Shown here: one piece after another, positions 1-64,000 of the stretch
Numbering within the stretch: the stretch's first letter is position 1
How the letters are laid out: each line of letters begins with the position of its first letter
From: Escherichia coli
GTDB lineage: Bacteria; Pseudomonadota; Gammaproteobacteria; Enterobacterales; Enterobacteriaceae
Strand: one strand, 5' to 3'
NCBI RefSeq assembly: GCF_016026235.1
Contig: NZ_CP065613.1
DNA length: 64,000 bases
The notes under the pieces: model-generated
What the model was told of the DNA's origin: nothing
Database searches by the model: none
The model's input: only the letters and a program-made list of their open reading frames with translations
Translations under genes and position numbers: made by a program

Positions 1-38
1 CTGCTAACGTGTCTGTCTCAAGAGTAAGGAGCATTACT

Positions 39-308
39 ATGAAATGTAAACGTCTGAATGAAGTTATTGAACTCCTCCAGCCAGCCTGGCAAAAAGAGCC
101 AGACCTTAACCTGTTGCAATTTTTGCAGAAACTGGCGAAAGAGTCAGGTTTTGACGGCGAACTGGCGGATTTGACGGATGACATTCTGATCTATCACCTG
201 AAAATGCGTGATTCCGCGAAAGATGCGGTGATCCCGGGTTTGCAGAAAGATTATGAAGAAGACTTCAAAACGGCGCTGTTACGCGCTCGCGGCGTAATTA
301 AAGAGTAA
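39..308 (+). CDS. yihD: YihD, small conserved protein of unknown function
   Basis: The ORF-track protein from the internal Met ([18 protein letters not shown]...) is recognised as E. coli YihD (89 aa). It lies upstream of srkA-dsbA as in K-12. Confidence 0.85.
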
Positions 309-384
309 AAGCTTGTAAGCGGTGCCACCAAAATCATCGTGAAATGATATCCTTCATCATTCGTAATGTTTTCCGGATGATGGG

Positions 385-1371
385 ATGAACAACAGCGCTT
401 TTACTTTCCAGACACTACACCCGGATACCATCATGGATGCTCTATTTGAGCAAGGGATCCGGGTGGATTCCGGTCTTACCCCGCTTAACAGCTATGAAAA
501 CCGTGTCTATCAATTTCAGGACGAAGATCGTCGACGTTTTGTCGTCAAATTTTATCGCCCTGAACGTTGGACAGCCGATCAAATCCTCGAAGAACATCAA
601 TTTGCGTTGCAGTTGGTAAATGATGAAGTTCCGGTCGCAGCACCTGTGGCCTTTAACGGTCAGACTTTATTGAATCATCAGGGATTTTATTTCGCTGTTT
701 TTCCAAGCGTCGGTGGTCGCCAGTTCGAAGCTGATAATATTGATCAGATGGAAGCGGTTGGGCGTTATTTAGGGCGTATGCACCAGACGGGGCGCAAACA
801 GCTTTTTATCCATCGCCCGACCATCGGTCTGAATGAATATCTCATTGAGCCACGCAAGCTGTTTGAGGACGCTACACTGATACCTTCCGGGTTGAAAGCG
901 GCATTCCTGAAAGCGACAGATGAGCTGATCGCCGCCGTTACAGCGCACTGGCGGGAAGATTTCACCGTTCTGCGGCTACATGGAGACTGCCACGCCGGGA
1001 ATATTCTCTGGCGCGATGGTCCAATGTTTGTTGATCTGGATGATGCACGTAATGGTCCAGCTATTCAGGATTTGTGGATGTTGCTCAATGGCGATAAAGC
1101 CGAGCAGCGGATGCAACTGGAAACTATTATTGAAGCTTATGAAGAATTTAGCGAGTTCGACACCGCTGAAATCGGACTGATTGAACCTTTACGCGCCATG
1201 CGTTTGGTTTATTATCTTGCCTGGCTAATGCGGCGTTGGGCTGATCCCGCGTTCCCGAAAAATTTCCCGTGGTTAACCGGGGAAGATTACTGGCTGCGAC
1301 AAACGGCGACTTTTATAGAACAGGCAAAAGTTCTACAAGAACCCCCTTTACAATTAACACCTATGTATTAA
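385..1371 (+). CDS. srkA: stress-response Ser/Thr protein kinase SrkA (RdoA/YihE)
   Basis: 328 aa. It has the kinase catalytic loop HGDCHAGNIL and a DLDD metal-binding motif. dsbA starts 16 nt downstream (conserved operon). Confidence 0.9.
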   Translation: MNNSAFTFQTLHPDTIMDALFEQGIRVDSGLTPLNSYENRVYQFQDEDRRRFVVKFYRPERWTADQILEEHQFALQLVNDEVPVAAPVAFNGQTLLNHQGFYFAVFPSVGGRQFEADNIDQMEAVGRYLGRMHQTGRKQLFIHRPTIGLNEYLIEPRKLFEDATLIPSGLKAAFLKATDELIAAVTAHWREDFTVLRLHGDCHAGNILWRDGPMFVDLDDARNGPAIQDLWMLLNGDKAEQRMQLETIIEAYEEFSEFDTAEIGLIEPLRAMRLVYYLAWLMRRWADPAFPKNFPWLTGEDYWLRQTATFIEQAKVLQEPPLQLTPMY

Positions 1372-1387
1372 TCGGAGAGAGTAGATC

Positions 1388-2014
1388 ATGAAAAAGATTT
1401 GGCTGGCGCTGGCTGGTTTAGTTTTAGCGTTTAGCGCATCGGCGGCGCAGTATGAAGATGGTAAACAGTACACTACCCTGGAAAAACCGGTAGCTGGCGC
1501 GCCGCAAGTGCTGGAGTTTTTCTCTTTCTTCTGTCCGCACTGCTATCAGTTTGAAGAAGTTCTGCATATTTCTGATAATGTGAAGAAAAAACTGCCGGAA
1601 GGCGTGAAGATGACTAAATACCACGTCAACTTCATGGGTGGTGACCTGGGCAAAGATCTGACTCAGGCATGGGCTGTGGCGATGGCGCTGGGCGTGGAAG
1701 ACAAAGTCACTGTTCCGCTGTTTGAAGGCGTACAGAAAACCCAGACCATTCGTTCAGCATCTGATATCCGCGATGTATTTATCAACGCAGGTATTAAAGG
1801 TGAAGAGTACGACGCGGCGTGGAACAGCTTCGTGGTCAAATCTCTGGTCGCTCAGCAGGAAAAAGCTGCAGCTGACGTGCAATTGCGTGGCGTTCCGGCG
1901 ATGTTTGTTAACGGTAAATATCAGCTGAATCCGCAGGGTATGGATACCAGCAATATGGATGTTTTTGTTCAGCAGTATGCTGATACAGTGAAATATCTGT
2001 CCGAGAAAAAATAA
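1388..2014 (+). CDS. dsbA: periplasmic thiol:disulfide oxidoreductase DsbA
   Basis: 208 aa, with signal peptide [19 protein letters not shown] and the thioredoxin-fold active site FCPHCYQF (CPHC). Confidence 0.97.
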
Positions 2015-2035
2015 TTCAATGTAAATTACATAAGG

Positions 2036-2061
2036 CCCGTGAATATTCACGGGTTTTTTTT
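2036..2061 (+). terminator. rho-independent terminator of dsbA
   Basis: Hairpin cccgtgaatattcacggg followed by a run of 8 T, 22 nt after the dsbA stop. Confidence 0.75.
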
Positions 2062-2168
2062 ATTATTTAATAAATATAAATACATTCTGATAATGTGTCC
2101 TGCCGCTGGACATTATTTCAGCATAAGCGGATATTTAAAGTTTTGCTGTTTTATCAGGGAATATTTAT

Positions 2169-3599
2169 ATGATACATAAGTCAGCTACAGGTGTTATTGT
2201 TGCGTTAGCCGTAATCTGGGGTGGTGGCACATGGTACACAGGTACGCAAATTCAGCCTGGTGTCGAAAAGTTTATTAAAGATTTTAACGATGCTAAAAAG
2301 AAAGGTGAACATGCCTACGATATGACGTTAAGTTATAAAAATTTTGACAAAGGTTTTTTTAATTCTCGTTTTCAAATGCAAATGACATTCGATAACGGTG
2401 CACCCGATCTCAATATCAAGCCAGGCCAGAAAGTTGTATTTGATGTGGATGTTGAGCACGGTCCGTTGCCCATCACAATGTTAATGCATGGTAATGTCAT
2501 CCCAGCACTGGCAGCGGCAAAAGTGAACTTAGTGAATAATGAACTGACACAACCGCTATTTATCGCCGCGAAAAATAAATCGCCCGTGGAAGCGACATTG
2601 CGATTCGCGTTTGGTGGCTCATTCTCTACGACATTAGATGTTGCCCCTGCAGAGTATGGAAAGTTTTCTTTTGGTGAGGGCCAGTTTACTTTTAATGGTG
2701 ATGGTAGTTCATTGTCTAACCTGGATATTGAAGGCAAAGTCGAAGATATTGTTCTGCAATTATCACCAATGAACAAAGTAACGGCAAAAAGTTTTACCAT
2801 TGATTCTCTGGCGCGATTAGAAGAAAAGAAATTTCCGGTTGGTGAAAGCGAGTCGAAATTTAATCAGATTAACATTATCAATCACGGGGAAGACGTTGCC
2901 CAAATCGATGCTTTCGTTGCAAAAACCATGCTGGATCGCGTTAAAGACAAAGATTATATCAATGTCAATCTGACCTACGAACTTGATAAGTTAACAAAAG
3001 GGAATCAGCAACTCGGTAGTGGTGAGTGGTCATTGATTGCTGAATCTATTGATCCCTCAGCGGTGCGCCAATTTATCATCCAGTATAACATTGCAATGCA
3101 GAAGCAGCTTGCTGCACACCCTGAGTTAGCAAACGATGAAGTTGCTCTGCAAGAAGTGAATGCTGCATTGTTCAAAGAGTATTTACCGTTATTACAAAAA
3201 AGTGAGCCGACCATTAAACAACCGGTAAAATGGAAGAACGCACTCGGCGAACTAAATGCCAATCTGGATATCAGTATTGCCGACCCAGCCAAATCTTCAT
3301 CATCCACAAACAAAGATATTAAATCGCTCAATTTTGATGTGAAGTTACCGCTTAATGTCGTCACAGAAACCGCAAAACAGCTTAATTTATCTGAAGGAAT
3401 GGATGCGGAAAAAGCGCAAAAGCGGGCTGATAAACAAATCAGCGGGATGATGACCTTAGGTCAGATGTTTCAGTTAATCACGATTGACAACAATACCGCC
3501 TCGCTGCAACTGCGTTATACACCGGGTAAAGTTGTTTTTAACGGACAGGAGATGAGCGAAGAAGAATTTATGTCTCGTGCCGGACGTTTTGTTCATTAA
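2169..3599 (+). CDS. yihF: YihF, DUF945-family protein with N-terminal membrane anchor
   Basis: 476 aa, recognised as E. coli YihF. It has an N-terminal hydrophobic segment (GVIVALAVIWGGGTWY). Confidence 0.85.
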   Translation: MIHKSATGVIVALAVIWGGGTWYTGTQIQPGVEKFIKDFNDAKKKGEHAYDMTLSYKNFDKGFFNSRFQMQMTFDNGAPDLNIKPGQKVVFDVDVEHGPLPITMLMHGNVIPALAAAKVNLVNNELTQPLFIAAKNKSPVEATLRFAFGGSFSTTLDVAPAEYGKFSFGEGQFTFNGDGSSLSNLDIEGKVEDIVLQLSPMNKVTAKSFTIDSLARLEEKKFPVGESESKFNQINIINHGEDVAQIDAFVAKTMLDRVKDKDYINVNLTYELDKLTKGNQQLGSGEWSLIAESIDPSAVRQFIIQYNIAMQKQLAAHPELANDEVALQEVNAALFKEYLPLLQKSEPTIKQPVKWKNALGELNANLDISIADPAKSSSSTNKDIKSLNFDVKLPLNVVTETAKQLNLSEGMDAEKAQKRADKQISGMMTLGQMFQLITIDNNTASLQLRYTPGKVVFNGQEMSEEEFMSRAGRFVH

Positions 3600-3607
3600 A
3601 ATACTCA

Positions 3608-3633
3608 CTCGCCTCTGCTCATTCAGAGGCGAG
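3608..3633. terminator. hairpin between convergent yihF and yihG (possible bidirectional terminator)
   Basis: A 10-bp perfect stem, ctcgcctctg / cagaggcgag, with a 6-nt loop, placed between two convergent stop codons. Confidence 0.5.
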
Positions 3634-3639
3634 CAAAAT

Positions 3640-4572
3640 TTACTTGTCCTGCCGCTGTGATGACATCAACGACGTCAGAAGTCGGTCTTTTTCCTGCCAC
3701 AGTGAGTTCAGCCATTGCTGAAAATGGCGCTTAAAGCTTTTGTCATTGATGTAGTCGCCATGTAACTCATCGGCAATAGGCTGTAAATCCACATGAACGA
3801 CAATTCGCGTCAGTTTACCGCTTAACATATCGAAGAACGGCTGACGGTTATTGTCCGGATAACACAGCGTAACATTAAGCAGTTTATCGAATTGTTTACC
3901 CAGTACATTTAGCGCCATCGCAATGCCTGCCGCCTTTGGTGGCAACAAGTTTTGAAAAGTGGAGTGGGTTTGCTGATGTTTTTCTTGCGTGAAACGGGAG
4001 CCTTCAACGAAATTGACAATGGTGGTGGGATGCAGGCGAAACTTTTCACAAGAACGCCGAGTGGTTTCAACATCTTTACCACGTCGCTCCGGATGACGTA
4101 ATAAATAAGCGCGGGAATAACGCTTCATAAACGGCATATCCAGCGCCCAGCACTCCAGGCCAAGAAATGGCACCCAGGCCAGCTGTTGCTTGAGGAAATA
4201 TTTATTCATCGGAATGTGCTTACGAAACAGCACGCACAGTACGACAATATCTGCCCAACTACGGTGGTTACAAATAAGCAGATACCAGTTCTTCTTACTT
4301 AACCCTTCCAGCCCGTGAACTTCCCATTGCAGGTGTGGGTTCAGATGCAGTAATACCGCCAGACCTTCACACCAGCAATACATCATAAAATCACAAAAAC
4401 GCGAAACCTTTCGCCAAATGACTGGCACAGGTAGCAATAGTTTTACAATCCCGGCAATGATGATCGGGACGGAACAAAAAATAGTGACCAAAATGGTCAA
4501 TACGATACTCAGCAAAAGGGTTATCGCAGCGAGTATTCTCGTCATAATGAATTTATTCAAAAGGTTAGCCAT
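3640..4572 (-). CDS. yihG: PlsC-like lysophospholipid acyltransferase YihG
   Basis: 310 aa from [10 protein letters not shown]. It has the acyltransferase HX4D motif (NHRSWAD) and N-terminal TM segments. The ORF-track start at 4596 is an upstream extension. Confidence 0.88.
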
Positions 4573-4803
4573 AGACAGTGCACTAAAGAAGCGCAAGGCG
4601 CAGATTTTAGCAGAAAACGACCCAAATAACGGATGATCCTTAAGGAGAAAAATAATTCATATCTATCCACATTAGAAAAAATCCCATTATCTCAATTATT
4701 AGGGATGGCTTTATTTTTAACTACATGAAAAACAAAGACAAACATCATACTGTAAAAAGCATGATAATAAATTAAAAGCGATGTAAATCATTTATGCACA
4801 AAG

Positions 4804-4812
4804 TTATCCACA
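4804..4812 (+). promoter_or_regulatory. consensus DnaA box in the polA upstream region
   Basis: Exact TTATCCACA about 125 nt upstream of the polA ATG. A near-copy, cTATCCACA, lies near 4663-4671. Confidence 0.5.
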
Positions 4813-4935
4813 TGACGATTTGCGAGCGATCCAGAAGATCTACAAAAGATTTTCACGAAAAGCGGTGAAAAACTCATGTTTTTATCCTGTCTGTGGCATC
4901 CTTTACCCATAATCTGATAAACAGGCACGGACATT

Positions 4936-7722
4936 ATGGTTCAGATCCCCCAAAATCCACTTATCCTTGTAGATGGTTCATCTTATCTTTATCGCGCATA
5001 TCACGCGTTTCCCCCGCTGACTAACAGCGCAGGCGAGCCGACCGGTGCGATGTATGGTGTCCTCAACATGCTGCGCAGTCTGATCATGCAATATAAACCG
5101 ACGCATGCAGCGGTGGTCTTTGACGCCAAGGGAAAAACCTTTCGTGATGAACTGTTTGAACATTACAAATCACATCGCCCGCCAATGCCGGACGATCTGC
5201 GAGCACAAATCGAACCCCTGCACGCGATGGTTAAAGCGATGGGACTGCCGCTGCTGGCGGTTTCTGGCGTAGAAGCGGACGACGTTATCGGTACTCTGGC
5301 GCGCGAAGCCGAAAAAGCCGGGCGTCCGGTGCTGATCAGCACTGGCGATAAAGATATGGCGCAGCTGGTGACGCCAAATATTACGCTTATCAACACCATG
5401 ACGAATACCATCCTCGGACCGGAAGAGGTGGTGAATAAGTACGGCGTGCCGCCAGAACTGATCATCGATTTCCTGGCGCTGATGGGTGACTCCTCCGATA
5501 ACATTCCTGGCGTACCGGGCGTCGGTGAAAAAACCGCGCAGGCATTGCTGCAAGGTCTTGGCGGGCTGGATACGCTGTATGCCGAGCCAGAAAAAATTGC
5601 TGGGTTGAGCTTCCGTGGCGCGAAAACAATGGCAGCGAAGCTCGAGCAAAACAAAGAAGTTGCTTATCTCTCATACCAGCTGGCGACGATTAAAACCGAC
5701 GTTGAACTGGAGCTAACCTGTGAACAACTGGAAGTGCAGCAACCGGCGGCGGAAGAGTTGTTGGGGCTGTTCAAAAAGTATGAGTTCAAACGCTGGACTG
5801 CTGATGTCGAAGCGGGCAAATGGTTACAGGCTAAAGGGGCGAAACCCGCCGCCAGGCCGCAGGAAACTAGTGTTGCAGACGAAGCGCCAGAAGTGACGGC
5901 AACGGTGATTTCTTATGACAACTACGTCACCATCCTTGATGAAGAAACACTGAAAGCGTGGATTGCGAAGCTGGAAAAAGCGCCGGTATTTGCATTTGAT
6001 ACTGAAACCGACAGCCTCGATAACATCTCTGCCAACCTGGTCGGGCTTTCTTTTGCTATCGAGCCAGGCGTAGCGGCATATATTCCGGTTGCTCATGATT
6101 ATCTTGATGCGCCCGATCAAATCTCTCGCGAGCGTGCACTCGAGTTGCTAAAACCGCTGCTGGAAGATGAAAAGGCGCTGAAGGTCGGGCAAAACCTGAA
6201 ATACGATCGCGGTATTCTGGCGAATTACGGCATTGAGCTGCGTGGGATTGCGTTTGATACCATGCTTGAGTCCTACATTCTTAATAGCGTTGCCGGGCGT
6301 CACGATATGGACAGCCTCGCGGAACGTTGGTTGAAGCACAAAACCATCACTTTTGAAGAGATTGCGGGTAAAGGCAAAAATCAACTGACCTTTAACCAGA
6401 TTGCCCTCGAAGAGGCCGGACGTTACGCCGCCGAAGATGCTGATGTCACCTTGCAGTTGCATCTGAAAATGTGGCCGGACCTGCAAAAACACAAAGGGCC
6501 GTTGAACGTCTTCGAGAATATCGAAATGCCGCTGGTGCCGGTGCTTTCACGCATTGAACGTAACGGTGTGAAGATCGATCCGAAAGTGCTGCACAATCAT
6601 TCTGAAGAGCTTACCTTGCGTCTGGCTGAGCTGGAAAAGAAAGCGCATGAAATTGCAGGTGAGGAATTTAACCTTTCTTCCACCAAGCAGTTACAAACCA
6701 TTCTGTTTGAAAAACAGGGCATTAAACCACTGAAGAAAACGCCGGGTGGCGCGCCGTCAACGTCGGAAGAGGTACTGGAAGAACTGGCGCTGGACTATCC
6801 GTTGCCAAAAGTGATTCTGGAGTATCGTGGTCTGGCGAAGCTGAAGTCGACTTACACCGACAAGCTGCCGCTGATGATCAACCCGAAAACCGGGCGTGTG
6901 CATACCTCTTATCACCAGGCAGTAACTGCAACGGGACGTTTATCGTCAACCGATCCTAACCTGCAAAACATTCCGGTGCGTAACGAAGAAGGTCGTCGTA
7001 TCCGCCAGGCGTTTATTGCGCCAGAGGATTATGTGATTGTCTCAGCGGACTACTCGCAGATTGAACTGCGCATTATGGCGCATCTTTCGCGTGACAAAGG
7101 CTTGCTGACCGCATTCGCGGAAGGAAAAGATATCCACCGGGCAACGGCGGCAGAAGTGTTTGGTTTGCCACTGGAAACCGTCACCAGCGAGCAACGCCGT
7201 AGCGCGAAAGCGATCAACTTTGGTCTGATTTATGGCATGAGTGCTTTCGGTCTGGCGCGGCAATTGAACATTCCACGTAAAGAAGCGCAGAAGTACATGG
7301 ACCTTTACTTCGAACGCTACCCTGGCGTGCTGGAGTATATGGAACGCACCCGTGCTCAGGCGAAAGAGCAGGGCTACGTTGAAACGCTGGACGGACGCCG
7401 TCTGTATCTGCCGGATATCAAATCCAGCAATGGTGCTCGTCGTGCAGCGGCTGAACGTGCAGCCATTAACGCGCCAATGCAGGGAACCGCCGCCGACATT
7501 ATCAAACGGGCGATGATTGCCGTTGATGCGTGGTTACAGGCTGAGCAACCGCGTGTACGTATGATCATGCAGGTACACGATGAACTGGTATTTGAAGTTC
7601 ATAAAGATGATGTTGATGCCGTCGCGAAGCAGATTCATCAACTGATGGAAAACTGTACCCGTCTGGATGTGCCGTTGCTGGTGGAAGTGGGGAGTGGCGA
7701 AAACTGGGATCAGGCGCACTAA
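4936..7722 (+). CDS. polA: DNA polymerase I
   Basis: 928 aa with a 5'-nuclease N-terminus and a 3'-5' exonuclease domain (FDTETDSL). Polymerase motifs are A (DYSQIELR), B ([14 protein letters not shown]) and C (QVHDEL). Confidence 0.99.
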
Positions 7723-7869
7723 GATTCGCCTGAACATGCCCTTTTTTCGTAAGTAAGCAACATAAGCTGTCACGTTTTGTGATGGCTATTAGAAATTCCT
7801 ATGCAACAACTGAAAAAAAATTACAAAAAGTGCTTTCTGAACTGAACAAAAAAGAGTAAAGTTAGTCGC

Positions 7870-7978
7870 GTAGGGTACAGAGGTAAGATGTTCTATCTTT
7901 CAGACCTTTTACTTCACGTAATCGGATTTGGCTGAATATTTTAGCCGCCCCAGTCAGTAATGACTGGGGCGTTTTTTA
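7870..7978 (+). ncRNA. spf: Spot 42 sRNA
   Basis: The 109-nt sequence GTAGGGTACAGAGGTAAGATGTTCTATC...CCCCAGTCAGTAATGACTGGGGCGTTTTTTA is recognised as E. coli Spot 42, including its terminal hairpin and U-run. Confidence 0.95.
7888..7935 (+). CDS. spfP: 15-aa small protein encoded within Spot 42 (SpfP)
   Basis: ATG at 7888 with AGAGGTAAG just upstream. It translates to MFYLSDLLLHVIGFG*. Assignment is from memory of the reported dual-function Spot 42. Confidence 0.5.
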   Translation: MFYLSDLLLHVIGFG

Positions 7979-8003
7979 TTGGGCGAAAGAAAAGATCCGT
8001 AAT

Positions 8004-8082
8004 GCCTGATGCGCTATGTTTATCAGGCCAACGGTAGAATTGTAATCTATTGAATTTACGGGCCGGATACGCCACATCCGGC
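8004..8082. repeat. REP/BIME element (two palindromic units)
   Basis: gcctgatgcgctatgtttatcaggcc and gccggatacgccacatccggc are typical REP palindromes, lying between spf and engB. Confidence 0.75.
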
Positions 8083-8103
8083 ACAAGCATTAAGGCAAGA
8101 AAA

Positions 8104-8736
8104 TTATTCGCCGTCCTGCGTTTCTTCTACAGGCTGCATCTCGCTAAACCAGGTATCCAGTTTCTGCCGCAGCTTGTCCACGCCTTGTTTCTTCAACGAA
8201 GAAAACGTTTCAACCTGCACATCACCGTTAAACGCCAGTACAGCTTCACGCACCATATTCAATTGCGCTTTACGTGCGCCGCTTGCCAGTTTGTCCGCTT
8301 TGGTCAGCAACACCAGCACGGCGATATTGCTGTCTACCGCCCACTCAATCATCTGCTGATCCAAATCTTTCAGCGGATGGCGAATATCCATTAGCACCAC
8401 CAGACCTTGCAGGCTCTGACGTTTTTCGAGGTACTCGCCGAGCGCGCGCTGCCATTTGCGCTTCATCTCTTCCGGGACTTCCGCATAACCGTACCCAGGC
8501 AAGTCAACCAGACGCTTGCCGTCAGCCACTTCAAACAGGTTGATAAGCTGGGTGCGCCCTGGGGTTTTTGAGGTACGAGCCAGGCTTTTCTGGTTAGTCA
8601 GCGTGTTCAGCGCGCTGGATTTACCTGCGTTGGAACGGCCTGCAAAAGCCACTTCAATTCCGGTATCGGAAGGTAGGTGGCGAATATCAGGCGCACTCAT
8701 CACAAAATGCGTCTGTTGATAATTCAAATTAGTCAA
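8104..8736 (-). CDS. engB: ribosome-biogenesis GTPase EngB (YihA)
   Basis: 210 aa with G1 [10 protein letters not shown]3 DLPGYG and G4 TKADK. Confidence 0.95.
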
Positions 8737-9006
8737 AGCGGTCGTCTCCGTCAGTCAAAGCTTTGTGGCGATTATACCTGAACCATAATAAAAGGCGGAT
8801 TTTTCGGCGTGAGCGTTGTAAGTAAAAGCCATACGCTTTGTGAGACATTGCCGATAGTCTTTATGCGAAATAGCAGAGAAAATTCTGCGATGCATGTCAA
8901 ATAAGCTATATAAATCAGTGAATTGCTTTTATATAAAACTCTGAAAATGTGCAAATACTGATGGCGGTTGATTGTTTGTTTAAAGCAAAGGCGTAAAGTA
9001 GCACCC

Positions 9007-9250
9007 ATAGAGCGAGGACGCTAACAGGAACAATGACTCAGGATGAGGGTCAGGAGCGCCAGGAGGCGAAGACAGAGGATTGTCAGGAAGACAAACGTCC
9101 GGAGACGTAATTAAACGGAAATGGAATCAACACGGATTGTTCCGGCTAAAGGAAAAACAGGGTGTGTTGGCGGCCTGCAAGGATTGTAAGACCCGTTAAG
9201 GGTTATGAGTCAGGAAAAAAGGCGACAGAGTAATCTGTCGCCTTTTTTCT
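9007..9250 (+). ncRNA. csrC: CsrC sRNA (CsrA-sequestering)
   Basis: Recognised CsrC sequence (ATAGAGCGAGGACGCTAACAGGAACAATGACTCAGGATGAGGGTCAGGAGC...) with more than 10 GGA motifs. It ends in the terminator ggcgacagagtaatctgtcgcc + T-run. End coordinates are approximate. Confidence 0.85.
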
Positions 9251-9317
9251 TTGCTTGCTTTCTGTTAGATTCCGCCGCAAATCTATACTGAATAAAACGG
9301 CTAAAAGACGAACCATT

Positions 9318-9827
9318 ATGAAACCATCATCTTCAAACTCACGCAGCAAAGGTCATGCAAAAGCGCGTCGAAAAACACGCGAGGAGCTGGATCAGGAAGC
9401 TCGTGATCGCAAGCGTCAGAAAAAACGTCGTGGTCATGCGCCGGGCAGCCGCGCAGCGGGCGGAAACACCACGTCAGGCAGCAAAGGCCAGAACGCACCA
9501 AAAGATCCACGTATTGGCAGTAAAACCCCTATTCCATTGGGCGTGACTGAAAAAGTCACCAAACAGCACAAACCGAAGAGTGAGAAACCTATGCTTTCAC
9601 CGCAGGCGGAGTTGGAATTACTGGAAACGGATGAGCGTCTGGATGCGCTGCTGGAACGTCTGGAAGCAGGCGAAACCCTGAGTGCCGAAGAGCAATCCTG
9701 GGTGGATGCTAAACTGGATCGTATTGATGAGTTGATGCAGAAACTCGGCCTCTCTTATGACGATGACGAAGAAGAGGAAGAAGACGAGAAGCAAGAAGAC
9801 ATGATGCGTCTGCTGCGGGGCAACTAA
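9318..9827 (+). CDS. yihI: Der GTPase-activating protein YihI
   Basis: 169 aa from [19 protein letters not shown], with a very basic N-terminus and an acidic C-terminus ([14 protein letters not shown]). The ORF-track start at 9255 is an extension. Confidence 0.9.
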
Positions 9828-9839
9828 CGGATTGCCGCC

Positions 9840-10013
9840 GTGGGCCTTCCCGTTCTGCTGATAACCCTTCCGGTTATATGTTATCTGGTGTGGTTATTCG
9901 TTAAACTACAGCGGTTGTCGCGGCGACAAAAGTGGCTGCGCAACCGGCTGATGACCCGAAACGGGCATCCGCCGGTACGCCGTAGCCGCCAGAGACGCCA
10001 TCGGAAGGAGTGA
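9840..10013 (+). CDS. hypothetical 57-codon ORF (one TM helix plus Arg/Lys-rich tail) bridging yihI and hemN
   Basis: It is open in the yihI frame directly after the yihI TAA, and GTG 9840 is a possible start. It reads VGLPVLLITLPVICYLVWLFV + KLQRLSRRQKWLRNRLMTRNGHPPVRRSRQRRHRKE. Its TGA lies 2 nt before the hemN ATG. There is no clear SD and it uses some rare codons. Confidence 0.3.
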   Translation: MGLPVLLITLPVICYLVWLFVKLQRLSRRQKWLRNRLMTRNGHPPVRRSRQRRHRKE

Positions 10014-10015
10014 GC

Positions 10016-11389
10016 ATGTCTGTACAGCAAATCGACTGGGATCTGGCCCTGATCCAGAAATATAACTATTCCGGGCCACGATACACCTCGTACCCGACCG
10101 CGCTGGAGTTTTCAGAAGACTTCGGCGAACAGGCGTTTTTACAAGCCGTGGCGCGCTATCCTGAGCGTCCATTATCTCTCTACGTACATATCCCGTTCTG
10201 CCATAAGCTTTGTTACTTCTGCGGTTGCAATAAGATTGTTACTCGCCAGCAGCACAAGGCCGATCAGTATCTGGACGCGCTGGAGCAAGAAATCGTCCAT
10301 CGTGCACCGCTGTTCGCCGGGCGTCACGTCAGCCAGCTGCACTGGGGCGGCGGAACGCCGACGTATCTGAATAAAGCGCAAGTCAGCCGCCTGATGAAGC
10401 TGCTGCGCGAAAACTTCCAGTTCAATGCCGATGCGGAGATTTCGATCGAAGTCGATCCGCGGGAAATCGAACTGGATGTACTCGATCATTTACGCGCCGA
10501 AGGCTTTAATCGCCTGAGCATGGGCGTGCAGGACTTCAACAAAGAAGTGCAACGTCTGGTTAACCGCGAGCAGGATGAAGAGTTTATCTTTGCACTGCTT
10601 AACCATGCGCGTGAGATTGGTTTTACCTCCACCAACATCGACCTGATTTACGGCCTGCCGAAACAGACGCCGGAGAGTTTCGCCTTTACCCTGAAACGTG
10701 TGGCGGAGCTGAACCCCGATCGTCTGAGTGTCTTTAACTACGCGCATCTGCCGACCATTTTTGCTGCTCAGCGCAAAATCAAAGATGCTGACCTGCCGAG
10801 TCCGCAGCAAAAACTCGATATCCTGCAGGAAACCATCGCCTTCCTGACGCAATCGGGCTATCAGTTTATCGGTATGGATCACTTTGCCCGTCCTGATGAC
10901 GAGCTGGCGGTGGCCCAGCGTGAAGGCGTGCTGCATCGTAACTTCCAGGGCTACACCACTCAGGGCGATACCGATCTGCTGGGGATGGGCGTTTCCGCCA
11001 TCAGCATGATTGGCGACTGCTACGCGCAGAACCAGAAAGAGTTGAAGCAGTACTATCAGCAAGTGGATGAACAAGGCAATGCGCTGTGGCGTGGTATTGC
11101 GCTAACGCGTGATGACTGTATTCGCCGCGATGTGATTAAGTCGCTCATCTGCAACTTCCGTCTGGATTACGCCCCTATTGAGAAACAGTGGGATTTGCAC
11201 TTCGCTGATTACTTTTCGGAAGATCTCAAGCTGCTCGCCCCGTTAGCAAAAGATGGGCTGGTGGATGTGGATGAGAAGGGAATACAGGTGACGGCGAAAG
11301 GTCGCTTGCTGATCCGCAACATTTGCATGTGCTTTGATACCTATCTGCGCCAGAAAGCGCGGATGCAGCAGTTCTCACGGGTGATTTAA
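10016..11389 (+). CDS. hemN: oxygen-independent coproporphyrinogen III dehydrogenase (radical SAM)
   Basis: 457 aa from MSVQQIDWDL. It has the radical-SAM cluster motif CHKLCYFCGC and an SD (GGAAGGAG) 5 nt upstream. Confidence 0.97.
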   Translation: MSVQQIDWDLALIQKYNYSGPRYTSYPTALEFSEDFGEQAFLQAVARYPERPLSLYVHIPFCHKLCYFCGCNKIVTRQQHKADQYLDALEQEIVHRAPLFAGRHVSQLHWGGGTPTYLNKAQVSRLMKLLRENFQFNADAEISIEVDPREIELDVLDHLRAEGFNRLSMGVQDFNKEVQRLVNREQDEEFIFALLNHAREIGFTSTNIDLIYGLPKQTPESFAFTLKRVAELNPDRLSVFNYAHLPTIFAAQRKIKDADLPSPQQKLDILQETIAFLTQSGYQFIGMDHFARPDDELAVAQREGVLHRNFQGYTTQGDTDLLGMGVSAISMIGDCYAQNQKELKQYYQQVDEQGNALWRGIALTRDDCIRRDVIKSLICNFRLDYAPIEKQWDLHFADYFSEDLKLLAPLAKDGLVDVDEKGIQVTAKGRLLIRNICMCFDTYLRQKARMQQFSRVI

Positions 11390-11456
11390 ATAGTGAATGG
11401 CGCTTCGTTTACAAAGTAGAAAACGAAAGCGCCATCAATGTGCTGAGAACAAGATT

Positions 11457-11547
11457 GCCTGATGCGCTACGCTTATCAGGCCTACAAAACCTGTTGAAAA
11501 TATTGCTTTTGTAGACCGGATAAGGCGTTCACGCCGCATCCGGCATG
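11457..11547. repeat. BIME (two inverted REP units)
   Basis: gcctgatgcgctacgcttatcaggcctac and gtagaccggataaggcgttcacgccgcatccggcatg. Confidence 0.8.
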
Positions 11548-11578
11548 AACAAAGAGCACTTCATCAGCAATTTGAAAC

Positions 11579-11689
11579 TCAACTAAACAGCCCAATCATC
11601 GCGGCACACAGCACGGCAGCAACGGCAGTTTGCGGTGTGTGGCTGTCAACTGCGCCACTCGATACCAGATTAATTATTGATTCCAGCAT
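11579..11689 (-). CDS. yshB: 36-aa small protein YshB
   Basis: The reverse strand reads ATGCTGGAATCAATAATTAATCTGGTATCGAGTGGCGCAGTTGAC...TTTAGTTGA. It is recognised as the small ORF annotated between hemN and glnG in K-12. Confidence 0.6.
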   Translation of the reverse strand: MLESIINLVSSGAVDSHTPQTAVAAVLCAAMIGLFS

Positions 11690-11800
11690 AATGACTCTCC
11701 CCGTTTTCCGGGCAAGATCATACTGAACTTATCGGAACAGTAAAGCGCAAAATACCAGCAATTTGCGCTCAATAATCAATCTTTACACACAAGCCGTGAA

Positions 11801-13210
11801 TCACTCCATCCCTAACTCTTTTAACTTACGCGTCAGAGTGTTGCGGCCCCAGCCGAGTAGCCGCGCCGCTTCCTGTTTATGCCCCTGCGTATGTCGCAAC
11901 GCGGTCGTCAGTAACGTCCGCTCCAGCTCTGGCTGCGCTTCGGAAAGCAGATTTTGATGACCGGAACGTAGCGCCCGATCTGCCCACTGTGCTAACAGCG
12001 TTGCCCAACTGTCCGGTTGCATTTGCGAAGTACTCTCCGCAACCGTTGATTCAAACAGTTCACCGGGCAAATCCTGAATCAACACTTCCTGCCCGGCGGC
12101 CATCACTGTTAGCCAGCGACAGGTGTTTTCCAGCTGGCGTACGTTACCCGGCCACGCCAGACGCGTCAGAGCAGCTTCGGTTTCCGGATGCAGCAACTTC
12201 GCTTCTACGCCCAGTTCGCGCGCAGCAACCTGTAAAAAATGGCGTGCCAGGCGGGGAATATCTTCCCGACGCTCACGCAGTGGCGGCAGATGAACGCGGA
12301 TAACGTTCAGGCGGTGGAACAGATCCTCACGGAACTTACCTTCCTGCACCCGCTGTTCGAGATTCTGGTGAGTGGCAGCGATAATCCGCACATCCACTTT
12401 CACCGGCGCATAGCCGCCAACGCGGTAAAACTGACCGTCTGCCAGCACGCGCAGCAAACGCGTCTGCACATCCAGCGGCATATCGCCAATTTCATCGAGA
12501 AATAATGTACCGCCATCAGCCTGTTCAAAACGCCCCTGACGAATGGTATTCGCGCCGGTAAACGCGCCTTTCTCGTGACCAAACAGTTCTGATTCGATCA
12601 AATCTTTTGGGATAGCTGCCATATTCAGCGCGATAAACGGCGCTTTGGCTCGCGGACTGTGGCGATGCAGGGCATGAGCGACCAGTTCTTTACCGGTACC
12701 GGATTCGCCGTTAATCAGCACGCTAATAGAAGAACGCGAAAGCCGACCGATAATACGGAACACGTCCTGCATGGCTGGCGCTTCGCCGATGATATCGGTC
12801 GTTGGGCCGTTAAGCTGAACATTACGCGGCTGCTGCTGTTCCTGGTAATGACTGATGGCGCGCTCAACCAGCGCCACGGCTTCGTCGATATCAAACGGTT
12901 TGGGCAGATAATCGAACGCCCCTTGTTGATAGGCGCTGACGGCAGCATCCAGATCGGAATGTGCAGTCATAATGATGACCGGAAGCATCGGATGGCGCTG
13001 TTTAATCTGCTTGAGCAGCGCCAGCCCGTCCATTCCCGGCATACGGATATCTGAAAGCAGCACATCCGGCGTTTTGCTCGCCAGCGCCTCCAGTACCTCC
13101 GCGCCGTTCTCAAATGTCGTACAGGTTAAACCCGCTCCAGCGAGCGCACGTTCAAGCACCCAACGGATGGAACTATCGTCATCGACTACCCAGACTATCC
13201 CTCGTTGCAT
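11801..13210 (-). CDS. glnG: nitrogen regulation response regulator NtrC (sigma54 enhancer-binding protein)
   Basis: 469 aa from [12 protein letters not shown]. It has a receiver domain, AAA+ Walker A GESGTGKE, the sigma54-contact loop GAFTGA, and a C-terminal HTH. The ORF-track start at 13270 is an extension into glnL. Confidence 0.97.
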
Positions 13211-13221
13211 AAACGTCACCT

Positions 13222-14271
13222 TTATTTCCTGATAGGCAGGTAAACCGAGAACTCGGTATGCCCTGGCCAACTGGTAAATTCAATTTTGCCTGAATGCTGA
13301 TCAATCAAATTACGAGCGATGGATAAGCCAAGCCCGGTGCCACCTTCGCGGCCGCTGACCATCGGGTAAAACAGCGTATCCTGCAAATGAGGCGGAATGC
13401 CTGGCCCGTTATCTTCCACATCAATCCGCGCCGCCAGCCGGTAGCGCTCGCCGTGTAAGGTCAGTTGAAACGCGGTGCGGGTACGCAGAATGATTTCACC
13501 ACCCTCCGGCCCCAGCGCCTGTAGCGCATTGCGCACAATATTCAGCAAGACCTGTTCAATTTGATCCGGGTCGTGCGCCAGTTCCGGCAGGCTGGGATCG
13601 TAATCACGAATCAACCGCACGTTGTCCGGCAGTTCCATCGACACCAGCGTTACCACGCGTTCAGCTACTTTGTGAATACTTTCGGTCACGCGCGTACCGG
13701 GCAGCTGCGGCCCCAACAGACGGTCGACCAGATTTCGCAGCCGGTCCGCCTGTTCGATAATCACTTTGGTATATTCCAGTAGTGACGGGTCAGGTAATGC
13801 TTTGCTGAGTAGCTGCGCCGCGCCACGTAAACCGCCAAGCGGATTTTTAATCTCATGTGCCAGGCCGCGCACTAAATCACGGGCAGCAACTTGTTGAGCA
13901 TGTTGTAGCTGTTCCTGGCTTAAGCGGCGCTGGTTATCCATCGGCGCCATCTCCAGCAGGATCATGCCGTCCGGCATACGCTGGGCCGTCACAGAAAGGA
14001 TATGCGAGCGCCCGTCGATGACCAGCGTCACTTCGTTATCGGTAAAACCTTGCCCCGCCTCCAGACTTTCTTGCATCAGCTCGATATTTAATGAGAAGTA
14101 GCTCAACAGTTCCGGTAACGGTGTACCAAACAATTTGCGGGAGCTTTGGGCTAACAGTTGTTGCGCGGCGGGGTTGGCGTAATGGATCGCCAGGTTGTCA
14201 TCGATTAACAAAATACTGTTAATCAGCGAGTTGAGGATCTGCCCAGCATCGGGCTGCGTGCCTGTTGCCAT
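13222..14271 (-). CDS. glnL: nitrogen regulation sensor kinase/phosphatase NtrB
   Basis: 349 aa with H-box [11 protein letters not shown] boxes DNGPGI and GGTGLGLS, and an N-terminal PAS domain. Confidence 0.97.
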
Positions 14272-14292
14272 AAAGCAGTCTCCTGAACAGGT

Positions 14293-14309
14293 TGCACCAT
14301 TTTAGTGCA
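14293..14309. promoter_or_regulatory. NtrC-type dyad at the glnL promoter
   Basis: TGCACCATTTTAGTGCA (TGCAC-N7-GTGCA dyad) lies 22 nt upstream of the glnL ATG. It matches the NtrC site architecture also seen upstream of glnA. Confidence 0.6.
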
Positions 14310-14357
14310 TTATAGCTTTTTACGGATAAAAAGCGCGAAGCATCAGAGAATTGACGG

Positions 14358-14385
14358 AGAAAAAAGCCCATGCAGAGATGGGCTG
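14358..14385 (-). terminator. glnA terminator (3' end of the glnA 3'UTR, region reported to yield the GlnZ sRNA)
   Basis: The minus strand has cagcccatctctgcatgggct followed by TTTTTT, about 60 nt after the glnA stop. Confidence 0.75.
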
Positions 14386-14444
14386 AAAGTTTCCACGGCA
14401 ACTAAATCCCGGCGTTGTTGCGCCGGGTAGTACAACTTCAACTA

Positions 14445-15854
14445 TTAGACGCTGTAGTACAGCTCAAACTCTACCGGATGCGGAGTCATACGCACGCGGT
14501 CATCTTCTTCGCGACGCAGAGCGATGTACGCATCGATCGCTTCATCCGTGAACACGCCACCGGCTTTCAGGAACTCGCGGTCCAGATCCAGCTCGTTCAG
14601 TGCTTCTTCCAGAGAGCCTGCAACTTGTGGGATCTCTTTCGCTTCTTCTGGCGGCAGGTCATACAGGTTTTTGTCCATGGCTTCGCCCGGATGGATCTTG
14701 TTCTTGATACCATCAAGACCGGCCATCAGCAGGGCAGCAAAGCACAGGTACGGGTTCGCCGCCGGATCCGGGAAACGTACTTCGATACGACGTGCTTTCG
14801 GAGAAGAAACCACCGGAATACGGATAGACGCAGAACGGTTGCGTGCAGAGTAAGCCAGCATTACCGGTGCTTCGTAGCCCGGGACCAGACGCTTATAAGA
14901 GTTGGTGGTCGGGTTTGCCAGGGCGTTAATCGCTTTAGCGTGTTTGATTACGCCGCCAATGTAGTACAGCGCCTGCTCAGACAGACCTGCGTATTTGTCG
15001 CCCGCGAACAGGTTAACGCCGTTTTTAGACAGCGACATGTGGCAGTGCATACCGGAGCCGTTATCACCGAACATCGGTTTTGGCATAAAGGTCGCAGTTT
15101 TACCGAAGCGGTGCGCTACGTTGTGCACAACATATTTGTAGATCTGAATTTCGTCAGCTTTTTTGGTCATGGTATTGAAGCGGGTAGCCACTTCGTTCTG
15201 ACCAGCAGTCGCTACTTCGTGGTGATGGGCTTCAACCACCAGACCCATCTGTTCCATCACCAGACACATTTCAGAACGAATATCCTGAGCCGAGTCTACC
15301 GGTGGAACCGGGAAGTAACCGCCTTTCACTGCCGGACGGTGACCTTTGTTACCACCTTCATATTGGGTGGAGGAGTTCCATGCGCCTTCGATATCGTCGA
15401 TAGCAACGTGGGAACCGGAGATAGATGATCCGAAACGGATGTCATCGAACAGGAAGAATTCAGGTTCTGGCCCGAACAGTACGGTGTCGGCAATGCCAGT
15501 GGAACGCAGGTAATCTTCGGCGCGCTTCGCAATAGAGCGCGGGTCACGGTCATAGCCTTGCAGGGTGCCAGGTTCAAGGATGTCGCAACGGATAATCAGG
15601 GTGGAGTCGGCGAAGAACGGGTCAATCACTGCGGTGGATGCGTCTGGCATCAGCACCATGTCGGATTCGTTAATGCCTTTCCAGCCGCCAATCGAGGAGC
15701 CGTCAAACATTTTGCCTTCTTCGAAGAATTCAGCATTCACCTGATGAGCAGGGATAGTGACGTGCTGTTCTTTACCTTTGGTATCGGTGAAGCGCAAATC
15801 AACAAACTTCACTTCGTGCTCGTTCAGCATCGTCAGTACGTGTTCAGCGGACAT
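14445..15854 (-). CDS. glnA: glutamine synthetase
   Basis: 469 aa, [24 protein letters not shown]..., with the adenylylation-site context NLYDLPPEE. Confidence 0.99.
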
Positions 15855-15937
15855 ACTTTAACTCTCCTGGATTGGTCATGGTCGTCGTGGTAACGAAATC
15901 TGCAATTATTTTGGCCGTGTCGCCGTAAAAAAGATAA

Positions 15938-15954
15938 AGCGAAATCTGTGCCAA
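15938..15954 (-). promoter_or_regulatory. glnAp2 sigma54 promoter (-24/-12)
   Basis: The minus strand reads TTGGCACAGATTTCGCT (GG-N10-GC), the classical glnAp2 element. Confidence 0.9.
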
Positions 15955-16026
15955 CTTTTAAATTGCCCCTAAAAGGCGTTATCATGCTTAACATCGTGCA
16001 AAAGGGCTGCACCATGATGTGAATGT

Positions 16027-16075
16027 TGCACCAATATAGTGCTTCAATGGAAACATTAAGCACCATATTGGTGCA
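16027..16075. promoter_or_regulatory. NtrC enhancer sites upstream of glnAp2
   Basis: Two dyads, TGCACCAATATAGTGC and GCACCATATTGGTGCA, are centred about 32 bp apart, roughly 110 and 140 bp upstream of the sigma54 promoter. Confidence 0.8.
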
Positions 16076-16226
16076 ATGACCTTTGGATAACCCTTTTTAT
16101 GCTCCGTGAAAGCGATCACAAAGGGACTCTGCAATACTTGTTTGCGGAGGATGTTTGTGATCCTGTTTTGTAGTGCGATTAATCCGTGTACAATAACGCG
16201 CTATTTCTAATGCCTGAGGCAAAGTT

Positions 16227-18050
16227 GTGATCGAAAAATTGCGTAATATCGCCATCATCGCGCACGTAGACCATGGTAAAACCACCCTGGTAGACAAGCT
16301 GCTCCAACAATCCGGTACGTTCGACTCTCGTGCCGAAACCCAAGAGCGCGTGATGGACTCCAACGATTTGGAGAAAGAGCGTGGGATTACCATCCTCGCG
16401 AAAAACACCGCTATCAAATGGAATGATTACCGTATCAACATCGTTGATACCCCGGGGCACGCCGACTTCGGTGGTGAAGTTGAACGTGTAATGTCCATGG
16501 TAGACTCAGTGCTGCTGGTGGTTGACGCATTTGACGGCCCGATGCCGCAAACGCGCTTCGTAACCAAAAAAGCGTTTGCTTACGGCCTGAAGCCGATTGT
16601 TGTTATCAACAAAGTTGACCGCCCTGGCGCGCGTCCTGATTGGGTTGTGGATCAGGTATTCGACCTGTTCGTTAACCTCGACGCGACCGACGAGCAGCTG
16701 GACTTCCCGATCGTTTACGCTTCTGCGCTGAACGGTATCGCGGGTCTGGACCACGAAGATATGGCGGAAGACATGACCCCGCTGTATCAGGCGATTGTTG
16801 ACCACGTTCCTGCGCCGGACGTTGACCTTGACGGTCCGTTCCAGATGCAGATTTCTCAGCTCGATTACAACAGCTATGTTGGCGTTATCGGCATTGGCCG
16901 CATCAAGCGCGGTAAAGTGAAGCCGAACCAGCAGGTTACTATCATCGATAGCGAAGGCAAAACCCGCAACGCGAAAGTCGGTAAAGTGCTGGGCCACCTC
17001 GGTCTGGAACGTATCGAAACCGATCTGGCGGAAGCTGGCGATATCGTGGCGATCACGGGTCTTGGCGAACTGAACATTTCTGACACCGTTTGCGACACGC
17101 AAAACGTTGAAGCGCTGCCGGCACTCTCCGTTGATGAGCCGACCGTTTCTATGTTCTTCTGCGTTAACACCTCGCCGTTCTGCGGTAAAGAAGGTAAGTT
17201 CGTAACGTCTCGTCAGATCCTGGATCGTCTGAACAAAGAACTGGTACACAACGTTGCGCTGCGCGTAGAAGAAACCGAAGACGCCGATGCGTTCCGCGTT
17301 TCTGGTCGTGGCGAACTGCACCTGTCTGTTCTGATCGAAAACATGCGTCGTGAAGGTTTCGAACTGGCGGTATCCCGTCCGAAAGTTATCTTCCGTGAAA
17401 TCGACGGTCGTAAACAAGAGCCGTATGAAAACGTGACTCTGGACGTTGAAGAACAGCATCAGGGTTCTGTAATGCAGGCGCTGGGCGAACGTAAAGGCGA
17501 CCTGAAAAACATGAATCCAGACGGTAAAGGCCGCGTACGTCTCGACTACGTGATCCCAAGCCGTGGTCTGATTGGCTTCCGTTCTGAGTTCATGACCATG
17601 ACTTCCGGTACTGGTCTGCTGTACTCCACCTTCAGCCACTACGACGACGTACGTCCGGGCGAAGTGGGTCAGCGTCAGAACGGTGTACTGATCTCTAACG
17701 GTCAGGGTAAAGCGGTCGCGTTCGCGCTGTTCGGTCTGCAGGATCGCGGTAAGCTGTTCCTCGGTCACGGTGCAGAAGTTTACGAAGGTCAGATTATCGG
17801 TATTCACAGCCGCTCTAACGACCTGACTGTAAACTGTCTGACCGGTAAGAAACTGACCAACATGCGTGCTTCCGGTACTGACGAAGCCGTTGTTCTGGTT
17901 CCGCCTATCCGCATGACTCTGGAACAAGCTCTGGAGTTCATCGATGATGACGAACTGGTAGAAGTAACTCCGACCTCTATCCGTATTCGTAAACGTCACC
18001 TGACGGAAAACGATCGTCGTCGCGCCAACCGCGCACCGAAAGACGATTAA
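16227..18050 (+). CDS. typA: ribosome-associated translational GTPase TypA/BipA
   Basis: 607 aa with a GTG start. G1 is [10 protein letters not shown]3 is DTPGH and G4 is NKVD, in an EF-G-like domain order. Confidence 0.97.
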
Positions 18051-18076
18051 TTTCGTTTTTTAGTCATAAAAAACCT

Positions 18077-18088
18077 GCCAGCGATGGC
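18077..18088. repeat. left copy of the 12-bp IS4 target-site duplication
   Basis: gccagcgatggc abuts the IS4 left inverted repeat. An identical copy is at 19515-19526. Confidence 0.9.
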
Positions 18089-19514
18089 TAATGCCGATCA
18101 GTTAAGGATCAGTTGACCGATCCAGTGGCTGTGTAAGAATCCGGAAACGCTCACTTGTTTCCGGATTTTTTTATGCACATTGGACAGGCTCTTGATCTGG
18201 TATCCCGTTACGATTCTCTGCGTAACCCACTGACTTCTCTGGGGGATTACCTCGACCCCGAACTCATCTCTCGTTGCCTTGCCGAATCAGGTACTGTAAC
18301 GCTACGCAAGCGCCGTCTTCCCCTCGAAATGATGGTCTGGTGTATTGTTGGCATGGCGCTTGAGCGTAAAGAACCTCTTCACCAGATTGTGAATCGCCTG
18401 GACATCATGCTGCCGGGCAATCGCCCCTTCGTTGCCCCCAGTGCCGTTATTCAGGCCCGCCAGCGCCTGGGAAGTGAGGCTGTCCGCCGCGTGTTCACGA
18501 AAACAGTGCAGCTCTGGCATAACGCCACGCCGCATCCGCACTGGTGCGGCCTGACCCTGCTGGCCATCGATGGTGTGTTCTGGCGCACACCGGATACACC
18601 AGAGAACGATGCAGCCTTCCCCCGCCAGACACATGCCGGGAACCCGGCGCTCTACCCGCAGGTCAAAATGGTCTGCCAGATGGAACTGACCAGCCATCTG
18701 CTGACGGCTGCAGCCTTCGGCACGATGAAGAACAGCGAAAATGAGCTTGCTGAGCAACTTATAGAACAAACCGGCGATAACACTCTGACGTTAATGGATA
18801 AAGGTTATTACTCACTGGGACTGTTAAATGCCTGGAGCCTGGCGGGAGAACACCGCCACTGGATGATACCTCTCAGAAAGGGAGCGCAATATGAAGAGCT
18901 CAGAAAACTGGGTAAAGGCGATCATCTGGTGAAGCTGAAAACCAGCCCGCAGGCACGAAAAAAGTGGCCGGGACTGGGAAATGAAGTGACAGCCCGCCTG
19001 CTGACCGTGACGCGCAAAGGAAAAGTCTGCCATCTGCTGACGTCGATGACGGACGCCATGCGCTTCCCCGGAGGAGAAATGGCGGATCTGTACAGTCATC
19101 GCTGGGAAATCGAACTGGGATACAGGGAGATAAAACAGACGATGCAACTGAGCAGGCTGACGCTGAGAAGTAAAAAGCCGGAGCTTGTGGAGCAAGAGCT
19201 GTGGGGTGTCTTACTGGCTTATAATCTGGTGAGATATCAGATGATTAAAATGGCGGAACATCTGAAAGGTTACTGGCCGAATCAACTGAGTTTCTCAGAA
19301 TCATGCGGAATGGTGATGAGAATGCTGATGACATTGCAGGGCGCTTCACCGGGACGTATACCGGAGCTGATGCGCGATTTTGCAAGTATGGGACAACTTG
19401 TGAAATTACCGACGAGAAGGGGAAGGGCCTTCCCGAGAGTGGTAAAGGAGAGGCCCTGGAAATACCCCACAGCCCCGAAAAAGAGCCAGTCAGTTGCTTA
19501 ACTGACTGGCATTA
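18089..19514 (+). mobile_element. insertion sequence IS4 (complete, 1426 bp)
   Basis: Terminal inverted repeats are TAATGCCGATCAGTTAAG and (reverse complement) TAATGCCAGTCAGTTAAG, matching at 16 of 18 positions. The 1426-bp length and 12-bp TSD match IS4, and it has a single DDE transposase ORF. Confidence 0.95.
18173..19501 (+). CDS. insG: IS4 transposase (InsG)
   Basis: 442 aa from [16 protein letters not shown]. It has the IS4-family YREK signature ([15 protein letters not shown]) and DDE context (LLAIDG, LMDKGY). Confidence 0.95.
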
Positions 19515-19526
19515 GCCAGCGATGGC
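19515..19526. repeat. right copy of the 12-bp IS4 target-site duplication
   Basis: gccagcgatggc is followed by aggttttttttt, the distal half of the original typA terminator. Confidence 0.9.
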
Positions 19527-19679
19527 AGGTTTTTTTTTGCCTGTCGTGAGCGCACACCAATGCGAGTATCTCCCTTATAAGTCTGTGGTTACGTCAATAG
19601 AGAGCTTTGTCACAATTATCTGCAAAGTCATACGCCGTTAATTGCTTTCTTTTTTGGCGTAAGCGTAAGATGCTTCATC

Positions 19680-19691
19680 TGGTTTAAACCA
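19680..19691. promoter_or_regulatory. perfect 12-bp palindrome, candidate GntR-type (YihL) operator
   Basis: TGGTTTAAACCA contains the GT-N-AC core typical of GntR-family operators. It lies 14 nt upstream of the yihL ATG. Confidence 0.35.
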
Positions 19692-19704
19692 AAAGGATTA
19701 AACA

Positions 19705-20415
19705 ATGGCGGAGAATCAATCCACCGTAGAAAATGCAAAAGAGAAACTGGATCGGTGGTTGAAAGATGGCATCACCACACCGGGTGGAAAACTCCCTTCA
19801 GAAAGAGAGCTGGGAGAACTGCTGGGCATTAAACGTATGACGCTGCGCCAGGCGTTGTTGAACCTCGAGGCAGAATCCAAAATCTTCCGTAAGGATCGTA
19901 AAGGGTGGTTCGTGACCCAGCCGCGATTTAATTACAGTCCAGAGCTGTCGGCGAGCTTTCAGCGGGCTGCAATTGAGCAAGGGCGGGAACCTTCCTGGGG
20001 GTTTACCGAGAAAAGCCGTACCAGCGATATTCCCGAGACGCTCGCGCCACTGATTGCAGTGACACCATCAACTGAACTCTATCGCATCACCGGCTGGGGG
20101 GCGCTGGAAGGACATAAAGTTTTCTATCACGAAACATATATTAATCCTGAAGTTGCTCCGGGTTTTATTGAACAACTTGAAAACCACTCATTTTCTGCAG
20201 TCTGGGAAAAGTGCTACCAAAAAGAGACGGTAGTAAAAAAATTGATTTTCAAACCCGTCAGAATGCCGGGCGATATCAGCAAGTATCTTGGCGGTTCTGC
20301 GGGTATGCCAGCGATCTTAATTGAAAAGCATCGCGCCGACCAGCAAGGCAATATTGTCCAGATAGATATTGAATATTGGCGATTTGAGGCCGTAGACCTC
20401 ATCATTAATCTGTAG
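19705..20415 (+). CDS. yihL: GntR/HutC-family transcriptional regulator YihL
   Basis: 236 aa with an N-terminal winged HTH (LPSERELGELLGIKRMTLRQAL) and a C-terminal UTRA-like effector domain. Confidence 0.9.
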   Translation: MAENQSTVENAKEKLDRWLKDGITTPGGKLPSERELGELLGIKRMTLRQALLNLEAESKIFRKDRKGWFVTQPRFNYSPELSASFQRAAIEQGREPSWGFTEKSRTSDIPETLAPLIAVTPSTELYRITGWGALEGHKVFYHETYINPEVAPGFIEQLENHSFSAVWEKCYQKETVVKKLIFKPVRMPGDISKYLGGSAGMPAILIEKHRADQQGNIVQIDIEYWRFEAVDLIINL

Positions 20416-20422
20416 GTGTTTT

Positions 20423-21403
20423 ATGGTGACAATAAATAACGCAAGAAAGATTCTACAACGTGTCGACACTCTTCCTCTTTATTTACATGCTTATGCCTTT
20501 CATTTAAATATGCGGCTGGAAAGAGTGTTGCCTGCTGATTTACTTGATATCGCAAGTGAAAATAATCTACGTGGCGTCAAAATCCATGTTCTGGATGGCG
20601 AGCGTTTTTCTCTTGGTAATATGGACGATAAAGAACTCTCTGCCTTTGGAGATAAAGCCCGCCGTCTGAACCTTGATATTCATATTGAAACCAGCGCCTC
20701 AGATAAGGCATCTATTGACGAAGCCGTCGCCATCGCGTTGAAAACTGGGGCATCGTCCGTACGTTTTTATCCACGTTATGAAGGTAATTTGCGCGACGTA
20801 TTAACGATTATCGCTAACGACATTGCCTATGTACGGGAAACGTATCAGGACTGCGGCCTGACTTTTACGATTGAGCAGCATGAAGATTTAAAAAGTCATG
20901 AGCTGGTGTCGCTGGTCAAAGAAAGTGAGATGGAGTCTCTTTCCTTACTGTTTGATTTTGCGAACATGATCAATGCAAATGAGCATCCCATCGATGCCTT
21001 AAAAACGATGGCACCGCATATTACCCAGGTCCATATTAAAGATGCCTTGATCGTTAAAGAACAGGGTGGCCTGGGTCATAAAGCCTGTATTTCAGGTCAG
21101 GGTGATATGCCGTTCAAAGCGTTATTAACGCACCTTATCTGCCTTGGTGATGATGAGCCGCAGGTGACGGCATATGGCCTGGAAGAAGAGGTTGATTACT
21201 ATGCGCCGGCGTTCCGCTTTGAAGACGAAGATGATAATCCGTGGATCCCTTATCGCCAGATGAGTGAAACACCCCTACCAGAAAATCATTTACTGGATGC
21301 GCGGTTACGTAAAGAAAAAGAAGATGCAATTAATCAGATAAATCATGTGCGTAACGTACTACAACAAATCAAACAAGAGGCAAACCATCTTCTGAACCAC
21401 TAA
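20423..21403 (+). CDS. yihM: sugar-phosphate isomerase/epimerase-like TIM-barrel protein YihM
   Basis: 326 aa, recognised as E. coli YihM (xylose-isomerase-like fold family). It starts 8 nt after yihL. Confidence 0.85.
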   Translation: MVTINNARKILQRVDTLPLYLHAYAFHLNMRLERVLPADLLDIASENNLRGVKIHVLDGERFSLGNMDDKELSAFGDKARRLNLDIHIETSASDKASIDEAVAIALKTGASSVRFYPRYEGNLRDVLTIIANDIAYVRETYQDCGLTFTIEQHEDLKSHELVSLVKESEMESLSLLFDFANMINANEHPIDALKTMAPHITQVHIKDALIVKEQGGLGHKACISGQGDMPFKALLTHLICLGDDEPQVTAYGLEEEVDYYAPAFRFEDEDDNPWIPYRQMSETPLPENHLLDARLRKEKEDAINQINHVRNVLQQIKQEANHLLNH

Positions 21404-21504
21404 TAAGTTTTAACTCATACGCAGTTAATAAAACCATTCCATATGAATGGTCGGTATCTTATTGCCTTTAAAACAGTGATTTTAAAAATCGCTTAGGGGA
21501 TGTT

Positions 21505-22770
21505 ATGCTCACGAAAAAGAAATGGGCGTTATTTAGTCTATTAACACTGTGTGGCGGTACAATTTATAAATTACCGTCGCTGAAAGATGCGTTTTATATC
21601 CCGATGCAGGAATATTTCCATTTGACCAATGGTCAAATTGGTAATGCCATGTCGGTAAACTCATTTGTCACCACAGTGGGCTTTTTTCTGTCTATTTATT
21701 TTGCCGATAAACTACCGCGCAGATACACCATGTCATTCTCACTCATTGCGACAGGATTACTGGGTGTTTATTTGACGACAATGCCGGGGTATTGGGGCAT
21801 CCTCTTTGTCTGGGCGCTATTTGGCGTTACTTGCGACATGATGAACTGGCCGGTCTTGCTCAAGTCGGTAAGTCGATTGGGCAATAGCGAACAACAAGGT
21901 CGGTTGTTTGGCTTCTTCGAAACAGGGCGTGGCATTGTCGATACCGTGGTGGCATTTTCTGCGTTGGCAGTATTTACCTGGTTTGGCAGTGGCTTATTGG
22001 GTTTTAAAGCAGGCATCTGGTTCTATTCCCTTATTGTGATTGCCGTAGGCATTATTATTTTCTTTGTCCTGAATGACAAAGAAGAGGCACCGTCCGTTGA
22101 GGTGAAAAAAGAAGACGGAGCATCGCAAAACACCAGTATGACCTCGGTGCTGAGAGACAAAACCATCTGGCTTATCGCTTTCAACGTCTTCTTCGTTTAC
22201 GCGGTTTACTGTGGCCTGACATTCTTCATTCCATTCCTGAAAAACATCTATCTATTGCCCGTTGCGCTGGTGGGGGCTTACGGCATCATTAACCAATACT
22301 GTCTGAAAATGATTGGTGGACCGATTGGTGGCATGATTTCAGATAATATCCTGAAATCGCCGAGTAAATATCTATGCTACACCTTTATCATCAGTACCGC
22401 TGCACTCGTACTGTTGATTATGCTGCCGCACGAAAGTATGCCGGTCTATTTAGGGATGGCATGTACGCTGGGCTTTGGCGCGATAGTCTTTACACAGCGA
22501 GCCGTATTTTTTGCACCTATCGGCGAAGCAAAAATTGCTGAAAATAAAACAGGCGCGGCGATGGCGTTGGGTAGCTTTATTGGTTACGCCCCGGCGATGT
22601 TCTGCTTCAGTCTGTATGGCTACATTCTGGATTTAAATCCGGGGATTATTGGCTACAAAATCGTGTTTGGCATTATGGCCTGCTTCGCATTCTGTGGTGC
22701 GGTGGTTTCCGTAATGCTGGTTAAGCGTATTAGCCAACGTAAGAAAGAGATGCTGGCGGCTGAAGCTTAA
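21505..22770 (+). CDS. yihN: MFS transporter YihN
   Basis: 421 aa, about 12 hydrophobic segments, recognised as E. coli YihN. Confidence 0.88.
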   Translation: MLTKKKWALFSLLTLCGGTIYKLPSLKDAFYIPMQEYFHLTNGQIGNAMSVNSFVTTVGFFLSIYFADKLPRRYTMSFSLIATGLLGVYLTTMPGYWGILFVWALFGVTCDMMNWPVLLKSVSRLGNSEQQGRLFGFFETGRGIVDTVVAFSALAVFTWFGSGLLGFKAGIWFYSLIVIAVGIIIFFVLNDKEEAPSVEVKKEDGASQNTSMTSVLRDKTIWLIAFNVFFVYAVYCGLTFFIPFLKNIYLLPVALVGAYGIINQYCLKMIGGPIGGMISDNILKSPSKYLCYTFIISTAALVLLIMLPHESMPVYLGMACTLGFGAIVFTQRAVFFAPIGEAKIAENKTGAAMALGSFIGYAPAMFCFSLYGYILDLNPGIIGYKIVFGIMACFAFCGAVVSVMLVKRISQRKKEMLAAEA

Positions 22771-22775
22771 TTAAT

Positions 22776-22852
<77 letters not shown>

Positions 22853-22860
22853 GTTTCACA

Positions 22861-23553
22861 TCAGAAGAAATACTTCGTCCCGATACGAATCTGGTTTTGC
22901 TCGCGGTGGTACGGTTCCACGTTGCGATCTAACCAGCGCAATTCAATATAGGGCAGCCAGTGCTCGTTAATGCGGTAACGGAAGGTGTTAGTGATTTCCC
23001 AGTGATGCTTCGTGCCATTGCCGCTATTGAAATCATTAATGTTATAAAAATAATGCGGCTCAAAGGTATATGAGAACTTATCGGTAATAATAAAGTTCCA
23101 GTAGTTGCCAATCTCGTAGCTGTCATTATTATCCAGATCACCGTTTAAATCGGTTGAGCTGTAGTTATTATGGTTAAAACGGTTGCGTACTGTCAGGTTA
23201 AACCACGGAGTAAATTTGTAGTTAACATCCAGATAAACAGCACCACCCGAACCGATACTCTTATCATTAATTAAGCCACCGGGCTGGATGGTTAATTTAT
23301 CGGTTGGTTTAAATAACGGATACCAGCCTTCAATTTCGTTATATCCATGTTTAAGTTCATCTTCTCGCTGAAAGGTGTAGGTATTGGTTAACATAATACC
23401 CGCGCCCATATCGAAGTTATAACCCACACGTAGCATAACCTCGCCCTGATCGGAGGCGAGATTATATGCCTCCCTGTTTTCGACGTATGCGCCAGCGAAT
23501 ACTGAGGCAGAGGTCAGAGAAGATAATAAAATTATTGCATTAATATTTTTCAT
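22861..23553 (-). CDS. ompL: KdgM-family outer-membrane oligosaccharide porin OmpL
   Basis: 230 aa from MKNINAIILLSSLTSASVFA (signal peptide), with beta-strand-rich sequence ending in the ...GTKYFF C-terminal Phe. The ORF-track start at 23619 is an extension. Confidence 0.9.
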   Translation of the reverse strand: MKNINAIILLSSLTSASVFAGAYVENREAYNLASDQGEVMLRVGYNFDMGAGIMLTNTYTFQREDELKHGYNEIEGWYPLFKPTDKLTIQPGGLINDKSIGSGGAVYLDVNYKFTPWFNLTVRNRFNHNNYSSTDLNGDLDNNDSYEIGNYWNFIITDKFSYTFEPHYFYNINDFNSGNGTKHHWEITNTFRYRINEHWLPYIELRWLDRNVEPYHREQNQIRIGTKYFF

Positions 23554-23619
23554 AATAAGTCCATTTTTAAACGTAGGGAGGCCGCCACCCACCAGGATGG
23601 AAATAGCGGCTATTGACAT

Positions 23620-25023
23620 TTATAACGTTACGGAAGCCGTTTTTTCTTCTGTCGCCATCTCTTTATTTTTGCGTTGGTTGATTTCCTCAATAATCAACGC
23701 AAACCGTTTTTCATTGAGTGTGTAAAAGAATCCCATCGTCAATGCAGCAATAATTGCCAGTGCACAAGGCCAGATAAAAATGAGCTGACGCAAACCCTGT
23801 AATGTCGCATCACTTTGCGCGATGTTGGGAACATAACCGATTTGCGTCAGCATAATGCCTGGCAAGAAGCCAGCAAGTGCGGCAGAAATTTTACGAAAGA
23901 AGGTATAACCGGTATAAACAGAACCTTCGGCACGAATACCGGTTTTCCATTCACCGTAATCTACGGTATCTGGCACCAGTGCCCAGTTCAGGCTGTTTAC
24001 AAAGGCCGTGCCAAAAAAGGCGATACAAGAGAACATGACGAAAGTGAAAGAGTTACTTCCCCAGAAATAATTCAGGATATCACCCACTGCCCATAGCACC
24101 ATGCCAGCTAAATAAACCTGTTTTTTACCAAAACATTTTACAGTTAATGGCACCAGTAATACGCCGATGAGGATGCATCCCATACTGAAGAATCCCATCC
24201 ACGACAATAAATTAATATCATTCAGCACATACTGGGTGTAATAGACCTGAATCGCCAGTTTGATATTAAATGCCGCCAGGGTACACAAGTTAGCAATGCA
24301 TAAAACCAGCAATGGCGGATTCCGAAATATCGCGCAAAATGATTTGAGAATACTGGCTTTATGTCCGGTTGGTGCTGTGTCCACATAATGCTCTTTGACG
24401 CCTCTGTAGCACAGCATCATAAAAATAAAGCCACCAATGGAGAACATCAGTGCCGCACAGGCATAACCGACGGTTGAGTCAGAAAAAAGCGACTGCAACG
24501 GAATAAACGCCACGGTACAAATCAATAGCCCTATGGTTGCACCACCCTGGCGGTAAGCCGCGAGCTGCGCGCGCTCATTCGGGTTTTTAGTAATGGCTGG
24601 GATCATCGCACCATACGAGCAGTTCATCAGACTGTATGAAAGTCCAAACATCATAAACAGCGCGGTGGCAATCGTCGTTTTAACCGGCAAACTAAAAGTG
24701 GTGGCGATAAACTGGAGCGTTGCAATTAACGCCGCCGGAACCGCTGCGTATAAAATAAAGGGACGAAATTTGCCTTTAGGCCCAATATTTTTCCGCGAAT
24801 CGAGTAAAAATCCGGTGAGCATATCGGTAAACGCGGTAAAAAACTTCGCCACCAGAAAGATAATCCCGCCATAGTAAGCTGGCATCCCTAATTCATCGGT
24901 ATAAAATTTGAGGAGATACAGAGTACCGATGCTAAGCATTAAATTCGAACCAACGTCGCCCATACCATAGGCGATTTTTTCCCGCAGATTCAGTTTTAAT
25001 GTCAGTGGATTATGGTCAGACAT
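23620..25023 (-). CDS. yihO: GPH-family sugar:cation symporter YihO (sulfoquinovose transporter candidate)
   Basis: 467 aa from MSDHNPLTLK, with SD AAGGAG 5 nt upstream. It is a 12-TM protein and a paralog of YihP. Confidence 0.9.
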   Translation of the reverse strand: MSDHNPLTLKLNLREKIAYGMGDVGSNLMLSIGTLYLLKFYTDELGMPAYYGGIIFLVAKFFTAFTDMLTGFLLDSRKNIGPKGKFRPFILYAAVPAALIATLQFIATTFSLPVKTTIATALFMMFGLSYSLMNCSYGAMIPAITKNPNERAQLAAYRQGGATIGLLICTVAFIPLQSLFSDSTVGYACAALMFSIGGFIFMMLCYRGVKEHYVDTAPTGHKASILKSFCAIFRNPPLLVLCIANLCTLAAFNIKLAIQVYYTQYVLNDINLLSWMGFFSMGCILIGVLLVPLTVKCFGKKQVYLAGMVLWAVGDILNYFWGSNSFTFVMFSCIAFFGTAFVNSLNWALVPDTVDYGEWKTGIRAEGSVYTGYTFFRKISAALAGFLPGIMLTQIGYVPNIAQSDATLQGLRQLIFIWPCALAIIAALTMGFFYTLNEKRFALIIEEINQRKNKEMATEEKTASVTL

Positions 25024-25065
25024 AATCACTCCTTATAACGCCCCGCAGGGCATTGTTTATTATTA

Positions 25066-26451
25066 TTACGCCGTGCGTTTACGGGCTTCTATTTCTTCAA
25101 CAATGCGGACATACATCTTCTCGTTCAGGCTGTAGAAGCAGCCCATCGCCACAATGGTGACTACCGCCAGTGCGCTTGGGTAGATGAAGATCAGCTGGCG
25201 CAACCCTTCAATGGTGTGGTCAGCCTGCGCCACGTTCGGCACATAACCGATTTGCGTCAGCATCCAGCCGGGGAAGAAACCAGCCAGCGCCTGAGACACT
25301 TTGCGAAAGAAGGTGAAGCCGGTGTAGACCGTTCCTTCCGAACGAACGCCGGTACGCCACTCGCCGTACTCGACGGTGTCGGAAACCAGCGCCCAGTTCA
25401 GGCTGTTAACAAACGCTGAGCCGAAGAATGCCAGGCAGGAGAACGCCACGAAGCTGACCGAACCGCCGCCGAAGAAATAGTTGAGCAGATCGCCCAGCAC
25501 CCAAATCAGTAGGCCGCCGATATAGACCTTCTTCTTACCAAAACGCCTGACTGCGCCAGGCATCAGGAACACACCGATGAAAATACAGCCCATGCTGAAA
25601 AATCCCATATATGACAACAGGATGGGATCGTTAAGCACGTACTGGGTGTAATAGACCTGAATGGCGAGCTTGACGTTAAACGCCCCTAAAGTGCAGAGGT
25701 TGGCAATGCACAAAATGAACAGTGGGCGGTTACCGGCAATTGCGCGGAAAGATTGCAACAGGCCTGGCTTTTGCGCCGGATTGGTAGGTTGGGTTTCGAC
25801 ATAACGCTCTTTCACGCCCGAATAGCAGATCCACATAAACAGCAGGCCAAACAGTGAAAACAGCGTGGCGGCGAAGATATAGCCAAGTTGTTGATTACCC
25901 TCGATAAGATTCATAACCGGCACGAATCCCACCGTGCACAGCAGCAGGCCCAGCGTAGCGCCGCCCTGACGCCATGCTGCCAGCGAGGCGCGTTCGTTGG
26001 GGTTTTTGGTAATGGCGGGAACCATTGCGCCGTAGGAGCAGTTCATCATGCTGAAAAACAGCCCGTAGAGCATAAACAGAATAGTGGCCATCACCGTTTT
26101 ACCAGTGACATCGAACGGTGTGCCGATAAAGTTAGCGATTGCCAATAAGGTGACCGGGAATGACGCGTACAAAATGAAAGGGCGGAACTTACCTTTCGGG
26201 CCAATCTTACGCCGGGAATCCAGCATGATGCCGGTTCCCATATCGGTAAAGGCGGTAAAGAATTTCGAGATCAAAAAGATAATGCCGCCATAGGTGCCAG
26301 GTAGCCCCAGAACGTCGGTATAAAACTTCAAAAGATAAAGCGTACCAATATCCAGCAGGATGTTAGAGGCCAGATCGCCGATACCGTAAGAGAGTTTCTC
26401 TTTAAAGGGCAGGCGCAAAGTTGCCGGATCTTCCGTTGTGATGTGACTCAT
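25066..26451 (-). CDS. yihP: GPH-family sugar:cation symporter YihP
   Basis: 461 aa from MSHITTEDPATL, with a GGAGA SD. It shows extensive identity to YihO (LLKFYTD.LG.P..YGGIIFL..KFFTAFTDM). Confidence 0.9.
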   Translation of the reverse strand: MSHITTEDPATLRLPFKEKLSYGIGDLASNILLDIGTLYLLKFYTDVLGLPGTYGGIIFLISKFFTAFTDMGTGIMLDSRRKIGPKGKFRPFILYASFPVTLLAIANFIGTPFDVTGKTVMATILFMLYGLFFSMMNCSYGAMVPAITKNPNERASLAAWRQGGATLGLLLCTVGFVPVMNLIEGNQQLGYIFAATLFSLFGLLFMWICYSGVKERYVETQPTNPAQKPGLLQSFRAIAGNRPLFILCIANLCTLGAFNVKLAIQVYYTQYVLNDPILLSYMGFFSMGCIFIGVFLMPGAVRRFGKKKVYIGGLLIWVLGDLLNYFFGGGSVSFVAFSCLAFFGSAFVNSLNWALVSDTVEYGEWRTGVRSEGTVYTGFTFFRKVSQALAGFFPGWMLTQIGYVPNVAQADHTIEGLRQLIFIYPSALAVVTIVAMGCFYSLNEKMYVRIVEEIEARKRTA

Positions 26452-26496
26452 CGTTATTCTCCATTTGCCCGTGAGTTTCCCCACGGGCGGGCATGA

Positions 26497-28533
26497 TTAG
26501 ATGTTTTTTAACGAGGCGAACAGTGCAGCCCATTCGCTGTCGGCGCGATAAAAGACCGGCGGCTTGCCGATGGGCGCTTCAACAGTTATTTCTCCACCGT
26601 GGAAGGTTTCTCCGGTCCAGGCGTGGACCCAGTTATCCTCTGGCAGATAGAGCGTCCAGTCGCTACGACCTTCTTCGTGTACCGGAGCAACCAGAATGTC
26701 GCGACCTAACAGGTACTGATATTTCAGGGAATAGGTCTGCGCGTCGTCTTCGTAATGCAGGAACAGCGGGCGCATAACCGGCAGGCCGGACTTCGCATTC
26801 AGCGCGACGGCCTCTTTCAGGTAAGGTTTCAGGGTGGTGAAGACGGTGGTCATACGGGCGAAATGGGCGATGGTTTCCGCGTCGCCGTCAAACTGCCAGT
26901 TGTCGCTAGGACGGTTACCTTCGTGGGTGCGCATCATCGGCGTGAAGGCGCTGAAATCGCACCAGCGCAGCAGCAGCTCTTTGCTGCGCTTCATCTCAAA
27001 CAGGGTGGTATAACCGCCAATGTCGCTGTGATGCAGGCCATGTCCGGTCATTGCCAGAGATAGCGCCGCCGGGACAACCGACGCCAGGCCATCGTCCAGA
27101 CTCCAGTCCACGTTCTGGTCACCCGCCCACATCATGGTGGAGTATTTCTGGCTACCGGTAGAACCGGCGCGCATAAAGAAGAGGATCTCGCCGAGCTTGC
27201 CCGTTTCTTCAAGGGCTTCGTAGTTACATTTCGCCCACAGCGCGGGCCAGGCGTTATGCATAATTTCCGCGCTGATGCCGTTATGCAGGTACGTGTCGGT
27301 GGGCAGATACTCGCCGAAGTCAGCCATCCAGCCGCCGCAGCCGAGTTCAATCATGTTCTTTTTGATAACTTCCTTGAACTAGGCGTAGGCTTCCGGATTG
27401 GTGAGATCGACAACGCCGCCGTAGAACTCGCCAAACTCCACCAGATAGTCGCCACCGGCGACATCTTTTGCCAGATAACCGCGCTTTGCCGCCTCTTCGC
27501 AGAGATCTTTATCACTGGCAACATACGGGTTGATATAGGCAAGGAACTGCACGCCCTCTTTGTTCCACTGCTTGATACGCGAATCCAGTTGCGGGTAGTT
27601 TTCGCTGTTCCACTTCCAGTTCCACATCACGCGTTTGCCAAAAGAGGTCATACGAATACCGGACCAGTCCTGCGCCCAGATGCCGTTGACCTTCACGCCC
27701 GCGTTACGCATGGTGTCCAGTTTCTTCTGGCACACTTCCGTCCCGCCCTGAATGCCGAGCGTTACTCCGTCATAAATCCAGTCGGGCAGTTCTGGCTGGC
27801 GTCCCAGCAGGGCGGTTAATTTTTCCAGCAGGGAGATGTATGTGTCAGCACATTCAAAACGCAGCGTTGCTTTGTCTTCCCACAGCGCCAGTTCATGGTA
27901 TTCTGGGGCACTAAAGTCGAAGTTCATATAGCAACTGTTATCAACATGGCAGTAATACTTCTGCGTGCTGACAAACGTAGGCTGTGGGAAGAAAGTCCAG
28001 TAATAGTCGCCGCCCGCATTTTCTTTGCAGTCGGCCTGCCAGGTGACATAGGTTTGTTTGTTGCGACCAACGCCTTGTTCACTGGTCCATAGCGGGAACG
28101 GTTTGCCACGCAGATCGAAGTAGGAAAACTGTTCGCCGCAGCCGTAGATATGGTCCTCTGGTTGAGCGGCAAGGCGCAGCCAGATACGGTTGTGGTTAAG
28201 GTTGTCGTTTTGTAGTTCCAGCAATAAACGGCCCTGATCGTCGGCAGAGATATTCAGCGTGGCGCTAATGTCAGAACCACGGCTGAAATGGATTAACCAA
28301 CCATCCGGCGACTGGCTGACGATGGCGTCGGTAAGCGCAATTTTCTCCTGTAGTTTATCTTTAATGCTGAAATTGCCGCGGAACATATCGATATCCGCAA
28401 TACCTGAACCAATCCATAAACAAGGATTATCTTTGCTATGGGTTAAAATAAGACGCTGTTGAAAATGTAGGGTAAAACTGTCGTTATTCTGATGAAACTG
28501 AAAATCTGGTAATTGTGGGCGTGGCGTATCCAT
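26497..28533 (-). pseudogene. yihQ: sulfoquinovosidase YihQ (GH31) interrupted by an in-frame amber codon
   Basis: The two ORF-track pieces (384 aa and 285 aa) are in the same frame, and the full span is 679 codons. The only defect is TAG at 27379-27381 in the context ...NPEAYA*FKEVIKKNMIELG, where I recall Trp in K-12. The GH31 nucleophile motif WMADFGE lies downstream of the stop. Confidence 0.85.
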
Positions 28534-28641
28534 AAATAATCTCCATAGAGTATAAAGCTAATATTTCATGCCATCCTGTTGTTACAGGTTTCATTAATTA
28601 AAGAATGTGGTGCTGGTATAAATTAAAACCCGCATAAGTGA

Positions 28642-29517
28642 TTATTTACTTTCTTCAGCCCGGCGGATTGCCGCCACTTTTTTACCAAATGCCAGTTGCA
28701 GTATAACTAACAAGGTAAAAGGAGGCAGAAGCGCGGCAGCAGCGGGAATTCCCAGCGCGCCTTTTATCAACATAGAACCGGAGGCAATCAGCAACAAAAA
28801 GACCATCACACGGAACACTTTGACTGAAATGCGTTTATGCACATATTGTCCAACCAGTGAACCGAGGATCATGGTGGGAATACAAAACAGCACCAGTTTA
28901 AAGATAGAAACAGTCAAAATTCCGCTGGTCGCCAGCCCGCCGATCACCGCGATGTTGTTTGCGGTGAAGAAAGCGTTCAGAGTGCCACGAAATGCCGCCG
29001 GGCCTAAGTTACGCAGCATACCGTAGATAACCATCGGCGGTCCGTTGGTTGAAAACGCTGCCCCTAACGCTCCTGCCACAGCGCCGATAGGTGCGGCGAT
29101 CCAGTTGCGGTCATAAATCGGCAGGCGTGGAATAAACATACTGTAAAAGGAGTACAGGATAAGGAATCCGCCTAAGCCCACTTTCATAAAATGGTCGGGT
29201 AAATATGACAGCGCATATAAACCGACGGGTATTCCCAGAAACGAGAAAATAATCAGTACCATTGCCGATCGCCAATCCGTTTCTTTACGTGACAGCCAGG
29301 TGGCGTACAAGGCGGTCGCGGTGCCGACAATCACCGAGAGCGGAGTTGCCATTTTTACGGGGAGCATTAACGTGACGAGCGGCATGGTGGTTAAACCACC
29401 GCCAAATCCCGCGCATATCCCCACAAAGGTATAAAGAAACATTAACGCGATAACGATACATACCACGTTTGTTTCCAGCATGACCCCATCCGGTGAAAAT
29501 AACGTAAAAAAGTCCAT
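28642..29517 (-). CDS. TauE/SafE (TSUP) family anion permease, putative sulfite/organosulfonate exporter
   Basis: 291 aa, about 8 TM segments, two-repeat architecture with GFGGGLTTMP in the first half and GALGAAFSTNGPP in the second. It is co-oriented between yihR and yihQ. Confidence 0.7.
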   Translation of the reverse strand: MDFFTLFSPDGVMLETNVVCIVIALMFLYTFVGICAGFGGGLTTMPLVTLMLPVKMATPLSVIVGTATALYATWLSRKETDWRSAMVLIIFSFLGIPVGLYALSYLPDHFMKVGLGGFLILYSFYSMFIPRLPIYDRNWIAAPIGAVAGALGAAFSTNGPPMVIYGMLRNLGPAAFRGTLNAFFTANNIAVIGGLATSGILTVSIFKLVLFCIPTMILGSLVGQYVHKRISVKVFRVMVFLLLIASGSMLIKGALGIPAAAALLPPFTLLVILQLAFGKKVAAIRRAEESK

Positions 29518-29577
29518 GATATTCCCTGTTGTGTAAATACAACCCTAAACAATGATCTCGTTCTTTTCTTAATAAAA

Positions 29578-30480
29578 TTAATTGTGCTGCCCGTAAATAT
29601 TAAAAAACAGGCGGTGCGTTTTCCCTGGTTCCAGTAATAATAAGTCGAGACCTGAATTAAAGGCGTTAGGTGGGCAACTCATAGGTTCAACTGCCAGTCC
29701 CTGACGCTGTAATTTTTCGCCGCTATAAATCTGCACCCAGGGTTGATCGGAACAAAGGCTTACCGAAAGCGCCTGTTGTGGATGGGTAATGGTTATTTCC
29801 CACAGATCATTAGCGGTTTTAAAGGTGTGGTCGATTTTTGTCGCGGCTATTTTTTTCGCCTGCGTGAAATTTAAATCCAGCTCATCAACGTGGTGAAGCG
29901 TTGTCGGATTAGCGTGCTCATCGACGGCATAAACCTGGTTTGCCGGAAGCTGGAACAGATATTCATCAACAGATGTTAAGTTGCAGGTTAAATAAGGATG
30001 AATACCCACACCATAGGGTGCGGTCACAGTACCAATATTCTGACTTGCGATCTCAACGGAAAGACCCGTGCGTGCATTGAGCGAATAAACAACCTGCGAA
30101 GCCAGCATAAACGGATAGCCGTAACTGGGCGGCAGAAAAGCTGTCAGGGTAACGCTGGTGGCGGTTAATTCGCTGATTTGCCAGTCACGCCAGGCGAGCA
30201 GCCCATGAATAGCGGCTTTTGAACCATGTTCATTAATGGGTAACTGATATTCCTGCCCCTGATAGCGATAACAGCCGTTGGCGATCCGGTTCGGCCACGG
30301 AATAAGGACTTTGCCCAGATGTGCCAGCGGCATCTCTTCGGGTTTATGCGGAATAACTAAATGACAGCCCTGAAAGGTTAATTCAGCCAGACCTGCACCG
30401 ACGGTCACAATGGTCGCGTGATAATCCCCCGCGGCAAGTGAAACGGTCTGTCCACTGCAATGCATGTTGGTGATTTGCAT
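29578..30480 (-). CDS. yihR: aldose-1-epimerase family protein YihR (sulfoquinovose mutarotase)
   Basis: 300 aa, recognised as YihR, with a galactose-mutarotase-like fold. Confidence 0.85.
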   Translation of the reverse strand: MQITNMHCSGQTVSLAAGDYHATIVTVGAGLAELTFQGCHLVIPHKPEEMPLAHLGKVLIPWPNRIANGCYRYQGQEYQLPINEHGSKAAIHGLLAWRDWQISELTATSVTLTAFLPPSYGYPFMLASQVVYSLNARTGLSVEIASQNIGTVTAPYGVGIHPYLTCNLTSVDEYLFQLPANQVYAVDEHANPTTLHHVDELDLNFTQAKKIAATKIDHTFKTANDLWEITITHPQQALSVSLCSDQPWVQIYSGEKLQRQGLAVEPMSCPPNAFNSGLDLLLLEPGKTHRLFFNIYGQHN

Positions 30481-30500
30481 ACGAGGTACCTTTATTGAAT

Positions 30501-30535
30501 AACGACATACCCGGCGTGCAGCCTGATATGTCGTT
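30501..30535. other. intercistronic stem-loop between yihS and yihR
   Basis: A 9-bp perfect stem, aacgacata / tatgtcgtt, with a 17-nt loop. It is flanked by an A-run and a T-run. Confidence 0.4.
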
Positions 30536-30548
30536 TTTTGTTAGTCAG

Positions 30549-41258: not shown

Positions 41259-41274
41259 TGGAAAACGTCTCGCA
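41259..41274 (+). promoter_or_regulatory. sigma54-like -24/-12 element upstream of yiiE
   Basis: TGGAAAACGTCTCGCA has GG-N10-GC spacing identical to glnAp2 in this window (TGGCACAGATTTCGCT). It lies within a 22-nt block duplicated upstream of yiiF. Confidence 0.35.
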
Positions 41275-41371
41275 AAAACAAAACAACATGCAAAAATCCG
41301 CTTTCGTTAATTAATTTTCCGTCGTAATTTTCGCACATACATTAATGAGTAATATATGTAAGAGGGTGGCA

Positions 41372-41590
41372 ATGGCGATGAATACGGTTTTTCTTCATTT
41401 ATCAGAAGAGGCAATTAAACGGCTGAACAAGCTTCGGGGCTGGCGTAAGGTTTCACGATCTGCAATTTTACGCGAAGCGGTAGAGCAATATCTGGAACGT
41501 CAGCAATTCCCGGTGCGTAAAGCAAAGGGAGGCAGGCAAAAGGGGGAGGTAGTTGGTGTTGATGATCAGTGTAAGGAGCATAAGGAATGA
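41372..41590 (+). CDS. yiiE: ribbon-helix-helix (CopG/Arc/MetJ-type) DNA-binding protein YiiE
   Basis: 72 aa from MAMNTVFLHLSEEAIKRLNKL, with an RHH pattern (beta strand then SRSAILREAVEQYL). SD GAGGGTGG is upstream. Confidence 0.85.
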   Translation: MAMNTVFLHLSEEAIKRLNKLRGWRKVSRSAILREAVEQYLERQQFPVRKAKGGRQKGEVVGVDDQCKEHKE

Positions 41591-41696
41591 CAAAAATTTT
41601 TCATTCTTGAATATAAAAAACAGATGCCCTTATTCTGGTATTAATACAAGGCTGTTTTACTTGAACTTATAATAACTGCAACTGTTACATCATATC

Positions 41697-41712
41697 TGGA
41701 AAACGCCTCGCA
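41697..41712 (+). promoter_or_regulatory. sigma54-like -24/-12 element upstream of yiiF
   Basis: TGGAAAACGCCTCGCA is a paralogous copy of 41259-41274 (one substitution) with the same GG-N10-GC spacing. Confidence 0.35.
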
Positions 41713-41830
41713 AAAATAAAAAATGATGCGTAAATGAGCTTTCTTTAAAGATTCGACAAGGGTACTTTTCTCTCCATAGATATCAAATGATATTGGTCAA
41801 ATATTTATGAACTCTCTGGCAGGTATTGAT

Positions 41831-42049
41831 ATGGGCAGAATTATACTCGATTTATCGAATGAGGTGATTAAGCAACTTGATGATCTTGAGGTGCAGCGTA
41901 ATCTTCCTCGTACGGAGCTATTACGGGAAGCGGTAGATCAATACTTGGTAAATCAATCGCAAACAGTAAGAACCAGTGCTTTTGGCATATGGCAAGGGCG
42001 TGAGGAAGATGGTGTCGAATACCAGCGTAAGCTGCGCGAGGAATGGTAA
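41831..42049 (+). CDS. yiiF: ribbon-helix-helix DNA-binding protein YiiF (paralog of YiiE)
   Basis: 72 aa from [19 protein letters not shown], with helix [14 protein letters not shown] parallel to YiiE SRSAILREAVEQYL. Confidence 0.85.
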
Positions 42050-42099
42050 TGGGAAAAAATGATGTCAATCAGATTGCTGACAACGTGCGCGTTGTTCAT

Positions 42100-42117
42100 G
42101 CCGGATGCGGCGTGAAC
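42100..42117. repeat. left half of a REP palindromic unit split by the IS element
   Basis: gccggatgcggcgtgaac joins with 43550-43569 (gaacgccttatccggcctac) to give a canonical REP, once one gaac copy is removed. Confidence 0.8.
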
Positions 42118-43026
<909 letters not shown>

Positions 43027-43549
43027 CCAGGAGATGCTCCTGCATGGCTTTCAGATATGCATTTTCTGCGCGAAGATAACGCAGCTCATTCTTCATCTCT
43101 TCCGGCGTCATGTTTCCCTCGTTTTCATGGGTATCATCAGAACGGGTCATGCTTTTCTCCTTCCTGCGCCTGATAAAGGCCTCATTACCAGATTTGCGGT
43201 AGCCTTTTATCCAGTTTTTAACCATGTTGTGGCTGGGAATGTTAAACCGGGCAGCTACCCGGGGTAGAGACTCAGAATGCCCGAGAGCATAAAGAACCAC
43301 GCAAAGTTTATCTTCAGGAGAATAGCTACGCTTGTGTCTGCAATCCAGTGCCTGAGGACCGTGAAGAAGAAAAAGATTAATCCAGTGTGAGAGGCTGGTG
43401 TGAGAAAGTTGAAAGAGTTTTGCCGTAGAAATGATGCCTGCATGACCGGCCAGGTAATGATTTACAGCGGCAAGTTTTACTTCAAATGAATGTTTCATAA
43501 ACTGCACCTTCAGATGTCAGATTATGTCCAACATTTGGGGTGCAGTTCA

Positions 43550-43569
43550 GAACGCCTTATCCGGCCTAC
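43550..43569. repeat. right half of the split REP unit (starts with the duplicated gaac)
   Basis: gaacgccttatccggcctac lies immediately after the IS right end. Confidence 0.8.
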
Positions 43570-43614
43570 AAAGTCGTATAAATTCAATCTATTGCAGTTT
43601 ATTGGTAGGCCTGA

Positions 43615-43633
43615 TAAGCGCAGCGCATCAGGC
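43615..43633. repeat. second REP unit of the same BIME
   Basis: gtaggcctgataagcgcagcgcatcaggc (coordinates approximate). Confidence 0.6.
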
Positions 43634-43797
43634 AATCTTACGCTTGTCATCAGTCTCATGCCCATAACCTTATTGATGTGGTGGTGGGTAAATTGGCGGC
43701 ATAGCTTGAGGTGGTAACGCGGAATACGAGAGATGGTGTCGTCACACCCTATGAGCTGTAATCCGGGCGACCAGCGCCACCCGGAAAACGTCAGAGA

Positions 43798-44727
43798 TTA
43801 CTCCCCTTCACCCGGAAACAGGAACGGGTTAATGGAACTGCGGGCATAGCCTTCTTGCTCCATTCGCGCGTCCAGTACCAGAGAAGCGAGGTCATCTGCC
43901 ACGGCTTCAACTTTCGGTTCTTTTTCCTGATAAAGAATCTTCAGGTAAGTGCCGCAGTCATCGCAGCTTTCGGCTTTAATCGCGGCCTGTTCGTCATCCA
44001 GCGACCAGTAATGCAGTTTGCCGCTCTGCTCGCAGTTGCTGCATTTTACGCGCACTACGTGCCATTCGGTTTCACACAGGTTGCAGTGCAGGTAACGCAG
44101 ACCCTGAGTGGTGCCAATTTGCACCATGCTGGACACCGGCATAGAACCACAAACCGGGCAATATTGACGTTGCTCGCCGTATTCAGCGCGGGCTTTGCCG
44201 GGGATCAGATTGGCCATCTGCGCCCAGTAGAGCGACAGTGCAGCCCAGATAAACGGCGCTTTATCGCTGCTGACGGATGAGAAATCAGAGGCAAACAGTG
44301 CGCTGGCCATATCTTCCAGCTCCTGAGTCGATGCCTTCTCCAGATTCTCAATCACTGCCAGCGCCGGGCCGCTCATTTCAGGTTTCAGCTCAGCAATCAG
44401 CGCCATCAGCAGCTTTTGCCAGTGCTTATCACGCGGCAGAACGTGAATATCCAGCGGGGGCTTGCCCTGTGCGCTGGCTTCTTTAATGCGCGCGGTCAGA
44501 TCCATCTCCAGCGGATGGTCGTACAGCACCACTTCCTGGGCGTGGGCGATAAGCGCAGCAAAGCGCAGGTAATCACCCAGCGGATTATTTTCTGCCAGCT
44601 CGCGCAGACGCTCGGCGCGGCGGTTGTATAAATTCTTGAGCCGAGGGAACAATAACGGCGGAATCATATCCGCCGTACGTTTCTCGCTCGAACCCAGCTC
44701 ATCTTGCGGGATTATGCGAATACTCAT
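43798..44727 (-). CDS. fdhE: formate dehydrogenase maturation protein FdhE
   Basis: 309 aa with four CxxC pairs ([27 protein letters not shown]). Confidence 0.95.
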
Positions 44728-45359
44728 TCAGCTTTCTTTTCCGTTGTCTTGCGGACCTCACGGTACCAGCGCGGGTGATGTTTCTTCGCCCAGGCGCTGG
44801 TAACCCATCCTTCCACCATGGCGGTAATCGTGCCTTTCACCCAAAGGGCGGCGTAGATATGCACCATGATAACCACAATTAACGCCACTGCGGCAAATGA
44901 ATGCAGCATTAACGCGAATCGGATCACCGGGATTGAGAAAGCAGGCGCAAAATAAGGACGCCAGATAATCACGCCGCTCACCAGCAGCAGAACCAGGAAA
45001 ATAATCGCCGCCCAGAAAACGCATTTCTGACCGAAGTTATAACGCCCGGTGTCACCTACTTCCTCGTTGACGACGATCTTACGAATATTCTTCGCCCAAA
45101 AGATATCATCCCGATTGATTAGGTTGTGATGCCAGTAACGGAAAAACATGATGATGAACGAGGCAAACATAACCACGCCGACAAACGGGTGCAGAATTCG
45201 CGCCAGCTGCGGTGTGCCCATGATTTGCATCAACCAGTTGAAGGACGGGAACAAAAAGCCCAGCCCGCTCACCGCCGCCAGGATGAAGCAGAAGGCGGTG
45301 ATCCAGTGGTTGATACGTTCCGGCGCGGTGTAGCGCACGATGGTGTCACGTCGTTTCAT
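44724..45359 (-). CDS. fdoI: formate dehydrogenase-O cytochrome b556 subunit
   Basis: 211 aa, 4 TM helices. There are 4-nt overlaps with fdoH and fdhE. Confidence 0.95.
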
Positions 45360-46258
45360 TTGCGCTCCTCGTCTTTCTCTTCGTGCAGATTATTCTCTTC
45401 CTCATCCGCACGGTTCGGACCGACACCCACGTAGTGGAAGATACTGGCTGCGAAGGTAGCCGCAAAGCCAACAGCTGCGAGCGGTTTCCAGATGCCTTTC
45501 CAGAATTTCACGGTTTCGCTGATTTCCGGGTTCTCCGGCAAGCCATGATACAGATTTGGCTTGTCAGCATGGTGCAGCACGTACATAACGTGTGTACCAC
45601 CGACGCCTGCCGGATCGTACAGGCCCGCATTGTCGTAACCGCGGGTTTTCAGCTCCGCCACGCGCTCGCTCGCCAGCGTTTTCATCGACTCTTTCGTACC
45701 GAAGTGAATCGCGCCCGTTGGGCAGGTCTTCACGCAGGCTGGTTCTTGCCCAACCACCACGCGGTCAACGCACAGCGTACATTTGTAGACGCGGTTGTCT
45801 TCCGGGTTGAGGCGCGGAATGTCGAACGGACAGCCCGCAATGCAGTAACCGCAGCCAATGCACTGCTCGGACTGGAAGTCGACGATACCGTTGGCATACT
45901 GAATAATTGCCCCTTCCGCCGGGCACGCTTTCAGGCAGCCTGGATCGGAACAGTGCATACAGCCGTCTTTGCGGATCAGCCATTCCAGTTTGTCGTTCTG
46001 CTCCACTTCCGAGAAGCGCATCACCGTCCACGATTTGGCGCTTAAATCATTGGGGTTGTCGTACACCCCAATGTTATTGCCGACGGTATCGCGAATGTCG
46101 TTCCACTCTGAACACGCCACCTGACAGGCTTTACAGCCGATACAGGTGGTGACGTCGATGAGTTTCGCCACTTCTTCCTGGAAGTCCCGCGCCTGAGGCG
46201 CGGGGGTCAGACCGTTAGTCGCGGAACGACGAATGATATCTTGCGATTGATAAGCCAT
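45356..46258 (-). CDS. fdoH: formate dehydrogenase-O iron-sulfur subunit
   Basis: 300 aa with four ferredoxin-type Cys clusters ([42 protein letters not shown]...C) and a C-terminal TM anchor. Confidence 0.95.
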
Positions 46259-46270
46259 ATGTCGTCTCCG

Positions 46271-49200
46271 TTACACCTTTTCCACATTCACAAGGAAGGA
46301 CTTAAACTCCGGCGTCTGCGTGTTCGCATCACCAACGAATGGCGTTAACGTATTGGCAATAAAGCCTTTTTTAGCTACGCCTTCATAACCCCAGTGAATC
46401 GGAATACCGATGGTATCGATATCTTTGCCGTTCGCTTTCAGCGTGCGAATACGTTTGGTCACCACCGCTTTGGCCTTGATATAGCCACGGTTGGAGGAGA
46501 CTTTCACGGTATCGCCCTGGGCAATGCCAAGTTTATTCGCCAGCGACTCCCCGATTTCCACAAACTGCTCTGGCTGCAAAATCGCGTTCAACAGCGCGTG
46601 TTTGGTCCAGTAGTGGAAGTGCTCGGTCAGACGATAGGTGGTTCCGACATACGGGAACTTATCGGCTTTACCCAATGCTTCGGCGTCGTCTTTAAAGATA
46701 CGTGCAGCCGGGTTCGAGATAACGTTTGGATGCAGCGGGTTAGTTCCCAGCGGCGTTTCAAACGGCTCGTAGTGTTCCGGGAACGGACCTTCCGCCATCT
46801 TATCGAGGGCAAACAGACGCCCCATGCCTTCCTGCTGCATGATAAACGGCCCGACGCCGCTGCCCGGAGGCGCTGCGCTGTAGTCCGGAATATCCCAGCC
46901 GGTCCACTTAGTGCCGTCCCATTTCAGCAACTGACGCTTCGGATCCCACGGGTTACCCTGCGGATCTGCGGAGGCGCGGTTATACAGAATGCGGCGGTTA
47001 AGCGGCCATGCCCATGCCCAGCCCAGCGTGTTACCGAGGCCAGACGGATCGGCGTTATCACGACGCGCCATCTGGTTGCCTTCCGGCGTCCAGCTACCGG
47101 CGAAAATCCAGCAACCACAGGAAGTTGTACCGTCATCGCGCAGTTGGGCGAACGAGCTAAGTTGTTGGCCTTTCTTGACGATAACCGCACCGGTTGCCGG
47201 ATCGGTAATATCGGCCAGCGCCTTACCGTTACTCTCCATCGCCACTTCTTCTGAAGATGGCTCATGCGGAATGGCGTAGTTCCAGGTCATGTTCAGCACC
47301 TGGTCCGGGTTCGCGCCACCCTGTTCGGCATACATCTTGCGCAAGCGCAGGAAGATACCGGAGAGGATCTCGCCGTCAGTCAGCGCAATCCCCGGGGCGT
47401 CCGCACCTTTCCAGTGCCACTGTAACCAGCGACCTGAGTTAACGATAGAACCGTTCTCTTCCGCGAAGCAGGTCGATGGCAGACGGAACACTTCGGTCTG
47501 GATCTTCGACGAGTCAACTTCGTTCAGCTCACCGTGGTTCTGCCAGAAGTTAGAGGTTTCAGTGTTCAGCGGGTCGATGGTGACGAGGAACTTCAGTTTC
47601 GACAGACAACCGATCACTTTGTTTTTGTTCGGGAATGAGGCAACAGGGTTAAAGCCCTGGCAGATATAGCCATTGACCTTGCCCTCTTTCATCATCTCGA
47701 AGTATTGCAGGACGTCGTAGCCTTTATCCCACTTCGGCAACCAGTCAAAGCCCCAGCTATTTTCCGCCGTCGCTTTATCACCAAAGAAGGCCTTCATCAT
47801 AGAGACGAAGAATTTCGGGTAGTTGCCCCAGTAGTTTACCTGGCCTTCCAGCAGCGGTTTTGGCGTGTTGGCGGTAAGGTAGGTTTGCAGATCGGTCTGC
47901 TTCTCGCTTGGCAGCGTCATGTAACCTGGCAGGCTCTGCGACAGCAGCCCCAGGTCCGTCAGCCCCTGAATATTGGAGTGACCGCGCAGGGCGTTAACGC
48001 CGCCGCCAGCCATCCCCATGTTACCGAGCAGCAGCTGGATCATCGCCATCGTACGAATGTTTTGCGCACCAACGGAGTGTTGCGTCCAGCCGAGGGCATA
48101 CAGGAACGAGGCAGTTTTATCGTGAGCACTGGTTTCTGCGATGTATTCGCAGACTTTCAGGAACGCGTCTTTTGGCGTACCACAGATGTTTTCAACCACA
48201 TCTGGCGTGTAGCGGGAAACGTGCTGTTTCAGCAAGTTCCACACGCAGCGCGGATGTTGCAGCGTGGTATCGCGTTTGGCGAAGCCGTTTTCGTCCAGTT
48301 CATAAGTCCAGGAGGATTTATCGTACTTGCGTTTTTCCGCGTCGTAGCCGGTGAACAGGCCATCTTCAAAGCCGTAATCCTCACGCACGATCAGGCTGGC
48401 GTTGGTATAGGCTTCGGTGTATTCGCGGTTGAATTTTTCATTGTTCAGCAGGTACAGCAATACGCCTGACAGGAAAGCAATGTCAGTACCGGAACGAATA
48501 GGGGCATAGTAGTCAGCCACCGCCGCCGTACGCGTAAAGCGAGGATCGATCACAATCAGCTTCGCGCCATTGTGAATTTTGGCTTCCATCGCCCAGCGGA
48601 ACCCGACCGGGTGAGCTTCAGCGGCGTTACCGCCCATCACCACGACGAGGTTGGCGTTCTTGATGTCGACCCAGTGGTTGGTCATCGCACCGCGACCAAA
48701 TGTTGGAGCAAGACTTGCTACCGTTGGTCCGTGTCAGACACGCGCCTGGTTGTCGACCGCGAGCATACCCAGCGCGCGGGAGAATTTTTGCGTTAAATAG
48801 CCGGTTTCGTTACTCGACGCGGAAGCACACAGCATCCCGGTGGAGAGCCAGCGGTTAACAGTCACGCCTTCGGCGTTTTGCGCAATGTAGTTAGCATCGC
48901 GGTCTTCTTTCATCAGTTTGGCGATGCGATCAAACGCCTCTTCCCAACTGATTTGCTGCCATTTATCAGAACCTGGCGCACGGTATTCCGGAAACTTCAG
49001 ACGGCTTTCGGAGTGGATGAAATCCACCAGGCCAGCGCCTTTCGGACAAAGTGCACCGCGGTTGACCGGGTGATCCGGATCGCCTTCGATATGGAAGATA
49101 GATGCTTTGGCGTTTTTTGCTCCGTCACCGAGGCTGTACATCAACAGCCCACAGCCTACGGAACAATAGGTGCAGGTATTACGGGTTTCGCGGGTGCGCA

Positions 49201-49321
49201 GCAGTTTATACTGCCGGGTTTCCGCGAGTGCTACGCTGGGTGCAAAACCCAGTGCCGCTGCCGTGGTGCCTGCCATACCGCCAGCGCAGATCTTAAAGAA
49301 CTGCCTTCTGCTGACCTGCAT
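46271..49321 (-). CDS. fdoG: formate dehydrogenase-O catalytic subunit (selenocysteine-containing molybdoenzyme)
   Basis: 1016 codons read through the in-frame TGA at 48734-48736 (context DNQARV-U-HGPTVA). It has the Tat signal MQVSRRQFFKICAGG. The two ORF-track pieces (195 aa and 804 aa) are in one frame. Confidence 0.95.
48690..48736 (-). promoter_or_regulatory. selenocysteine UGA plus SECIS hairpin of fdoG
   Basis: Directly 3' of the UGA is CACGGACCAACGGUAGCAAGUCUUGCUCCAACAUUUGGUC. A lower stem (GACCAA/UUGGUC) and an upper stem capped by an AGUC-type loop resemble the fdhF SECIS. Confidence 0.75.
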
Positions 49322-49514
49322 GGATTGCTCCTTGTTTCGACATTGTCACGTCCCATTTACATTCGCTTGCTGCGTGTGCAGGGAGTGGGAGTTATTTTTC
49401 TTTGCGGAAGGGGCCGCAAAGGTCCAGAATTGGCTCAATTTCCCTCCATCCAGGAAGGGTTTGTAACAGAATACCATAATGTTGGTGTGTGTGTTCTTAT
49501 CTGGTTAAGAGAAA

Positions 49515-50348
49515 GTGAAAAAAACACAGCAAAAAGAAATCGAAAATGTGACAAATATCACAGGTGTTCGTCAAATTGAGTTATGGCGGCGTGATGATTT
49601 ACAACACCCACGGTTAGATGAGGTCGCGGAAGAAGTTCCCGTTGCGCTGGTCTACAACGGCATTTCGCATGTGGTGATGATGGCGTCGCCCAAAGACCTT
49701 GAGTACTTTGCGCTCGGTTTTTCGCTTTCCGAGGGGATAATAGAAAGTCCGCGCGATATCTTCGGCATGGATGTCGTTCCTTCCTGTAATGGTCTTGAAG
49801 TACAAATTGAGCTTTCCAGCCGCCGCTTTATGGGGTTGAAGGAGCGCCGCCGGGCGCTGGCGGGACGTACGGGCTGTGGCGTATGCGGCGTGGAGCAACT
49901 TAATGACATCGGAAAACCGGTGCAGCCGCTACCGTTCACCCAGACGTTTGATCTCAACAAACTGGATGATGCATTACGTCATCTCAACGATTTTCAGCCA
50001 GTGGGGCAACTGACTGGTTGTACTCACGCCGCTGCCTGGATGTTGCCATCTGGCGAACTGGTCGGCGGGCATGAAGACGTGGGTCGCCATGTGGCGCTGG
50101 ACAAACTGTTAGGCCGCCGGTCACAAGAAGGGGAAAGCTGGCAGCAAGGTGCGGTACTGGTTTCCAGTCGTGCCAGTTATGAAATGGTGCAAAAGTCGGC
50201 GATGTGCGGCGTAGAGATTTTGTTTGCGGTGTCTGCCGCGACCACGCTTGCTGTAGAAGTGGCTGAGCGCTGTAATTTGACACTGGTAGGTTTTTGTAAA
50301 CCGGGTCGGGCAACGGTTTATACCCATCCGCAGCGTTTGAGCAATTAA
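49515..50348 (+). CDS. fdhD: formate dehydrogenase sulfurtransferase FdhD
   Basis: 277 aa with a GTG start and conserved GCGVCG motif. It is divergent from fdoG. Confidence 0.95.
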
Positions 50349-50352
50349 TTAA

Positions 50353-50391
50353 AATAAGTCCTGCGATATATATTAAATTGCAGGACTTATT
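50353..50391 (+). terminator. fdhD terminator hairpin
   Basis: A perfect 12-bp stem, aataagtcctgc / gcaggacttatt, with an AT-rich loop, 5 nt after the fdhD stop. Confidence 0.6.
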
Positions 50392-50500
50392 CATTTCGTG
50401 AATTTTATTATTTTATTTATAAACAAAATGCGTGTAGTGGCGTTTTCTTTTTTCATTTATTATGTTCACTCTCTTATCTATATATTTATAAGGCAATTAA

Positions 50501-51556
50501 ATGAAAAGGAATTTATTATCTTCCGCTATTATAGTCGCCATCATGGCCCTCGGTCTGACGGGTTGTGATGATAAAAAAGCCGAAACAGAAACGCTCCCGC
50601 CTGCCAATAGTCAACCTGCCGCACCAGCTCCTGAAGCGAAACCTACTGAAGCTCCCGTTGCAAAAGCAGAAGCTAAACCTGAAACACCTGCGCAACCGGT
50701 GGTCGATGAACAAGCGGTTTTCGACGAAAAAATGGATGTCTATATCAAGTGCTACAACAAGTTACAGATCCCGGTACAGAGCAGTCTGGCGCGTTATGCT
50801 GACTGGCTGAAAGATTTTAAACAGGGGCCTACCGGTGAAGAGCGTACTGTTTATGGCATCTACGGCATTAGTGAATCCAGCCTCGCTGAGTGTGAAAAAG
50901 GCGTAAAAAGTGCTGTGGCGTTAACGCCTGCGCTGCAACCAATTGATGGCGTGGCGGTGAGTTATATCGATGCTGCCGTGGCGTTGGGTAATACCATTAA
51001 CGAAATGGATAAATATTACACCCAGGAAAATTATAAAGACGATGCGTTTGCGAAAGGGAAAACGCTGCACCAGACATTCTTAAAAAATCTGGAAGCCTTT
51101 GAACCTGTAGCAGAATCTTATCATGCGGCGATTCAGGAAATTAACGATAAGCGCCAGCTTGCGGAACTGAAAAATATTGAAGAAAGAGAAGGGAAAACAT
51201 TCCACTACTACTCTCTGGCAGTCATGATTTCAGCGAAACAAATTAATAACCTGATTTCGCAAGAGAAGTTTGATGTTGATGCGGCAATGAAGAAAGTCTC
51301 TGAACTGGAAACGCTGGTGGCGCAGGCCAAAGAAGCGGATAAAGGCGGTATGAATTTCTCGTTCATTAATTCGGCAGACCAGTATCAACTCGAGACTAAA
51401 AAATATGTTCGCCGCGTCAGAGATACAGTCCCGTACTCTGACTGGGATAAAGAGCATCTTCAGGATGCAAACACAAGCTGGATGGTCGAAGACTCATTTC
51501 CACGAGCGTTACGCGAGTACAACGAAATGGTTGATGACTATAATAGCCTGCGTTAA
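50501..51556 (+). CDS. yiiG: lipoprotein YiiG (DUF3829 family)
   Basis: 351 aa with lipobox LGLTGC after a signal sequence and a Pro/Ala-rich linker. Recognised as E. coli YiiG. Confidence 0.85.
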   Translation: MKRNLLSSAIIVAIMALGLTGCDDKKAETETLPPANSQPAAPAPEAKPTEAPVAKAEAKPETPAQPVVDEQAVFDEKMDVYIKCYNKLQIPVQSSLARYADWLKDFKQGPTGEERTVYGIYGISESSLAECEKGVKSAVALTPALQPIDGVAVSYIDAAVALGNTINEMDKYYTQENYKDDAFAKGKTLHQTFLKNLEAFEPVAESYHAAIQEINDKRQLAELKNIEEREGKTFHYYSLAVMISAKQINNLISQEKFDVDAAMKKVSELETLVAQAKEADKGGMNFSFINSADQYQLETKKYVRRVRDTVPYSDWDKEHLQDANTSWMVEDSFPRALREYNEMVDDYNSLR

Positions 51557-51577
51557 ACGTTTTTGATGATAAATGCA

Positions 51578-51602
51578 GTGTCGGATGCGGCGCATCCGAC
51601 AC
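51578..51602. terminator. hairpin between convergent yiiG and frvR
   Basis: gtgtcggatgcggcgcatccgacac is a perfect 11-bp stem (REP-like). Confidence 0.5.
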
Positions 51603-51605
51603 AGT

Positions 51606-64000: not shown

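Follow-up and report, generated by a model that had tools for sequence, protein, structure and literature searches.

The 64-kb stretch of Escherichia coli DNA analyzed here (the window) carries a sulfo-EMP (yih) cassette in the order ompL-yihO-yihP-yihQ-tauE-yihR-yihS-yihT-yihU / yihV-csqR, collinear with the cassettes of K-12 and of E. coli FDAARGOS_943, the closest complete genome. The features of the locus are as follows.

26497..28533, minus strand: yihQ (sulfoquinovosidase, GH31), 678 codons, interrupted once; a pseudogene by sequence comparison
27379..27381, minus strand: codon 385, amber (TAG), with TGG (Trp385) as the ancestral state by orthologue comparison
27379..28533, minus strand: N-terminal ORF of 384 aa, comprising the N-terminal beta-sandwich and the first third of the catalytic barrel, without Asp405 and Asp472
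26497..27354, minus strand: 285-aa ORF in the same frame, 3′ of the stop and starting at Met394, comprising the remaining barrel with Asp405 and Asp472 and the C-terminal domain
27379..27383, plus strand: CTAGG, remnant of an ancestral CCAGG (Dcm CCWGG, also CCNGG) with the inner C at 27380 changed to T; CCAGG in FDAARGOS_943 and K-12
26906..26910, plus strand: second CCAGG>CTAGG change in yihQ, giving G543S; derived in the window lineage
27903..27907, plus strand: CCGGG>CTGGG (inner C of CCNGG), giving synonymous P210 CCG>CCA; derived in the window lineage
25066..26451, minus strand: yihP (MFS transporter), intact; it lies 45 nt 3′ of yihQ and has a GGAG Shine-Dalgarno sequence of its own
23620..25023, minus strand: yihO (MFS transporter), intact
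22861..23553, minus strand: ompL (KdgM-family porin), intact; interrupted by IS1 in FDAARGOS_943
28642..29517, minus strand: TauE/SafE-family gene between yihQ and yihR, intact; missing in K-12
29587..35488: yihR, yihS, yihT, and yihU (minus strand) and yihV and csqR (plus strand), the remainder of the sulfo-EMP cassette, all intact

The interrupted gene was identified as yihQ, in agreement with the sequence-only reading that preceded this analysis. Its frame scored 1598 bits against PDB 5AED by phmmer, with the match covering residues 1–678, and tblastn with K-12 YihQ gave 97.6% identity over the 678 aa, the same value as that obtained for PDB 5AED. Full-length similarity and the position within the yih cassette mark it as the orthologue of YihQ. 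At the nucleotide level, it is 99.8% identical to intact yihQ in many E. coli genomes, and only 4 nt separate it from the nearest intact allele, which supports the earlier view that the mutation is recent in evolution.

Translation of the minus strand of 26497–28533 gave a 679-codon frame with a single internal stop and a normal terminal stop. The plus strand reads CTA at 27379–27381, corresponding to TAG on the minus strand, and the context of the internal stop is ...PEAYA*FKEVIKKNMIELGCGGWMADFGEY.... Codon 385 is TGG (Trp) in K-12 MG1655, FDAARGOS_943, and the protein of PDB 5AED; this confirms the Trp codon that the first reading had given for K-12, and its conversion to TAG is a single G>A transition in the coding sense. 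Trp385 is kept in all solved sulfoquinovosidases, namely those of E. coli, 8R56, E. rectale 6PNR, and A. tumefaciens 5OHY. The frames of the orthologues run uninterrupted where yihQ of the window has its stop, as in a nonsense pseudogene.

The stop lies within the catalytic domain. The GH31 TIM-barrel model PF01055 is split by it, the N-terminal fragment matching profile positions 23–133 and the C-terminal fragment positions 146–314 of 328. The first reading had named, as one outcome that would overturn it, codon 385 being a domain boundary or a natural stop; this was rejected on the basis of the split and of the conservation of Trp385 in the orthologues. The motifs WMADFGE (Asp405) and WAGDQ (Asp472) are encoded only 3′ of the amber codon. 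Consequently, the 384-aa product ends before Asp405 and all residues beyond it, as had been proposed, and no single polypeptide encoded by the gene contains a complete (beta/alpha)8 barrel with both Asp405 and Asp472. We take Asp405 to be the nucleophile and Asp472 to be the acid/base of YihQ, the role of Asp472 being that reported by Speciale et al. (2016). Asp405 has been described as catalytic (PMC11968277).

The other genes of the cassette are in good order. Decay of the wider cassette was considered and rejected, every other yih-cassette gene in the window being intact. A polar effect of the TAG on yihP, yihO, and ompL, as suggested in the first reading, is possible. In a separate observation, csqR is split in the NCTC assembly by an A7/A8 homopolymer difference at window position 34955, and this split is absent from the window. 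Across E. coli, yihQ was found in 3909 of 5426 complete genomes, about 28% being without it; loss or degradation of the yih cassette is common in this species. Long and short forms of the cassette have been described, and the short form without yihQ is enriched in pathogenic strains (PMC12608037).

The base change at codon 385 falls at the inner cytosine of a CCAGG site, and all three window-specific changes in yihQ are C>T at C[C]NGG. Six CCWGG sites are present in yihQ, and at four of them, including codon 385, TGG>TAG is possible. Over the 64 kb, 9 of the 28 SNPs that distinguish the window from the nearest genome lie at CCNGG inner cytosines, which make up 0.9% of positions (P for at least eight, 1.5e-10). 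Among these CCNGG-site SNPs, six or seven are at CCSGG, sites that are untouched by Dcm. The nearest genome carries a 5.8-kb ColE1-type plasmid encoding a 379-aa protein with an HTH and a C5-methyltransferase, which is M.SsoII-like, together with an endonuclease nearly identical to R.Ecl18kI (E = 1e-203); the window itself contains neither dcm nor an SsoII/Ecl18kI-type plasmid. Enzymes of the SsoII/Ecl18kI type are specific for CCNGG (PMC6100179, PMC2577355). Dcm sites are subject to very-short-patch repair by Vsr (PMC2715241), and amber hotspots at Dcm CCAGG sites go back to Coulondre (1978), as cited in PMC12606429. The SNP spectrum suggests that a plasmid-borne CCNGG methyltransferase of the SsoII/Ecl18kI type probably also methylates the cytosine at codon 385 in this clade, and this small plasmid, through its restriction-modification system, seems to be a local mutator, with about a third of the clade SNPs over the 64 kb attributable to it.

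Truncated YihQ proteins were also predicted for ten Trp>stop changes at Dcm and non-Dcm codons, and all ten exist. They were found in 7–21 contigs for Dcm sites and 1–41 contigs for non-Dcm sites, so that truncations at Dcm sites were no more common than W149* (41 contigs) and W626* (11 contigs), both at non-Dcm codons; these counts reflect clonal sampling.

The identical TGG>TAG change was found on at least three divergent yihQ haplotypes, namely the window type, that of E. coli ERL04-3476, and haplotype L014. In ERL04-3476 (NZ_CP032808.1, D8Z68_RS27645), codon 385 is TAG, and the RefSeq pseudogene note reads "internal stop". Its yihQ has the same codon-385 change as the window, with 100% identity over the surrounding 81 bases, but lies on an O157-like background, with 15 nt differences in yihQ and approximately 1.4% divergence across the locus. 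ERL04-3476 scores like O157 genomes and is one base apart from them over 20 kb; because no other member of this otherwise identical set of genomes has the change, its W385* represents an independent event. Between the TAG-bearing L014 allele and that of the window there are 99 nt differences, spread over both sides of the stop, and the intact alleles nearest to L014 differ from it by the TAG alone. A further group (L004) shares with the window the TAG as the sole derived marker, and it may represent a fourth origin of W385* or a recombinant carrying an approximately 4-kb block (26500–30500). The haplotype comparisons thus indicate that the hotspot mutation at codon 385 arose independently in other E. 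coli lineages. Neither the recurrence in unrelated lineages nor the origin at a presumably methylated CCWGG/CCNGG site had been noticed in the sequence-only reading.

The inner-cytosine C>T change, its recurrence in independent lineages, and the excess of changes of the same class elsewhere in the 64 kb together characterize codon 385 as a mutational hotspot. In the mechanism that we propose, the inner cytosine of the CCAGG/CCTGG site would be 5-methylated by Dcm, and probably also by the plasmid-borne CCNGG methyltransferase of the SsoII/Ecl18kI type, a methylation that we infer for this strain. Deamination of 5-methylcytosine to thymine would then produce the plus-strand C>T change, which reads as G>A in the coding sense, and convert Trp385 (TGG) to amber (TAG). 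Translation would end after 384 residues, within the GH31 (beta/alpha)8 barrel and before Asp405 and Asp472, and with the catalytic barrel cut at this point, no active sulfoquinovosidase would be expected. We consider it very probable that yihQ of the window lineage is a recent pseudogene that arose by C>T mutation at a methylated CCAGG hotspot, encodes no active enzyme, and has counterparts that arose by the same mutation elsewhere.

Among the alternatives, the one that survives best is that loss of yihQ is positively selected in host-adapted or pathogenic lineages, the recurrence of W385* then reflecting selection as much as mutation bias. This agrees with the presence of the same null mutation on at least three haplotypes, the existence of many other truncating yihQ alleles, and the higher frequency of the short, yihQ-less cassette in pathogenic strains (PMC12608037). 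The closest relative is also IS-rich, and on a large plasmid it has Shigella-type IS elements and a pseudogene for an IpaH-like NEL E3 ligase. However, W385* is rare: for the two contexts checked, it was found in 1 of the 620 complete RefSeq genomes in which the codon has window-type flanking sequence, and in none with the L014-type context. Moreover, a known type of mutational hotspot suffices to explain the recurrence, and the remaining cassette genes in the window are undamaged. Adaptive loss is therefore unlikely as an account that would displace the hotspot, and selection for loss could, besides mutation bias, be partly behind the recurrence.

It is appreciably less probable that yihQ is still functional, either by read-through or suppression of the amber codon or by reinitiation at Met394 to give an active split barrel. 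The 285-codon downstream frame is open, its in-frame ATG (Met394) lies 24 nt past the amber codon, the other cassette genes are all intact, and the clone that has kept the allele was sampled many times. The open frame is, however, expected in any case because the mutation is young, with only 4 nt of difference from the nearest intact allele. The only Shine-Dalgarno-like element before Met394 is AAGGA, located 15–16 nt upstream of the ATG and outside the usual spacing; from this spacing, the 285-aa ORF is probably untranslated or poorly translated, and reinitiation at a low level, or natural read-through of the UAG, may occur. The fragment would be without the N-terminal domain and the beginning of the barrel, the break being inside the catalytic barrel and not between domains. 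The 64-kb window contains no tRNA gene and hence no suppressor tRNA, and the orthologues have Trp at codon 385, unlike what would be seen with programmed recoding or a suppressed amber codon. The identical change in ERL04-3476 is, in addition, called a pseudogene by RefSeq.

Changes that accumulated after the stop also bear on this point. The first reading had stated that the downstream part carries no further lesions and had raised continued selection as one explanation. The statement holds for frameshifts and stop codons, which are absent, but not for amino acid changes, since G543S (window position 26907) is a derived nonsynonymous change in the window lineage. Of the lineage-specific changes 3′ of the stop, 3 are nonsynonymous and 0 synonymous (n = 3, with G543S at a hotspot), against synonymous-to-nonsynonymous ratios of 31:8 and 43:9 in pairs of intact alleles. 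For these three changes, one of them at a hotspot, the 3:0 pattern has P = 0.003–0.017 under omega 0.05–0.1, compared with 0.47 if neutral. The direction of this pattern favors a relaxation of constraint on the downstream part over its continued selection. The specific form in which both halves of YihQ are made by reinitiation at Met394 and associate noncovalently into an active split (beta/alpha)8 barrel, with the frame under selection, is more improbable still.

The allele itself is real. W385* is fixed in a repeatedly sequenced clone, the exact 384-aa product being present in 35 index blocks and on at least 21 contigs, which come from separate assemblies and independent sequencing runs. The NCTC long-read assembly GCA_900449985.1 carries the TAG allele and matches the window at 99.995% identity across 21 kb; in that assembly, the 384-aa product corresponds to NCBI STM03236.1, and the 285-aa ORF is annotated separately as STM03240.1. 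Another NCBI assembly and Logan runs with the 384-aa product, including several independent short-read runs, were also found, the runs being 99.98–100% identical to the window. An exact-pattern scan with the TAG-bearing 41-mer gave no match among GTDB species representatives, which do not include the genome of the window. The suspicion, raised at the outset, of a sequencing or assembly error with TGG as the true codon and yihQ intact can be set aside with near certainty: although a single base differs in an otherwise clean frame and the related assembly L005 shows a likely homopolymer error in csqR, the substitution is at a non-homopolymer site, which is atypical of platform errors, and the identical TAG and product recur across these independent long- and short-read data.

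Given the recent-pseudogene reading, the lineage would be expected to use free sulfoquinovose (SQ) and to leave SQ-glycerol and SQDG uncleaved. The earlier prediction that free SQ but not SQ glycosides could be used is thus a reasonable one, the remaining pathway genes being intact. In annotation and phenotype prediction, the lineage should be scored as sulfoquinovosidase-negative with the rest of the sulfo-EMP pathway kept, and it would then rely on free SQ released by other gut bacteria. The putative mutator plasmid bears on dating and homoplasy filtering in outbreak phylogenies, as well as on pseudogene formation in IS-rich, Shigella-like E. coli. W385* itself represents gene loss of an ordinary and recurrent type, by a mechanism that is already known. 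It provides a clean natural example of that textbook mechanism, with an amber codon arising at a presumably methylated CCWGG site repeatedly at the same codon in unrelated E. coli.

Compared with K-12 YihQ (PDB 5AED, 5AEG, and 5OHT), which represents the same gene at the same locus in the same cassette, the window has TAG in place of TGG at codon 385, so that the polypeptide stops before Asp405 and Asp472, and it also differs by G543S. The short yih cassette (yihTUVW), found in E. coli Nissle 1917 and many pathogenic strains (PMC12608037), represents another route to sulfoquinovosidase loss; there, a deletion or rearrangement removed ompL-yihOPQRS, whereas in the window a single base changed and the other genes are intact. 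A mechanistic parallel is provided by the amber hotspots described in lacI at Dcm sites (Coulondre, Miller, Farabaugh, and Gilbert, 1978), where G:C>A:T changes occur at the inner cytosine of CC(A/T)GG, as in yihQ. In yihQ, however, a Trp codon was struck via the opposite strand (TGG>TAG) instead of CAG>TAG, and the change occurred in natural isolates with presumed methylation of the site, whereas lacI was a laboratory reporter. Methyltransferase-induced hypermutation in natural populations has been reported by Cherry (2018, J Bacteriol), as cited in PMC10710837 and PMC10333322; there, as in the window clade, C>T changes at the base methylated within a restriction-modification motif are in excess in particular lineages. 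With respect to the SsoII/Ecl18kI-type plasmid systems, the plasmid was seen in the closest genome only and may also be carried by the strain of the window.

The plus strand at 27379–27381 reads C-T-A (context ...ttgaac/tagg...), which corresponds to TAG on the minus strand. Translation of the yihQ region (26497–28533, minus strand) yielded 678 sense positions, the usual terminal stop, and a single internal stop in the context ...DLTNPEAYA*FKEVIKKNMIELGCGGWMADFGEY.... Two partial reading frames were present in the ORF list:

27379–28533, minus strand, N-terminal ORF of 384 amino acids
26497–27354, minus strand, C-terminal ORF of 285 amino acids starting from Met394

Among 5426 complete E. coli genomes, 3909 have an annotated yihQ (sulfoquinovosidase gene) that this frame matched, at up to 99.8% identity. 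K-12 YihQ aligned over all 678 residues (97.6% identity), and the crystal-structure sequence 5AED aligned end to end (1598 bits). K-12, as the sequence-only reading had stated, and the closest intact allele both have TGG at codon 385, and 5AED has Trp there; this Trp is also kept in the other solved sulfoquinovosidases 8R56, 6PNR (E. rectale), and 5OHY (A. tumefaciens). The window sequence, translation, and ORF list also bore out the coordinates, sequence context, and ORF lengths of that reading; the yihQ stop is real and was correctly described.

The stop cuts the GH31 TIM-barrel model of Pfam in two, with the N-terminal fragment covering profile positions 23–133 and the C-terminal fragment 146–314 of 328. 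Codon 385 is neither a natural stop nor a domain boundary. Both WMADFGE (Asp405) and WAGDQ (Asp472) are encoded solely 3′ of the stop, so that the truncated product lacks the WMADFGE Asp and everything downstream, as had been proposed. Asp472 is reportedly catalytic, according to Speciale et al. in 2016. Asp405 is a catalytic residue (PMC11968277). On its own, the 285-aa fragment has neither the N-terminal domain nor the first third of the barrel. The strain would be expected to have lost cleavage of sulfoquinovose (SQ) glycosides and to have kept the free-SQ pathway.

The exact 384-aa product was found by identity look-up in 35 index blocks and at least 21 contigs. In the NCTC assembly GCA_900449985.1, the two yihQ halves are deposited as separate proteins (STM03236.1 and STM03240.1, "putative glycosyl hydrolase [Escherichia coli]"), and this locus was 99.995% identical to the window across 21 kb, the one difference being the length of an A7/A8 homopolymer in csqR. 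A second NCBI assembly also carried the product, and the remaining carriers came from several independent sequencing runs, two of them 99.98% and 100% identical to the window. The recurrence of the TAG product across these contigs, separate assemblies, and runs effectively rules out a sequencing error, one of the origins considered earlier. These repeated near-identical sequences indicate that the window comes from an E. coli clone sequenced many times over, with the TAG every time. The clone itself was not found among the complete RefSeq E. coli genomes, the nearest of which, FDAARGOS_943, was approximately 99.95% identical over the full 64 kb, differed mainly by IS insertions, and has TGG at codon 385. 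At window position 34955, the extra base in the A7 run of the NCTC assembly splits csqR into ORFs of 172 and 95 amino acids, probably a long-read homopolymer error; csqR of the window is intact.

The background is IS-rich and Shigella/EIEC-like. Between bipA/typA and yihL, an insertion of approximately 1.4 kb (18088–19515), missing from K-12 and FDAARGOS_943, carries a gene with IS4 transposase domains (Nterm_IS4 and DDE_Tnp_1) in the matching NCTC locus. A segment of approximately 2 kb between fabY (yiiD) and yiiE (38947–40994), not present in K-12, contains a transposase and gene fragments, and an IS3-family element adjoins yiiF and fdhE (about 42150–43498). In this region, FDAARGOS_943 has three more IS1 copies, located in ompL, near yiiG, and within the 2-kb segment. 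Positions 1–50000 of its 155-kb IncFII plasmid (NZ_CP065616.1) contain a truncated NEL-type (IpaH-like) E3 ubiquitin ligase gene, phoC, ISSfl3/ISSso6/IS629-type elements, and an F4(K88)-like fimbrial operon, a possible sign of a lineage linked to an invasion plasmid or to pathogens in some other way. Between yihQ and yihR, the window has a TauE/SafE-family (sulfite/sulfonate exporter-like) gene (28642–29517); K-12 has only a gap of approximately 200 nt at this site, and the gene was found in most non-K-12 loci fetched.

Loss of yihQ is frequent in the species. The gene is absent from about 28% of complete E. coli genomes, and the short yihTUVW cassette is widespread and enriched in pathogens (PMC12608037). 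Truncated YihQ forms were numerous in the protein collection (P0003, P0010, P0012, P0014, P0031, P0046–P0051, and P0065), including stops, frameshifts (393 and 466 amino acids), and Trp-to-stop changes at every Trp position tested. A 314-aa form occurred in 23 contigs, complete genomes among them, W149* in 41 contigs, and W165* in complete genomes. In the window, yihQ is a pseudogene of an ordinary kind, made by a recent nonsense mutation that is fixed in the lineage, and RefSeq already lists the same allele as a pseudogene; the present analysis adds its probable origin at a methylated CCWGG/CCNGG cytosine, its recurrence on unrelated haplotypes, and a substitution pattern (n = 3) that speaks against continued selection.

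Neither a frameshift nor a further stop was found 3′ of the TAG in the window frame, as the sequence-only reading had stated. An open frame is expected of a young lesion because the allele is just 4 nt from the nearest intact one, a distance that fits the very recent mutation also proposed there. The alternative of continued selection fared worse: downstream of the stop, the changes particular to TAG-bearing sequences were G543S, N540K, and V564I, three nonsynonymous and none clearly synonymous, with one of the three at a hotspot. In the same part, intact alleles differed at 31 synonymous and 8 nonsynonymous codons (K-12) or 43 and 9 (L014 type). Three of three nonsynonymous changes have a probability of 0.47 if neutral and 0.003–0.017 at omega 0.05–0.1, which, with n = 3 and one change at a hotspot, favours relaxed constraint on the downstream part, as far as sequence comparison goes. 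Upstream changes were unusable for this comparison because the look-up demanded an identical 384-aa product.

No tRNA gene, and so no candidate amber suppressor, was present within the 64-kb window. The first in-frame ATG (Met394) lies 24 nt 3′ of the stop, preceded only by AAGGA as a Shine-Dalgarno (SD)-like element 15–16 nt upstream (−5.4 kcal/mol). In front of the native starts of yihQ and yihP, GGAG stands at about 7 nt (−6.4 kcal/mol). De novo initiation at Met394 should therefore be poor. Termination-reinitiation there may occur, and it is very improbable that it would yield a working two-piece enzyme. yihP begins 45 nt past yihQ and has an SD of its own. With a C-rich, G-poor stretch 480–560 nt 3′ of the TAG, Rho-dependent polarity on the downstream genes is conceivable; a separate promoter for yihQ has been suggested (PMC5816610).

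The same TAG was found on other haplotypes. ERL04-3476, the one complete genome with the identical TAG among those that share the window-type sequence around the codon, has yihQ annotated in RefSeq as a pseudogene with an "internal stop". Over 20 kb, its score equalled that of a block of O157 genomes plus one additional matching base, which indicates a singleton event on a different background. Contig L014, traced through another 384-aa variant from the protein collection, has the same TAG in an allele 99 nt from that of the window (42 of the differences are upstream of the stop, 57 downstream). By its bit score, L014 is apparently one base from the nearest intact alleles of complete genomes, and we take this base to be the TAG; the haplotype with TAG was not found among complete genomes. 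In contig L004 and its relatives, the flanks are approximately 2% divergent and a block of approximately 4 kb around yihQ, including the TAG, is nearly identical to the window, which could reflect a fourth origin or recombination of the block; the yihQ comparison yielded no linked derived marker to tell these apart. Three short contigs from unrelated samples (L015 at 2636, L016 at 1480, and L017 at 1371–1373) terminate exactly at yihQ codon 384/385, one with the end ...GCCTG. It seems that assembly graphs break at this base, as they would if one sample held both G and A variants, again a sign that the hotspot is polymorphic.

The ancestral coding sequence GCC TGG includes CCTGG (CCAGG on the plus strand), and the inner C of the plus-strand pentamer has changed to T. 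The lacI amber hotspots of Coulondre and colleagues lie at Dcm sites, where 5-methylcytosine deaminates to thymine (PMC12606429), and Vsr repairs such deamination only in part (PMC2715241). Six CCWGG sites occur in yihQ, and Trp-to-TAG changes are possible at four. The other two yihQ changes relative to the nearest intact allele were likewise C>T at the inner C of plus-strand CCNGG:

26907, CCAGG, G543S
27904, CCGGG, synonymous change at P210

Over the whole window, 28 SNPs separated the window from FDAARGOS_943. Nine of them, all transitions, were at CCNGG inner cytosines (10072, 13567, 24598, 26907, 27380, 27904, 38145, 42188, and 58287), a class that accounts for 0.9% of positions (P(≥8) = 1.5e-10, assuming uniform placement). 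With outgroups, five of the nine were placed on the window branch and three on the FDAARGOS branch, with one unpolarised; the majority of the nine were at CCSGG, a motif that Dcm leaves unmethylated. This pattern, present on both branches, is the trace that a C5-methyltransferase specific for CCNGG would leave as a local mutator.

A candidate methylase was present in the relative FDAARGOS_943, whose 5.8-kb ColE1-type plasmid (NZ_CP065617.1; Rop, MobC, and MbeA) carries a divergent methylase/endonuclease gene pair at 406–2572. The clade probably carries, or once carried, such an enzyme, which would increase the number of C>T changes at CCNGG and account for the yihQ stop as one of them. Hypermutation by restriction-modification methyltransferases in natural populations has been described (Cherry 2018, as cited in PMC10710837 and PMC10333322). 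The methylase product consists of 379 amino acids with an N-terminal HTH and a C5-methyltransferase domain, and the endonuclease matched R.Ecl18kI (PDB 2FQZ) across all 305 residues (E = 1e-203). In SsoII/Ecl18kI systems, the inner C of CCNGG is the base that the methylase modifies (PMC6100179; PMC2577355). The plasmid pair resembles the SsoII/Ecl18kI systems in architecture and size and, by homology, is a predicted CCNGG restriction-modification system of this type.

Follow-up and report, generated by a model that had tools for sequence, protein, structure and literature searches.

Organization of the yih cluster in the window

The window, i.e. the whole stretch of 64,000 nucleotides of Escherichia coli DNA analyzed here, contains all ten genes of the K-12 yih cluster (ompL-yihOPQRSTUVW/csqR) in the same order and orientation, with 96–100% amino acid identity. 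It differs from the K-12 cluster in that an eleventh gene, called tauE below, lies between yihR and yihQ, that the spacer sequence departs from that of K-12 beyond about 55 nt from yihQ, and that the window copy of yihQ carries an internal stop codon (W385*). The coordinates of the relevant features are summarized in Table 1.

Table 1. Features of the yih cluster around tauE (positions in the window)
Feature	Positions	Strand	Evidence
yihO, GPH-family MFS permease, putative SQ importer	23620..25029	-	ORF, K-12 annotation, tblastn
yihP, GPH-family MFS permease, putative DHPS exporter	25066..26484	-	tblastn, 98.3% to K-12
yihQ, sulfoquinovosidase, downstream neighbour of tauE	26497..28533	-	PRK10426
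tauE-yihQ spacer, 108 nt	28534-28641	-	sequence
tauE-like gene, 291-aa TSUP (TauE/SafE, PF01925) permease	28642..29517	-	ORF, Pfam, dN/dS
yihR-tauE spacer, 60 nt	29518-29577	-	sequence
yihR, sulfoquinovose mutarotase, upstream neighbour of tauE	29578..30480	-	PRK15172; annotated yihR in relatives
yihU, sulfolactaldehyde reductase making DHPS	32709..33605	-	ORF, identity to K-12

According to the ORF list and its translation, tauE starts with ATG and ends with a stop codon at 28642-28644; these coordinates agree with the length, orientation and spacers that an earlier note on this DNA had given. A Shine-Dalgarno-like AGGGA is present 5 nt upstream of the ATG, inside the yihR-tauE spacer. A motif scan of the two spacers that flank the gene revealed neither a terminator nor a promoter consensus on the minus strand, which is compatible with co-transcription, short of proof, and tauE is probably transcribed together with yihUTSR and yihQPO-ompL. 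The upstream neighbour matched the NCBIfam aldose-1-epimerase profile PRK15172 with E=2e-186.

The tauE product is 100% identical to the RefSeq CDS WP_000345434.1 of E. coli NCCP 13717, which the PGAP annotation names "sulfite exporter TauE/SafE family protein", and exactly the same protein is found in at least 1,000 contigs on record. This frequency, the Shine-Dalgarno-like motif and the low dN/dS values reported below argue that the reading frame is a real gene and not a chance ORF.

The tauE product belongs to the TauE/SafE (TSUP) family

The protein matched the Pfam TauE profile (PF01925) with E=4.7e-35 and a score of 121.8 bits, far above the cut-off of 32.6, the match spanning residues 23-248 of the protein and positions 2-235 of the 237 of the model. 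The assignment to the TauE/SafE family, made earlier from the letters of the sequence, is therefore confirmed. The same protein gave 0 matches in an NCBIfam profile search, in which there was no model specific to it. A Kyte-Doolittle scan indicated hydrophobic segments along the whole 291 residues, consistent with a polytopic membrane protein.

The TSUP or TauE-SafE family (TC 2.A.102) comprises proteins of about 250–300 residues with about 8 transmembrane segments, built as a 4+4 duplication with a Gly-rich motif in each half. Both Gly-rich motifs expected from the earlier note are present, GFGGGLTTMP at residues 37-46 and GALGAAFSTNGPP at residues 149-161. The duplication that they were thought to mark was not detected when the N- and C-terminal halves of this single sequence were compared by BLASTP (E=19); duplicated halves are suggested by the motif positions and by what is known of the family. 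The AlphaFold2 model obtained with a 22-sequence alignment contained about 10–11 helices, which are merely indicative at a pLDDT of 41.5 (pTM 0.44). This poor quality can be explained by the shallowness of the alignment, since all available homologues are at least 80% identical. Conserved charged residues in the alignment are R77, D108, H109, K112, R169, R177, H227 and K228. A sequence search of the PDB (E<=1) yielded no solved relative.

E. coli also encodes a housekeeping TSUP paralogue, YfcA (b2327), which falls into the same Pfam family. The two proteins share only 26% identity over 117 residues and their genomic contexts are unrelated. An origin of tauE by duplication of yfcA was rejected on the basis of this low identity, and the tauE product is best placed, from these comparisons, in a subfamily separate from YfcA.

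yihQ is interrupted in the window strain

An in-frame TAG at 27379-27381 (W385*), the only internal stop in the full-length translation of yihQ, splits the gene into ORFs of 384 and 285 aa, and the two halves match positions 3-384 and 395-680 of PRK10426, respectively. The same base was found in one of the 620 E. coli genomes that match the surrounding 71-nt stretch, and the best match of the 3.2-kb region of the window to an E. coli genome was 99.8%. The strain may no longer be able to use SQ glycosides because of this mutation, which could also exert a polar effect on yihP, yihO and ompL. The yih operon of this strain may therefore not be fully functional. We also noted that tauE is located upstream of the lesion.

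K-12 lacks tauE

In K-12 MG1655, yihQ (b3878) adjoins yihR (b3879), as the earlier note stated; the spacer between them measures 198 bp and contains no CDS. When this spacer was compared with the tauE-containing window, only about 55–58 nt beside yihQ were common to both (28534-28591). No remnant of tauE was detected in the 198 bp by global and local alignment or by blastn-short against the window and Salmonella regions. As the K-12 spacer bears no scar of the gene, the direction of the change (gain or loss) has to be deduced from the distribution of tauE and not from the junction.

Distribution and conservation of tauE

A 1.5-kb query across the tauE locus was compared with 5,426 complete E. 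coli genomes, 3,969 of which gave matches. The gene was present (>=80% of the query covered) in 1,281 of the 5,426 genomes (about 24%), O157:H7 among them, while about 2,690 matched the query at the yihQ and yihR flanks only. Some 1,460 genomes lacked this part of the yih cassette, which agrees with the "short cassette" of Kaznadzey et al. 2025 (PMC12608037). The gene is thus a common and already annotated accessory gene of E. coli; the rarity that the earlier note implied does not hold, in view of these counts, of its presence across Salmonella and of its PGAP annotation.

In Salmonella enterica, a tauE ortholog with 86.9% amino acid identity occupies the same position, in the order yihU-T-S-R-tauE-yihQ-P-O-ompL, and the yihR-tauE-yihQ arrangement is also observed in E. 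whittamii and in Enterobacteriaceae bacterium G50. Most neighbouring genes of the window are 84.7–89% identical to their Salmonella counterparts at the protein level, the outliers being yihR (69%) and yihS (97%). TauE has therefore diverged from Salmonella like its neighbours, which points to co-inheritance with the yih cluster. Its GC content (49.4%) and GC3 (54.8%) both lie inside the range of the neighbouring genes. A recent horizontal acquisition was rejected, given this neighbour-like composition and a divergence from Salmonella equal to that of the neighbours. Between Escherichia lineages, pairwise dN/dS values (Nei-Gojobori) ranged from 0.014 to 0.051, indicating purifying selection.

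Homologues with 80–87% amino acid identity were found across Enterobacterales, among others in Salmonella, Citrobacter, Kluyvera, Enterobacter, Klebsiella, Hafnia, Mixta, Pantoea, Morganella, Lelliottia and Leminorella, and homologues with 77% identity in Vibrio. The simplest reading of these data is that tauE is a long-standing component of the yih cluster, maintained by selection, that would predate the split between Escherichia and Salmonella. The K-12-type arrangement of yihQ and yihR is then most likely derived by loss of tauE, rather than tauE having been gained elsewhere, which suggests that the "ten-gene" cluster of K-12 is a reduced version. The suggestion that the strain might show an ancestral, fuller cluster fits these observations, as the same position is found in Salmonella, E. 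whittamii and G50 with a divergence similar to that of the flanks.

tauE orthologs are found in two kinds of sulfoglycolysis clusters

The neighbourhoods of orthologs with 77–99% amino acid identity were examined at about 17 loci in about 15 genera, among them about ten other genera whose orthologs are 77–85% identical. The ortholog lay within a sulfoglycolysis cluster at every one of them, and these clusters were of two kinds, yih (sulfo-EMP) and sulfo-ED-type. The place of tauE varies among the yih clusters: RIT691 has it between yihQ and yihP, in Klebsiella quasipneumoniae it follows yihQ and precedes the only MFS gene, and in an Enterobacter MAG it adjoins yihW.

The sulfo-ED-type clusters contain, in a divergent part, a LacI-type regulator and an SSF Na+/solute symporter. 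Their enzymes comprise an ILVD/EDD dehydratase, an HpcH/HpaI aldolase, an aldose epimerase (mutarotase) and an SMP-30 lactonase, and the remaining genes encode a YihU-like beta-hydroxyacid dehydrogenase, an SDR dehydrogenase and TauE. This composition was established by domain annotation in Vibrio owensii, Hafnia, Kluyvera, Morganella, Mixta and Pantoea. Raoultella lignicola, Leminorella and Edwardsiella displayed the same tblastn matches and gene spacing; these three loci were assigned from tblastn and spacing, with ORFs listed for Raoultella alone. Judged by its predicted domains, the second kind of cluster is a sulfo-ED enzyme set in which a reductase replaces the SLA dehydrogenase. Hafnia, Leminorella and Vibrio are among the carriers of sulfo-ED genes according to Frommeyer et al. 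2020 (PMC7491151).

In Enterobacter kobei, a sulfo-ED-type and a yih cluster are adjacent and contain between them only one copy each of tauE and of a mutarotase gene, the yih part having neither yihR nor a tauE of its own. One mutarotase and one TauE thus appear to serve both clusters. The locus of the Enterobacter MAG resembles this arrangement.

The candidate importers differ between the two kinds of cluster, a GPH-type MFS permease in yih clusters versus an SSF symporter in sulfo-ED-type clusters, while a mutarotase, an SLA-reductase-like gene and TauE are common to both. These shared components suggest that TauE tracks the ends that both pathways have in common, SQ in and DHPS out. In addition, the clusters of G50 and K. 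quasipneumoniae contain TauE and one YihO-like MFS permease without YihP, the reverse of the K-12 cluster, in which YihP is present and TauE absent. This pattern would be expected if YihP and TauE had overlapping functions, the evidence being thin as it comes from two YihP-less clusters only. No domains of desulfonating enzymes (sulfolyase, Xsc, glycyl-radical C-S lyase) were found in the yih or sulfo-ED-type clusters examined.

Relation to known and predicted sulfonate exporters

That sulfoglycolysis clusters include predicted TauE-type exporters is already recognised. SftE of the sulfo-TAL pathway is a TauE-type "predicted SL/DHPS exporter" (PMC7491151), a TauE permease was proposed to export sulfolactate in Arthrobacter sulfo-EMP clusters (bioRxiv 2021.11.24.469816), and SqwE of the sulfo-TK pathway is a predicted isethionate exporter, also of the TauE type (PMC12890257). 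By description, these proteins share with the tauE product the Pfam family and a location within a sulfoquinovose-degradation cluster. Like the predicted sulfonate exporters of sulfoglycolysis, tauE lies inside, and is co-oriented with, an SQ cluster, and by analogy its expected role would be the same, namely the exit of a sulfonate end product. Unlike these proteins, it is found in enterobacterial yih and sulfo-ED-type clusters in which DHPS would be produced by a YihU-like reductase, and it occurs together with YihP, the putative DHPS exporter of the textbooks.

YihP was described as "most likely" the DHPS exporter of E. coli (PMC6278857), its K-12 annotation reads "putative 2,3-dihydroxypropane-1-sulfonate export protein", and the tentative role in export is repeated in a 2026 review (PMC12890257). 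This assignment, "most likely" in its own words, was reached by elimination only, and such wording bears out the earlier statement that, within the E. coli pathway, export has the least secure assignment. The yihP gene is the second one downstream of tauE, separated from it by yihQ, and both proteins are now proposed for the same step, but they are unrelated in fold and family (MFS_2 versus TauE).

Neither a mention of tauE of the E. coli or Salmonella yih clusters nor an expression study of a strain with tauE was found in the open-access papers searched, a scope outside which Denger et al. 2014 falls. The 2025 study of yih cassette variants (PMC12608037) contains zero occurrences of the terms TauE, sulfite, permease and exporter. 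Only one paper on the yih transcriptome was found; its strains were K-12 and Nissle, and tauE is not mentioned in it.

A putative role of TauE in DHPS export

We propose that tauE encodes an old, maintained TSUP permease of the sulfoglycolysis cluster that exports DHPS beside or instead of YihP and that was lost in K-12, a joint reading to which we assign a probability of about 0.55. According to this proposal, YihU would turn sulfolactaldehyde into 2,3-dihydroxypropane-1-sulfonate (DHPS), and this C3-sulfonate end product would leave the cell through the inner-membrane permease encoded by tauE, which would act in parallel to, or instead of, the MFS permease YihP. Another excreted product, also considered in the earlier note, was rejected: YihU of the window is intact and 100% identical to that of K-12 and no SLA dehydrogenase is encoded in the yih cluster of the window, so that DHPS is still to be expected. 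With importer-type genes already present in the clusters, assigning the protein to DHPS export is the most economical choice. Since K-12, which is devoid of tauE, is reported to grow on SQ and to excrete DHPS (PMC6278857), the gene is not essential for this export.

Other explanations can be considered for the substrate and for the direction of transport. As regards direction, TSUP proteins were named after a toluene-sulfonate uptake permease and include presumed uptake systems, hence membership in the family does not reveal the direction. The tauE product could accordingly be an importer of SQ or of a related sulfonate (SQ-glycerol or another sulfosugar) that supplements YihO and YihP, a view that agrees with the name of the family and with the fact that the sulfo-EMP and sulfo-ED clusters tracked by tauE have their substrate SQ in common and not their product alone. 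It is nevertheless unlikely in our judgement, as every cluster already has a candidate importer, either a GPH permease of the YihO/YihP type or an SSF symporter, and the sulfoglycolysis papers that discuss TauE-type genes assign them to export (PMC7491151; bioRxiv 2021.11.24.469816; PMC12890257). As regards the substrate, the linkage to sulfoglycolysis would be the same if the protein were a relief valve for sulfolactaldehyde, sulfolactate or sulfofructose, or a general anion permease without specificity for DHPS, and specificity is not readable from a sequence that has no solved relative in the PDB. However, all clusters with tauE carry a YihU-like reductase and not an SLA dehydrogenase, which points to DHPS as the common end product in need of an exit, and we consider a valve of this broader kind quite unlikely.

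Export of sulfite, released from sulfonates, is what the RefSeq and Pfam names of the gene would suggest, and the TauE of C. necator, reportedly a sulfite exporter (Weinitschke 2007), provides a precedent. This function is improbable for the protein described here: neither the yih nor the sulfo-ED-type clusters with an ortholog encode a desulfonating enzyme, and DHPS is reported to be excreted as the final product of the E. coli pathway, with no desulfonation step (PMC6278857; PMC7491151), so that no sulfite should arise. That tauE is a decaying or functionless passenger of the yih locus might be thought from K-12-type strains, which manage without it, and from the window strain, whose yihQ is already a pseudogene. 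The intact reading frame of tauE, its dN/dS values, the 87% conservation to Salmonella at the same position and the constant location of orthologs inside sulfoglycolysis clusters make this the least credible explanation, and we regard it as very improbable.

A bolder version of the DHPS export proposal can be formulated for YihP. Members of the GPH family are typically glycoside symporters. It is conceivable, if doubtful at present, that native DHPS export in enterobacterial sulfoglycolysis is the task of TauE rather than of YihP and that YihP is a second importer, for instance for SQ-glycerol or other SQ glycosides, K-12, having lost TauE, then depending on a stand-in route for export. If this is true, textbook accounts of transport in the sulfo-EMP pathway would have to be revised.

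Significance for the yih pathway

Sulfide-producing bacteria feed on the DHPS that gut Enterobacteriaceae release when they break down SQ. The presence of tauE corrects the "ten-gene" picture of the yih cluster; it does not reveal a new kind of system, and the name of the gene is already public. The K-12 reference and recent surveys of the cassette (PMC12608037) ignore this eleventh yih gene. As the obvious candidate for the export of DHPS, tauE has been overlooked and is easy to test.

Sequence divergence around tauE

Among the genes next to tauE, the TauE/SafE permease gene, yihR is much more divergent between lineages than its neighbours. The YihR of the window shares 69% amino acid identity with that of Salmonella, 90% with those of E. 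whittamii and G50 and 96% with that of K-12, against 97–99% for YihS. Together with a dS of 0.12 for tauE between the window and O157:H7, the divergence of yihR points to the tauE insertion/deletion point being surrounded by mosaic sequence that is prone to recombination. An IS1A copy was observed in E. coli strain 1506 (NZ_CP059288.1, 4399881–4402158), somewhere within the counterpart of window positions 28300–29800, which take in the 5' end of yihQ, tauE and the 3' end of yihR; the strain is otherwise a 99.9% identical relative.

In the window, yihQ is interrupted by an in-frame TAG that replaces Trp385 of its relatives and leaves ORFs of 384 and 285 aa. Of the 620 complete E. coli genomes with a match, only one (strain ERL04-3476) has the TAG base as well. 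The stop is either a strain-specific pseudogene lesion or a sequencing error, and polar effects on yihP, yihO and ompL may follow from it.

The 90%-identity protein cluster that holds the TauE of the window (P0121/P0122) mixes TauE and YihR members. The protein that represents it, P0122, bears no relation to TauE and, judged from its length of 300 aa, would be the aldose-1-epimerase YihR; another entry, P0127, is named aldose-1-epimerase and is 97% identical to the YihR of the window. This mixing looks like a clustering artefact, in which a fused gene call was perhaps the bridge between the two proteins. The RNA elements found elsewhere in the window are ordinary E. coli landmarks, none of them unusual.

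Coordinates of the features described
Feature	Sequence	Position	Strand	Remark
Spot 42	window	7860-7978
CsrC	window	9007-9260
ES222 sRNA	window	16038-16145
yihQ (sulfoquinovosidase)	window	26497-28533	minus	TAG at 27379-27381
yihR	window	29578-30480
SECIS element	window	48681-48739	minus	5' end of 804-aa ORF (46271-48685), presumably fdoG
naRNA4 repeats (2)	window	59429-59591
yih cluster with tauE, single GPH-type MFS permease	L004, Enterobacteriaceae bacterium G50	8976-12649
yih cluster with tauE, single GPH-type MFS permease	L018, Klebsiella quasipneumoniae	6941-11439
Adjoining sulfo-ED-type and yih sulfo-EMP clusters	L020, Enterobacter kobei (Logan SRR28780521 contig)	95-18876

Clusters carrying tauE in relatives

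The yih clusters of G50 and K. quasipneumoniae lack YihP, the textbook DHPS exporter; their sole GPH-type MFS permease is nearer YihO than YihP. In E. kobei, one tauE and one mutarotase gene lie between the sulfo-ED-type and yih clusters, the latter lacking yihR. The locus of an Enterobacter MAG (L009) looks alike, and such strains apparently have the genes for two sulfoquinovose pathways that draw on common accessory genes. In the Pantoea sulfo-ED-type cluster, a KdgM/OmpL-type porin gene adjoins tauE. The enterobacterial and Vibrio sulfo-ED-type clusters (L006–L008, L010, L015/L016, L019 and L022–L024) carry a YihU-like beta-hydroxyacid dehydrogenase in place of an aldehyde (SLA) dehydrogenase, which suggests that they represent a variant of the sulfo-ED pathway forming DHPS and not sulfolactate.
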